In this document: positions 1-32,000 of the stretch, piece by piece
Layout of the letters: every line of letters begins with the position of its first letter
How positions within the stretch are numbered: the stretch's first letter is position 1
DNA from: Candidatus Methylomirabilis oxygeniifera
Lineage (GTDB): Bacteria; Methylomirabilota; Methylomirabilia; Methylomirabilales; Methylomirabilaceae
Length of the DNA stretch: 32,000 nucleotides
Direction: 5' to 3'
Assembly: GCA_000091165.1 (NCBI GenBank)
Contig: FP565575.1
Span: 120,001-152,000 of the forward strand
Made by a program: the position numbers and the translations under genes
Notes under the pieces: model-generated
Databases searched by the model: none
Told to the model about the DNA's origin: nothing
The model's input: the letters and a program-made list of their open reading frames with translations, nothing else

Positions 1-582
1 CTCTACGAATTTACGCCGATCAAGGCCGTGGGTGACCAGATATCAGAGGTTGCGGTCATCAGTGAGAAGCGAGTGAAGATCTACGGGAGCGAGAGCAAGC
101 CGTCATGGGAAGCCAAAGATGATCTGGGCGACGTCGATCACCTCGCCTTTTCTCATATTCCCACGTACCGGGCTCTTCTGGCGAAGGAGGGGCTAAATTC
201 CGGGACCCCGATTACACCAGAAGAGCATGCAGTTGAGCAGATCCTGCCGCGGCGAGTCCTGGTGGAGGCGTCGCCTCAATGGGGCAATGCCACGACAGAG
301 CTTCTGACCTTTACGAATCCGAAAAAGATTGGGGCGCTTCGGACTGAGTCATCCTTCCCTCCGAGTCAGGTCGTGGCGTTTGACCGTCAGGAAGGAACCT
401 TCGCGCGAGGGTGGGAGACGATCCCCCTTGAAGGGAGGGTACGCGACGTAGCGTTGGTCGATCTGAACGGCGCCGGCAGGAAAGATCTCATTGTACTATC
501 GGCGATTAAAGAAAAGGGTCTGATCGCTTATATGCAGGATGGAACGCGTGGCATTATCAGTGTATTTTCCTTCATCCGCTAG
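1..582 (+). CDS. hypothetical protein, C-terminal fragment (5' end outside window)
   Basis: Frame 1 is open from base 1 to the TAG at 580-582, and the GTG at 28 is only the first in-window start. It contains 'VDLNGAGRKDLIV', which is reminiscent of FG-GAP/VCBS-type repeats. No other motif was recognised. Confidence 0.5.
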   Translation, partial: LYEFTPIKAVGDQISEVAVISEKRVKIYGSESKPSWEAKDDLGDVDHLAFSHIPTYRALLAKEGLNSGTPITPEEHAVEQILPRRVLVEASPQWGNATTELLTFTNPKKIGALRTESSFPPSQVVAFDRQEGTFARGWETIPLEGRVRDVALVDLNGAGRKDLIVLSAIKEKGLIAYMQDGTRGIISVFSFIR

Positions 583-803
583 GGTGTTGCATTGCAGGGC
601 GTTGATCGATCTACCCAGTTGGGGAAGAAACAAGCATAAGAAAGGAGGGGTGAAAGACGGAATTGTGTTATGCTCGAATCAGTGCGTGGATGACAATGCC
701 TGAGGGCCGGTGTACGTGCAGCAGCGGTAATAGAGTGTGATCGAGAAAAGTGCGAGACGATTTCCTGGGTAGCAACAAGACCGAATAAAGAGGGAGGCAT
801 TCA

Positions 804-2645
804 ATGAGTGTGAAACGTCGTATGTCACTGATCGGAGGTCTGCTGGTTTTGGCCGGCAGCCTTGCGATATCGGCGCCTATCGTCTCAGCTAATGATGATG
901 TGTTGAAGCTTCAAAAAGATGATGGCCAGTGGGTAGTCCAGAGCAAGAACTATTCAGGGACCCGCTACAGCACCCTGAACCAGATTACGCCCGAAAACGC
1001 AAAAAATCTCAAAGTCGCCTGGTCGTTCTCCTTGGGGACGCTAAACGGCCAGCAGGGCGGCCCGCTGGTTGTCGGCGACACAATGTATGCCCATAGCTCA
1101 TACGCTGGAGGCCCTACAGGTCACTCGCACAACATCTTTGCGCTCGACCTATCCAAGGAAGGAGCGCCGATCAAGTGGCGGTATAATGCGAAGTATGACC
1201 AAAAGGCACCTCCCGTCGCCTGCTGCGACTTAGTTCATAAGGGCCTACAGTATGCGAACGGCAAGATCCTGTACCAGACGCTTGATGGAATGGTGATCGC
1301 TCTTGATGCCAAGACCGGCAAGGAGCTCTGGAAGACTCGGAACGCCGACCCCTCCAAGGGTGAGACGAGCACTGCCGCCGGCCTGGTGATTAAAGATAAG
1401 TATATCGCCGGTGTCGCCGGGGGCGAGTTCGGGGTGCGCGGCTGGGTGGCGGCCTACGACATCAATACCGGCAAGCAGGTCTGGAAGGCCCGCAGCATGG
1501 GGCCCGATGAAGAGATCAAGCTTGCCCCTGATTTCAATGCCGCCAACCCGCATTACGGACGATTCGGCGAGGGGACCAAGAGTTGGCCCGGCGAGATGTG
1601 GAAACAGGGCGGCGGTACGACCTGGGGCTATTATGCGTACGATCCTGAGCTGAACCTGCTTTACTACGGTAGCGGCAACCCAGGGACCTGGAATCCCGCC
1701 CCTCGGAAAGGCGGCGATAACAAGTGGTCGATGACTATCTGGGCTCGCAATCCCGACACTGGGGTGGCCAAGTGGGCCTATCAGATGACCCCGTGGGATA
1801 ACTGGGACTACGATGGGATCGATGAATCCGTTTTGACCGAGCAGACATTCGGTGGCAAGAAGCGGAAGGTGCTCACGCACTTTGACCGCAATGGGTTCGT
1901 CTACACACTGGATCGAGCGGATGGAACCTTGCTGGCCGCTGATGCCTTCGTCTATGTCAACTGGGCGAAGGGGATCGACCTGAAGACGGGGCGGCCGATC
2001 TTGAATCCGGAGAAGCTCACCAAGCAGGGTGAAGACACCAAGAATATCTGCCCCTGCGCAATGGGTGGTAAGAACTATTTGCCGGTTGCATACTCCCCGC
2101 TGACGAACCTCTTCTACGCGTCCGTCAACAACATGTGTATGAGCTATGAAGGCGTTCAGGTTCAGTATACGGCGGGGGCTCCGTACGTGGGCGCCACCGT
2201 TCTGATGTATGAAGGCCACGAAGGTAAAGACGTCGGCTATTGGGGCGACTTCATTGCCTGGGATGTCGTCAAAGGAAAAAGGGCGTGGGCCATTAAAGAG
2301 AGTCAGCCCCCATGGAGCGGGCCCGTAGTGACTTCTACAAATGTGGTCTTCTACGGCACGATGGACGGCTGGTTCAAGGCGGTCGATGCGCGAGATGGAA
2401 AGCTCTTGTGGAAGCACAAGGTCGGTTCCGGGATTATCGGTAATCCGATCACCTACAAGGGGCCTGACGGCAAGCAGTATGTTGCCGTGTACTCCGGTGT
2501 CGGCGGGTGGTTTGGCGCTACTGTGTCGCTCGACTTGCCGCCGGACGATCCGACGGCTGCATTGGGCGGCGTGAATGCTGCCTACAAGTCCGGTTTGCCC
2601 ATGGCAACGACTAAGGGCGGGACACTTTACGTGTTTGGCCTGTAA
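804..2645 (+). CDS. xoxF: PQQ-dependent methanol dehydrogenase, XoxF (lanthanide) type
   Basis: 613-aa ORF with a Sec signal peptide (...SAPIVSA/NDD). It has the vicinal Cys pair 'PPVACCDL' typical of PQQ quinoproteins. It also has 'WDNWDYDGIDE', with the extra Asp (DYD rather than DYA) diagnostic of XoxF. A GAGGGAGG RBS lies about 6 nt upstream of the ATG. No mxaI-like small-subunit gene follows. Confidence 0.9.
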   Translation: MSVKRRMSLIGGLLVLAGSLAISAPIVSANDDVLKLQKDDGQWVVQSKNYSGTRYSTLNQITPENAKNLKVAWSFSLGTLNGQQGGPLVVGDTMYAHSSYAGGPTGHSHNIFALDLSKEGAPIKWRYNAKYDQKAPPVACCDLVHKGLQYANGKILYQTLDGMVIALDAKTGKELWKTRNADPSKGETSTAAGLVIKDKYIAGVAGGEFGVRGWVAAYDINTGKQVWKARSMGPDEEIKLAPDFNAANPHYGRFGEGTKSWPGEMWKQGGGTTWGYYAYDPELNLLYYGSGNPGTWNPAPRKGGDNKWSMTIWARNPDTGVAKWAYQMTPWDNWDYDGIDESVLTEQTFGGKKRKVLTHFDRNGFVYTLDRADGTLLAADAFVYVNWAKGIDLKTGRPILNPEKLTKQGEDTKNICPCAMGGKNYLPVAYSPLTNLFYASVNNMCMSYEGVQVQYTAGAPYVGATVLMYEGHEGKDVGYWGDFIAWDVVKGKRAWAIKESQPPWSGPVVTSTNVVFYGTMDGWFKAVDARDGKLLWKHKVGSGIIGNPITYKGPDGKQYVAVYSGVGGWFGATVSLDLPPDDPTAALGGVNAAYKSGLPMATTKGGTLYVFGL

Positions 2646-2660
2646 GCGAGTATGTCTGAT

Positions 2661-2701
2661 ACCGGCGCCGAAGGATTGTATCTTCGGCGCCGGTTTTTTA
2701 T
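2661..2701 (+). terminator. rho-independent terminator after xoxF
   Basis: Perfect 13-bp GC-rich stem accggcgccgaag (2661-2673) / cttcggcgccggt (2682-2694) with an 8-nt loop, followed by a T6 run. It starts 16 nt after the xoxF stop. Confidence 0.8.
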
Positions 2702-2750
2702 GCTATGCTACAACCAGTCAGCATGTAGCGATCAACACCGGGCGTGCGAG

Positions 2751-2812
2751 ACTGAAGGCGGAGATAGACCAAAAGCTGAAGAGTCAAGGATCTAATCCTA
2801 AAAGCCTTCAGT
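2751..2812. repeat. degenerate copy of the CTGAAGG palindromic element family
   Basis: 9-bp inverted repeat actgaaggc (2751-2759) / gccttcagt (2804-2812). It carries internal 'gatagac' and 'ctgaag' words shared with the elements at 22883-23003, 31433-31540 and 31835-31950. Confidence 0.35.
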
Positions 2813-2834
2813 ATGAACCCCTGAGCAAGGAAGA

Positions 2835-3731
2835 ATGGGTATGAGTCGAAGACTTGCAGTTGTTGGTGGATTGGTTGTTGTGATGTTCCTGTTTCCCTTT
2901 GCCTGGCAGGCCTGGGGGGGGCATGTCAACCCGCTCCGTGTCTGTGGCGATCCGAACAACCTGCCGTTCTCCAACAAGCAATCAGAAGGATTTGAGAATA
3001 AGATCGCTGAAGTGATCGCGAAAGAGCTTGGGACGGAGCTGACTTACTTCTGGTGGCCGCATCAGCATGGGTTAGTTCGGAGAGCGTTGAAACCGGGACT
3101 CTGTGATGTCATGATCTCGATCCCTCAGGGTTGGGATCGGGTTCTCTGGACCAAGCCTTATTACCGCTCGGCGTATACCCTTGTGTACCCCAAGGATCGA
3201 GGATTTCAGATCAGATCGCTTGACGACCCGATCCTGAAGCGCCTCAAGATCGGGGTCTATATCAATTCCCCACCGGCAGAGGCGTTAGCGAATAGAGGTA
3301 TCACGACAAACGTTGTCGGCTATAGCCCCTATTATGATTCCTTGACCGAACGCCGGGATAAAATTCTCCAGGATTTGATTGCCGGTGAGATTGATGTCGT
3401 ACTGGATTGGGGACCAATGGTCGGCTATTTTGTGAAACGGGTGAATAGTGGATCACAACCTCTTGAGGTAGTCCTTCTTCAGGGTGGGGAGCCAGGGAGT
3501 CCCTTCACCTTCGAGTTCTCCATGGGAGTGAAGGAGGGTAATACGGCACTCAAAGCTGAGCTGGAACAGGCGATCAGTAAGCGGCGCGCCGAAATCGGAA
3601 AAATCCTGGAAGAGTATGGTGTGCCCATTCTGCCGCTGCTGGCGCGCGAGCAGTTTCCAAAAGTAGAAGAAAAGCCTGGAGTGATCTTCTACCGCAGTTT
3701 CGATCGAGAGGACCCCCTTCCCTCTTATTAA
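2835..3731 (+). CDS. xoxJ: XoxJ/MxaJ-type periplasmic binding protein associated with quinoprotein dehydrogenases
   Basis: Signal peptide followed by 'LRVCGDPNNLPFSNKQSEGFENKIAEVIAKELG' and 'TKPYYRSAYTLV', the N-terminal signature of MoxJ-like family-3 solute-binding proteins. It lies directly downstream of xoxF. The start could instead be the ATG at 2841 (AAGGAAG RBS). Confidence 0.8.
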   Translation: MGMSRRLAVVGGLVVVMFLFPFAWQAWGGHVNPLRVCGDPNNLPFSNKQSEGFENKIAEVIAKELGTELTYFWWPHQHGLVRRALKPGLCDVMISIPQGWDRVLWTKPYYRSAYTLVYPKDRGFQIRSLDDPILKRLKIGVYINSPPAEALANRGITTNVVGYSPYYDSLTERRDKILQDLIAGEIDVVLDWGPMVGYFVKRVNSGSQPLEVVLLQGGEPGSPFTFEFSMGVKEGNTALKAELEQAISKRRAEIGKILEEYGVPILPLLAREQFPKVEEKPGVIFYRSFDREDPLPSY

Positions 3732-3782
3732 CGCAGAGCAAAAGGGGCAACCATCACCTAAGAAGAACGAGGACCAGTGACC

Positions 3783-4277
3783 ATGCTACAGAAAAAGACA
3801 CTTCTCGTCGTTTCAGTTCTAGGCCTTGTGATGTTGGGATGTGTCCAGAGTCTCACGGCTCAGACCCAGCAAGCTCCGGCGAAGACAACAGAATACGCTC
3901 AAGCGCAATCTGGTGAACAACCGAAAGGACCGGAGACCCCCGCACCTGCCGATCAGCAGAAGCCCAAAAAGCTCAATCCCTTTACCGGGAACGCAGACGC
4001 GATCAAAGCGGGACGGCAATTGTATCTGGAGAAAGGCTGTCCAGGCTGCCATGGTTCGGGTGGTGGTGGGGCGATGGCCGGCGCCACGGCATTCATACGT
4101 GATACTTGGAAATTTGCTGGTGACGACGACACCTACTTCAAAGTGATCAAGGGGACCTATCCAGGACAGACCATGCCGGCGGTCTTCGGGGCTACCCTGA
4201 CAGATGAGGAGACATGGAAAATTATTGCCTGGATCCGGTCGATCTATAAAGGGGATCCGGAGAGGATCGTGTGGTAA
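3783..4277 (+). CDS. xoxG: mono-heme c-type cytochrome (XoxG position), possibly lipid-anchored
   Basis: Single CxxCH motif ('CPGCHG') and a downstream 'GQTMP' candidate Met ligand. The N-terminal hydrophobic segment ends in 'VMLGC' (lipobox-like), followed by a Pro/Gln/Lys-rich linker. A GAGGA RBS lies 9 nt before ATG 3783; the ORF track starts at GTG 3777. Confidence 0.7.
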   Translation: MLQKKTLLVVSVLGLVMLGCVQSLTAQTQQAPAKTTEYAQAQSGEQPKGPETPAPADQQKPKKLNPFTGNADAIKAGRQLYLEKGCPGCHGSGGGGAMAGATAFIRDTWKFAGDDDTYFKVIKGTYPGQTMPAVFGATLTDEETWKIIAWIRSIYKGDPERIVW

Positions 4278-4286
4278 GGCAAGTCG

Positions 4287-4715
4287 GTGATATTCTTTAG
4301 TCAGACGATCAGCCGCATCGCATGGGTCAGATGGACGGTTTTGCTGTTAGTGCTTATGTTTATCATTACGCCCCTTCTTGCCTTGCAGGCTGTTGCTCAG
4401 GATGACGATGTCGGTCTTCCAATTCATCCAAAGGCGATTCTTTCGACCATTACTCGTCAGTCCGGAGAAGGGGAAGGAACACGATGGGTCAAGGTCCACT
4501 TTACGGTCAACGCACCGTACAAGCAGGTCGTCAAATTCTATCAGGAGAAGGTGGGCAGGAATGCGCAAATCTCTGAGATCGATTCTGGAAAGCTTCTGAA
4601 TACCCTCATCCTATTCAGGAGGGACCTTACGGATCAGTTCAACGTCAATATCAGCAGTGAGCTTGGGAGGAAAGTTGCTAAGGTTGAACTGTCCAGGAAC
4701 TTTGCTCGTCCGTAG
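4287..4715 (+). CDS. hypothetical exported protein
   Basis: 142-aa ORF starting 10 nt after the cytochrome gene stop. It has an N-terminal hydrophobic signal/anchor ('VLLLVLMFIITPLLALQAVA/QDD'). No family was recognised. Confidence 0.5.
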   Translation: MIFFSQTISRIAWVRWTVLLLVLMFIITPLLALQAVAQDDDVGLPIHPKAILSTITRQSGEGEGTRWVKVHFTVNAPYKQVVKFYQEKVGRNAQISEIDSGKLLNTLILFRRDLTDQFNVNISSELGRKVAKVELSRNFARP

Positions 4716-4819
4716 ATATGACGTATCATGATCTTTTGTTCGGCTGCCGTTATGTGGGTAGTATTCACCAACACTGCGTGATAGTTTGATTTTCTGGACA
4801 GGGAAGTCGTAAAAAGTTC

Positions 4820-4848
4820 TTGACATCGCGATGAGTTGACGCTATTGT
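4820..4848 (+). promoter_or_regulatory. sigma-70-type promoter candidate for the cold-shock gene
   Basis: TTGACA (4820-4825), 17-nt spacer, TATTGT (4843-4848). An A-tract (gtaaaaag) resembling an UP element precedes it. Confidence 0.5.
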
Positions 4849-4889
4849 GCAATTGTCTTCGTAGCACGCTTTTGTTGTGAAATTCCGAG

Positions 4890-4930
4890 AACCGCGAAAG
4901 CTGCTGGATAAGGCTTTCGCGGTTTTTGTT
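4890..4930 (+). terminator. terminator-like hairpin in the csp leader (or terminator of the upstream xox unit)
   Basis: Perfect 12-bp stem aaccgcgaaagc (4890-4901) / gctttcgcggtt (4913-4924) with an 11-nt loop, followed by TTTTTGTTT. It lies between the predicted promoter and csp ATG 4979. A second 7-bp hairpin occupies 4933-4949. Confidence 0.5.
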
Positions 4931-4978
4931 TATCGAGGCGCAGCCTCGAGAGTTCAGATGGAAGGGGGTGAGAGTTTG

Positions 4979-5185
4979 ATGCGAGTTACAGGTACTGTGA
5001 AGTGGTTCAACGATGCAAAAGGTTACGGTTTTATCGCGCGAGAAGATGGCGACGACGTATTCGTACATTATTCTGCGATTTCCGGATCCGGCTTCCGGTC
5101 GCTCAATGAAGGGCAGGCTGTGGAGTTTGACGTCGTAGATGGGCCAAAGGGCAAGCAAGCTGCCAACGTGACCAGAGCAGCATAG
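4979..5185 (+). CDS. cspA: cold-shock protein, CspA family
   Basis: '[34 protein letters not shown]' carries the RNP1 (KGYGFI) and RNP2 (VFVHY) motifs. A GGGGGTGAG RBS lies upstream of ATG 4979. The 102-aa track ORF is an upstream extension. Confidence 0.92.
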
Positions 5186-5215
5186 CCCCGTCTTAGGTCT
5201 GCTTTGAACCGTTGC

Positions 5216-5253
5216 GACCTCCCGGAGAACCCTCCGGGAGGTCGTTTTCTTTG
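5216..5253 (+). terminator. rho-independent terminator after csp
   Basis: Perfect 12-bp stem gacctcccggag / ctccgggaggtc with an aacc tetraloop, followed by gTTTTcTTTg. It lies between convergent genes. Confidence 0.8.
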
Positions 5254-5284
5254 TGGATGGGTTTCAGCACCGACCGTTTTCGGC

Positions 5285-5815
5285 CTAGCGCTTCATGACG
5301 GCTGTGTACGTCTGGCGAGTGGCGCGAATCAGTAGCCAGACGCAGAGGCTCAGTTTGAGCAGGTCGAGCGCGGTGTAGGCCAGGTGGAGTGTCCGGAAAC
5401 GTGCCGCCTGCTCTGACACCATGACTCGTGGAACGAAGTCCAGGCTTCGGCCAAGCGATACGATCGACTGACTGAGCAGCAGCGACACAATCACGATAGC
5501 CAAGATCGTTGCAGTGACAGCGATCATTGTGCGGTCCAGAGGCCTGAGCCCGATAGCGGCAATGACAACGGCCACGCCGAGCGCAAGTTGGGTGAGTCCC
5601 CAGGCGCTGAAATATAGCCGATTCAGCTCCGACACGAGATAGCGCAGGACAACGCGGGCCTCATCGTGCCCGATTGGTGTGAGAGCATGTGAGAACTTCG
5701 GCGTTGGCGCCGACAGCAGACGATCGACCGTGCGGAAATTCTGCGTTGCCACAAACGCCATCAGCACGGTGCCGACGATCCACCCACCCAGCGTCATAAT
5801 GAGTAACGCTCTCAT
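5285..5815 (-). CDS. hypothetical integral membrane protein
   Basis: 176-aa ORF with about 4 hydrophobic helices. No family was confidently recognised. Confidence 0.55.
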   Translation of the reverse strand: MRALLIMTLGGWIVGTVLMAFVATQNFRTVDRLLSAPTPKFSHALTPIGHDEARVVLRYLVSELNRLYFSAWGLTQLALGVAVVIAAIGLRPLDRTMIAVTATILAIVIVSLLLSQSIVSLGRSLDFVPRVMVSEQAARFRTLHLAYTALDLLKLSLCVWLLIRATRQTYTAVMKR

Positions 5816-5873
5816 TGTCCTCCCATTGCTGATCTCAATCTTTTTATCTTAATACCCATCCTGTCCTGGTCCT

Positions 5874-6356
5874 CTATGCTTGAACAAGGTCAGGGGTAAG
5901 GACCCACAGCAGTCGGAAGCCTCTTTCGGTCTTGGCGAGACAGATCATTGTCCCCGTCTCCGGTCGAATGATCTCCGTCCCGCTATTGCCCAGCACTAGA
6001 GCTGAAACGAGGCGGCCCAGGTGTGGAAGATGGCCTACCAACATCAGCGGCTCTTCAGCGGCATCCAGCTCTGCGTGGACTCTCTCTGGATCTGCTCCTG
6101 GCGAGAGACCCTCCACCTCCCGAAGTCCGAGCTGTGGTAGCAGGTATTCGGCGAGAATCTCTGCGGTCTGCCGGGCTCGGAGCCTGTCCGAGTGACGAAT
6201 CTCAGCGACCTCAACTCCAATGGACGCCGCGTACCTGGCGACTCGCATGATTTCCTCGCGCCCGTGGTCGCTGAGCGGCTTCGCCGGGTCCTCACGCTCG
6301 GATTGTGATTCGCCATGTCGTACGAGATAGTGCAGGACGGGCTTCTCTACGGTCAT
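5874..6356 (-). CDS. sixA: phosphohistidine phosphatase SixA-like (histidine phosphatase superfamily)
   Basis: 'LVRHGES' RHG catalytic motif near the N-terminus, 'LSDHGREE', 'RARQTAEIL' and 'VGHLPHL'. Size is about 160 aa, as for SixA. Confidence 0.75.
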   Translation of the reverse strand: MTVEKPVLHYLVRHGESQSEREDPAKPLSDHGREEIMRVARYAASIGVEVAEIRHSDRLRARQTAEILAEYLLPQLGLREVEGLSPGADPERVHAELDAAEEPLMLVGHLPHLGRLVSALVLGNSGTEIIRPETGTMICLAKTERGFRLLWVLTPDLVQA

Positions 6357-6358
6357 TT

Positions 6359-6892
6359 TTACCCCCGGCGATAGGTGCCCATCAGCTCAGTCTGCGCCAG
6401 GATGTGACCCTGCATCGCCTTCTCCAGATCCTTCTTCGTCGTACTAGACGGCAGATCCAGCGTAGTATCGAGCGCGTATAACTTAAAGTAATACCGGTGA
6501 GTGCCGGATGGCGGGCAGGGACCGCCATACCCGACCCGGTGGAAGTCGGTCGTACCCTGCTTGGCCCCATTCGCAAGTGAAGCCGTCTTGGCAAGATTCT
6601 CTTCGAGAGTACGGGCGCTCACGGGGATGTTCCAGAGCACCCAGTGGACCCATGTTCCCATCGGTGCATCCGGATCGTCAGAGATGAGGGCGAAGCTCAT
6701 GGTGGTGGCTGGAGGGTCAGACCAGCTCAGCGGCGGAGAGATGTCTTGTCCATCACACGTGTACTTGGCCGGAATCATCTTATCAGCCTGAAACGCCTGA
6801 CTCTTCAGTTCCATACTCGTCCCCCCTGCGCCGATCAGCAGCGCCGCGAATCCCGCCACCACCAACCTCGCAAGTACATTCAAGAAAACCAT
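6359..6892 (-). CDS. YbhB/YbcL-family PEBP (Raf-kinase-inhibitor-like) protein, exported
   Basis: 'DGQDISPPLSWSDPP', 'ALISDDPDAP', 'WVHWVLWNIP' and 'GYGGPCPPSGTHRYYFKLYALD' are canonical bacterial PEBP motifs. It has an N-terminal signal peptide. Its stop lies 2 nt before the sixA start. Confidence 0.85.
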   Translation of the reverse strand: MVFLNVLARLVVAGFAALLIGAGGTSMELKSQAFQADKMIPAKYTCDGQDISPPLSWSDPPATTMSFALISDDPDAPMGTWVHWVLWNIPVSARTLEENLAKTASLANGAKQGTTDFHRVGYGGPCPPSGTHRYYFKLYALDTTLDLPSSTTKKDLEKAMQGHILAQTELMGTYRRG

Positions 6893-7118
6893 ACAACGTT
6901 CGTCCTGGCCAGCCTTACTTCTTTTAAGCCCACTGAGATCTACATGTGACTGTAAGGAATAGTCGACTACTGCAATAAATCAAAACATCATTGCACTACA
7001 CTTCTGCTATTTGCAATAACAATTTCCCATTTTATGCCTGCGTGACGAGTTGCACAGGCAGGTCTGGGCAGTATTATTGAGCCTTGCATAAGTAATGGCA
7101 CATAAACTACATACCTAT

Positions 7119-7180
7119 CCGTTCGGCCTGAGCTTGTCGAAGGCTGATCCGCCATGGTTCGACAGGCTCACCATGAACGG
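7119..7180. repeat. REP-like imperfect palindrome
   Basis: Arms ccgttcggcctgagcttgtcgaa (7119-7141) and ttcgacaggctcaccatgaacgg (7158-7180) match in 18 of 23 positions as an inverted repeat. Translation gives 'SLSK...FDRLTMNG'-type peptides, which are typical of spurious ORFs read from intergenic repeats. Confidence 0.5.
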
Positions 7181-7342
7181 AACGAAGACATTCGCTGCCT
7201 ACATACTTAGGCAAGGCTCAATAGGCGGAAGCGGACGTCAATACGTTGTACAAGCCTGGTCTCCTGAGCTCGTTTCGGTGGCGAGCATAGGGTTTCAGAT
7301 GGTGGGATGGTGAGCCTGACCAATCGTCCGATAGCGGGGCCT

Positions 7343-8584
7343 TCACGTATTCTCCATCGACTGCCGGTACCAGGATTGGTCGTACCCCTTCAACTCCACC
7401 TTCTCCGTATCCTTCAGGATATCGAAGGGCGACCTGGATTCCACCATCACAGCGATCTCGTCTCGGAATGGCAGGTCCTTCGGACGAGAAGCCTCCTCCC
7501 GAGCAATATCGGCCAGGAGCCTCAGATCCGGACCGTGGGCCAGACCGGCCGGGTGAAATGTCATGAATCCGTCCGTGATCTCGGGCCGCACGCCGTACGC
7601 CTTGTGGTTGAAGAGGGCCTCATCGACCCAATTGAGATGGTGATACGGCAGGCTGTGGATCCACCGGGGGAGGAAAACCTGCATCGCCATCCCTTCATCC
7701 TCGCTCACGAAGACCGTAAGCTTCTTCGGATCGAGGTGAACGTGTGGCGAGGACAGCGCCACCAGATCGTCGAGGCGCAGGATGAACGGCCACACCTCTC
7801 CCTCCCACGCCACGGCATCAAAGACCGGCGCTGCGTATGTGAGCAACGTGAGGCTGCCCCGCCGTCTTTTGACGACAACCTGTGTGGCCTCATCGTTGCC
7901 GAGCGGCGGATGGAGGGCGGCAAGAGGCGTCGGTTCCGGTGGAATCGGCGCGGCCGGCGAAAAGGGCCAGGGCTGCTGATCCCCCATCCAGTAGTCATAG
8001 GGGCGACACAGCCGTTTCGGAATTTCATAGAGGAGGATGGACACCCTTCCGGTCAAGAGAAACGAATAGGTGGTGCCTCGCGGGAGGAACACGAAATCGC
8101 CCTCCCGAATCTCCTCGATCAGCCCGAAATCGGTAATGAGCCTCAAGGGGTGTTCGGCCAGATGCACAAAATAGAGCTCATGGCAGTCCGCATGACGAGC
8201 GGCCGGTTGCCACTTCCCGGCTTCTCCGAAATCCCCATTACAGACCCGAATGGTGACATCGCTGCTCGAGAGGACAGGGACGAAGGAGCCGAACGTGGCC
8301 ATCTCTGCGACGTGGAAGGCTCGCCTCTGGAGAGGACGATCCTCCCCCATTGGCCGTTCGACGTGCGCTTTGAATAAGGGGTGGTCAGCGGGAATCGTCG
8401 CGCTTTCGACGACGGCGGTTGGAGGGCGTTCCATCAGGAGTTCCGTACCGAACTCAAGCTTGTAGCTCGAAAGGTCTCTCGGAGGGCGGCCGCTCCCGTG
8501 CCAGTCTGCAAGAGCCGTCTGGTAGTCAGACCGGATCCGTCGCTCGGTCCGTGTCAGGTTCATAAGCTTTGGAACGTACTCCAT
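7343..8584 (-). CDS. homogentisate 1,2-dioxygenase-family (cupin) dioxygenase
   Basis: 413 aa. 'SLPYHHLNWVDEALF' and 'FHPAGLAHGP' resemble the HGD Fe-ligand region as I recall it (PYYHRN..SEFMG ... H....PHGP). A GGAGAGGA RBS lies upstream of ATG 8584. Confidence 0.7.
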   Translation of the reverse strand: MEYVPKLMNLTRTERRIRSDYQTALADWHGSGRPPRDLSSYKLEFGTELLMERPPTAVVESATIPADHPLFKAHVERPMGEDRPLQRRAFHVAEMATFGSFVPVLSSSDVTIRVCNGDFGEAGKWQPAARHADCHELYFVHLAEHPLRLITDFGLIEEIREGDFVFLPRGTTYSFLLTGRVSILLYEIPKRLCRPYDYWMGDQQPWPFSPAAPIPPEPTPLAALHPPLGNDEATQVVVKRRRGSLTLLTYAAPVFDAVAWEGEVWPFILRLDDLVALSSPHVHLDPKKLTVFVSEDEGMAMQVFLPRWIHSLPYHHLNWVDEALFNHKAYGVRPEITDGFMTFHPAGLAHGPDLRLLADIAREEASRPKDLPFRDEIAVMVESRSPFDILKDTEKVELKGYDQSWYRQSMENT

Positions 8585-8612
8585 CGTCGTCTATCCTCTC
8601 CGCACACGCATC

Positions 8613-9296
8613 TCATTCTGTGAACGGGTCCCAGTCCGGCGGAATGGCGTCGAAGTCGAGGATCCAGATCGATTTGCCGGCCTCCTGGAGTTCCTCCAGG
8701 CACCGATACAGCGCCTGGACTGTGGCATGGTGGAAATGAGTAGGATCGCGTTCAAACAGGTCGAGGCGTTGATTGAGCTCGAGGAAGGGGCCGGCCGCCG
8801 GGTTCGGCGAGCGGAAGAGCGAGCCTGTGAACATCTGCAGGAGCCGGCTCCGATCATCATACAGGATGGGCGTGGTATAACGGACCCCCAACCGCTCCGT
8901 AATCCGACGATACGCTTCGATCGATCCTCCCTCGATACGGAGTGCGATGTGCTGGATCCCTTCCCCACAGCACTTGATGATGTGTGAGACCTGCGACTCG
9001 CCCCCCCGGTCGATGCCCTCCACCGGGGCGATATAGCCGGCTCCCGGCATCTCACCGAGCTGGATAGCGACCGTCTTCATGCTGGAAGGGGCTGCTGGAT
9101 CATTGACATCGTGGCTCTTGTAGGTCACCTGACCTCCCTGGAGTGCGCGCATGAACAGATAGGCGGTCTCCCGGAGGCTCTGTGTCGCGAGCGCCGCATG
9201 ATCGAGCTTCAACGTGAATGCGCCCCACAGTTCTGCCAGGAGGAGATCCCGTTCCGCCTCGCTCAAGCCGCCTGGCCCGCGCTGCGCTTTATCCAT
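8613..9296 (-). CDS. single-module 4-hydroxyphenylpyruvate dioxygenase-like (VOC superfamily) protein
   Basis: 227 aa. 'KLDHAAL', 'GIQHIALRI', 'LLQMFT' and 'FLELNQR' parallel the HPPD C-terminal-domain motifs (IDH.., G.QHIAL, LLQIFT, FFE.IQR), including candidate His/His/Glu ligands. The N-terminal HPPD domain is missing. An AAGGAG RBS overlaps the end of the upstream gene. Confidence 0.6.
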   Translation of the reverse strand: MDKAQRGPGGLSEAERDLLLAELWGAFTLKLDHAALATQSLRETAYLFMRALQGGQVTYKSHDVNDPAAPSSMKTVAIQLGEMPGAGYIAPVEGIDRGGESQVSHIIKCCGEGIQHIALRIEGGSIEAYRRITERLGVRYTTPILYDDRSRLLQMFTGSLFRSPNPAAGPFLELNQRLDLFERDPTHFHHATVQALYRCLEELQEAGKSIWILDFDAIPPDWDPFTE

Positions 9297-9300
9297 TCGT

Positions 9301-10062
9301 CTAACTCCTTCGGGTAAAGCTGTTCTTCAGGATTCCGATCCCCTCGACCTCCATCTCTATGGTGTCTACCGTATCGCCATCGACAAGCCAAGGGTACTGC
9401 CTCAAGGTCTCGGCGATGGAGCCGCCGGCGAACGTCCCGGACCCGACGAGTGTTCCGGCTTCGAGAATTAAGGGTTGTTGGGAGAGGTAGGCGCAGATTT
9501 TCGGAAAGGTCCACAACGTCGAGTCGGTACACGCCTGGGCTTCCAGACGAACCTCGCCGTTTACCCGTAGGACGATGTAAGGGTTTCGCTTCGCGAACTC
9601 CGCATACGGTACAAACCGTGGACCCAGCACCTTCCCGAGGATCGACTTACTCCGCGCGGGGCCAAGCCCGAGTTGAACGTCCTCGGCCTGAAGACACCGA
9701 CAGGACAGATCGTTGAGGATGGTCACGCGGCCATGCGCCTGCAGAAACTTCTCCGCCTCTGCTTCAGTCCATCCTTCTTGTGTTCCCTGATCGAGCAGGA
9801 GCGCGACTTCGAACTCATAGTCCGGTTTTCGAATCGAGCGTGGGATGCACACCTTCTCACCGGAGTCGTGGATCTCGTGCCGGCCAAGGGCGAGCGCGTA
9901 ATACGCCCACCGTACCCTGCGGAGCTCAAGACTTTTTTGAATCTCTTCCTCGCTGCGTCCCGAACTCCTACCCATGCCGATGATGTGTCTGGCATCGGAG
10001 ACGCCGTCCAGGAACCGGACCGGATAGGTGAGATAGTCCTTGATCGAGGCAGCGGTGGTCAT
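9301..10062 (-). CDS. fumarylacetoacetate hydrolase (FAH) family protein
   Basis: 'PDYEFEVALLL', 'ILNDLSCRCLQ', 'LRVNGEVRLEA' and 'LILEAGTLVGSGTFAGG' follow the FAH-family pattern. ATG 10062 overlaps the upstream stop (ATGA). The Arg-rich 84-aa extension in the track ORF is discarded. Confidence 0.8.
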   Translation of the reverse strand: MTTAASIKDYLTYPVRFLDGVSDARHIIGMGRSSGRSEEEIQKSLELRRVRWAYYALALGRHEIHDSGEKVCIPRSIRKPDYEFEVALLLDQGTQEGWTEAEAEKFLQAHGRVTILNDLSCRCLQAEDVQLGLGPARSKSILGKVLGPRFVPYAEFAKRNPYIVLRVNGEVRLEAQACTDSTLWTFPKICAYLSQQPLILEAGTLVGSGTFAGGSIAETLRQYPWLVDGDTVDTIEMEVEGIGILKNSFTRRS

Positions 10063-10748
10063 GCTCGTCCCCCACTCAGGCGAGCGATGATCTCCGCGCT
10101 CGCCTCTTGCCAGGGACGCAGTCGGGGCGCATTCGCGGGGCAGGCATCCGGGCTGTGATTCGTGACGGCGACGTGGAACGCGATGTACAGGTTGTCGGGA
10201 AATTTGCGTCGAAGCTCCTCGTTGAGTGACGAGGTCCCAAGGGCGATCGCGGCTGTGCCGATGACCTTGCCGCCGCTCTGAGCGGCCGCGTCCGGCAGGC
10301 GAAATCCGATACACCGACCGCCGGTCAAACTGGTCAGATTGAACGTCAACACCGTTGCTTCGGCAGGAAAGTTTCCCTCGATGGTGTCGCCGAATCGCCC
10401 GCTGGGCTTGGTCTCGAGGTAGACCGGCCTGGCATCGACAGCTCTCGACAGCTTCTCGACGAAGCGCCGGACCGGATCAGTCCCCGGAGCGAAAATGACG
10501 TGAGGCCGAAGGCCCTTCGCCGTCATCCATCGCGCGACATCTTCGACGAGCCATGAAGCAAATTCCGGGAACTGAACGATCGCCTCGGTGGAGAAGTAGG
10601 CTTCGAGATGCACCTGTGGTCCATCATAATCAGAGGGGTACGCCAGATGCTGTCCGGTGGAGAACGGATTTGCCTCCTTGATGATCCTGCTCGTTCGCTC
10701 TGCATCAAAGGTCGGCGATACGAGCGTCACACCTTCAGCGATCCTCAT
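10059..10748 (-). CDS. hypothetical protein, possibly PRTase-like fold
   Basis: 'HVIFAPGTDPVRRFVEKLS' and 'ATVLTFNLTSLTGGR' resemble the type-I phosphoribosyltransferase core and PRPP loop, but the acidic pair is replaced by F-N. ATG 10748 has a GGGGA RBS. An alternative TTG at 10772 would overlap the upstream stop. Confidence 0.5.
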   Translation of the reverse strand: MRIAEGVTLVSPTFDAERTSRIIKEANPFSTGQHLAYPSDYDGPQVHLEAYFSTEAIVQFPEFASWLVEDVARWMTAKGLRPHVIFAPGTDPVRRFVEKLSRAVDARPVYLETKPSGRFGDTIEGNFPAEATVLTFNLTSLTGGRCIGFRLPDAAAQSGGKVIGTAAIALGTSSLNEELRRKFPDNLYIAFHVAVTNHSPDACPANAPRLRPWQEASAEIIARLSGGRA

Positions 10749-10768
10749 CGAAGAATCCCCAGTGTCCG

Positions 10769-11578
10769 TCAAGCGAGCGCCTTTCTGGCCGAGTTGAGCC
10801 CGTCCCAGAAAATATAGAGGGCATCAAGCGCTCGTCGCCCGCCCTCTATGAACTTGTCTTCATCGAACTTGGGGTGAGAGAAGGTCTCCCGAAGCTCGCC
10901 GTACACGTTCTCCCCATGCCCCGTTTCAAGCTCGAAGTGATGCTCGAAAAAGCCGAGAGGGACCGGCTCCAGGCCATATGCCAGACGCTGTGTTTCATTG
11001 TAGCCCTTCAGTCCGATAATGAGCTGCTTCCAGAAATTTCTGGACTCCGCTTCCTCGCCTTTCCCGATTCCCCACGCCGCCCACGTCTCGATTCCGTAAC
11101 TGGCGCCGCCGGCAAGCCGCCAGTCGAGGCTTCCATACGCCTTCTCAAGTTCAACCAGAAAGCGCCGTGTCGGTGGGGTGGCGGTTCTCCAGTTGCCGAG
11201 CCGTTCCGGATCCAGTTTCAGTGGCGCGCACGTCTCGCGCAACCACTCGATATGGGCCCACTCCGTTCTGAACGGCTGGTTCTCCGGGCTCTTATCCGGG
11301 CCAAGTCTCACGCCGCATTCGTTCACCAGGATGTGGCGCGCCAGCTTTTCGCTTTCAAGGTTGGTTGCGCGGGCGACTCGCTTGGCTTGTATCGGGACGA
11401 AATGCTTGGAAAAGACTGCGAACTGTTCAAGGAAATGGATGACTTGATCGGTATTGGCTTTCCCGCGGCTGAACCAGGCACAGAACCTGTTGTTCCTGAT
11501 CGCTTGATGCCGATGAATCTTCAGTTCGACCTTCTTCCAAAAGGCATCAAATCGCTTGTGTCGGCCACCGCTCTGCAT
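10769..11578 (-). CDS. heme-oxygenase-like fold, putative diiron redox enzyme (PqqC/TenA/CADD-like)
   Basis: 269 aa, all-helical, with Glu/His-rich helices ('FLEQFAVFSKHF', 'VNECGV', 'EWAHIEWL', 'YGIETWAA', 'FFEHHFELETGHGE') as in iron-containing redox enzyme family proteins. A GGAGAAGG RBS precedes ATG 11578. Confidence 0.6.
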   Translation of the reverse strand: MQSGGRHKRFDAFWKKVELKIHRHQAIRNNRFCAWFSRGKANTDQVIHFLEQFAVFSKHFVPIQAKRVARATNLESEKLARHILVNECGVRLGPDKSPENQPFRTEWAHIEWLRETCAPLKLDPERLGNWRTATPPTRRFLVELEKAYGSLDWRLAGGASYGIETWAAWGIGKGEEAESRNFWKQLIIGLKGYNETQRLAYGLEPVPLGFFEHHFELETGHGENVYGELRETFSHPKFDEDKFIEGGRRALDALYIFWDGLNSARKALA

Positions 11579-11675
11579 GGCGCCTTCTCCGACATGAGGA
11601 GATCAATGGCGGTGATGAGGAGCCCACCAAGGATCAGGATAAGATATTATAAACGGCTGTGTTATAACTACTTGT

Positions 11676-11704
11676 AATCTAATCTGTTCCCATCAGTACG
11701 TCAA
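11676..11704 (-). promoter_or_regulatory. sigma-70-type promoter candidate for the five-gene operon
   Basis: On the minus strand: TTGACG (11704-11699), 17-nt spacer, TAGATT (11681-11676). A TTATAA-N9-TTATAA dyad (11647-11667) lies just downstream. Confidence 0.3.
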
Positions 11705-11716
11705 GGAGCTATGCTC

Positions 11717-11793
11717 TCTGACACGACGATGATCTACACCCACGTATTGAATCTGGGCGAACGGGAGTCAATAGCCCGGTTGATCGGCTATAG
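11717..11793 (+). pseudogene. tyrosine recombinase (integron-integrase/Xer-like) 3' remnant, frameshifted
   Basis: Reads 'SDTTMIYTHVLN' (11717-11752). After a 2-nt offset it reads 'GRTGVNSPVDRL*' (11755-11793). Together these match the conserved C-terminus '..TTMIYTHVLN.GG.GV.SP.D.L', including the catalytic Tyr. Nothing upstream resembles the rest of the enzyme. Confidence 0.6.
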
Positions 11794-12009
11794 GGCGACC
11801 AGGATAGGCCGCCAAAGCTGGCAGCGTTTGTCGGCCAGAATAGTCTTGACCGCTTGGGGTACGTGTGGGATATAGCGAACAAATTCGTCGTTGAGAAGTG
11901 GAGCCGTCTTGGGCGATAGGCCGCCGGTCTTTGTCGGCTTCTAAAGCGGCTCACTTATAGTTCGGCGGCGACTTGTCCGCGGTTATCCTCTATGGGATAA
12001 TGTTGGTCG

Positions 12010-12243
12010 ATGCACTTCGAGATCATTGGCTCGATCACCGACGTCGAAACAATCGCGGCAGGCGGCAGCGTCCGCATACTGCCAGTGCTCCGCAAGCAAT
12101 ACGGTTCAGGCCACTGGAGAAAACTGAAAGGCATTGCCACGGTTCGCCTGACCGATCGAACAATGCGGCTGGCCGAAGTGCATTGGTTTGAAGCACATGG
12201 TATCGGCAAACGGAAAATGCGCATCAAGCGTTTCTTGGACTGA
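12010..12243 (+). CDS. small conserved hypothetical protein
   Basis: 77 aa, 'FEIIGSI..VETIAAGGSVR...LRKQYGSGHWRKLKGIATVRL...AEVHWFEAHGIGKRKMRIK'. I recognise this as a recurrent small-protein family in environmental genomes, of unknown function. Its stop lies 3 nt before the next ORF. Confidence 0.5.
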   Translation: MHFEIIGSITDVETIAAGGSVRILPVLRKQYGSGHWRKLKGIATVRLTDRTMRLAEVHWFEAHGIGKRKMRIKRFLD

Positions 12244-12246
12244 GCT

Positions 12247-12549
12247 ATGACCACTAAACTTCAAAAGCCACGGCAGCGATTCGCCATCTGCATCAACACC
12301 GACGACGCGGATTTGTTGACACCCCGGATGGTTTATCAAGTCTTGCCGGACGAGAGCGCGGCCAAATCGGACTACATTCGGGTCATTGATAACGAAGGCG
12401 AGGATTACTTGTATCCGGCCCGGTATTTCGTGCTCGTCGATTTTCCACAGCCGGTGAAGCGCGCGCTATTACGCACGCGGGCGCCGGTCATGCGCAGCGT
12501 AGCTACTGAACGTAGTCGCGTAACCTCCGCGCAGCGGAAAAACCTTTAA
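12247..12549 (+). CDS. small conserved hypothetical protein (partner of 12010-12243)
   Basis: 100 aa, 'FAICINTDDADLLTPRMVYQVLPDESAAKSDYIRVIDNEGEDYLYPARYFVLVDFPQPVKRAL'. This family is typically found adjacent to the preceding one. Confidence 0.5.
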   Translation: MTTKLQKPRQRFAICINTDDADLLTPRMVYQVLPDESAAKSDYIRVIDNEGEDYLYPARYFVLVDFPQPVKRALLRTRAPVMRSVATERSRVTSAQRKNL

Positions 12550-12903
12550 CGTCTGGTCGCCCAACGCGCGGTTACGGCTGTCCCCCGACCGTGCTACCCA
12601 TCAAGGTCATCGGTGCGCGTGGGCAATTGGCCCGCCATAGTTCGTCTCATTGAGGTAGTCTTAGGGTAAAAGTCGTTTGAATCCAGATTGCGTGAAGTGC
12701 TTATCGAAGGTAAAAGCCCATCGGCCGCGAAGGCGCTCCATCACCACTCTGGTCGCGGGAAAACAGCTTGCCCCCGGTTGCCCTTCGCGCTAAATTATGA
12801 GTGTGCATGCCGGATCTTGACTGTGACTGGGGGCGGCATCGGGTGGTGGGCGGCGTAAGGGCTTAGTCAGTAGTGGTGGGGGTGAGAAACCCAATACAAT
12901 ACC

Positions 12904-12943
12904 AAGAGCAGGAAGCCGTGAGGCGACCTGCTCTTATTGTTTT
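12904..12943 (+). promoter_or_regulatory. terminator-like hairpin immediately upstream of the aldehyde dehydrogenase RBS
   Basis: 9-bp stem aagagcagg (12904-12912) / cctgctctt (12927-12935) with a 14-nt loop, followed by aTTgTTTT. A GAGGAGG RBS lies at 12944-12950 and the ATG at 12958. Confidence 0.4.
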
Positions 12944-12957
12944 GAGGAGGTAGGCCG

Positions 12958-14448
12958 ATGGACGGGAAGAACTATATCGCAGGGAGATGGGTAGAGGCGG
13001 TCGGAGGAGCCAGATTTGAAAGTCGTAATCCCGCCAGATTTGGTCAGGTGCTCGGGACTGTGGCCTTGTCGAATCGGGAGGATGCGGAGCAGGCGGTTGT
13101 GGCCGCGAAGACGGCTTTTGCCGGCTGGCGTGCGCTGTCGCGAATAAAAAGGGGGGAGTATCTCGATCGATTCATCGATGCGATCAAGGTCCAGGTCGAC
13201 GAGATCACAAGCTTTGTGGCATCGGAGGCCGGCAAGGCGTATAACGAGGCCAAAGCCGATGTCGTTGAAGGGATCCATATGGCGCAGTATATGTTCGGCC
13301 ACGCGCGGCTCCCTTCCGGTCAGGCCCTTCCCTCGGAGCTTGCCGAGAAGGACGCGTATATGTTCCGCAAGCCGAAAGGGGTGGTGACGGTGATCAGTCC
13401 CTGGAATTTCCCCTTCGCGATTCCCATCTGGCTGATCACCCCGGCCTTGCTCGAAGGGAATACGGTGGTTTTCAAACCGTCCGGGAACACCCCGTTGGTG
13501 GGGGAGAAGATCGTTGAGTGCTTTGAACGGGCCGAGCTTCCGCCTGGTGTTCTGAACCTCGTCCAGGGCACCGGAGGGGATGCTGGGTGGCCTCTGGTGA
13601 CCCATCCCGACGTCGAGGTCGTCCTCTTTACCGGCTCATATGAGGTAGGATCACGGATCAAGGAGGCGTGCGTCAAGGACTATCGGAAGATGTATGCCTG
13701 CGAGATGGGCGGGAAGAATGCGATGATCGTCTGCCAGGACGCCGACCTTGATCTGGCCGTCCGGGCCGCGATTCTCAGCGCCTTTAAGACGACCGGCCAG
13801 CGCTGTACCTCGGCCTCTCGCCTCATCATCCATGAGAGTCGGATGGAGGAGTTCGCGAAGGCCTTTGTCGCTATGGCACGGCGGATTGTCATTGGCGATC
13901 CCCTCGATCCTCAGGTCTTCATGGGCCCGCTCATTAACGAGGCGGCGATGAAGAAGGTCGGCTCTTATAATCTGCTGGCGAAGCAGGAAGGGGCTGAGGT
14001 GCTCCTGGATGGCGGGCGCCTGGAGGAAGGGGCCTATCGGGACGGCTACTTCTTCAGCCCCTTCATCTATCGCATGGCGCATCGGAAAGATGCCCGGGTA
14101 CTCCACGAGGAGGTCTTTGGACCCCACGTGGCTCTGATCCCCTTCCAAACGCTGGACGAGGCCGTGGCCATCCACAACGGTGTGGAGTATGGCCTGGCCT
14201 GCTCCGTGATCACCGAAGATTATCGGATCGCCCGTCGTCTTCGGGAGGAATGCGAGTTCGGTGTTGGGTATTGGAATCTGCCCACCATCGGCGCCGAGGT
14301 ACACCTGCCGTTCGGCGGACTGAAGAAGAGCGGGACGGGTGTTCCGGCGTCCTGGCCTTTGCTGGATCTCGTGACGCACAAGGTGGCATGGACGGTCAAT
14401 CATGGTCGCGAGATCAGGATGGCGCAAGGTCTGAGCACCGAGGTGTAG
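12958..14448 (+). CDS. NAD(P)-dependent aldehyde dehydrogenase family protein
   Basis: 496 aa. It has 'ISPWNFPF', 'FKPS', 'FTGSYEVGSRI', the catalytic Glu in 'EMGGKNAMIV' and the catalytic Cys in 'GQRCTSASRL'. Confidence 0.9.
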   Translation: MDGKNYIAGRWVEAVGGARFESRNPARFGQVLGTVALSNREDAEQAVVAAKTAFAGWRALSRIKRGEYLDRFIDAIKVQVDEITSFVASEAGKAYNEAKADVVEGIHMAQYMFGHARLPSGQALPSELAEKDAYMFRKPKGVVTVISPWNFPFAIPIWLITPALLEGNTVVFKPSGNTPLVGEKIVECFERAELPPGVLNLVQGTGGDAGWPLVTHPDVEVVLFTGSYEVGSRIKEACVKDYRKMYACEMGGKNAMIVCQDADLDLAVRAAILSAFKTTGQRCTSASRLIIHESRMEEFAKAFVAMARRIVIGDPLDPQVFMGPLINEAAMKKVGSYNLLAKQEGAEVLLDGGRLEEGAYRDGYFFSPFIYRMAHRKDARVLHEEVFGPHVALIPFQTLDEAVAIHNGVEYGLACSVITEDYRIARRLREECEFGVGYWNLPTIGAEVHLPFGGLKKSGTGVPASWPLLDLVTHKVAWTVNHGREIRMAQGLSTEV

Positions 14449-14450
14449 CC

Positions 14451-15257
14451 ATGACCCGGCTGCTGATGTGTCATCCCGACTATTACGGGATTTACTACGA
14501 GATCAACCCCTGGATGGATCGAAGGCGCCAGGCGGACCGGGCAGTTGCCATACGGCAGTGGGAGGCGTTGTATCGACTGCTCACTGAAACATTAGGGGTC
14601 CGGGTGGAGTTGCTGCCGTCTGTTCCTGGGCTGCCTGATCTTTGCTTTACCGCGAACGCCGGACTTCTGATGAGCAGCCTGTTCGTGAGCAGTCGTTTCC
14701 GATATCATGAGCGTGAGGCGGAAGTTCCTCATGTTACACAGTGGTTTGCAGAGCGGAATTACAGGGTCGCATGTCTTCCTGAACCCGTCTTCTTTGAGGG
14801 GGAGGGGGATGCGCTGTTTTGCGGGAATGACCTGTTCTCCGGGTATCGCTTTCGTTCGGAGCTGCAGGCCCATCACCTGCTCGCGGAGCTTTTTGGGCTG
14901 CACGTTTATTCCCTGGAGCTGACCGATCCATGGTTTTACCACCTGGATACCTGTTTCTGTCCGCTCCAGCCAGGCCGGGCAGCGTACTATCCGGAGGCGT
15001 TCAGCCCAGCCTCGCAGCGGCTTTTGAAAGAGACGACCCCAGAGCTCTTCCCGGTGACGGCGGCAGAGGCCAAACGGTTGGCCTGCAATGCGCTGGTCAT
15101 CGGACAGTCGGTGATCCTCAATGCCGGCTGCCCCCATCTGGCTCGGACGCTCAGCGAGGCCGGGTATCAGGTTCACGAGGTCGAGACGACGGAGTTTCTT
15201 AAGGCCGGAGGCGGGCCCAAGTGCCTGACCCTCTTTCTTGAACGGGATGGATTATGA
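14451..15257 (+). CDS. guanidino-group-modifying enzyme (amidinotransferase/DDAH/arginine-dihydrolase-like)
   Basis: 268 aa from ATG 14451, 2 nt after the ALDH stop. It starts 'LLMCHPDYYGIYYEINPWMD' and ends 'GGGPKCLTL', with a near-C-terminal Cys positioned as the catalytic residue of this superfamily. The upstream 67 aa of the track ORF overlap the ALDH. Confidence 0.75.
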   Translation: MTRLLMCHPDYYGIYYEINPWMDRRRQADRAVAIRQWEALYRLLTETLGVRVELLPSVPGLPDLCFTANAGLLMSSLFVSSRFRYHEREAEVPHVTQWFAERNYRVACLPEPVFFEGEGDALFCGNDLFSGYRFRSELQAHHLLAELFGLHVYSLELTDPWFYHLDTCFCPLQPGRAAYYPEAFSPASQRLLKETTPELFPVTAAEAKRLACNALVIGQSVILNAGCPHLARTLSEAGYQVHEVETTEFLKAGGGPKCLTLFLERDGL

Positions 15258-16441
15258 GTCATTGGATCGAGTTGGATAAGCGGTACTTCATGGATACCGG
15301 TCACCGGCGTCTCGGGGTGACGCTCGTGCGCGGGGAGGGGGCGAGGGTCTGGGATGATGCCGGGAAAGAATATCTTGACTTCATTGCCGGATGGGCTGCC
15401 TGTAGCCTCGGCCACTGCCATCCTATTATCCAGGAGGCCCTTCGGGAACAGTCAAAGCGCCTTATCCTGGCGAGCCTGGATGTCTATACGATTCCCCAGA
15501 TCGAGTTGGCTGAGCTACTCATCTCCTTGAGCGGTTTGGCCAAGATCTTCTTCTGCAATAGCGGAGCAGAGGCAAACGAGGGCGCTGTTAAGCTGGCCAG
15601 GAAGCATGGGAAGTTGCACCTGAATGGCGCTTATGAGGTTATCTCGGCCCTGAAGAGCTTCCATGGTCGGACATTGGCGATGGTGGCCGCGACGGGTAAG
15701 CCGGAGTATCAGGCGCCCTTTACTCCGCTCCCTGAAGGATTCAGAAACGTCCCATACAACGATATCGCAGCCCTGCGGGCCGCTGTCGGTGAGCGGACCT
15801 GTGCAATCCTGCTGGAGCCGATCCAGGGCGAGGGCGGGGTGAACGTTCCGCCTGAGCACTATCTGAAGGAGGTCCGCACGCTCTGCGACGAGCGGGGCCT
15901 TTTGCTCATTCTGGACGAGGTCCAGACGGGCTGCGGTCGAACCGGGACCCTGTGGGCACACGAGGGTTTCGGTATCAGGCCGGACATCATGACGATAGGC
16001 AAGGGGTTGGGCGGCGGGGTTCCTATCGCTGCGTTTCTGGCCAACGAACGGGCCGCCTGTTTTGGTCCGGGAGATCACGGCTCCACCTATGGCGGCAATC
16101 CGCTCTGCTCTGCAGTCGCCGGTGCGGTGTTGCGGTTTATCATGAAGGAAGATCTGCCGGGTAACGCGGTACGGGTGGGAAGCTACTTCCGGGAGCGGCT
16201 CCTGGGCTTACAAGAGGAGTGGGATCTCGTGAAGGAGGTTCGGGGCCGCGGCCTGCTCCTGGCGATGGAGTTCACGAAGCCGATCGCGCTGGCAATGGCT
16301 CAGGCCTGCTGCGAACGGGGCCTGCTGGTGAACCCGATCCCGCCGCAGACAATCCGGTTTATGCCGCCCCTGATTATCACCCGACAGGACGTGGATCAGG
16401 CCATTATGATCCTGGATGCCGCCATCAGGCAGATCAAGTAG
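15254..16441 (+). CDS. class-III PLP aminotransferase (acetylornithine/ornithine aminotransferase-like)
   Basis: 395 aa. It has 'LDFIAGWAACSLGHCHP', 'NSGAEANEGAVKLAR', 'LILDEVQTGCGRTG' and 'TIGKGLGGG' (Schiff-base Lys). Its ATG overlaps the upstream stop (ATGA at 15254-15257). Confidence 0.9.
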   Translation: MSHWIELDKRYFMDTGHRRLGVTLVRGEGARVWDDAGKEYLDFIAGWAACSLGHCHPIIQEALREQSKRLILASLDVYTIPQIELAELLISLSGLAKIFFCNSGAEANEGAVKLARKHGKLHLNGAYEVISALKSFHGRTLAMVAATGKPEYQAPFTPLPEGFRNVPYNDIAALRAAVGERTCAILLEPIQGEGGVNVPPEHYLKEVRTLCDERGLLLILDEVQTGCGRTGTLWAHEGFGIRPDIMTIGKGLGGGVPIAAFLANERAACFGPGDHGSTYGGNPLCSAVAGAVLRFIMKEDLPGNAVRVGSYFRERLLGLQEEWDLVKEVRGRGLLLAMEFTKPIALAMAQACCERGLLVNPIPPQTIRFMPPLIITRQDVDQAIMILDAAIRQIK

Positions 16442-16520
16442 GTGGTGGCCATACCCGAGGCCGTTCGCGAAGGCAATAGGATGGGTTCTAACCTTTCCCA
16501 GAAAATCCTATTTGTCAAAT

Positions 16521-16559
16521 CCCCCCGTATCCCCCCTTTGCTAAAGGGGGGTTGGGGGG
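16521..16559. repeat. C6/G6 palindromic REP-like element
   Basis: C6-gtat-C6-tttgctaaa-G6-tt-G6 forms a nested hairpin. 'gtatcccccctttgctaaaggggggttggggggttttgt' is closely related to 20179-20218. Confidence 0.6.
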
Positions 16560-16611
16560 TTTTGTATGCCGTGGTGCCGGGTCCGGACTTTCATGGTGAT
16601 GGAGGATAGTG

Positions 16612-18237
16612 ATGACTGGCGCAGAAGCGGTTGCCGAATGCCTGAAGGCTCAAGGAGTTGAACTGGTCTTCGGGATACGCGGCCTGCACATCACGCCTGT
16701 GGCCACTGCCGCCAAACGACAAGGCATTCGATTCATTGAGGTCCGCAACGAGCAGTCCGCAGCCTTCATGGCCGATGCCTATGCCAGGGTGACCGGGCAG
16801 GTCGGGGTTGTGCTGGCCGGGACAGGCGCCGGCACTGCCGCCACGATGGTCGGCATTCAGGAAGCCTATTGCAGCTCCTCGCCGGTGCTGCTCCTTTCCA
16901 GCCAGATTGAGCGGGCGCATCTGCGCAAAGGCTGGGGCGATGTCCACGAGGTGAAGGATCAGCACGGTCTGATTTCGAATGTGGCCGAGGCGTGCTATGA
17001 CGTGACGGCACCCGCAGACATTCCTCAAAGCTTCCAGACGATCTTTTTCAGGATGGAAAATGAACGACCGCGACCCTACGGCCTCGAGGTTCCGGTGGAT
17101 GTCCTGAACGCGGAGCTTGTCGCCCCTTTCTCGTATCAGCAGGCAGTGCGTACGCCAAAGCTGCCTGATGAAACGAGGCTGGAAGACGCGGTTGAGCTGA
17201 TTGCAGGCGCGAGGCGGCCTATCATCTATGCCGGAGGCGGCTCGATCGCCTCAGGGGTAGGCCAAGCGATTGGACGACTGGCCGAGCGGCTCAACGCCCC
17301 GGTGCTTACCAGTATCAAAGGGAAAGGGGTATTCTCAGAGGCTCATGATCTATCCCTTGGCAATCTTGGGACTGAGGAGCCTGTTCGGTTGTTACTCGAA
17401 AAGGCCGATCTTGGCATCGTGGTCGGCACACGGTTCAGCAACCGATCGACCGGTAAATGGTCATTGAGGCTCCCGTCGCAATGGGTCAGGGTTGATATAG
17501 ACGAGCAACAGTTCGCCAAGACCCATCCGAGCATCCAGGGCAGCCATGTCGTTGAGCTGGTAGGCGATGCCCGCATAACCGTAGAGGCTATTCTCGAAAG
17601 GCTTGAAAAGCAGCCGTCACGTCCGCAAGGCTTTGAGCGGTCAGAGGTCATCGAGGCCAAACGACAGGTCCTGGAAAGCGTGAGAGTGAAATATCCTGCC
17701 GAGGTAAAACTGCTTGAAGATATCAGGCAGGCAATGAAACACGACGCCATTGTGGCCAACGATTCGGCCATGGCGACATACTGGGCGCGTCGGTACTTTG
17801 AGGTTCACGAGCCCAGAACATTTCTCTGGGCGATGGGGAGCGGGACAATCGGGTTCGGGCTACCGGCTGCCATCGGTGCCAAGCTCGCCAAGCCGGATTG
17901 TCAGGTTCTGGCGCTGTGCGGCGACGGCGGGTTTCTTTACTCCTGTCAGGAACTGGCGACTGCGGTCAAATATCGGGCCGCCATCGTCATCCTACTCTTT
18001 AATAACAACGCCTTTGGTGTCGTGGACTATGCCGAGCGAAAGGCGGGCCAACTGTTTGGCGACGAAGCGCTTGTAAACCCGGACTTCATCGCCTTGGCGA
18101 AGTCATTTGGCGCCGATGCGGAGCGGGTCGATTCGCTAGAGCAAATCGGTGAGGTCGTCGAGAAGGCGCTTACGCGAAATCGGCTAACGGTCATCGAGGT
18201 CCCGGTCGCCTTACGTCCCCCACCGGATCTGGCCTAA
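16612..18237 (+). CDS. thiamine-diphosphate-dependent enzyme, acetolactate-synthase-like (possible 2-oxo-acid decarboxylase)
   Basis: About 541 aa. N-terminal 'GVELVFGI.G' and 'RNEQSAAFMADAYAR' belong to the ThDP Pyr domain. 'GDGGFLYSCQELATA...LFNNNAFG' is the ThDP-binding GDG...NN motif. A GGAGGA RBS lies 5 nt before ATG 16612; the track starts at GTG 16609. Confidence 0.85.
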   Translation: MTGAEAVAECLKAQGVELVFGIRGLHITPVATAAKRQGIRFIEVRNEQSAAFMADAYARVTGQVGVVLAGTGAGTAATMVGIQEAYCSSSPVLLLSSQIERAHLRKGWGDVHEVKDQHGLISNVAEACYDVTAPADIPQSFQTIFFRMENERPRPYGLEVPVDVLNAELVAPFSYQQAVRTPKLPDETRLEDAVELIAGARRPIIYAGGGSIASGVGQAIGRLAERLNAPVLTSIKGKGVFSEAHDLSLGNLGTEEPVRLLLEKADLGIVVGTRFSNRSTGKWSLRLPSQWVRVDIDEQQFAKTHPSIQGSHVVELVGDARITVEAILERLEKQPSRPQGFERSEVIEAKRQVLESVRVKYPAEVKLLEDIRQAMKHDAIVANDSAMATYWARRYFEVHEPRTFLWAMGSGTIGFGLPAAIGAKLAKPDCQVLALCGDGGFLYSCQELATAVKYRAAIVILLFNNNAFGVVDYAERKAGQLFGDEALVNPDFIALAKSFGADAERVDSLEQIGEVVEKALTRNRLTVIEVPVALRPPPDLA

Positions 18238-18540
18238 GCGGAAACATTCGCTCCGCCCAAGGCGGATACGTTCGCGCTTCTGAGCCGGCCCATGAATCAG
18301 GCGACACGATCGCGACTCCGCTGCTGCCCGATTGTGTCATTTCCCTCGCCGAGATCTTCGCCTAGCGTTAACGCCGTCCGCAACAGTAGGCAAGTACATG
18401 CTACCATCGAGTACATTTCTTTCTGAATCCCACCAAATTACTGACGGCTGATCGCTTTGCCTTGCCACTTTTTGTCTACTGTCGATTGACCTTCGAGCAC
18501 AAACCCCTTGAATCGCAAAGATATCACTCCGTCTATCCTG

Positions 18541-18556
18541 TGGCACTGGATTTGCA
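18541..18556 (+). promoter_or_regulatory. sigma-54 (-24/-12) promoter
   Basis: TGGCAC-tggat-TTGCA is an exact match to the TGGCAC-N5-TTGCW consensus. It lies about 35-40 nt upstream of the GGAGG RBS and start of the 18590 ORF. Confidence 0.6.
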
Positions 18557-18589
18557 TTTCAATTACTGTTTACCAACTATTCGACGGAG

Positions 18590-20095
18590 GTGATGATGAG
18601 AACTCTTGTCTTGTCTCTATGTGCATTGTTCGTTTTTTCGGGAACTTTTCTGTCCGGGTCAGCCGTGGCCCAAGGGGCACCGTCGATCGCCGGCTGCCCT
18701 ATTTTTCCAGCAGACAACATCTGGAATACGCCCGTCGATACGCTGCCGCCGGACCCGAACTCGGACAGCTATATCAACTCGATCGGGAGAAATGCCGGCG
18801 TACATCCGGATTTCGGGTCGGGAATGTGGGAGGGGGCGCCGATCGGTATCCCCTTCGTGACTGTGCCAGGGACGCAGCCGATGGCACCGGTCGCCTGCTA
18901 TTACGCGGATGAAAGTGACGCAGGGCCGTATCCTATTCCGCTGGATGCACCGATTGAGGGGGGCAGCGACAGCAACGGCGATCGCCACGTGCTGGTCCTC
19001 GATCGGGATCGCTGCATGCTCTATGAGATCTACGACGCCTGGCCGCAACAGAGCGGGAGTTGGAGTTGCGGCTCGGGAGCGATCTACAACCTGTACTCAT
19101 ATACCCTGCGGCCCGAGGGTTGGACCTCGGCAGACGCGGCCGGACTGCCGATGCTGCCGGGACTGGCGCGCTATGACGAAGTGGCCGCCGGCGAGATTAC
19201 TCACGCCCTTCGTTTTACCGCGCCCAGCACGCGCCGGGCGTATATCTGGCCGGCCAGGCACTACGCATCCAGCTCGACAAATCCCGCTCTTCCCCCAATG
19301 GGCCAACGCTTCCGTCTGAAGGCCGGTGTCGATATCTCCGGCTTTTCGCCGCAGGTGCAGGTTATTTTGCGGGCCCTGAAGAAGTACGGAATGATCCTCG
19401 CCGACAACGGCTCATCCTGGTACATCTCCGGTGTACCCGACTCGGGCTGGAATGACGACGCGCTTGTCGGCGAACTGCGGCAGGTCCATGGCGACGACTT
19501 CGAGGCTGTCGATGTCTCCTCACTCATGCTCGATCCGAACTCCGGGCAGGTGCGGACGGACGGGTCGGACTTGAAGCGTCTGAGCGTGGGCACGGCGGGG
19601 AACGGTTCGGTGACAAGCGTACCGGGAGGGGTTGGGTGCCCGGGCGATTGCCTCGAAGATTTCCCGACGGGAACCACTGTCGAGGTGACGGCGACTGCCG
19701 GGGCCGGATACGTGTTGGACCGTTGGATGGGCGATTGCGTTGGGTCTGCGCCGACATGCAGTCTGATAATGAGCGCTGACCGGCAGGCAACGGCGGTGTT
19801 TTCGCCAGCACCTCAGTGGGTGACGGTCCAGGAGCCGAACGGCGGCGAACGATGGAAGGTGGGCAGGAAGATGACGATACGCTGGCGGTCCGGCGGCTTC
19901 TCTGGAAAGGTGAGGATTGAGTTGTCGACGGACGGCGGCTTGTCATGGAGGACGATCATCGCGGGCACCCCCAATGATGGGGCACAACAGTGGAAGGTAC
20001 CGCGCTTGCGAACCACTCAGGGGCGACTCAGGATCACCGCGGTCTCGGATTCCTCAATTATCGATGCGAGCGATGCGAATTTCACGATCTTTTGA
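18590..20095 (+). CDS. secreted multidomain hypothetical protein
   Basis: Signal peptide 'LVLSLCALFVFSGTFLSGSAVA/QG'. The N-terminal region of about 300 aa has no recognised family. It is followed by a Cys-containing beta-repeat-like module ('GNGSVTSVPGGVGCPGDC...YVLDRWMGDC') and a C-terminal Ig/Kre9-like module ('WKVGRKMTIRWRSGG..GKVRIELSTDGG'). The start is ambiguous between GTG 18590, ATG 18593 and ATG 18596. Confidence 0.7.
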   Translation: MMMRTLVLSLCALFVFSGTFLSGSAVAQGAPSIAGCPIFPADNIWNTPVDTLPPDPNSDSYINSIGRNAGVHPDFGSGMWEGAPIGIPFVTVPGTQPMAPVACYYADESDAGPYPIPLDAPIEGGSDSNGDRHVLVLDRDRCMLYEIYDAWPQQSGSWSCGSGAIYNLYSYTLRPEGWTSADAAGLPMLPGLARYDEVAAGEITHALRFTAPSTRRAYIWPARHYASSSTNPALPPMGQRFRLKAGVDISGFSPQVQVILRALKKYGMILADNGSSWYISGVPDSGWNDDALVGELRQVHGDDFEAVDVSSLMLDPNSGQVRTDGSDLKRLSVGTAGNGSVTSVPGGVGCPGDCLEDFPTGTTVEVTATAGAGYVLDRWMGDCVGSAPTCSLIMSADRQATAVFSPAPQWVTVQEPNGGERWKVGRKMTIRWRSGGFSGKVRIELSTDGGLSWRTIIAGTPNDGAQQWKVPRLRTTQGRLRITAVSDSSIIDASDANFTIF

Positions 20096-20136
20096 GTCAC
20101 ACCCCATGCGGCCGCGCCCGCACCACGGCGGACGAA

Positions 20137-20214
20137 CCTCCCCCTTTTACAAAAGGGGGAGGTAGGAAAACGTAGAAAGTATCCCCCCTTTTTTTAAAAG
20201 GGGGGTCAGGGGGG
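20137..20214. repeat. two tandem C/G-tract palindromic REP-like hairpins
   Basis: cctcccccttttacaaaagggggagg (20137-20162) is a perfect 12-bp-arm palindrome. C6-T7A4-G6-tca-G6 (20183-20214) belongs to the same family as 16521-16559. Both lie 3' of the 18590-20095 gene. Confidence 0.6.
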
Positions 20215-20308
20215 TTTGTCTGAAGCTGGCGGCTGAATACGATTTTCGAAGGAATGACGGACAGCGGTTACCCCGCGGAATACCCGGAAGAACCGTAGAT
20301 AATTGTTC

Positions 20309-20337
20309 TCAACATCACGAGTCGTTTCGGCTATAAT
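20309..20337 (+). promoter_or_regulatory. sigma-70-type promoter candidate for the DUF3015 gene
   Basis: TCAACA (20309-20314), 17-nt spacer, perfect TATAAT (20332-20337). It lies about 57 nt upstream of ATG 20394. Confidence 0.4.
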
Positions 20338-20393
20338 GCGCGTGGCGCGTGGAATGGACGGCGAGTCGTTGTACATTCACAAAAGGAGGACCT

Positions 20394-20906
20394 ATGGTGA
20401 AAAAAGCGGCCATGTTGTCGGTTGCGGTACTGTTTGGAATGCAGGCAGGTCTTGCGATGGCGGCACCAAATCCCGATACGGGACCAGGATGCGGCTTGGG
20501 CAAGCTTGCCTGGTCCGACTACCAGAGGCAGAAGGACATCGCCCCACAGGTTATGATGGCTACGACCAACGGGACCTTTGGTAGCACTACGTTCGGTATC
20601 AGCTCTGGGACCTCCGGCTGCACCAATGACGGTAAGATCATGGGCGACAGTAAGACGGTCATGTTCGCTGAGTTGAACTTTGAGAATCTCTCTCAGGAGA
20701 TGGCCCGTGGTCAGGGGGAACACCTCGCCTCGCTGGCGACCTTGATGGGCATACCGGCCGATCAGCACGGCGCCTTTTTCGCGATGACCCAGGAACGCTA
20801 CACCTCACTGGTCGAGGCGGGCGAAACCTCTCCGGTGGCCATGGTGAAGGCGATCAATGAAGCCATTGCCGGTCATCCGGTGCTTGCCAAGATCTCTTCT
20901 CGATAA
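20394..20906 (+). CDS. DUF3015-family exported protein
   Basis: AAGGAGGA RBS followed by 'MVKKAAMLSVAVLFGMQAGLAMA/AP'. 'GPGCGLGK..W', 'TTNGTFGSTTFGISSGTSGC' and 'LSQEMARGQGEHL' fit my recollection of DUF3015 proteins. Confidence 0.7.
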   Translation: MVKKAAMLSVAVLFGMQAGLAMAAPNPDTGPGCGLGKLAWSDYQRQKDIAPQVMMATTNGTFGSTTFGISSGTSGCTNDGKIMGDSKTVMFAELNFENLSQEMARGQGEHLASLATLMGIPADQHGAFFAMTQERYTSLVEAGETSPVAMVKAINEAIAGHPVLAKISSR

Positions 20907-20910
20907 CGTT

Positions 20911-22875
20911 ATGAACGGGCTCTGGCCTTCCGGTCAGAGCCCGTTCTGTTTTTCCGTTCGGGTATTACTTCTATCGAGTTCTATCGTTTTTTCTGCCGTG
21001 TGCCTCGCGTCTCTGCCGGCTGGCGCAGAGCCCATCACCGCTGACGTATATCTGTCCGAACTGCAGGCCAAGGTGCGCGCACGTCAACTTGCGGATGACC
21101 GCGAGTGGCATCTGCTCCTTCATTATCGTCCCCGTCTTTTCGGTAGATATGAAAGCGAACAGGACGACCCCGGGTTTTTTCTCTCGTCGACAGGGAAGAC
21201 CGATCCTCAAGCGGAGCTGGATGCGACGCTGGCGCAATTCTTCTCGTCTGAGTTGGTTGGGCGATCCAGGCAGCCGGCGCAATGCGCGTTCATTGCGCGC
21301 TACCACTGGCTAAGGCGAATACTGCAATTCGACGAGTCGCGCTTGCCGAAGATGGCGTGCGAACGGTACGACCGGTGGTTTGCAGATTTTGAGGCCCGGT
21401 CTATTACGCTGATTTTTCCTTCGGCCTTTATGAATAATCCGGCATCAATGTTCGGACATACCTTGCTGCGGGTCGATCAGAAGGACCAGACCGATCAGAC
21501 GCGGATCCTTGCCTACACCATCAATTATGCGGCGGACGTACCGCCGGACGCAGGTATCGCCTATCCGATTCGCGGTATCTTCGGACTCTATAAGGGATAT
21601 TTCTCGACTATTCCGTACTACTTGAAAGTGCAGGAGTATCGCGACATCGAAGATCGTGATATCTGGGAATATCGTCTGAATCTCACTGAACGGCAAGTCG
21701 AGCGCCTCCTAATGCATGCCTGGGAATTGGGAAATGCCTCGTTCGATTACTTTTTCTTCAAAGAAAACTGCTCCTATCATCTTCTGACGCTGCTCGATTA
21801 CGCGGACCCAACGTTGCATCTTACGGATGAGTTTGTTTTCTGGACCGTCCCGGCCGACACGGTCCGACTTATTGCATCGAAGCCGGGGTTAGTCGCGGAC
21901 GTCACCTATCGTCCCGCCCGCAGTAACCTGATCCGGCGCAAACGCGAATCTCTATCGCCGGACGATCGCACACTGACTCTGCGGATTACCAAGGATCTGA
22001 GCGAGCTTACGTCATCGGCTTTTGCCCGGTTGGGTCCTCCACGCCAAGCGTTTCTACTCGATCTGGCTTCGGACCACTTACGATATCAAATCGATACAGC
22101 CGACGAGCCATCGTCTGACCTGAAAGAGCGAAACCGGGCGCTCTTGACGGCCCGCAGCCGACTCAGGATTCCATCTGAGGATTTTATGGTGGCACCGTTC
22201 GCGAAACAGCCGGAGTTGGGGCACAAGACCTCTCGCATCAGCGTGGGGGTCGGCCGGCGGAATCACGATACGTTTGAGGAAGTGACGGTACGAGCGGGTT
22301 ATCATGATCTGTTGGATCGGGAGGTCGGTTATACCCCCGATGCCCAGATCGAAATCGCGTCCATTACAGCTCGCCACTACAATCGGGCAGATCGAACGCG
22401 GATTGAACGGGCGATGTTCGCCAATATCTTATCCCTCTCGCCGGTTGACTCGGTCTCACATGCCCCATCGTGGAAAATCAATGCCGGTATGCAGACGATC
22501 AGGCACCATGGCTGTGAACTGTGCCGCAATGGGGTCATGAATGGCGGCATCGGGGGAGCCGTCGAATCTCGATTGCTGGGTCGGGAGGTCCTGTTCGCGT
22601 TGGCGGAAGCGGAAGGAAATTACAGTCGTGCATACGAAGAGCGGCATCGAGTCGGCGGCGGCGGGACGGTCGGGATACTGGCCGACCTGACCGCGCATTG
22701 GAAGCTCATGGCTACGGGGACCTATCTGAAATATGCGTTGGGTGAGACGTCCGACGACATTCGTTGGTTTATCGGATCACGCTACACACTGTCGCGAAAC
22801 TGGGCACTGCGGCTTGAGTATCATCACAGGGATCGTGACAACGACGCGACGTTCACGCTCCAGGCGTTCTTTTAG
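20911..22875 (+). CDS. DUF4105 (Lnb N-terminal-like) domain protein with a C-terminal beta-barrel-like region
   Basis: About 654 aa. 'FPSAFMNNPASMFGHTLLRVD' and 'FFFKENCSYHLL' are characteristic DUF4105 motifs. The signal-like segment is 'VLLLSSSIVFSAVCLASLPAGA/EP'. The C-terminus ends in an aromatic residue ('TFTLQAFF') as in outer-membrane proteins. The start is uncertain (ATG 20911 versus GTG 20857). Confidence 0.75.
   Translation: MNGLWPSGQSPFCFSVRVLLLSSSIVFSAVCLASLPAGAEPITADVYLSELQAKVRARQLADDREWHLLLHYRPRLFGRYESEQDDPGFFLSSTGKTDPQAELDATLAQFFSSELVGRSRQPAQCAFIARYHWLRRILQFDESRLPKMACERYDRWFADFEARSITLIFPSAFMNNPASMFGHTLLRVDQKDQTDQTRILAYTINYAADVPPDAGIAYPIRGIFGLYKGYFSTIPYYLKVQEYRDIEDRDIWEYRLNLTERQVERLLMHAWELGNASFDYFFFKENCSYHLLTLLDYADPTLHLTDEFVFWTVPADTVRLIASKPGLVADVTYRPARSNLIRRKRESLSPDDRTLTLRITKDLSELTSSAFARLGPPRQAFLLDLASDHLRYQIDTADEPSSDLKERNRALLTARSRLRIPSEDFMVAPFAKQPELGHKTSRISVGVGRRNHDTFEEVTVRAGYHDLLDREVGYTPDAQIEIASITARHYNRADRTRIERAMFANILSLSPVDSVSHAPSWKINAGMQTIRHHGCELCRNGVMNGGIGGAVESRLLGREVLFALAEAEGNYSRAYEERHRVGGGGTVGILADLTAHWKLMATGTYLKYALGETSDDIRWFIGSRYTLSRNWALRLEYHHRDRDNDATFTLQAFF
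20913..20953 (+). terminator. rho-independent terminator after the DUF3015 gene
   Basis: Stem gaacgggctctg(gcc) / (ggt)cagagcccgttc (12 perfect bp plus 3 more including a G-U pair) with a ttcc loop, followed by tgTTTTT. It begins 7 nt after the TAA at 20904-20906 and lies inside the first codons of the next predicted ORF. Confidence 0.65.
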
Positions 22876-22882
22876 CAACACC

Positions 22883-23003
22883 TGAAGCGATCAGCCTTCA
22901 CAGCGGTCAGCTCGCAAGGAAAGACAGGTAGATAGGTAGATAGACTGAAGACTGAAGGGAGGAACGAGCTATACCAAAAAACCTTCAGCCTTCAGTCTAA
23001 ACT
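22883..23003. repeat. long nested palindromic element (CTGAAGG family), copy 1
   Basis: Arms tagactgaagactgaagg (22941-22958) / ccttcagccttcagtcta (22982-22999) have one mismatch. They are preceded by gaagcgatcagc...cagcggtcag and caggtagataggtagatagac words shared with the copies at 31433-31540 and 31835-31950. The element lies between convergent genes. Confidence 0.7.
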
Positions 23004-23011
23004 CCTAACTG

Positions 23012-23656
23012 TTACCCGGCGGCTGCTTGTATGCGAACGACGCGCGCGTCGGCCTCGAGGATATCTTCAACGCGTGCGTTCCAGAGGGAGCGGAAACGAG
23101 CGACCGAGGCGGGATCGCCATTGGAGAGCGCGGGGCCGATAGATGCCGGCAGGTCTTTGGAGGTCGGCACCACGTTCGGCTCGTAGGTGACATGGACGGT
23201 ACGCCCGGTGTCGAGGCGCTCAAAGTCGAACTCGCTGTGACGCAGATCATCGGTTCGAAAGACGAACAGATCGCGCCGGCGAAAGCGTCCGGCGCCCAGT
23301 CCTCCAAAACCGGTTTCAGGCGCGGCGCCGATAGCGACGTTGACCAGTTGTGAGATCGGCCCATATCCGAAATCGGTCGGGCCGCCGTATGCCGTCACCC
23401 GGACGTTGCCGCGAACAGCCGGCTCATCGCCGTACAACGCTTTCAGTCCGTGTCGCAGGACAAGGTATGCGCCGGCGACGGTCGGACACATATGACCCGC
23501 CGCTTTCACTAGCTCGTCAAAGCTGACCGCAATCGGCTCCCCTGGAGCGACCAGTCCCAGAAATTCGAGAAAAGGGTCGCGAACCACAATCGGTTCGGGA
23601 TGTACTCGCAACGAGAGCCCAAGTTGTTCACGTGGTGTCGCCTTCTCCGTGCTCAT
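23012..23656 (-). CDS. FmdE-like domain protein (hypothetical)
   Basis: 214 aa. 'AAGHMCPTVAGAYLVLRHGLKAL' resembles the FmdE-family 'HGH.CPG.A.G.R....AL' motif. The gene starts 19 nt downstream of the NnrS-fusion stop. Confidence 0.5.
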   Translation of the reverse strand: MSTEKATPREQLGLSLRVHPEPIVVRDPFLEFLGLVAPGEPIAVSFDELVKAAGHMCPTVAGAYLVLRHGLKALYGDEPAVRGNVRVTAYGGPTDFGYGPISQLVNVAIGAAPETGFGGLGAGRFRRRDLFVFRTDDLRHSEFDFERLDTGRTVHVTYEPNVVPTSKDLPASIGPALSNGDPASVARFRSLWNARVEDILEADARVVRIQAAAG

Positions 23657-23674
23657 AGCGGTTGTATCCTCCTT

Positions 23675-25483
23675 TTACGCTTGACGCGATATTGCCGCCA
23701 GCTTGCCCAGCTCGGCCAGCAACGGTTCAAGTTCGATACTGTGAATTCGGCACGCCTGTCGTAACGTGACGGTGGGGGCCATCGCCTCGCGCATGGCCGG
23801 GTTCTGGAGCGGACGCAAGCCGCGACTCACGAGGAGTTCGAGGGCGCCAGGGATGGTCAGCAGATCGGCGACGAGGTTATCCGCCAGTGGATCCGCCTCT
23901 GATGAGGCGGGTACTACGGTCAGCGGTCGCGCGCGTACGGTCATGAATACGTTGCCGGCAAAGGCAGCAAAGGCTCCGACGCCCAACAGACCGGAAATGG
24001 AGATATACGGCCACACGTCGGCCAGACCGGCCACCTCAACCAGCAGTTCGAGGCCGCGTGTGGCGATCGTCGCGTTGAGCAGGTAGAAGGTCGCGTCGCG
24101 CCATCCCGTGCTCCACAACGGCGTCCCGGCAAATACCGGGATGAGGCGCGCGGCAACGCCGACGATAATCTGCGTGAGAAAGCCGAGGGTGAACGCATGG
24201 CGACCGAAGTCCAGGACCAGCGTCGGCATGGGGTCACCTGTCATCGCCGACGCTGCGCTCCAGATAGGCGTGAACACCAGCGCGCCAAGCAACCATACAT
24301 AGGCGGCGACCAAAAACTTTTCGTAGCCACGATCGCCTACTTGGGTCTGATTCTCCCGCGACCCCAGGATGCCAAGTCGCCATACAAACCCGCCTACCAT
24401 CAATGACAGCGCTACCCCGGTCAGTGCGCGCGCGCCTGGAAGCACTATCCATGTGTCGATGACGGCGACGGCCACCCATGCCGATACAGCCAGTTGATAG
24501 CCGCCAAACAGGGCACTGCTCGTCTGTTGAGATAACGGCGGCAGGCCCAGGAAGACCGGCACGATGCGTAAACTCATGCCGAGAATCCACGAGCCCGCGA
24601 AGCCCCACAGCGCCGCTTCCCACACGACCGGTTGGAGCGAATCGGCGCCGGCAGTCGCCGCGACGGCCAGAGCGGCCGCAACTGTCAGCCATGCACAGCC
24701 TGCGCGAAGATAGCGCTCGAAGCCCTCCGGCGTGGGCGGGCCGGCAGCCAGGCTGCAATGGATGACCCATCCGAAACTTGCCGCCGCCGCAAGCAGCGCA
24801 AGGACGCCTATACACTGTGCCGGCCCAACGACCGGCGGTCCGACGAGCAGGCCGACGGCGACGGCCAGTACGCCGCCTGTTTGCAGCCAGAACGATGCCG
24901 AGGCCACGCCCGGTGCGGCAAGCGGCGCCCCTTTGAAGCGGGGGATCACGTGGTAGGCGACACCCATAATGAAGAGGGCGGCGAAGCCGAAGACCTGCGT
25001 GTACCCATGCGCCAGTTTGGCGACGTCCGTCGACAGTCCGCCAAGGAAATTCCAGGGAAGTGTGAGCGTGGCAAGGGTCAGCGCGCCGAGCGTACTGCCG
25101 AAGGTAAGCGCAAAGAGCAAGCTGGCGGCAAAGAACCGGACGTAGGGTGTCGGTCGGGGAGCGGCGGGCACGACGACCGCCGGCGACGCCGCCGGCGCGG
25201 GCGACGCCGCTACCTCGCAGGCGGGTGAGGCGCAAGGGCGGACAGGCTCTGTCGCAACGACGGCGGACCGTTCACGCGGCGCGCCCGCTCGGTTCAAAGC
25301 CGTCAGCAACTCGCCGAGATCGATACCGCGAACATGTGCGGCCTCAGCGAGCGTTGCGCTGCCGCCGCAGCAGGTGTCGATCCCGTGCGCATTTAAAACC
25401 CGACTGAGGGCCGGATCGGCGTGCACGACATCATCAACCGTTGTTATGCTCGTAAACTGATGTGCGGCCATTGAGCGGCTCAT
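23675..25483 (-). CDS. nnrS: NnrS-like polytopic membrane protein fused to an N-terminal ScdA_N (RIC-type) domain and a C-terminal DUF1858-like domain
   Basis: The N-terminus 'VDDVVHADPALSRVLNAHGIDTCCGGSATLAEAAHVRGIDLGELLTALN' parallels the YtfE/ScdA N-terminal domain (D.CCGG..TL..AA). After an Ala/Pro linker there are about 12 TM helices with 'AHGYTQVFGFAALFIMGVAYHVIPRF' (NnrS-like H....FGF). The C-terminus is 'LLTIPGALELLVSRGL...TLRQACRIHSIELEPLLAEL'. Confidence 0.7.
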   Translation of the reverse strand: MSRSMAAHQFTSITTVDDVVHADPALSRVLNAHGIDTCCGGSATLAEAAHVRGIDLGELLTALNRAGAPRERSAVVATEPVRPCASPACEVAASPAPAASPAVVVPAAPRPTPYVRFFAASLLFALTFGSTLGALTLATLTLPWNFLGGLSTDVAKLAHGYTQVFGFAALFIMGVAYHVIPRFKGAPLAAPGVASASFWLQTGGVLAVAVGLLVGPPVVGPAQCIGVLALLAAAASFGWVIHCSLAAGPPTPEGFERYLRAGCAWLTVAAALAVAATAGADSLQPVVWEAALWGFAGSWILGMSLRIVPVFLGLPPLSQQTSSALFGGYQLAVSAWVAVAVIDTWIVLPGARALTGVALSLMVGGFVWRLGILGSRENQTQVGDRGYEKFLVAAYVWLLGALVFTPIWSAASAMTGDPMPTLVLDFGRHAFTLGFLTQIIVGVAARLIPVFAGTPLWSTGWRDATFYLLNATIATRGLELLVEVAGLADVWPYISISGLLGVGAFAAFAGNVFMTVRARPLTVVPASSEADPLADNLVADLLTIPGALELLVSRGLRPLQNPAMREAMAPTVTLRQACRIHSIELEPLLAELGKLAAISRQA

Positions 25484-25558
25484 CGTGCAGAATCTGTCCA
25501 GTCAGATCAGGACGTTGGGGCGCAAAGAGGCAACACGCTTCTATCCTACCTATCAAAA

Positions 25559-25587
25559 AATATAGCTGAAGCGGCAAGGGAGGTCAA
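25559..25587 (-). promoter_or_regulatory. sigma-70-type promoter candidate upstream of the NnrS-fusion gene
   Basis: On the minus strand: TTGACC (25587-25582), 17-nt spacer, TATATT (25564-25559). It lies in the 122-nt gap after the cytochrome gene. Confidence 0.4.
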
Positions 25588-25605
25588 CGGCAAACGTAGA
25601 GATGA

Positions 25606-26070
25606 TCAGCGCGCTTCGTCGAGCCGGTATACCGCATGGCAGGCCACGCAGTTGCCGGTCAGCGTTGCAAGCCCACGGAGGATGTCGGCTTGGCTGCCGC
25701 CTGCCTGAATCTGGTCGGCCAGCATATCGAACCCCCGATGGGTGTGCATTGCCAACTCCAGGAACTGCCGAGGAAGCCGTGTCTTGATATGCGGATTGAC
25801 GTCGGCGGCTTTCCCGATGCCCGACGCGCGGGCTGCCTTTTCCGCCGCAGGGAGATCGCCGGTCGCTACGCCCTGGATGATCCCGCTTACAGACGCGAGC
25901 ATGACGCGCATCTCCGTCAGCATCATATCTCGCTGCGCATGGGCAAGGACCACGCGTTGCCGCGTATCGACCGACGATTCGTGGGGTTCAACGGCAGCCG
26001 AGTAACCGAGGCACCCAAGGACGATGGCCCCCACTACACCCGCACAGATTCCGAGCCGCGTTAGTCTCAT
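25606..26070 (-). CDS. cytochrome c'-like (class II, four-helix-bundle) cytochrome
   Basis: About 154 aa from ATG 26070 (GAGGAG RBS). It has a signal peptide, predicted helical content and a single CxxCH ('CVACHAVYR') only about 10 residues from the C-terminus, the hallmark of class II c-type cytochromes. Confidence 0.7.
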   Translation of the reverse strand: MRLTRLGICAGVVGAIVLGCLGYSAAVEPHESSVDTRQRVVLAHAQRDMMLTEMRVMLASVSGIIQGVATGDLPAAEKAARASGIGKAADVNPHIKTRLPRQFLELAMHTHRGFDMLADQIQAGGSQADILRGLATLTGNCVACHAVYRLDEAR

Positions 26071-26133
26071 TCTTCTCCTCGTCTCCTTTCTCTGGAAAAT
26101 AGCATTCAGCACTCAGCGCTCCTCAACCCACTG

Positions 26134-27594
26134 CTATTCAGGATGTTTTTCGGATCGAAGATGAGCCATGGACATTGTCCAGCGACTTTCTGAGACGTGT
26201 TGAATTGGCGCATTTGCCGTTTGCCACAGATTGACCGCCAGACACGCGACGGCCCCCCACCCGAGTATCCCTGAGATCGCAAAGATCGTTTGAACAAGCA
26301 GATCGACTGCCGGCAGTCGATCGGATAACCAACCTGGTGAAAGTAACGGGACAACACGACAGACCGCCGCCGCACTGCCTAGCCAAAAGGTGGCATCGAC
26401 TAATGTGGCACTGGCTACTCGTTTTCTCCGTATGAAGCCGGGCAGCATCCGAACCGACGCGCCGAAAATGAGGTGGGTGATAAAGCCAAGGAGATACATA
26501 TGGCGGATGGCGTCCGCTGCGATCGGAATCGAATAGCCGAGCAGGACGGTCGCGCCGCCAAGGAGTTCCATGAACGCGCCAAGAACAAGCCACGTATAGG
26601 CGGCGTAGACCGGGCGTTCGAATCGGCCAAACTCGCCATAATCCGGTAAGCCCGGTCGCGTGGGCGGGCGGTCCGGCCCGGTGTCAAGAAAGCGCGCATG
26701 ACGCCCTAAGGGTCGGCGGCGGGTCAGCAGATCAAGTTGCCACACGAACCAGAGGATGATACCCCCCTTCAGCAGCGTTCCCAGCGCGATGATCAATCTG
26801 ATAACGCCAGGCGCGAACCCCGCCATGGGAGGCGCCGCGGGGACCAGTTGCAGCACGACGGACAGCAGATACGCACATCCGATCCTGTACACCGGCCAAT
26901 CAGGAGCCGGTAGAGCCAGATACAGCGGAAAGAGGCGAACCGATAGCGCAAAGGCGACAGGCAACAGGACAAGACTGATGAAGGCGTGAACAGCAAATTC
27001 ATTCCAACCGGAATTTACGGCGACATTGCCGGTCAGTGCCATATGAAGCAGCAAGAACAGGTTGAGACACGCGTAGAGGATCCAGCCGGCCGCCATCATG
27101 CCAAAAAACGGCTTGACCGCACCGATCGCCGGAAGCTTTCTGGCTTGATTACTGCCGCGCATGGTCCCAATCAGGAGCGACACGTACAGGACGATTGCCC
27201 CTGCTTCCAGCAGTCCGGAGGCGCCTACCAGCCAACTGAGAGGAACAAACAGCGGGCTCTCTTCAAAGGACGCCAGAACCGTACCGCCCACCGCCCGAAA
27301 CAGCAGCCCCGGCACCATCAGCCAAAGAATGTAGTTCATTCGTTCCGGATGAGGCAGGGGGAAGCTGGCCAGTCGTGGAATGAAATGCAGGCTGATGCCC
27401 ATAATGAATACGCCTGCCCAGCCGACGAGTTGCAGATGTCCGTGCGTTTGGATCAGCGCGTAGAAACCCTGCCCTGCGGGAAGGCCGTAGGCGATGACGA
27501 CGGCGAGGTATGCGCCGAACGCAAAGCCTCCGGCAATCGCTGTGGTCAACGATGTCCAGATAAAGCCGGGGTGGAACTCGGCATAGCGCTTCAC
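26134..27594 (-). CDS. nnrS: NnrS-like polytopic membrane protein (paralogue)
   Basis: 486 aa, about 12 TM helices. 'THGHLQLVGWAGVFIMGISLHFIPRL' is clearly paralogous to the motif in 23675-25483. GTG start at 27594. Confidence 0.7.
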   Translation of the reverse strand: MKRYAEFHPGFIWTSLTTAIAGGFAFGAYLAVVIAYGLPAGQGFYALIQTHGHLQLVGWAGVFIMGISLHFIPRLASFPLPHPERMNYILWLMVPGLLFRAVGGTVLASFEESPLFVPLSWLVGASGLLEAGAIVLYVSLLIGTMRGSNQARKLPAIGAVKPFFGMMAAGWILYACLNLFLLLHMALTGNVAVNSGWNEFAVHAFISLVLLPVAFALSVRLFPLYLALPAPDWPVYRIGCAYLLSVVLQLVPAAPPMAGFAPGVIRLIIALGTLLKGGIILWFVWQLDLLTRRRPLGRHARFLDTGPDRPPTRPGLPDYGEFGRFERPVYAAYTWLVLGAFMELLGGATVLLGYSIPIAADAIRHMYLLGFITHLIFGASVRMLPGFIRRKRVASATLVDATFWLGSAAAVCRVVPLLSPGWLSDRLPAVDLLVQTIFAISGILGWGAVACLAVNLWQTANAPIQHVSESRWTMSMAHLRSEKHPE

Positions 27595-27735
27595 TTTGAG
27601 GCTTACCTTACTGGTGGGTGGCGATCGAATAATGAGGAAAGGTAGGCTTATATCGTCGCATGAGGAAGCCTGGGGTGGTCGGCACAGACGGTCACCATAG
27701 CCCGCATAGTGCGACCACCCCGTTTACCATGATCC

Positions 27736-28335
27736 TTACAGTTTCTGTGCCTCGCTGGCCAGGTAGCTCGCGACACCGTCGGCGTCAGGCCGCATCCCCT
27801 TGGCCCCATGTGTCCAACCAGCAGGGCAGACCTCTCCATGCGTCTCAGTAAACTGGAGCGCATCCACCATGCGAAGCATCTCATCCACATTACGTCCGAG
27901 TGGCAGGTTGTTGACGACCTGGTGTTGCACGATGCCGCATTTGTCGATCAGGAAGGAGCCGCGCAGGGTCACTCCGCCAGGCAGCAGGACGTCGTATTCT
28001 CTGGCGATCGCCTTTGTCAGGTCGGCCACCAGTGGATAGCCTACCGGGCCGATGCCGCCCTTGTTGACAGCGGTGCCGCGCCATGCGCAATGGGTGAAAT
28101 GCGAATCGACGGAGCACCCGATCACCTGGACGCCGCGCTTCTCGAACTCGGCGACACGATGATCAAAGGCGATAATCTCTGAAGGACAGACGAAGGTAAA
28201 ATCGAGGGGATAGAAGAAGAGCACAACATACTTACCCCAGTAGTCGGATAACTTGAAATTGTTGTTAAAGCTGCCGTCCGCCATCACGGCGGTTGCAGTA
28301 AAATCAGGTGCGGACTTGCCTACGAGTACGCTCAT
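27736..28335 (-). CDS. typical 2-Cys peroxiredoxin (AhpC/Tsa family)
   Basis: 199 aa from ATG 28335 (GGAGGAG RBS). The peroxidatic Cys lies in 'FYPLDFTFVCPSE' and the resolving Cys in 'HGEVCPAGW'. The long Arg/Ala-rich N-terminal extension in the track ORF overlaps the upstream gene and is discarded. Confidence 0.92.
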   Translation of the reverse strand: MSVLVGKSAPDFTATAVMADGSFNNNFKLSDYWGKYVVLFFYPLDFTFVCPSEIIAFDHRVAEFEKRGVQVIGCSVDSHFTHCAWRGTAVNKGGIGPVGYPLVADLTKAIAREYDVLLPGGVTLRGSFLIDKCGIVQHQVVNNLPLGRNVDEMLRMVDALQFTETHGEVCPAGWTHGAKGMRPDADGVASYLASEAQKL

Positions 28336-28385
28336 TGCTCCTCCATGTGTGTGGGTTGTGATTTCGCGGATTGAACTACCGGCTT

Positions 28386-28706
28386 CTACTTGTGCTGTCG
28401 GTCGTGCTTCTGACGGGCGATCCGGCGGCTCTGCCTGTCTTGCGTGCGCTCGATTCTGGCGCGCTCCCGCTTCGTCACCGTCCCGTCGGCGAGCGCCCGG
28501 TCTTCCATCTGCTGCACGTGCGCCTGGCCCTTCTCGAGCCGCGCGGCCTCCCGCTCGTTCAACTGGCCGGACGCTACCCCCTGATCGATCCGGCGTTCCT
28601 GATTCTCCTGCCGCTGGTCGATGCGTGGCGTGCTTTGCGCCTGCGTCAGCGCTGGCCACGTGATCGCAGCCAGCGCCACAACCGCTAGAAACTTCACCGC
28701 CTTCAT
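28386..28706 (-). CDS. small secreted charged helical protein (hypothetical)
   Basis: Signal peptide 'AVVALAAITWPALTQA/QS', then a Gln/Arg/Glu-rich sequence with internal repeats ('RIDQRQENQERRIDQGVASGQLNEREAARLEKGQ' / 'DGTVTKRERARIERTQDRQSRRIARQKHDRQ'). This resembles a recurring small periplasmic protein family of unknown function. Confidence 0.6.
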   Translation of the reverse strand: MKAVKFLAVVALAAITWPALTQAQSTPRIDQRQENQERRIDQGVASGQLNEREAARLEKGQAHVQQMEDRALADGTVTKRERARIERTQDRQSRRIARQKHDRQHK

Positions 28707-28953
28707 CGGTTCCTCCCTTTTTCTCAGTTCACGTGAGTGTCTCGTACCGGATTCGACGCCACACTCCTGTCACGGTCAGTCGTATCAAGGAGGCGCATCT
28801 CGGCCTGTATAGTGAGGGAACGTACCAGAAGCGGTAGGAGAGGTCAAGGGAAACATGGGACGTAAGGGCGTGCTGCGGTGTGCTCTTCATTGATCAGACT
28901 GGAGGGGGAATCTTCGTGATGTCTCGGTTGTTGCGAGAGCCTCAATGATTATA

Positions 28954-28992
28954 CCGTAGCGGGTTGGGGTAGTATGCCCCAACCCGCTACGG
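28954..28992 (-). terminator. perfect 16-bp hairpin 3' of the GlcG-like gene
   Basis: ccgtagcgggttgggg (28954-28969) / ccccaacccgctacgg (28977-28992) with a 7-nt loop, 10 nt after the stop at 29002. There is no clean U-run on either strand, so function as an intrinsic terminator is uncertain. Confidence 0.45.
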
Positions 28993-29001
28993 CGTTGTCG
29001 A

Positions 29002-29811
29002 TCAGTTGCCCTCGATGGAGTTGCCATCATTGGAATCGGTGGGATTGTTGAGGCAGGTAGGGTGATTGAAGGCGCCGGGGAATGCGCCGGCTGCCTCCCC
29101 CTGAATGAGGGCATCGTTACTCGCGGAGGAGACCCCTCCGGGAAGATTTGCGACATGAAAAGCTCCGCCCGCCACCGCCTCGCGGACCTTCCAGGCCACG
29201 ACATGGTCGGTGCAGGAGGTATCGCCGGAGACGCCGATCGCGCCGACCTTTACGTGGCTGCTGTTGTATAGGGCGAGACCGCCACCGAATACGTTGATGC
29301 CGCCGACCCGCTCCTTTTCGAGCGGATCCTTGGTGGTGCCGAACTTGCCGGAGTCTCCATCATAGGCGGCTGTCGGATCGACCGGATTGCTGTGTTGGAG
29401 CCCGTACAGGCTCCCGCCCGGTTGCACTGCCTTGTGCAGATTAGCGGTAGACAAGGCGAGCAGGCCGGTACTGAAGGCGTTCGCCGTATTGGCCTTCTGG
29501 GCCGAGATGACGCGACTGCCCAGCCAGATATCGCGCACGGCGCTCTGGGAACCGGTTAACGAGTTAACGACCTCACATACCTTTCCGCTGTCATCCACCA
29601 GAGTAAGCCACATAGGGAAGTCGAGACCGCCGCTAGGGGCTCCATCAGCGTTCCCATTACCTGACGGAACAACAGCCCGCAAGGTGGTCTGCAGTGTGTC
29701 ATGAGTCAGCCCTTGGCTGGCCAATTGCGAGCAGGTATCCGCCATTGCCGGTACCGCCGCTACCATCATCCCGCCCAATACCATTGCCCCGACAAATCGA
29801 TTCCGTTTCAT
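29002..29811 (-). CDS. secreted GlcG/HbpS-like (DUF336, heme-binding/degrading-like) protein
   Basis: 269 aa from ATG 29811 (GAGGAGGG RBS). It has the signal peptide 'GAMVLGGMMVAAVPAMA/DT', plus 'VISAQKANTANAFS' and 'GGGLALYNSSHVKVGAIGVSGDTSCTDHVVAWK', the GlcG-family core. It also has N- and C-terminal extensions. Confidence 0.65.
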   Translation of the reverse strand: MKRNRFVGAMVLGGMMVAAVPAMADTCSQLASQGLTHDTLQTTLRAVVPSGNGNADGAPSGGLDFPMWLTLVDDSGKVCEVVNSLTGSQSAVRDIWLGSRVISAQKANTANAFSTGLLALSTANLHKAVQPGGSLYGLQHSNPVDPTAAYDGDSGKFGTTKDPLEKERVGGINVFGGGLALYNSSHVKVGAIGVSGDTSCTDHVVAWKVREAVAGGAFHVANLPGGVSSASNDALIQGEAAGAFPGAFNHPTCLNNPTDSNDGNSIEGN

Positions 29812-30449
29812 TCCGTTCGGCCCTCCTCGTGAGTGTAAGTAGTTGACTGTTCGGCTATCCGGAAATAGTTCGCCTCGTCGCGCGTGAATCGATGGAGTTG
29901 TTTCGGAGAGATCGTGCGCCATACCTATCAGTACGGCATCTCTGCGCAAAGTTGAGTGACCCCGCTACGAATGTGTCCCTTTCACCTGCGGACCGGCGAT
30001 CCCTAGTAAGGGCGCAGGATCGGGGGTCCTCGGCCGGTCCCCAACAATGTGGCTCTTCCGGGTTTCGGGTACGTAAGGATCGCATTCTCCTGAAAAATGA
30101 AGTTATTGAGCGTGGTCAGACATAACTCCATGGGGTACGTACCGTCAATACGCCTTTTGGCGTATACGATCCACTTTTCCTGATAATTCTAATGTCTGAC
30201 TCGCCGTTCTCACGAAGAGCCATAGATTACGATGAGAACATTGTACTAATAATACACAGGCTTATAGCGATGGAATATAGCAGTAGACGGAAGAATAAGT
30301 CACTACCAATCACTGATCCGGCCGCTTGCCGGCCTGCCTTCGTGATGGACATCTCTCTTGATCTATGATAGGAAATCGTTGTAGCGGGTCCCTACAGAAG
30401 GGCCTCCGTTAACGCATAACACAATACAATAACCGAAGGGAGAGCGAGG

Positions 30450-31427
30450 ATGATGCCGAAAACAAGTCATCGAAGCTGCCGATGCCTCGTAATCGCGCTT
30501 CTGTGGTGGTTCGCTCATGTTTCGTCGGCCGCTGCGGCCGGACCGATGGCCTATGTGGCGAATGAAAAATCCGATGATGTGTCGGTCATCGACACTTCAA
30601 CGAATACAGTGATCCGCACGATCGCGGTGGGTAAGCGGCCGAGAGGCGTGGCGATCTCGCCGGACCGACGTCACGTGTACATTGCCAACGGCAATTCCGA
30701 TGACATTAGTATCATCGATGCCGAGGTTGGGAAGGTCGTGGAAACATGGCCTGCAGGGGTCGACCCCGAGGGGGTGGCGCTGAGTCCTGACGGGACCCGT
30801 CTGTACGCAGTGAACGAGAATGGCGGAACGGTCACGGTGATCAACACCAAGACCGGCACAGTGATTGCCACCATCGAGGTCCAGGTAGAGCCGGAGTCGA
30901 TTGCCGTCAGTCCCGATGGACAGGTTGCCTACGTCTCCAACGAAACATCGAATACGATTTCGGTTATCGATACGGCGACCCTCAAGGTACTAACGGCTAT
31001 CCCGGTTGCGAAGAACCCGCGTGGGATCGCCTTCAGCCCTGACGGCAAGTATGCCTACGTGACCAGCGAGCAGGTCGAGCCCGGCGTGCTGTCGGTGATC
31101 GAGGTGGCTCGCCATAAGGTGATCAAGAGCATCCCGGTCGGCGAACGGCCGGTTGGAGTGGTGGTGTCACGGGACGGTCGCACCCTTTATGTGGCGCACG
31201 GCCGGAGTAATGCCGTCTATGTCGTCGATGCCCGCACCTTGACCGTCACCAAACAGATCCCGGTGGGCCAGCGGGCCTGGTACCTGGCCTTTACGCCGGA
31301 CGAGCAACGTCTCTATGTCGCCTGTGGTCGCAGCGACGCGGTGTCGGTGATTGATGTCGCAGCCGGGAAAGTCATCGCCACGGTTCCGGTCGGCAAGATA
31401 CCGTTTGGCGTCGCCATTCCACAGTAA
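30450..31427 (+). CDS. YVTN-family seven-bladed beta-propeller protein, exported
   Basis: Signal peptide, then seven repeats of about 42 aa of the form 'YV.N..S..VSVID..T..V...I.VG..P.G.A.SPDG'. A GGGAGAGCGAGG RBS region precedes the ATG. Confidence 0.85.
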   Translation: MMPKTSHRSCRCLVIALLWWFAHVSSAAAAGPMAYVANEKSDDVSVIDTSTNTVIRTIAVGKRPRGVAISPDRRHVYIANGNSDDISIIDAEVGKVVETWPAGVDPEGVALSPDGTRLYAVNENGGTVTVINTKTGTVIATIEVQVEPESIAVSPDGQVAYVSNETSNTISVIDTATLKVLTAIPVAKNPRGIAFSPDGKYAYVTSEQVEPGVLSVIEVARHKVIKSIPVGERPVGVVVSRDGRTLYVAHGRSNAVYVVDARTLTVTKQIPVGQRAWYLAFTPDEQRLYVACGRSDAVSVIDVAAGKVIATVPVGKIPFGVAIPQ

Positions 31428-31432
31428 TGACA

Positions 31433-31540
31433 GTAGGTAGATAGACCGAAGACTGACGACTGAAGGATCCTGATCCTCCGCCTTCAGCCTATCGACCTTT
31501 AGTCTTCAGTCTGCACTTGAACGCTGACCGCTGAACGCTT
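31433..31540. repeat. long nested palindromic element (CTGAAGG family), copy 2
   Basis: gtaggtagatagaccgaagactgacgactgaagg (31433-31466) faces ccttcagcctatcgacctttagtcttcagtctgc (31481-31514). It is followed by gaacgctgaccgctgaacgc and a T-run, directly after the YVTN gene stop. Confidence 0.7.
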
Positions 31541-31558
31541 TTTCTAAGGAGATCGTCC

Positions 31559-31834
31559 ATGCCAAAGTATCTGATCGAGCGTGATATCCCGGGGGCGGGC
31601 AAGCTGTCGTCTCAGGAGCTTCAGGTCATTTCGCAAAAGTCGTGCGGCGTGCTCGGAAAGCTGGGGCCGCAGATTCAGTGGGTCCACAGCTACGTGACTG
31701 ACGAGAAGGTGTACTGTGTCTACATTGCACCAAATGCCGACATGGTCCTGGAGCATGCCCGCAATGGCGGCTTCCCGGCGAACCGGGTGTCGGAGATCAG
31801 ATCGATGATCGACCCCACAACCGCCGAAGGATGA
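31559..31834 (+). CDS. DUF4242-family small protein
   Basis: 91 aa, 'MPKYLIERDIPGAGKLSSQELQ.ISQKSCGVL...QWVHSYVTDEKVYCVYIAPN' matches my recollection of DUF4242 proteins. An AAGGAG RBS lies at 31546-31551. Confidence 0.75.
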   Translation: MPKYLIERDIPGAGKLSSQELQVISQKSCGVLGKLGPQIQWVHSYVTDEKVYCVYIAPNADMVLEHARNGGFPANRVSEIRSMIDPTTAEG

Positions 31835-31950
31835 AGCGATCAGCGGTCAGGGGCGTAGGCTGAAGGCTGAAGGATTCTTCAGGTCTCCTACCTTCAGTCT
31901 ATTCACCTTCGGCCTTCCGCCTGAGGCTGATAGCTGACTGCTGTTCGCTG
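31835..31950. repeat. long nested palindromic element (CTGAAGG family), copy 3 (most complete)
   Basis: Outer arms agcgatcagcggtcag (31835-31850) / ctgactgctgttcgct (31934-31949). Inner arms ggcgtaggctgaaggctgaagg / ccttcggccttccgcctgaggc. The central region carries ccttcagtct. A TTTTCT run follows. It begins right after the DUF4242 stop. Confidence 0.7.
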
Positions 31951-32000
31951 TTTTCTAAACCTTGACAACTCCGCTGAGAGGTTGGAAAATCGCCGCGATT

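Follow-up and report, generated by a model that had tools for sequence, protein, structure and literature searches.

In the canonical homogentisate pathway (HPPD, HmgA, HmgC/MaiA and HmgB/FahA; VC1344–VC1347 in V. cholerae, hmgABC in P. putida), an oxo-acid dioxygenase, a ring-cleaving dioxygenase and a C–C hydrolase follow one another in that order. HPPD is a two-domain protein of ~350–380 aa, and a GST-zeta maleylacetoacetate isomerase is part of the pathway. Thiol-dependent cis–trans isomerases include GST-zeta MaiA/NagL, the mycothiol- or cysteine-dependent maleylpyruvate isomerases and maleate isomerase, which has a catalytic cysteine. Two other described systems are CADD (CT610) and NePabS, self-sacrificing p-aminobenzoate synthases of the heme-oxygenase-like dimetal (HDO) superfamily, and the orotate phosphoribosyltransferases (OPRTs) of the Thermus/Helicobacter type (TIGR01367), represented by HP1257 of H. 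pylori (PDB 4paw). The operon described here has three enzyme superfamilies in common with the homogentisate pathway, and adds one protein with a likeness to each of the other two systems.

The ORF list places five co-directional genes, G1 to G5, on the minus strand at 7343–11578 of the window, the whole 32,000-nt stretch of DNA that was analysed (Table 1). They are packed, as the original prediction had it, by ATGA-type overlaps or gaps of at most 28 nt: the G2/G3 junction is an ATGA overlap (10062–10059), and gaps of 20, 4 and 28 nt separate G1/G2, G3/G4 and G4/G5. The first of these gaps assumes a corrected start for G2, listed as an ORF at 10059–10772 with a TTG start; an ATG at 10748 agrees with the deposited protein and with homologs of 226–229 aa. 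G3 starts at ATG 10062 and not at an upstream GTG. A promoter match precedes the G1 start by ~100 nt. Since the region has four sigma-70-like sites where 2.0 would be expected, the match is no evidence by itself. Each of the five genes has many NC10 homologs (70–96% identity), and the gene order is retained in M. limnetica (L008) and another NC10 MAG (L009), which indicates real genes and not chance ORFs. Long antisense ORFs, such as 7307–8377 (+), found no support.

Table 1. Features of the five-gene operon (window coordinates).
Feature	Accession	Position	Strand	Length	Predicted identity
G1		10769–11578	-	269 aa	heme-oxygenase-like dimetal enzyme
G2	CBE67259.1	10059–10748	-	229 aa	OPRT-derived pseudo-PRTase, type I PRT fold
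G3	CBE67258.1	9301–10062	-	253 aa	small fumarylacetoacetate-hydrolase-family (FAH) enzyme
G4	CBE67257.1	8613–9296	-	227 aa	single-domain HPPD-like (VOC) Fe(II) dioxygenase module
G5	CBE67256.1	7343–8584	-	413 aa	divergent homogentisate-1,2-dioxygenase-family (HGD) ring-cleavage dioxygenase
Promoter match		11676–11704	-		weak sigma-70-like, consensus only; TTGACG-17-TAGATT, 9/12 match

Our preferred reading, with moderate confidence, is a non-canonical ring-cleavage route of the homogentisate type, encoded by this operon. Its substrate would be an aromatic amino acid or an aryl-2-oxo acid, and tyrosine entering as 4-hydroxyphenylpyruvate is the likeliest candidate. The homology, the linkage of the genes and the conservation of their metal ligands are shown, and the substrates and products are those we infer. 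With O2, G4, as an HPPD catalytic domain, would decarboxylate and hydroxylate an aryl-pyruvate to a homogentisate-like hydroquinone acetate. G5, an Fe(II) dioxygenase, would then consume O2 in opening the ring, and its product, of the maleylacetoacetate type, would be split by the G3 hydrolase through C–C cleavage into a C4 diacid and acetoacetate. G1 and G2 are accessory proteins genetically tied to this core. With scores so far under the equivalog cut-offs, G3, G4 and G5 could in reality act on other substrates, such as a different aryl- or alkyl-2-oxo acid. The reactions themselves are probably those already known, and the departure from the canonical pathway lies in the enzymes and in the two accessory proteins. 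The non-canonical conversion originally predicted is thus retained for the divergent enzymes, the HDO and the pseudo-PRTase, and probably does not extend to the chemistry. Ordinary tyrosine catabolism had been named as the outcome that would speak against it; the context does point to homogentisate-type catabolism, but the enzymes and the two accessory proteins are non-canonical.

All five family assignments hold, mostly through remote homology and none at equivalog level. G5 (~413 aa) matches TIGR01015 with E 9e-10, but at 38 bits against an equivalog cut-off of 511. Its family profile finds the HGDs of the PDB (1ey2, E 3e-25; 3zds, E 7e-23), and H316, E322 and H350 correspond to the Fe triad H335, E341 and H371 of the human enzyme, with H283 at the position of H292. 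All four residues are invariant across the G5, archaeal and nitrite-oxidiser clades. The UniProt name of G5 points to V. cholerae VC1345, a genetically validated homogentisate oxygenase (PMC3114702). For G4, Pfam gave no match and TIGR01263 (4HPPD) only a partial one (E 2.6e-4, residues 92–142). In profile–profile comparison with full-length HPPDs (hhalign), residues 30–203 align with HPPD 168–370, H33, H116 and E173 fall on the Fe triad, and the SQ, GIQHIAL, LLQxF and FxExxQR motifs are matched, in line with the single HPPD module that had been proposed. G4 is also homologous to a family of archaeal mini-HPPDs (prob 98%, E 1e-14), and that family itself matches HPPD at prob 85%. G3 is a clear FAH-family member (PF01557, E 1e-23) but scores well short of the TIGR01266 fumarylacetoacetase cut-off, and family-model searches show it to be of the small type, lacking the N-domain of canonical FAH.

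Modules of the cassette, though not its full gene order, turn up again across several phyla, archaea among them, and the recurrence search proposed originally was passed at this level. G4 and G5 are neighbours in four unrelated contigs at 50–67% identity, the G4 homologs that partner G5 homologs in other phyla being 61–67% identical; one of these (L001) also has a G3 ortholog (56% identical) after the pair. Among archaea, eight Thermoplasmata loci carry an HGD-like gene, a G2-like gene and an FAH gene in one row, joined by a 258-aa mini-HPPD where the contigs are long enough. In Dehalococcoidia, G5 relatives lie beside a two-domain fumarylacetoacetase, an IclR regulator and an ABC importer. 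G1 relatives in nitrite oxidisers abut clusters of HPPD, FAH, HgmA-like, flavin reductase, thiolase and acetoacetate-CoA ligase genes, the ligase passing the TIGR01217 equivalog cut-off; some of these loci add an indole/phenylpyruvate-decarboxylase-like gene. In these nitrite oxidisers, G1 is convergent with the HPPD–FAH–HGD cluster and not co-transcribed with it.

Whether the cassette is catabolic or biosynthetic had been left open, and its context favours homogentisate-type catabolism. This direction is suggested by the acetoacetate-CoA ligase and thiolase beside the G1-linked clusters, the true two-domain fumarylacetoacetase beside G5 relatives, the arginine-catabolic operon that adjoins the five genes, and a tyrosine-phenol-lyase/tryptophanase-family gene that interrupts the M. 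limnetica operon between G4 and G5. M. oxyfera, which oxidises methane with nitrite, is a methanotrophic autotroph and is not known to grow on amino acids, which speaks against the preferred reading. This lifestyle fits an alternative that we regard as unlikely, though the best of those considered, in which HPPD/HGD/FAH chemistry and the HDO would make a hydroquinone, quinone, ring-opened metabolite, cofactor or signal. Characterised HDOs are nearly all natural-product or cofactor enzymes (PMC13108848), the NC10 operon has neither acetoacetate-CoA ligase nor thiolase nearby, a glycosyltransferase and an NAD-epimerase adjoin the G4–G5 pair in three contigs (L005–L007), and the distance of all the enzymes from equivalog cut-offs also leaves room for biosynthesis. 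However, an FAH-type C–C hydrolase acting after ring cleavage destroys the scaffold, as is typical of catabolism; the NC10 locus is without tailoring, carrier, export or resistance genes; and the ligase and thiolase of the G1-linked clusters, like the fumarylacetoacetase, transporter and regulator beside G5 relatives, argue against it.

G1 passes Pfam PF14518 marginally (30.0 bits; cut-off 28.9) and, by sequence, matches nothing in the PDB significantly. Its AlphaFold2 model is all-helical (pLDDT 91.7), and the best Foldseek match in the PDB is CADD/CT610 (8vag, 1rcw; E 2e-6, 18% identity, TM 0.79 on the target). Twenty-two homologs all retain E87, H109, E164, H214, E218 and H221, which gives G1 what is predicted to be the complete 3His/3carboxylate ligand set of a dimetal HDO. 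On the preferred catabolic reading, G1 would be a third O2-dependent step, acting on the aromatic substrate by which the pathway is fed; hydroxylation of phenylalanine to tyrosine and oxidative conversion of the amino acid to the 2-oxo acid are examples. Of the three or four such steps proposed originally, three are supported and the fourth is not.

Somewhat less probable again than a biosynthetic cassette is that G1 is a p-aminobenzoate synthase of the CADD/NePabS type, supplying a folate/methanopterin precursor, next to a four-gene catabolic unit. CADD, whose sacrificial Tyr/Lys pair is Tyr27/Lys152, is the top structural match, its ligand set is also 3His/3carboxylate (PMC13108848), its substrate is a tyrosine side chain, and a CADD-type route is known in another nitrifier, Nitrosomonas europaea. 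Yet identity is low, even the G1 family profile finds no match to CADD, and BesC, PqqC and FlcD rank close behind CADD by fold. Moreover, G1 stays linked to HPPD/HGD/FAH clusters in three phyla, with no folate genes there.

The G1 relatives at 52–56% identity come from Nitrospinota and Nitrospirota. It is improbable that the pathway clears damaged or modified tyrosine (3-nitrotyrosine, halogenated or DOPA-type), such as would arise in cells handling nitrite, NO and internally generated O2, with G1 as an extra denitration or hydroxylation step back to the homogentisate route. In favour of it, the organism-named close G1 relatives all belong to chemolithoautotrophs that transform nitrite or NO (NC10, Nitrospinota, Nitrospirales), in all of which G1 lies beside HPPD/HGD/FAH genes and none of which is known to grow on tyrosine. 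But this is purely circumstantial, HDO denitration has no known precedent, metagenome matches mostly lack taxonomy, and the restriction may be a sampling effect of a word-indexed search that sees only relatives above ~45% identity.

G2 matches no Pfam family, including Pribosyltran, nor does any member of its family. The family profile finds 4paw in the PDB (E 1e-7), and a low-confidence model retrieves mostly OPRTs and other type I PRT-fold proteins by Foldseek. The PRTase-like protein with a non-acidic PRPP loop that had been predicted is thereby recovered: the motif TFNLTSLTGG sits at the loop position, and the E-D pair of 4paw is replaced by N-G in the family and N-L in NC10. As judged from these alignments, G2 derives from OPRT and has lost the acidic pair, and the usual PRPP binding should no longer be possible. 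H34, H47, G144, C203 and P204 are invariant; conserved cysteines lie at C203 and in the former 5-phosphate loop (GRC).

The ATGA overlap predicts translational coupling of G2 to G3, and an FAH gene adjoins the G2-like gene in 17 of 19 loci from bacteria and archaea, contig ends cutting the other two. In six bacterial loci the FAH–G2 pair has a rhodanese neighbour and no HGD nearby. As the original prediction noted, maleylacetoacetate isomerase is missing: the 32-kb window has no gene for an isomerase of the glutathione-transferase type. This role may fall to G2, which would then act at the maleyl/fumaryl step, most attractively as a glutathione-independent isomerase substitute, or else as a substrate-handling partner of the hydrolase. 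G2 is not obligatory, since Bradymonadia-type G4–G5 contigs have neither FAH nor G2 nearby and in L001 the G3 ortholog has no G2 with it. Its cysteines and histidines may be ancestral and not a catalytic novelty, because the OPRT-like 4paw also has the cysteine of CPxC and the same His motif.

Compared with the thiol-dependent isomerases, to which it has no homology, G2 shows a functional and positional likeness only: it carries conserved cysteines and, between or beside genes for a ring-cleaving dioxygenase and an FAH, takes the place of hmgC/maiA in canonical clusters. Its isomerase role is putative, and it is missing from some clusters with the same FAH and HGD types. With the 4paw-type OPRTs it has in common the type I PRT fold, the SGxH-type N-terminal motif, the CPxC C-terminal motif and a length of ~225 aa, but their TTGKS phosphate loop is xxGRC in G2 and, unlike OPRT, G2 lies beside FAH-family genes, at every locus not cut by a contig end, and not beside pyrimidine genes. 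G1 and CADD/NePabS share the seven-helix heme-oxygenase-like fold, the ligand set and a tyrosine-related context; G1 differs in its length (269 aa), in an insertion of ~20 residues between the first Glu and the first His ligands, and in having HPPD/HGD/FAH genes around it instead of folate genes. Neither G1 nor G2 has a counterpart in the canonical homogentisate pathway, and our literature search found no paper connecting homogentisate metabolism with an HDO or a PRT-like protein. For G4, G5 and G3, the correspondence to that pathway extends to operon organisation, an order of steps consistent with the canonical one, the conserved Fe ligands of HPPD and HGD, and the linkage of relatives to acetoacetate utilisation genes.

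The five genes G1 to G5 form one compact block. As originally predicted, the interval 7343-11578 is covered exactly by five co-directional ORFs. They lie on the minus strand (ORF listing of the window), and the products of all five are identical to CBE67256.1-CBE67260.1 of a 2.75-Mb contig of Candidatus Methylomirabilis oxyfera/oxygeniifera (NC10). Homolog lengths and the deposited proteins led to two corrected start codons: ATG at 10748 instead of TTG at 10772 for G2, and ATG at 10062 for G3. G1 is separated from G2 by 20 nt, G3 from G4 by 4 nt and G4 from G5 by 28 nt, and G2 overlaps G3 in an ATGA. No tRNA, Rfam family or terminator-like site relevant to the operon was found. We take the long ORFs on the antisense strand for shadow ORFs in GC-rich coding sequence. 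Directly downstream of G5, some 450 nt away, lie PEBP-family and histidine-phosphatase-family genes whose synteny holds in every NC10 locus examined. They may or may not be part of the G5 transcript; the search for terminator-like sites gave none.

Coordinates of the operon genes and of the surrounding and comparative features (L numbers denote loci or contigs from other genomes)
Sequence	Position	Strand	Feature	Remarks
Window	10769-11578	-	G1	Heme-oxygenase-like, predicted dimetal protein
Window	10059-10748	-	G2	PRT-fold protein, probably OPRT-derived
Window	9301-10062	-	G3	FAH family
Window	8613-9296	-	G4	Single-domain HPPD-like
Window	7343-8584	-	G5	HGD family
Window	7307-8377	+	Probable shadow ORF	Antisense to G5; Arg/Pro-rich low-complexity translation
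Window	10874-11677	+	Probable shadow ORF	Antisense to G1; Arg/Pro-rich low-complexity translation
Window	9673-10158	+	Probable shadow ORF	Antisense to G3; Arg/Pro-rich low-complexity translation
Window	5874-6892	-	PEBP-family and histidine-phosphatase-family genes
Window	804-4277	+	PQQ-dependent alcohol/methanol-dehydrogenase-type beta-propeller (613 aa), then SBP_bac_3 (MxaJ/XoxJ-like), then c-type cytochrome
Window	11579-12957		Spacer, 1.4 kb
Window	11955-12254	-	Small ORF in spacer	No Pfam match
Window	12247-12549	+	Small ORF in spacer	No Pfam match
Window	12958-18237	+	Aldehyde dehydrogenase; ArgZ-like arginine dihydrolase; ornithine/acetylornithine-type class III aminotransferase; 5-guanidino-2-oxopentanoate-decarboxylase-like TPP enzyme	Dihydrolase: NF052232, 266 bits, below cut-off
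Window	23675-25483	-	602-aa protein	ScdA_N, NnrS-like membrane region, DUF1858
Window	25606-26112	-	Weak cytochrome-c'-like ORF
Window	26134-27594	-	486-aa protein	Borderline COX1 match, 34.8 bits (equal to cut-off)
L008	~10310-11719		Tryptophanase/tyrosine-phenol-lyase-family gene (467 aa)	M. limnetica
L005	9271-11456	Opposite to G4-G5	NAD-dependent epimerase/dehydratase and family-1/4 glycosyltransferase	After G4-G5 pair
L006	9340-11274	Opposite to G4-G5	NAD-dependent epimerase/dehydratase and family-1/4 glycosyltransferase	After G4-G5 pair
L007	7509-9652	Opposite to G4-G5	NAD-dependent epimerase/dehydratase and family-1/4 glycosyltransferase	After G4-G5 pair
L014	5536-5907	-	Rhodanese	Upstream of FAH-G2-like pair
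L017	9-383	-	Rhodanese	Upstream of FAH-G2-like pair
L026	4916-5284	-	Rhodanese	Upstream of FAH-G2-like pair
L027	4498-4878	-	Rhodanese	Upstream of FAH-G2-like pair
L028	4569-4949	-	Rhodanese	Upstream of FAH-G2-like pair
L029	5614-5997	-	Rhodanese	Upstream of FAH-G2-like pair
L032	9847-11511		Indole/phenylpyruvate-decarboxylase-like TPP enzyme	Adjoins G1-type gene
L033	7449-9116		Indole/phenylpyruvate-decarboxylase-like TPP enzyme	Adjoins G1-type gene

As a single sequence, G5 (413 aa) matched hmgA at 9e-10 and PDB entry 1ey2 at 9e-4. It scored 37.8 bits against TIGR01015 (cut-off 510.75) and gave no match to any Pfam model, PF04209 and PF20510 included, at E 0.1 or better; several of its close homologs carry a precomputed PF04209 match. 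A 26-sequence G5 profile retrieved the solved HGDs of human (1ey2, E 3e-25) and P. putida (3zds, E 7e-23), with H316, E322 and H350 corresponding to the human Fe ligands H335, E341 and H371, and H283 to the substrate histidine H292. The His-Glu-His triad and the substrate histidine are invariant across 26 and 7 sequences and hold in the G5, archaeal and nitrite-oxidiser clades. The UniProt name of G5 refers to V. cholerae VC_1345, a short HGD-family protein whose loss leads to homogentisate pigment and whose restoration abolishes it (PMC3114702).

G4 (227 aa) showed no Pfam match and a weak 4HPPD match across 50 residues. It lacks the two-domain VOC architecture of TIGR01263 (~350-380 aa; 20.6 bits against 277) and corresponds to the C-terminal catalytic domain only. 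Using hhalign, residues 30-203 were placed on residues 168-370 of full-length HPPDs (E 2.8e-4, at a probability of only 41%). H33, H116 and E173 were aligned to the Fe(II) triad of Nitronereus HPPD (H171, H257, E347), and the motifs SQ(V/I), GIQHIAL, LLQ(M/I)F and F-x-E-x-x-QR were common to both. This 2-His-1-Glu set is invariant in the G4 family. A 258-aa archaeal family bridges the two (98% probability, E 1e-14, with G4; 85%, E 7e-6, with HPPD). The G4 family profile retrieved no HPPD from the PDB, and PDB searches with the single sequences of G1, G2 and G4 gave no match. Given the HPPD alignment with its triad and motifs, together with the archaeal bridge family, G4 is, as judged from sequence, an HPPD cut down to a shortened catalytic domain. 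G3 (253 aa) has a clear predicted FAH-superfamily domain of the small type (PF01557, E 1e-23, 84.6 bits against 23.9), in which inspection by eye shows the E-x-E...D metal motif (YEFEVA, LNDLS). It scored 20.8 bits (cut-off 375.3) against the two-domain fumarylacetoacetase model TIGR01266 (~420 aa), and FAA_hydrolase_N is absent.

Other NC10 genomes hold many homologs of each operon gene (70-96% identity), and the order G1-G2-G3-G4-G5 is kept in M. limnetica and in another NC10 MAG (L009). In M. limnetica only, a tryptophanase/tyrosine-phenol-lyase-family gene (NF009709, 402 bits against 285) is inserted between the G4 and G5 orthologs, which hints at an aromatic amino acid as the operon substrate. 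Both genomes also keep the flanks, with the xoxF-type PQQ dehydrogenase cluster followed by the PEBP and histidine-phosphatase genes on one side and the aldehyde-dehydrogenase-led operon on the other. The dehydrogenase cluster is of the xoxF/mxaF methanol dehydrogenase type and keeps its synteny in other NC10 genomes. The aldehyde-dehydrogenase-led operon, on the opposite strand ~1.4 kb from G1, looks like arginine catabolism and is conserved beside the oxygenase operon in NC10. A functional link between the two operons was considered and rejected: the spacer contains only small ORFs in the window and an HTH_3/PIN toxin-antitoxin pair with a CAP-domain gene in L009, and because it varies in this way among NC10 genomes, the divergent operon is treated as a neighbour only. 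Further along the window, three minus-strand genes (23675-27594) form a possible NO- or O2-related membrane module in this NO-dismutating organism.

Outside NC10, parts of the operon recur as three separate modules. G5 relatives of ~50% identity are always preceded by a G4 homolog (233-239 aa, 61-67% identical), and these G4 homologs are more conserved than G5 itself. Such pairs were found in a Bradymonadaceae MAG and several metagenome contigs, and on contig L001 a 56%-identical G3 ortholog is added to the pair. Three unrelated contigs with the pair have no FAH gene nearby; in these, epimerase/dehydratase and glycosyltransferase genes follow. In Dehalococcoidia, G5 relatives (44% identity) lie beside a two-domain fumarylacetoacetase, an IclR regulator, an ABC importer and a luciferase-like monooxygenase.

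Scanning 185,579 species genomes with a G2-family alignment yielded 19 loci, from Thermoplasmata and other archaeal MAGs, Obscuribacterales/Melainabacteria, Chloroflexota, Bryobacterales and Proteobacteria. A G3-like FAH gene adjoins the G2-like gene in 17 of them; the other two contigs end there. Eight archaeal loci have an HGD-like gene upstream of the G2-like gene, and where the archaeal contig extends past FAH the genes run in the order HGD-like, G2-like, FAH, single-domain HPPD-like, often with aconitase first, so that four of the five NC10 genes recur as a cluster there. In six bacterial loci from several phyla, the FAH-G2-like pair has a divergent single-domain rhodanese gene (~123 aa) upstream; a conserved ~380-aa protein without Pfam match is encoded downstream in six loci. 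This arrangement might reflect sulfur or thiol chemistry in the G2 family.

G1 relatives of 52-56% identity occur in Nitrospinota (Nitrohelix, Nitrospinaceae) and Nitrospirales (Nitronereus). On every long contig examined, the G1-type gene lies tail-to-tail with a cluster of these nitrite oxidisers, encoding an acetoacetate-CoA ligase (a TIGR01217 equivalog), an acetyl-CoA acetyltransferase, a flavin-reductase-like protein, an HgmA-like dioxygenase, FAH and a full-length HPPD. A Na+-dependent SNF-family transporter is encoded upstream in the Nitrospinota loci. The TPP enzymes that adjoin the G1-type gene on two contigs score 387 bits with TIGR03394, below cut-off, and are 65% identical to each other and 28% to the TPP enzyme of the window. 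All three modules, namely the G4-G5 pair, the G2 row and the G1-linked cluster, come together in the NC10 operon.

Homology, conserved metal ligands, tight operon structure and gene linkage across phyla are the observations on which a homogentisate-type pathway can be drawn. The substrate of G4 would be an aryl-pyruvate, with 4-hydroxyphenylpyruvate the most likely, and its product a homogentisate-type hydroquinone. G5 would open the ring of this product, and G3 would hydrolyse the resulting 1,3-dicarbonyl compound. Four observations favour a catabolic direction: the G1-linked clusters carry acetoacetate-activating genes, G5 relatives have a genuine fumarylacetoacetase beside them, M. limnetica has the tryptophanase/tyrosine-phenol-lyase-family gene, and the operon next door is arginine-catabolic. 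That the genes instead form a biosynthetic cassette is distinctly unlikely, given these catabolic neighbours and a hydrolase that would destroy the scaffold.

G1 (269 aa) exceeds the gathering score of PF14518 (Haem_oxygenas_2) marginally, with 30.0 bits against 28.9. Its AF2 model (pLDDT 91.7) is all-helical with the seven-helix heme-oxygenase-like fold, and its top Foldseek matches in the PDB are HO-like proteins without exception, led by CADD/CT610 (E 2e-6, 18% identity) and followed by BesC, PqqC, FlcD, TenA and UndA. HDOs are defined by 3His/3carboxylate primary ligands, including H-x3-D/E-x2-H on core helix 3 (PMC13108848). In G1, E87, H109, E164, H214, E218 and H221 are invariant among 22 homologs (43-90% identity) and supply this set, H214-x3-E218-x2-H221 included; the residues were mapped onto the metal sites by pattern, not superposition. 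PqqC and TenA, in contrast, are metal-free HO-fold proteins with a PQQ or thiamin gene context; PF03070 gave 14 bits on G1 (cut-off 22), and there are no pqq or thi genes near G1, the PQQ-dependent dehydrogenase being 6.5 kb away. On its fold matches and invariant ligand set, G1 is a predicted HDO from a clade without characterised members and differs from the metal-free PqqC and TenA. About 12 HDOs have known reactions according to a 2026 review, none of them in primary aromatic catabolism, and the characterised substrates are mostly free amino acids or fatty acids (PMC13108848).

Most likely, G1 would carry out an extra O2-dependent reaction on the aromatic substrate, upstream of G4; the flavin reductase of the nitrite-oxidiser clusters would suit monooxygenase stoichiometry. 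A CADD-like pABA synthase would agree with the fold ranking and with the connection to tyrosine. The CADD/NePabS group is recognised by sequence-level membership and a sacrificial Tyr27/Lys152 pair ~14 Å from the cluster. The resemblance of G1 is a fold match at 18% identity, and neither the single sequence nor the family profile matched any PDB sequence, CADD included. We consider this assignment improbable. The only pointer to a role in repairing or disposing of nitrated or otherwise damaged tyrosine is the taxonomy of the close G1 relatives (NC10, Nitrospinota, Nitrospirales). That restriction may be a sensitivity artefact of word-indexed search, and we give this reading very little credence. 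PQQ biosynthesis, brought to mind by the PqqC-like fold and the nearby xoxF-type cluster, was rejected because of the full dimetal set of G1, the position of its relatives in nitrite-oxidiser tyrosine-pathway clusters and the lack of other pqq-like genes.

G2 (229 aa) had been described as a PRTase-like protein with a non-acidic PRPP loop, a reading that the family alignment bears out. None of 16 family members (G2 and 15 relatives) has a Pfam match, and HMMER searches of 1.8 billion representative proteins returned only 22 relatives, mostly ~225 aa long and 29-36% identical. The family profile matched 4paw (H. pylori HP1257, a Thermus-type orotate phosphoribosyltransferase) at E 1e-7, from the N-terminal SGxH motif to the C-terminal CPxC motif, with weak matches to other OPRT and APRT structures. 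Opposite the 4paw PRPP loop VCEDIITTGKS, the family reads VFNGVSxxGRC and NC10 G2 TFNLTSLTGGRC; both the two adjacent acidic residues and the T-T-G-x-T/S phosphate loop of type I PRTs are missing. TIGR01367 gave 12.6 bits (cut-off 150), and G2 stays below the cut-offs of Pfam Pribosyltran and NCBIfam OPRT. The PRT core fold is present by profile and Foldseek: nearly all PDB matches of the AF2 model are OPRTs or other type I PRT-fold proteins, plus two PRPP synthetases. The model has a pLDDT of 52, since all usable homologs are at least 72% identical, and was used for fold class only. We conclude that G2 is probably a pseudo-PRTase derived from an OPRT. A working PRTase, for example in an RFAP-synthase-like step with pABA, was rejected on the family-wide loss of the acidic pair.

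A GST-type (zeta) maleylacetoacetate isomerase, which the original prediction had called absent, was indeed not found, and no other GST-family protein is present among the scanned ORFs of the window. In canonical clusters the isomerase gene hmgC/maiA is located between the dioxygenase and hydrolase genes. G2 is translationally coupled to G3, keeps company with FAH genes everywhere and, in archaea, occupies that same position. Its conserved cysteines are C203 and that of GRC, the former 5-phosphate loop, and the orotate pocket of an OPRT would bind a ring-locked cis -OOC-C=C-C(=O)- unit, which has maleyl geometry. On these grounds G2 may act at the maleyl/fumaryl step, either as an isomerase of the thiol type or by partnering the hydrolase. 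We propose this role tentatively, because the Cys and His motifs are common to a real OPRT-like protein (4paw), L001 has the same FAH without G2, the nitrite-oxidiser clusters do without G2, and the six bacterial FAH-G2 loci have no HGD nearby and a rhodanese neighbour instead.

Taken together, the operon might encode a complete, glutathione-independent breakdown of an aromatic amino acid with two new enzyme functions. G2, free of PRPP chemistry, would be a maleyl cis-trans isomerase or an obligatory FAH partner, the new HDO clade would catalyse the first step, hydroxylating or oxidatively deaminating the aromatic amino acid, and O2 would be supplied internally in a host from anoxic habitats. 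This combination is unlikely to hold in full. If true, the G2 function would explain the homogentisate pathway in archaea and other glutathione-free organisms, and a primary-catabolism HDO would widen the set of about a dozen HDOs with known reactions (PMC13108848). Were the genes to do no more than break down tyrosine along the usual chemical route, the result would be a useful re-annotation, not a discovery.

Three families have no Pfam coverage or characterised member: the single-domain HPPD, the OPRT-derived pseudo-PRTase and this HDO clade. Comparative genomics connects each of them with ring cleavage of the homogentisate type in both bacteria and archaea. These dark families thereby gain testable hypotheses on function, with concrete substrates to try. 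For organisms that have no GST-zeta isomerase, the G2 family offers a specific candidate for the isomerase or helper acting at the maleylacetoacetate stage. Methylomirabilis is thought to make O2 from NO, mainly for methane activation. One operon of this oxygen-generating organism commits three O2-consuming enzymes, and its expression would reveal how self-made O2 is budgeted.

The literature yielded nothing relevant linking HDOs, PRT-like proteins, Methylomirabilis or glutathione-independent isomerases to homogentisate metabolism. The NC10 cassette would work along the lines of the canonical homogentisate pathway, probably with ordinary chemistry overall, but its enzymes all fall short of the equivalog level of the canonical families. 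Where the canonical pathway has MaiA (GST zeta), the cassette lacks it, and it adds two proteins, G1 and G2, that are without precedent in the homogentisate pathway.

Follow-up and report, generated by a model that had tools for sequence, protein, structure and literature searches.

A membrane-anchored RIC-like NnrS protein as the candidate core of a proposed nitrosative and oxidative defence locus in Methylomirabilis

Introduction

Methylomirabilis is a methane oxidiser whose metabolism depends on nitrite. NnrS proteins are credited with shielding iron-dependent metabolism from NO, and the RIC/YtfE proteins with Fe-S repair. NnrS (PF05940, COG3213), represented by the proteins of Rhodobacter sphaeroides and Vibrio cholerae, is a membrane protein containing haem and copper, and its role in NO resistance is auxiliary (PMC3345576). 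The di-iron repair proteins (RIC, YtfE, ScdA, DnrN) are soluble, two-domain proteins. Three further families enter the comparison: subunit I of the haem-copper oxidases (CcoN, NorB, CoxA), the FmdE family (PF02663; PDB 2glz, 2gvi and 3d00) and the class II cytochromes c, four-helix bundles of the c', c556 and b562 types.

In this work we analyze a window of 32,000 nucleotides from Candidatus Methylomirabilis oxygeniifera, which encodes relatives of all these families in a single stretch. A preliminary description had read six co-directional genes on the minus strand as a dedicated NO-handling module; we found no publication discussing this six-gene Methylomirabilis locus in the literature searched. 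The features of the locus, in window coordinates, are:

g1, 28386-28706, minus strand: small secreted, highly charged protein, 106 aa
g2, 27736-28335, minus strand: typical 2-Cys peroxiredoxin, cytoplasmic, 199 aa
g3, 26134-27594, minus strand: 12-helix membrane protein with the haem-copper oxidase subunit I fold, divergent member of the NnrS superfamily, 486 aa
g4, 25606-26070, minus strand: exported class II (four-helix-bundle type) c-type cytochrome, 154 aa
g5, 23675-25483, minus strand: fusion of ScdA_N, an NnrS-type 12-helix membrane domain and DUF1858, 602 aa
g5 ScdA_N domain, 25286..25441, minus strand: residues 15-66, DTCCGG motif
g5 NnrS-type membrane domain, 23945..25132, minus strand: residues 118-513
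g5 DUF1858 domain, 23720..23869, minus strand: residues 539-588
g6, 23012-23656, minus strand: cytoplasmic FmdE-fold protein with an invariant G-H-x-C-P motif, 214 aa

All six open reading frames were confirmed, separated by gaps of 50 bp (g1-g2), 141 bp (g2-g3), 63 bp (g3-g4), 122 bp (g4-g5) and 18 bp (g5-g6). The preliminary gene list was thus right in its members and off in two labels, NnrS for g3 and cytochrome c' for g4. The notion of a dedicated NO-handling module is supported in part, by the context of g5-g6 and g4 relatives in other organisms and by a motif shared within the genus, and fails on the gene order and on the NnrS score of g3.

Results and discussion

The proposal that g5 is an NnrS-like protein with RIC-type domains stands firmly for the latter: ScdA_N (60.3 bits, cut-off 32.5, with a TIGR03652 RIC N-terminal match) and DUF1858 (51.6 bits, cut-off 32.2) lie well above their Pfam thresholds. 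The NnrS match itself is sub-threshold in Pfam (24.2 bits, cut-off 28), covering profile positions 11-364 of 371. Relatives of g5 exceed this cut-off (31, 36.1 and 48.1 bits), some carry the NCBI name NnrS family protein, and 24 of 25 family members match the profile over its full length (17 of 25 match COX1). Like NnrS, members of the family are membrane proteins of several helices, with histidines conserved on helix 2 and on a late helix (invariant H159, H178 and H429 in g5), and they occur in connection with denitrification and in NO-responsive settings. g5 differs from NnrS in its cytoplasmic ScdA_N and DUF1858 domains and its obligate FmdE-fold partner, an architecture for which we found no description in the literature searched. 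The ScdA_N domain and its CC-G motif are shared with the RIC-type proteins, but here an oxidase-fold membrane protein anchors them.

The partner, g6, had been called FmdE-like, and at the level of fold this holds: its AF2 model (pLDDT 95) retrieves 2glz, 2gvi and 3d00 as its sole significant Foldseek matches. The Pfam search with g6 gave nothing at E<0.01 (FmdE 14.5 bits, below cut-off), and 31 of 45 relatives do match FmdE. The G-H-x-C-P with which the long helix opens is common to g6 and the family, from which g6 departs in lying outside a formylmethanofuran dehydrogenase operon, in a C-terminal helical extension and in having no zinc-ribbon domain. Only one His of g6 is invariant, and only one Cys nearly so.

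The two genes form a pair well beyond this genus. They are adjacent in all 20 metagenome loci long enough to test, as well as in L004 and L006, and natural g5::g6 fusions occur in Binatia (P0162, with 72% identity, and P0333). In loci outside Methylomirabilis with enough downstream DNA, a gene for a hemerythrin-type di-iron protein follows g6, two genes downstream of g5 (10/11), and in P0324 and P0414 it is fused to the g6 domain. Compared with RIC, hemerythrin is a separate gene and an FmdE-fold protein is interposed; since the window has no hemerythrin gene, the parallel with RIC is only partial in Methylomirabilis. Three loci (L004, L006, L096) place g5-g6-hemerythrin directly beside nosZ, nosD, nosL and ApbE genes, many other g5-g6 contigs being too short for such linkage to show, and in other organisms genes for PAS-containing sigma-54 activators and for an ECF sigma factor stand immediately upstream of g5-g6. 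Together with the NnrS/ScdA_N and nor-like neighbours of g4 homologues described below, these surroundings support a tie of g5-g6 and g4 to nitrogen-oxide biology. As a functional unit it is g5-g6 that is conserved, perhaps together with g4, and not the set of six genes.

On balance we lean towards the view that the locus is a lineage-specific nitrosative and oxidative defence assembly with a membrane-anchored RIC-like NnrS system at its core. Separately evolving defence modules would have been assembled in Methylomirabilis under a common promoter-associated element. The conserved core, module A, would be g5-g6, with g4 probably serving it. In g5 the NnrS-type domain has the 12-helix fold of oxidase subunit I without its binuclear centre. 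The conserved histidines of helices 2 and 10 may hold a single b-type haem between them, close to the periplasmic face, and this haem could trade electrons or NO with the exported g4. On the cytoplasmic side, ScdA_N and DUF1858 would act with g6 through its His-x-Cys motif, joined in other organisms by the di-iron hemerythrin. The putative task of module A is to block or undo nitrosylation of iron centres, so that it would merge the activities attributed to NnrS and to RIC/YtfE; regulation of the locus would presumably depend on NO. The g5-g6 pair, conserved and sometimes fused, offers a testable handle on NO protection by the poorly understood NnrS proteins.

The regulators upstream of g5-g6 in other organisms also lend themselves to a different reading, in which the NnrS-type domains would use their haem to sense NO, O2 or redox state, and ScdA_N, DUF1858 and the FmdE-fold protein would pass the signal on to regulators as output or adaptor modules, with no part in the repair of iron centres. 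The higher conservation of g6 (67-73% identity, against 56-59% for g5) is what a tightly docking partner would be expected to show, and an invariant cytoplasmic loop of g3 (residues 293-326, long and of low model confidence) could be a docking site. Against it, none of the six proteins matches a DNA-binding or kinase domain in Pfam or NCBIfam, a di-iron hemerythrin is the partner that recurs, repair proteins carry ScdA_N as their N-domain, and the fusions go to hemerythrin and not to signalling domains. We consider a sensor unlikely.

The preliminary label of g4, a c'-type cytochrome, is supportable as far as class II cytochrome c; cytochrome c' is not established. The length of 154 aa counts from the ATG used in homologues, themselves 154 aa and some named cytochrome c556, and the frame may extend to a GTG at 26112. 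In size, export signal and a CxxCH (CVACH) four residues from the C-terminal end of its last helix, g4 resembles the class II cytochromes, yet it falls below the Pfam threshold of Cytochrom_C_2 (19.2 bits, cut-off 26.5), and PDB profiles return weak matches to b562 and c' only. Besides CxxCH, the family keeps an invariant first-helix E-M-R-x-M-L and His111; these residues suggest that g4 may be a six-coordinate electron carrier rather than a five-coordinate, NO-binding c'. One g4 homologue overlaps the start of an NnrS gene, with ScdA_N following; another is succeeded by ScdA_N, DUF2249 and an oxidase-like gene; a third lies upstream of a nor-like cluster of cytochrome c, COX1 and CbbQ. A link to NnrS or oxidase genes was absent from three of the six contexts examined.

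In g3, described beforehand as NnrS-like, Pfam finds no NnrS score at all: its sole match is COX1, at exactly the gathering score (34.8 bits) and over the N-terminal half. The kinship survives at the family level, where g3 is a full-length homologue of the g5 NnrS-type domain (hhalign probability 100%, E 4e-40, 406 columns) and 8 of 25 members match NnrS, against 25 of 25 for COX1. The AF2 model (pTM 0.84; predicted topology N-in/C-in) has an oxidase or NOR subunit I as each of its top 26 Foldseek matches, led by cbb3 CcoN (TM 0.66-0.69, E 8e-9) and followed by bo3, aa3, ba3, cNOR and qNOR; across the superfamily, TM-scores span 0.6-0.69. We conclude that g3 is an oxidase-fold relative of NnrS that does not score as NnrS. 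H51, H53 and H365 are invariant in its family and H70 nearly so, and in both g3 and g5 the conserved histidines are confined to predicted helices 2 and 10, near the periplasmic ends, where oxidase subunit I also has histidines near its outer face; their residue-level matching to the low-spin haem ligands of oxidases rests on helix numbering and manual alignment.

Such a fold raises the alternative that g3 and/or g5, fed by g4, is an NO-converting enzyme that has gone unrecognised within the haem-copper superfamily. It would act as a reductase or assist in NO dismutation, and would directly serve an NO-centred energy metabolism rather than stress defence. A c-type cytochrome gene adjoins g3, one g3 homologue (P0077) carries a fused cytochrome c domain, in L009 the gene directly upstream of g3 encodes a type II NADH dehydrogenase, and g4 homologues adjoin oxidase and nor-like clusters. 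However, helices 6 and 7 bear no conserved histidines in either family, helix 10 has a single invariant one, and the CuB/FeB site and the high-spin haem ligand are therefore absent; to our knowledge, all oxidases and NORs need both. The g3 and g5 proteins thus differ from subunit I in having no binuclear catalytic centre, and the locus has no gene for subunit II or III or a NorC-type partner. The g3 family moreover stands alone in many phyla without nitrite-dependent methanotrophy, and NnrS has been published as an auxiliary and not as the main NO remover (PMC3345576). A catalytic role thus appears quite improbable, and within the defence assembly that we favour g3 would be module B, a stand-alone paralogue in the oxidase-fold family of the g5 domain, widespread in uncultured phyla and recruited beside module A in Methylomirabilis.

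Conservation of the NnrS-cytochrome-NnrS order, which the preliminary description had made a point on which it could be refuted, was found only inside the genus Methylomirabilis. Within 8 kb of g3 homologues from other phyla, none of 78 loci has g2, g4, g5 or g6, so the juxtaposition of g3 with g4, g5 and g6 in the window could be incidental. Within the genus itself, some species lack g1, at least one has DUF488 and NDH-2 genes inserted between the peroxiredoxin and g3, and synteny reaches plainly unrelated flanking genes. Two copies of a promoter-like motif accompany the genes:

Shared motif, copy 1, 28828..28847, minus strand: TTGACCTCTCCTACCGCTTC, 122-141 nt upstream of the g1 ATG
Shared motif, copy 2, 25559..25587, minus strand: TTGACC-17 nt-TATATT, 85-104 nt upstream of the g5 ATG

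Copy 1 is an exact match to TTGACCTC-N5-CCGCTTC, which occurs exactly only twice in the 32-kb window, both times within the locus. Copy 2 matches the sigma-70 consensus at 10/12 positions, and its block is invariant in seven Methylomirabilis loci, with a spacer of 122 to about 450 bp. The motif precedes g1 in M. lanthanidiphila, lies between g2 and g3/DUF488 in other species, and in related species precedes g5 and the g3-containing unit. A search returned 17 sense-strand intergenic matches in Methylomirabilis loci and three weak ones in the remaining roughly 1.2 Mb. Its presence upstream of both g1 and g5 argues for co-regulation of the locus within Methylomirabilis, as judged from sequence, and it could also be simply a strong housekeeping-type promoter. 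At the locus, no FNR/Dnr/NnrR-type box was found.

These observations bear on whether the six genes are mere neighbours in one genus, with no common function and g5-g6 as the only unit. The order lost outside Methylomirabilis, the variable presence of g1, the genes intruding between g2 and g3 and the synteny of unrelated flanks all point that way. Yet the unusual motif marks both transcription units and travels with the g3-containing unit upon rearrangement, and each component has independent N-oxide or redox-stress associations elsewhere; we judge pure coincidence very unlikely. Least probable of all is that g5-g6 and hemerythrin form an accessory system that supplies N-oxide reductases of the periplasm or membrane, NosZ for instance, with their metal cofactors or protects these cofactors; in Methylomirabilis its client would be a different one. 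The adjoining nos genes, the FmdE-family proteins that metalloenzyme operons encode according to the family description and one g6 relative fused to a Cys-rich DGC domain would suit this reading. Against it, the window has no nos genes, many g5-g6 contigs are too short for nos linkage to show, and the two conserved residues of g6 are little for a metal chaperone.

The remaining genes of the favoured defence assembly, g2 with g1, would form module C, in which an ordinary 2-Cys peroxiredoxin clears peroxide or peroxynitrite. The small secreted charged protein and the peroxiredoxin had both been named correctly. For g1 the signal peptide is obvious, scans of Pfam and NCBIfam gave no family match above threshold, and as a query it was found only in the M. 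lanthanidiphila loci L001-L003, with no match in L009, L092 or L093. For g2 the AhpC-TSA match is well above the Pfam cut-off (123 bits, 8e-36) and is joined by 1-cysPrx_C (45 bits, 9e-12); the NCBIfam model peroxiredoxin C scores 269 bits, under its cut-off of 301, and inspection of the sequence finds the cysteines of FVCP and EVCP. The DUF488 and NDH-2 genes sit between the peroxiredoxin and g3 in L009, and the separation of the two in L010 resembles that gap.

Gene content and conservation of the locus

The six co-directional minus-strand open reading frames of the preliminary description are present at window positions 23012-28706. The most 5′ of them, g1, encodes a small secreted charged protein, followed by g2 (2-Cys peroxiredoxin), g3 (12-helix membrane protein), g4 (class II cytochrome c), g5 (fusion of ScdA_N, an NnrS-type membrane domain and DUF1858) and g6 (FmdE-fold protein with a G-H-x-C-P motif). 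Of the domain assignments proposed for these genes, AhpC-TSA, ScdA_N and DUF1858 were recovered by HMM scans, but three fell below their cut-offs: NnrS (PF05940), matched over the whole profile by the membrane domain of g5 with 24.2 bits (E 2.6e-5; gathering threshold 28 bits), Cytochrom_C_2, matched by the C-terminal helix of g4 with 19.2 bits (cut-off 26.5), and FmdE (PF02663), matched by g6 with 14.5 bits and by one of its homologs with 19.7 bits (gathering threshold 22.9 bits). No significant family match was obtained for g1 or g6 in these scans. The g2 product, with an AhpC-TSA domain (123 bits), a C-terminal domain (45 bits) and the peroxidatic FVCP and resolving EVCP cysteines in its translation, is by sequence a typical 2-Cys peroxiredoxin (AhpC/Prx1).

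The full arrangement recurs, together with unrelated flanking genes, in M. lanthanidiphila and other Methylomirabilis contigs. A scan for the g3 family with one genome per species returned 80 loci, 78 of them in other NC10 clades, KSB1, Poribacteria, Latescibacterota, Gemmatimonadota, Entotheonella, Calditrichota and other groups. Homologs of g2, g4, g5 and g6 were found within 8 kb of g3 in none of these 78 loci outside the genus, and clustering of their neighbors yielded no gene that was universally conserved or common across phyla. By the criterion set in the preliminary description, the NnrS-cytochrome-NnrS order is not conserved. The set is confined to Methylomirabilis and varies even there: g1 goes undetected in several loci, genes for a DUF488 protein and a type II NADH dehydrogenase (NDH-2) separate the peroxiredoxin from g3 in a closely related Methylomirabilis MAG (locus L009, positions 3543-5236), and locus L010 has a comparably large gap there. 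The NDH-2 insertion may hint at a quinone-level electron supply to g3. Horizontal transfer was considered, but at 58-65% GC the locus exceeds the average of the window only a little, as expected of membrane proteins rich in Ala, Gly and Leu.

Oxidase fold of the g3 and g5 membrane domains

Like NnrS, g3 and g5 are polytopic, with about 12 helices and conserved histidines, but g5 scores below the NnrS threshold and g3 has no match to NnrS at E<0.01 in the Pfam scan; the sole Pfam match of g3 is COX1, at 34.8 bits exactly the cut-off. Relatives of g5 do rise above the NnrS cut-off (31, 36.1 and 48.1 bits). When 25 members of each family were scanned singly, COX1 was matched by 25/25 members of the g3 family and 17/25 of the g5 family, and NnrS (E≤0.01) by 8/25 and 24/25, respectively. 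On these profile scores, both families stand between NnrS and the catalytic subunit of heme-copper oxidases. The closest named relatives of both proteins belong to M. oxyfera and NC10 MAGs. BLASTP links g3 to g5 solely through a short HG-x-x-Q...FIMG...H-x-IPR motif; alignment of the two families with hhalign returns full-length homology (probability 100%, E 4e-40, 406 columns aligned).

The AlphaFold model of g3 contains 12 transmembrane helices (pTM 0.84), and its top 26 Foldseek matches in the PDB are all subunit I of cbb3, bo3, aa3, ba3, cNOR or qNOR (best E 8e-9, TM-scores 0.66-0.69), the match following this oxidase/NOR set having a probability of 0.18. Searches of PDB sequences with the sequences and family profiles of g3, g4 and g6 gave nothing significant, leaving fold comparison alone as informative. 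The positive-inside rule predicts that both termini of g3 are cytoplasmic, as the predicted cytoplasmic loops hold 18 Lys/Arg residues and the outer ones 1. Helices 8 and 9 are joined by a cytoplasmic loop of 34 residues (293-326), modeled with very low confidence, which contains seven invariant residues (T312, R313, D318, E321, F322, G323 and F325) and could be a partner-docking segment.

Canonical oxidase subunit I carries six histidines (one on helix 2, one on helix 6, two on helix 7 and two on helix 10) that form the low-spin heme and binuclear sites, with the axial ligands of the low-spin heme coming from helices 2 and 10 and the CuB/FeB ligands residing on helices 6 and 7. Although g3 shares the 12-helix fold of this subunit, it does not keep the six histidines. 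Invariant in its family are H51 and H53 on helix 2 and H365 on helix 10, with H70 near-invariant, and the invariant H159, H178 and H429 of the g5 family are the equivalents of H51, H70 and H365. Helices 6 and 7 of both proteins lack any conserved histidine and the second helix-10 histidine (H374 in g3) is variable, which argues for an oxidase fold without a binuclear center. H51/H53 and H365 lie on helices 2 and 10 close to their periplasmic ends. We infer that g3 and g5 would each bind one heme close to the outer face. Comparison of the g3 family with a single sequence of bovine COX1 by hhalign was uninformative, so the mapping of these histidines onto oxidase ligands is itself inferred. That comparison paired g3 residues 377-406 (helices 10-11) with COX1 residues 76-105 (helices 2-3), a pairing that probably stems from the three-fold pseudo-symmetry within the oxidase fold and not from true equivalence.

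The conserved g5-g6 unit

In g5 the membrane domain is flanked by ScdA_N (60.3 bits; cut-off 32.5) and DUF1858 (51.6 bits). The N-terminal ScdA_N is common to RIC/YtfE, but the C-terminal di-iron domain that RIC/YtfE carries in the same protein is absent from g5, and domain scans detected no hemerythrin-like di-iron domain in g5 or in the rest of the window locus. Of the 11 loci outside Methylomirabilis whose sequence extends far enough past g6, 10 have a hemerythrin gene after it, and fusions between hemerythrin and g6 relatives occur in both orders (P0324, P0414).

The association of g5 with g6 is consistent: g6 lies directly after g5 in all 20 metagenome loci retrieved with g6 as query and in two distant loci found via g5, and it is the better conserved of the two (67-73% identity versus 56-59% when the same organisms are compared). 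In Candidatus Binatia the two form one polypeptide, P0162, whose residues 622-826 (of 829 aa) are 72% identical to g6, and a further protein, P0333, has the same ScdA_N...DUF1858-FmdE architecture. Loci with g5-g6 adjoin nosZ/nosD/nosL clusters in three instances (L004, L006 and L096), and also sigma-54 activators or an ECF sigma factor.

The FmdE-like label given to g6, below threshold at the level of the Pfam profile, holds at the level of fold. A structure model computed from homologs gathered in the representative search (pLDDT 95) has significant Foldseek matches only to 2glz, 2gvi and 3d00, all FmdE-like structural-genomics entries, and places g6 in the FmdE superfamily, with a predicted FmdE alpha/beta fold. 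The family is larger than first apparent, with 332 clusters at 50% identity, and 31 of 45 diverse relatives match Pfam FmdE (E≤0.01). G54, H55, R82 and a GF-x-G loop are among the positions that are invariant in the family; C57 is nearly so. The fold is shared with FmdE but the gene context is not: no formylmethanofuran dehydrogenase genes neighbor g6, its neighbors being NnrS-type, hemerythrin and nos genes. Since g6 has no export signal and ScdA_N of g5 is N-terminal to the first membrane helix, all soluble parts of the unit are placed in the cytoplasm.

The class II cytochrome

The 154-residue product of g4 has a hydrophobic N-terminus and carries CVACH at residues 141-145, conforming to the class II pattern of a helical protein of about 130 residues with an export signal and a single CxxCH near its C-terminus. 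A few of its homologs match PF01322. The homologs are 154 aa long, starting at an internal ATG, and several are labeled cytochrome c556 by JGI. The family conserves His111, the C-terminal CxxCH and, in its first helix, E-M-R-x-M-L, with Met54 and Met57 invariant, and its profile weakly matches b562-type and c′ four-helix cytochromes in the PDB. These motifs and matches make class II a reasonable assignment, within which the c′ type and a His/Met carrier are both candidates. Cytochrome c′ has a five-coordinate high-spin heme with a vacant hydrophobic distal site. Six-coordination of g4 is possible given the invariant Met54/Met57 and His111, and from the methionines we favor a His/Met electron carrier over an NO-binding five-coordinate c′.

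Six contexts of g4 homologs were examined outside the genus. In one, the homolog extends into the 5′ end of a bona fide NnrS gene, after which come genes for ScdA_N and DUF2249; in another it precedes genes for ScdA_N, DUF2249 and an oxidase-like membrane protein; in a third it stands before genes for cytochrome c, COX1 and CbbQ, a group that resembles a nor cluster. The other three showed no NnrS or oxidase link. Together with a g3 homolog (P0077) that carries a fused cytochrome c domain, the linked contexts indicate that the partnership of c-type cytochromes with oxidase-fold proteins is recurrent, though not universal. A large conserved cluster seen at L109 1-8907 and on the JGI contig encoding P0288 includes two COX1-like genes, UbiA, SCO1, a cytochrome b/ferredoxin/FlpD fusion, an uncharacterized protein of 184-205 aa and a g4-type cytochrome, followed by an NnrS or oxidase-like gene with ScdA_N and DUF2249; its make-up suggests an unusual set of respiratory or NO-related genes.

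A promoter-associated motif shared by two transcription units

NsrR/NnrR/Dnr-type sites had been suggested as a check on the locus, and known NnrS genes are expressed under the control of an NO-responsive regulator (NnrR, NorR or NsrR). Boxes of the FNR/Dnr/NnrR type (TTGAT-N4-ATCAA, ≤2 mismatches) were not above chance, with 11 matches against 9.2 expected and none in the intergenic regions of the locus, and a generic promoter and terminator scan also gave counts at chance level. Phylogenetic footprinting of the g4-g5 spacer in seven Methylomirabilis loci revealed an invariant block, ACGTT..CC-TTGACC-17 nt-TATATT, kept though spacer length spans 122 to about 450 bp and coinciding with the only strong sigma-70-like site of the promoter scan. 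Its extended core, TTGACCTC-N5-CCGCTTC, has exactly two copies in the 32-kb window:

25559-25587, minus strand: copy upstream of g5, given as TTGACC-17 nt-TATATT
28828-28847, minus strand: copy upstream of g1

Allowing ≤2 substitutions, 17 of the 20 matches in 1.38 Mb of fetched DNA fall in Methylomirabilis loci, all 17 on the sense strand, upstream of g5 and of g1 or the g3-containing unit (g3, or DUF488-NDH2-g3); in L009 the motif precedes the DUF488-NDH2 insertion. This non-palindromic, promoter-associated motif provides the best evidence that the locus is handled as one regulon within the genus, and it also points to g5-g6 as a transcription unit of its own.

Two hairpins were noted, and Rfam returned nothing in the window:

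27660-27722, minus strand: hairpin in the g2-g3 spacer, after the peroxiredoxin stop codon, with arms GGGGTGGTCG/CGACCACCCC
28956-28990, minus strand: hairpin with a perfect 14-bp stem, GTAGCGGGTTGGGG...CCCCAACCCGCTAC, after the stop codon of the HbpS-like gene, followed by a TATAAT hexamer

The g2-g3 spacer is poorly conserved and the hairpin arms recur in other Methylomirabilis loci; the stability of this hairpin does not differ significantly from that of shuffled sequence (z -1.4), and it may serve as an attenuator or as a structure at the end of an mRNA. The second hairpin is not conserved in M. lanthanidiphila.

Proposed mechanism and significance

On the reading we favor, the locus is a lineage-specific regulon that brings several modules together. 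One would comprise the cytoplasmic peroxiredoxin g2 and its variable secreted partner g1, another the stand-alone oxidase-fold protein of the NnrS superfamily, g3, and a third the g5-g6 unit as a conserved membrane-anchored RIC-like system, probably served by g4, whose usual hemerythrin is missing from the window. RIC is credited with a repair role, and its function is still debated. In Methylomirabilis, NO is an obligatory intermediate of methane oxidation. In the mechanism we propose, the outer-face heme would contact a periplasmic cytochrome, and the cytoplasmic ScdA_N, DUF1858 and FmdE domains, with hemerythrin where present, would act on nitrosylated iron centers. The proposal draws on domain content, fusions and gene context, and on published work that gives NnrS an auxiliary role in resistance to NO (PMC3345576); NnrS from R. 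sphaeroides contains heme and copper (PMC3345576).

Taken jointly, these elements would make NnrS-type proteins, with their heme-copper-oxidase fold and no binuclear center, the membrane subunit of a new complex of periplasmic class II cytochrome, NnrS domain, cytoplasmic ScdA_N/DUF1858, FmdE-fold protein and di-iron hemerythrin. Such a complex would couple the NO or redox state of periplasm and membrane to de-nitrosylation or repair of cytoplasmic iron centers, and would have been duplicated and rewired under one dedicated regulator in Methylomirabilis, which lives on internally generated NO. We offer this joint reading speculatively and consider it unlikely. The main rivals of the modular regulon reading are a catalytic, NO-converting role, a role as sensor, a role in metallo-enzyme maturation, and plain coincidence. 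The catalytic role is opposed by the missing binuclear center.

To our knowledge, NnrS has been known for more than 20 years as an NO-induced heme/copper membrane protein with an undefined mechanism. The genes themselves are already in the published genome; within the literature that could be searched, we found no paper on the locus, on an oxidase fold of NnrS-type proteins or on the triad of ScdA_N-NnrS-DUF1858, FmdE and hemerythrin. The analysis indicates that NnrS-type proteins have the fold of an oxidase/NO reductase catalytic subunit from which the catalytic site is gone, and that one branch, physically joined to RIC-type domains, always occurs with an FmdE-fold protein and usually with hemerythrin, at times in one polypeptide. 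A vague NO-response protein would thereby become a concrete, testable multi-protein hypothesis, and an FmdE-like family of unknown function would gain its first biological context. How Methylomirabilis spares its own iron enzymes from NO is a question relevant both to greenhouse-gas cycling and to applications in wastewater.

Neighborhood of the locus

Further features of the window are as follows:

804-4277, plus strand: PQQ-dependent dehydrogenase (613 aa), family-3 solute-binding protein and mono-heme cytochrome c, in a row
12958-18237, plus strand: apparent operon of aldehyde dehydrogenase, DDAH/arginine-deiminase-like amidinotransferase-fold protein, class III aminotransferase and thiamine-diphosphate enzyme
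20349-22875, plus strand: overlapping pair of a DUF3015 protein and a large Lnb_N/DUF7843/DUF7840 protein, convergent with g6
29002-29811, minus strand: HbpS-like (DUF336/GlcG) secreted protein, encoded immediately upstream of and co-directional with the locus, a position kept in the genus
30450-31427, plus strand: secreted YncE-like seven-bladed beta-propeller, divergent from the HbpS-like gene

By sequence, the gene order at 804-4277 is the one expected of a methylotroph xoxF/mxaF-type methanol dehydrogenase cluster. The apparent operon at 12958-18237 also adjoins the locus in M. lanthanidiphila, and the propeller at 30450-31427 also matches the model of the cytochrome d1 heme-domain propeller, with 75 bits.

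Follow-up and report, generated by a model that had tools for sequence, protein, structure and literature searches.

What does a protein do that carries an ScdA_N domain, an NnrS-like membrane core and a DUF1858 domain on one chain? NnrS and RIC (YtfE/ScdA/DnrN) are widespread NO-stress proteins with disputed mechanisms; NnrS has no known reaction, and for RIC neither a physiological electron donor nor a role of ScdA_N has been established. The gene that raises the question was found in the window, the whole 32-kb stretch of DNA that was analysed, within a same-strand cluster of the following members.

27736..28335, minus strand: AhpC/TSA peroxiredoxin, the first gene of the cluster (Pfam AhpC-TSA, 121.5 bits)
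26134..27594, minus strand: paralogous 486-aa membrane protein, NnrS/COG3213-like with the haem-copper oxidase (HCO) fold (homology, Pfam COX1)
25606..26112, minus strand: upstream small protein, weakly cytochrome-c'-like (lipoprotein-like signal, CVACH, weak Cytochrom_C_2)
23675..25483, minus strand: tripartite membrane protein gene (ORF, Pfam, homologues, deposited 598-aa protein)
23012..23656, minus strand: downstream partner gene for a 214-aa FmdE-fold protein (homology, AlphaFold2, Foldseek)

The tripartite gene is a single ORF of 602 aa, the longest ORF, and a deposited 598-aa protein is 100% identical to it from M5 onward, so that the public start is the ATG at 25471 (codon 25469-25471). 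Pfam scanning of the overlapping ORFs on both strands gave no match, no Rfam family was found in the window, and tblastn with the core against PLSDB returned no plasmid copy. The 122-nt gap upstream of the gene holds a sigma-70-like promoter match (TTGACC-17-TATATT at 25559..25587, minus strand, 10/12), a candidate that is suggestive only, as 2.2 such matches would be expected by chance in the 7.5 kb that yielded this single one. The parts of the encoded protein were located as follows.

25286..25441, minus strand: ScdA_N (DUF542), residues 15-66, cytoplasmic (Pfam; alignment with the N-terminal domain of S. aureus ScdA, PDB 9r7j)
25367..25372, minus strand: vicinal Cys pair C38-C39 of the D-x-CC-G-G loop (alignment, conservation)
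25142..25285, minus strand: Ala/Pro-rich disordered linker, residues 67-114 (composition, low pLDDT)
23933..25141, minus strand: 12-TM core, residues 115-517, NnrS/COG3213-like with the HCO subunit I fold (AlphaFold2, Foldseek, Pfam)
25007..25009, minus strand: codon of H159 in TM2 (140/140 sequences; aligned with the low-spin haem ligand of CyoB and NorB)
24197..24202, minus strand: codons of R428-H429 in TM10 (H429 aligned with NorB H328)
23720..23869, minus strand: DUF1858, residues 539-588, cytoplasmic, of the GF/LxPLxNPxxR loop type (Pfam; PDB 2FI0)

At each terminus sits a small domain of four helices that belongs to the ScdA_N/DUF1858 clan. The domain at the N-terminus matched ScdA_N (PF04405) with 60.3 bits against a cut-off of 32.5 (E = 1.4e-16), and its CCGG motif (C38-C39-G40-G41) lies in a GIDTCCGG loop that aligns with GIDFCCGG of S. 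aureus ScdA in PDB 9r7j. The C-terminal one matched DUF1858 (PF08984) with 51.6 bits against 32.2 (E = 1e-13) and PDB 2FI0 with E = 0.004 from the single sequence and 8.8e-12 from the family profile; its loop equivalent to CCGG reads GLRPLQNPAMR, as in 2FI0, and has no cysteine, the sole Cys of the domain being C578 in a helix. Between ScdA_N and the core runs a linker of 48 aa that is 50% Ala+Pro, is disordered in the AlphaFold2 model (pLDDT below 50 at residues 75-93 and 100-109) and bears a C84-x4-C89 motif which the alignment places only in Methylomirabilis. These results bear out the original prediction of a YtfE/ScdA N-terminal domain with CCGG in the first ~65 residues, an Ala/Pro-rich linker of ~50 aa and a DUF1858-like domain without its cysteines in the last ~65; the failure of domain searches on the termini, named there as a refutation, did not occur, both domains scoring above their Pfam cut-offs.

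The resemblance to RIC ends with the first domain. The RIC profile TIGR03652 gave 37.9 bits against a cut-off of 204.7, with the match confined to model positions 1-53, and Pfam found no Hemerythrin domain in the fusion protein, which has no C-terminal di-iron four-helix bundle. Alignment of about 110 family N-terminal domains showed C38 to be kept in 104 and C39 in only 13, so that the CC pair is a minority variant and the majority carry a single Cys in a GCGG loop. This single Cys in most family members is a point against reading the protein as a RIC-like module. No biochemical function is known for the DUF1858 proteins 2FI0, DrpB and bsl7085 or for SufT-DUF1858 fusions. The vicinal Cys pair of YtfE feeds electrons to the di-iron site, the physiological reductant being unknown (PMC9052748). 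The cysteines of S. aureus ScdA are dispensable for nitrite reduction in vitro (PMC12412097), which likewise counts against a RIC-like module. For DUF1858, the existence of CxxU selenoprotein members (PMC9312934) hints at a redox-active loop, and a gene encoding DUF1858 alone ranks near the top for NnrR dependence in B. diazoefficiens (PMC6710368).

A sequence search of the PDB with the protein and with family profiles hit the two small domains alone and left the core without a match, so a fold search was needed for it. Residues 115 to 517 form exactly 12 long helices in the AlphaFold2 model (mean pLDDT 88.3), and the best Foldseek matches of this core in the PDB were cbb3 CcoN, NorB and subunit I of aa3, bo3 and ba3 oxidases (probability 1.0), with E = 2e-7 and a TM-score of up to 0.73, normalised by target, for CcoN. 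The NnrS profile PF05940 aligned residues 118-513 with model positions 11-364 of 371 at 24.2 bits, below the cut-off of 28. The earlier description of a 12-TM NnrS-like core thus held for the helices and for the near full-length alignment, and fell just short at the Pfam NnrS cut-off. Relatives from Pyrinomonas (59 bits), Brocadia (37.6) and Scalindua (30.9-35.5) exceed this cut-off, and 70 of the 79 representatives scanned with Pfam, out of 140, matched NnrS at E < 1e-3 (best 5e-21). COX1 (PF00115, cut-off 34.8) gave no match to the fusion protein of the window at E <= 1. The core is therefore best described as an HCO-fold, NnrS/COG3213-like domain. The pattern H/W...G...G...R/H-x-x-P recurs on TM2, TM6 and TM10 as a three-fold pseudo-repeat. 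Lys and Arg number 13 on the cytoplasmic face against 4 on the periplasmic face, which places both termini in the cytoplasm (N-in/C-in), the topology that the original prediction had proposed to confirm.

Stand-alone relatives of the core have 424-460 aa. The 486-aa paralogue in the window is 29% identical to the core (E = 3e-19), lacks the soluble domains and scores 34.8 bits with COX1, equal to the cut-off; its relatives bear the name 'uncharacterized protein involved in response to NO', which JGI also gives to members of the fusion family. In a 45-kb stretch of S. meliloti pSymA, which supplied the NorB sequence for the hhalign comparison, the sole ORF matching the core HMM was L090:18235-19590, an ORF assigned to no Pfam family.

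Which cofactor such a core could hold was judged from its histidines, only two of which are invariant in 140 sequences. H159 in TM2 and H429 in TM10 were each found in 140/140, and hhalign placed H159 on H106 of CyoB and on H53 of NorB, and H429 on H328 of NorB, the low-spin haem ligand and the second His of H326-G-H328. The local hhalign alignment with CyoB fitted TM2 well and put H429 on H411 in TM10, at odds with the NorB alignment. R476 (139/140), R428 (131) and Q163 (131) are also conserved, and the near-invariant R428 and R476 lie at the same depth as H159 and H429. Two of the six canonical metal-ligand His are thus retained, both aligning with axial ligands of the low-spin haem, a pattern compatible with one haem; there is no CuB/FeB site, and oxidase or NO reductase activity is therefore not expected.

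Neighbouring and fused genes link the membrane protein with soluble iron proteins. The FmdE-like protein downstream scored 14.5 bits with PF02663, below the cut-off of 22.9, and its homologue at locus L005 scored 31.9 bits against the same cut-off; PF02663 is present in homologues with 37-52% identity, which go under the name 'FmdE family protein'. Its AlphaFold2 model (pLDDT 94.4) had 2GLZ, 2GVI and 3D00 as its four top Foldseek hits (probability 1.0, E 5e-5 to 3e-4), a sequence search of the PDB with this protein found no match, and alignments revealed an invariant G-H55-x-C57-P motif. On the other side, the small protein at 25606..26112 has a probable start at M15 (26070), a lipoprotein-like signal sequence and, in its C-terminal part, a CVACH haem-c motif; its resemblance to cytochrome c' is weak, with Cytochrom_C_2 at 19.2 bits under a cut-off of 26.5, and the PDB sequence search gave no match for it either. 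The peroxiredoxin probably starts at 28335. The same gene order recurs in the Ca. M. oxygeniifera locus L009.

Relatives extend these associations. In Binatia the membrane protein continues at its C-terminus into an FmdE-like protein (the C-terminal extension of P0042, 72% identity to the window's FmdE-like protein), and a fusion of the two also occurs in P0176 and L062; DUF59 is fused C-terminally in 10/140 representatives, and hemerythrin is fused in 1/79 scanned. The gene order is fusion gene, FmdE-like, hemerythrin in L003 and L008, and fusion gene, hemerythrin, DUF2249, DUF59 in L001. Ad-hoc HMMs found, as raw counts, hemerythrin within 7 kb in 19 of 80 species-level loci (in 7 as a complete RIC-type ORF of ScdA_N plus hemerythrin), DUF2249 in 6 and DUF59 in 7. 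These fused and neighbouring iron-protein genes fit the earlier suggestion of cytoplasmic sensing or of a metal/NO relay coupled to the membrane domain.

We prefer the reading, whose chances we consider evenly balanced, that the gene product is a membrane-tethered RIC-like module in NO-stress management that protects or repairs iron centres. As judged from alignment and conservation, the core would hold a single b-type haem with two His ligands close to the periplasmic face, would lack a catalytic binuclear centre, and would serve as a redox or NO-interacting anchor rather than as an oxidase or NO reductase. By analogy with ScdA_N in YtfE, the ScdA_N and DUF1858 domains might dock on a soluble iron protein, to which the conserved cysteine(s) would relay electrons or gate the access of NO; the docking partner may be the FmdE-like protein in the genome of the window and a separate hemerythrin elsewhere. 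Membrane redox or NO chemistry would thereby be coupled to a process that repairs or de-nitrosylates iron centres in the cytoplasm, and the Methylomirabilis cluster of peroxiredoxin, second NnrS-like protein, cytochrome-c'-like lipoprotein, fusion gene and FmdE-like protein would form one unit against nitrosative and oxidative stress in an organism whose metabolism has NO as a central intermediate. In favour of this reading also count the iron-siderophore ABC uptake operon around the N. gonorrhoeae homologue of the FmdE-like protein and the occurrence of the family in NC10 and anammox bacteria. A single haem near the periplasmic face would lie too far from the cytoplasmic domains for direct electron transfer, so that the relay step would call for an intermediate; this counts against the reading. 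Two further observations count against it: genes for hemerythrin, DUF59 and DUF2249 are all absent from the 32-kb window, and any such partner lies within 7 kb in only 30/80 loci.

A quite improbable alternative is an NO or redox sensor, in which the membrane haem would bind NO or sense the redox state of quinones or the periplasm, and a change of conformation would reach the small cytoplasmic domains, which would modulate a transcription factor or another effector. Regulators do adjoin relatives: PAS-bearing sigma-54 enhancer-binding proteins are encoded directly upstream in L001 and L003 and divergently in L005; in L008 a gene for a PAS response regulator comes after the operon, and in L007 a Crp/Fnr regulator is encoded ahead of the stand-alone core. 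A core without a catalytic centre would suit a sensor, and the reactive Cys of the small domains could be S-nitrosylated. However, the adjacent regulators are more simply regulators of the operon, and the motif search found no sigma-54 promoter upstream of the gene or its operon in the window. Moreover, none of the 79 representatives scanned has a recognised output domain (kinase, GGDEF or HTH) fused to it, the fused and neighbouring proteins handle iron rather than signalling, and a six-coordinate bis-His haem would be poor at sensing NO.

Metal or cofactor trafficking or assembly is equally improbable in our judgement; here the HCO-derived core would act as a conduit or scaffold that, with FmdE-like, DUF59 and hemerythrin proteins, supplies N-oxide enzymes of the membrane or periplasm, for example NosZ, Nor or Nod. 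Delivery of iron, copper or haem to N-oxide enzymes would fit the nosZDFYL genes directly downstream in L003 and the divergent ApbE/cyt c/NosZ/NosR-NosD genes in L008, but this adjacency was seen in only 2/6 distinct relatives' loci with Pfam gene tables (L001/L002, L003/L004, L005-L008), and M. oxyfera is not known to use NosZ. Also in keeping with trafficking, NnrS of V. cholerae is reported by Stern et al. 2013 to protect the cellular iron pool and not to remove NO. The N. gonorrhoeae homologue of the FmdE-like protein sits within an iron-siderophore ABC uptake operon, and DUF59 proteins function in Fe-S maturation (PMC4982691). Against these points, the fusion protein has no transporter signature, no metal transport is known for HCO-fold proteins, and two invariant His with flanking Arg suit a fixed haem better than a transit site.

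A divergent catalytic HCO, that is, a new NO reductase, NO dismutase or oxidase with non-canonical active-site ligands, is very unlikely. The fold, with cbb3 oxidase and cNOR as the best structural matches, the relatives that clear the COX1 cut-off (Brocadia with 55.2 bits) and the occurrence of the gene in NO-metabolising organisms would agree with catalysis, yet Gly427 stands at the position of the high-spin haem His in the NorB alignment. No conserved His, Glu or Tyr able to bind CuB/FeB was found on TM6 or TM7 in the aligned family, where residue 293 may be F, L, Y, H or W; invariant His other than the two haem candidates are absent from the 140 sequences, and there is no conserved subunit II or NorC-type partner. 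A catalytic HCO-type NO reductase or oxidase was rejected because both the high-spin haem His and the CuB/FeB ligands are missing.

That a frameshift or mis-assembly joined three separate genes has practically no probability, since the sole hint is a GC-rich, low-complexity linker that might in principle conceal an indel, whereas an identical protein was deposited from an independent record and N-domain, core and C-domain share one ORF in 70/80 species-level genome loci, including NC10, Binatia, Acidobacteriota, Chloroflexota and anammox Planctomycetota. Many assemblies encode full-length homologues (95% to 27% identity), relatives keep the single-ORF architecture from 95% down to about 22% identity, and of the 150 top representative clusters more than 100 cover the profile from end to end; this conservation across relatives excludes the assembly artefact against which the original prediction had advised a check. 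The ScdA_N+NnrS-like+DUF1858 architecture is not rare, with 643 clusters (50% identity) at E <= 1e-30 and no fewer than 521 species genomes that encode a relative, and it carries the database label 'DUF542 domain-containing protein'. The original prediction had not recognised it as characterised, in agreement with our literature searches on NnrS, DUF1858, DUF542, ScdA_N, Methylomirabilis and anammox, which found no paper on the architecture or its function. One member belongs to the cultured acidobacterium Pyrinomonas methylaliphatogenes K22, which makes experiments feasible.

Comparison with known systems sets the preferred RIC-like reading in context. The fusion protein shares with NnrS the ~400-aa 12-TM core, the near full-length model alignment and a genomic context of NO and denitrification genes, and differs in its cytoplasmic ScdA_N and DUF1858 domains, absent from canonical ~400-aa NnrS. 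V. cholerae NnrS belongs to the NorR regulon. NnrS of R. sphaeroides reportedly contains haem and copper, whereas the fusion protein has no obvious copper ligand set and no conserved one was seen in the 140 sequences. With RIC it shares ScdA_N and the D-x-CC-G-G loop, but it lacks the hemerythrin/di-iron domain and instead tethers ScdA_N to a membrane protein by a disordered linker; relatives have a hemerythrin gene or an entire RIC gene next to the fusion gene or within its operon. With HCO subunit I (CcoN, NorB, aa3/bo3) it has in common the 12-helix fold, the TM2 His and one TM10 His, but it has neither the high-spin haem His nor any of the three CuB/FeB His, has no subunit II, NorC or CcoO partner, and bears extra cytoplasmic domains. 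The FmdE family (PF02663) has no established function; the partner protein shares its fold and G-H-x-C-P motif without a link to formylmethanofuran dehydrogenase, and a cursory look did not detect the C-terminal zinc-ribbon part. Known DUF1858 proteins are small and soluble, whereas here DUF1858 is a C-terminal appendage of a 12-TM protein. The 2FI0-type domain is nevertheless shared, as is the association with DUF2249, hemerythrin and DUF59 known from DrpB and SufT fusions (PMC6282519, PMC4982691), T. thermophilus DrpB being DUF1858 plus two DUF2249 domains, and B. diazoefficiens bsl7085 likewise places DUF1858 in a denitrification/NO-regulon context (PMC6710368).

These results document a branch of the haem-copper-oxidase superfamily that, on the basis of aligned residues, appears to have lost the catalytic centre and kept the low-spin haem site. 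An NnrS-like core and ScdA_N on one polypeptide form a physical link between two poorly understood NO defences, and this single chain, together with the fusions or operons with hemerythrin, DUF59/SufT, DUF2249 and FmdE-like proteins, argues for one shared pathway and names concrete partners to test. A bolder proposal, which we consider unlikely, is that the family is a split, membrane-wired RIC whose oxidase-derived membrane haemoprotein is the long-sought physiological redox partner of RIC/hemerythrin-type di-iron proteins. If this were true, the cysteines of the tethered ScdA_N and DUF1858 domains would move reducing equivalents or NO between the membrane or periplasm, with the quinol pool and the cytochrome-c'-like protein, and the cytoplasm, with iron-centre repair or nitrite/NO chemistry. 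The family is present in NC10 methanotrophs and in anammox bacteria, the two groups of bacteria with NO as a central intermediate. A split RIC would explain both the role of NnrS and the purpose of ScdA_N, and would be core machinery for NC10 and anammox life with NO as a metabolic intermediate.

The fusion gene belongs to a minus-strand cluster of five genes, and the same five-gene order is found in the Ca. M. oxygeniifera locus L009:

27736-28335, minus strand: peroxiredoxin, the first gene of the same-strand cluster
26134-27594, minus strand: core paralogue, 486 aa, a stand-alone NnrS/COG3213-like protein of the haem-copper oxidase (HCO) fold
25606-26112, minus strand: CVACH protein, small, whose signal sequence (M15...VLGC) is lipoprotein-like and whose C-terminus has a CVACH haem-c motif
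23675-25483, minus strand: fusion gene, a single uninterrupted ORF of 602 aa
23012-23656, minus strand: FmdE-like partner, 214 aa, 18 nt downstream of the fusion gene

The deposited 598-aa protein is 100% identical to the 602-aa ORF from M5 onward, so the public start is the ATG at 25471, and the nearest named relatives, at 95% identity, are encoded in MAGs of Candidatus Methylomirabilis oxyfera/oxygeniifera. Pfam placed ScdA_N at residues 15-66 (60.3 bits, cut-off 32.5), with a GIDTCCGG loop that pairs in alignment with GIDFCCGG of S. aureus ScdA, and DUF1858 at residues 539-588 (51.6 bits, cut-off 32.2), which can be aligned to 2FI0, a DUF1858 protein from structural genomics, and carries a 2FI0-type loop without Cys, GFxPLxNPxxR. 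The linker between ScdA_N and the core (residues 67-114, 48 aa, 50% Ala+Pro) was predicted to be disordered by AlphaFold2, whose model (mean pLDDT 88.3, input alignment of 57 sequences) contains exactly 12 long helices, all between residues 115 and 517. The near full-length NnrS match over residues 118-513 reached 24.2 bits against a cut-off of 28, making the protein a borderline member of that family. The original prediction of an ScdA_N domain with CCGG, an Ala/Pro-rich linker of about 50 aa, a 12-TM NnrS-like core and a C-terminal DUF1858-like domain lacking the Cys loop was thus borne out in each part. The expected cytoplasmic position of both termini agreed as well: the K/R bias (13 on the side of the termini, 4 on the opposite side), the absence of a signal peptide and the cytoplasmic location of the terminal domains in RIC proteins indicate an N-in/C-in topology. 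The disordered linker contains a C-x4-C motif (RPCASPAC, residues 84-89, window 25217-25234, minus strand); in alignment A1 the Methylomirabilis sequences keep it, and the other lineages lack it in this form. ORFs overlapping the fusion gene in other frames had no Pfam match.

In a Foldseek search of the PDB with the AlphaFold2 model, all 50 matches listed were HCO subunit I chains, led by cbb3 CcoN (E 2e-7, TM-score at most 0.73 normalised by target) and followed by cNOR NorB and then aa3/bo3/ba3 subunit I, so that the modelled core displays an HCO fold. Relatives from named organisms exceeded the curated cut-offs of both Pfam families (Brocadia sapporoensis, COX1 55.2 and NnrS 37.6 bits; Pyrinomonas, NnrS 59 bits), which places the family between NnrS and COX1. 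Only H159, G174, H429 and G434 were invariant in the 140 representatives, whose identity goes as low as about 22%, followed by R476 and P181 (each 139/140), P449 (137/140), R182 (135/140) and R428, R306 and Q163 (each 131/140). TM6 and TM7 have no conserved His, and position 293 was occupied by F, L, Y, H or W. The two invariant His align with low-spin haem ligands, and the catalytic ligands are lost: H159 pairs with H106 of E. coli CyoB, which ligates low-spin haem b from TM2 (hhalign, E 4.5e-4), and with S. meliloti NorB H53 (E 1e-3), and H429 pairs with H328 of NorB, a low-spin haem ligand and the latter His of the H-G-H on TM10, with the same spacing of 20 residues from His to Pro on TM10 and with G427 at the position of the NorB high-spin haem ligand. 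However, the low-confidence CyoB alignment differs on TM10 and sets H429 on H411, so the role of H429 as a low-spin haem ligand is inferred from NorB. In our reading, the low-spin haem site has probably been retained in the core, R428 and R476 being candidates for contacting the propionates, and the binuclear catalytic centre has been lost; the core would be neither an oxidase nor an NO reductase of the HCO type.

HMMs built here for ScdA_N and DUF1858 matched each other's domain, indicating that the N- and C-terminal domains form one clan. These cytoplasmic domains carry conserved Cys: the first loop Cys is kept in 104 of about 110 family N-domains, most often in a G-C-G-G-P loop, and the second in only 13 of about 110; a vicinal CC in a true ScdA_N occurs in the fusion protein and its close relatives. 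Some relatives, such as those of Scalindua and the homologues P0085 and P0087, possess two or three copies of the N-terminal domain. In YtfE, the ScdA_N Cys pair faces a hydrophobic channel to the di-iron site and supplies its electrons, and the physiological reductant is unknown (PMC9052748; PMC9268430), while the cysteines of S. aureus ScdA are dispensable in vitro (PMC12412097). The DUF1858 family includes CxxU selenoproteins (PMC9312934), the signature of a redox-active site, and in B. diazoefficiens a stand-alone DUF1858 gene beside nnrR ranks with the genes that depend most strongly on NnrR (PMC6710368).

The FmdE-like partner shares 72% identity with the C-terminal extension that Binatia homologues of the fusion protein (824-829 aa) carry, a Rosetta-stone fusion that recurs in the homologue P0176 and the locus L062. 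It contains an invariant G-H55-x-C57-P motif and GAAPETGFGG, and its AF2 model (pLDDT 94) matched only the FmdE-like structures 2GLZ, 2GVI and 3D00. A homologue of about 39% identity in N. gonorrhoeae (L091, 6001-6627) sits within an iron-uptake operon of a TonB receptor, Peripla_BP_2, two FecCD genes and an ABC ATPase; the Neisseria members are named 'FmdE family protein', and this operon hints that the partner's branch of the FmdE family, itself uncharacterised, handles iron.

Homologues of the fusion protein numbered 89 in a word-indexed search and came from NC10, Deltaproteobacteria, Binatia and many metagenome contigs, the majority being 573-616 aa long and carrying each of the three Pfam domains. 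When 1.84 billion cluster representatives were searched exhaustively with a profile, 643 clusters were returned at E <= 1e-30 and 1805 at E <= 1e-10, the best 150 being mostly 570-700 aa long and covering the entire profile, and a Pfam scan of 79 representatives detected NnrS in 70, DUF1858 in 64, and ScdA_N and COX1 in 40 each. Scanning one genome per GTDB species revealed relatives in at least 521 genomes, among them members of Methylomirabilota, Binatia, Myxococcota, Acidobacteriota (including the cultured Pyrinomonas methylaliphatogenes K22), Chloroflexota, Verrucomicrobiota and Planctomycetota (including the anammox genera Brocadia and Scalindua). At 70 of the 80 best species-level loci the three parts occupy a single ORF, which excludes the frameshift or assembly error that the original prediction had named as its refutation. 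The architecture is already present in databases as 'DUF542 domain-containing protein', one JGI name gives all three domains, and another JGI name for members is 'uncharacterized protein involved in response to NO'; no paper describing it was found in the literature, in line with the earlier remark that it was not recognised as characterised.

Neighbouring genes and fusions in relatives connect the fusion protein with FmdE-like, hemerythrin/RIC, DUF2249 and DUF59 proteins. In L003 the fusion gene is followed by FmdE-like, hemerythrin and nosZDFYL genes, and in L008 divergent ApbE/cyt c/NosZ/NosR-D genes precede the order fusion gene, FmdE-like, hemerythrin. The Binatia locus L001 runs from a sigma-54 activator through a fusion with FmdE-like to hemerythrin, DUF2249, a second membrane paralogue and DUF59, and L005 places a divergent sigma-54 activator, DUF2249-hemerythrin and sulfite-nitrite reductase before the fusion gene and FmdE-like. 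DUF59 (FeS_assembly_P, SufT-like) is joined C-terminally in 10 of 140 representatives and hemerythrin is fused in 1 of the 79 scanned. Within 7 kb at the 80 species-level loci, ad-hoc HMMs detected hemerythrin at 19 (7 of these being complete ScdA_N+hemerythrin RIC-type ORFs), DUF59 at 7, DUF2249 and FmdE-like at 6 each, and any of the four at 30; the enrichment is judged strong from these raw counts, taken without background frequency and not quantified.

A 379-aa protein between the DUF2249 and DUF59 genes of L001 (11500-12639, plus strand) has no Pfam match, weakly resembles the family TM regions (phmmer, E 3e-8 to 8e-6) and may be a further truncated core paralogue. A 452-aa membrane ORF on S. 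meliloti pSymA (L090, 18235-19590, minus strand), about 7 kb from norB, has no Pfam family, has the three-fold H...GW...G...P helix motif in common with the core (core HMM 28 bits, E 6e-9), and may represent a further HCO/NnrS-like relative, likewise unclassified, within a denitrification region.

The core paralogue is 29% identical to the fusion core (E 3e-19), scores exactly at the COX1 cut-off and belongs to a family whose members, over 500 in number, bear the name 'uncharacterized protein involved in response to NO'. It differs from the fusion protein by additional His (a TM2 H-G-H, one on TM6 at the W293 position and a further one on TM10) and might bind more cofactors. The CVACH gene sits between the two NnrS-like genes; its product has a weak likeness to cytochrome c' (Pfam 19.2 bits, cut-off 26.5) and no match in a PDB sequence search. 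The 122-nt gap upstream of the fusion gene contains a sigma-70-like promoter match and no detectable sigma-54 site, and an Rfam scan of the whole window gave no match. Other annotated features of the window are:

804-4277, plus strand: XoxF/MxaF-type PQQ dehydrogenase cluster at the window start, dehydrogenase 613 aa
20857-22875, plus strand: Lnb_N/DUF7840/DUF7843 protein, 672 aa, convergent, flanking the cluster of the fusion gene
29002-29949, minus strand: HbpS-like haem-degrading-family protein, flanking the cluster
30450-31427, plus strand: YncE/cytochrome-d1-like beta-propeller, flanking the cluster

Downstream of the dehydrogenase gene come an XoxJ-like family-3 solute-binding protein and an XoxG-like c-type cytochrome; together they make up a methanol-dehydrogenase cluster, which fits a methanotroph genome. 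The HbpS-like and YncE/cytochrome-d1-like genes may likewise be connected with the metabolism of haem or N-oxides. The ORF at 18590-20095 (501 aa, InlB B-repeat-like domain) is preceded, at a distance of 34 nt, by a match to a sigma-54-type promoter, TGGCACTGGATTTGCA (1 mismatch, 18541-18556, plus strand). The minus-strand ORFs 7343-8584 (413 aa) and 8613-9296 (227 aa) have no Pfam family, nor does a 356-aa ORF overlapping the former on the opposite strand.

The fusion protein is not a canonical HCO, since four of six His ligands are missing, and not a RIC, since it has no di-iron domain; we read it as acting like an NnrS/RIC hybrid. We infer that the core would bind a single b haem with bis-His ligation close to the periplasmic face, and that the small domains would attach to soluble iron proteins, passing on electrons or gating NO by analogy with the ScdA_N of YtfE, the whole unit protecting or repairing iron centres under NO stress. 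Weak points are that a single haem on the P side lies beyond the range of direct electron transfer to the cytoplasm, that no hemerythrin ORF, nor one for DUF59 or DUF2249, was found across the entire 32-kb window, and that most relatives have a single Cys, not CC. The most plausible rival is an NO or redox sensor, as regulators adjoin family genes, but an output domain is fused in none of the 79 representatives scanned. A factor that delivers metal or cofactor to N-oxide reductases, in keeping with nos genes adjoining in two relatives, ranks second, and a divergent catalytic HCO, which lacks its active-site ligands, third, ahead only of the excluded artefact. This family, present in NC10, anammox bacteria and a cultured acidobacterium, connects NnrS and RIC, two NO-stress systems that are unresolved, in a concrete and testable way.
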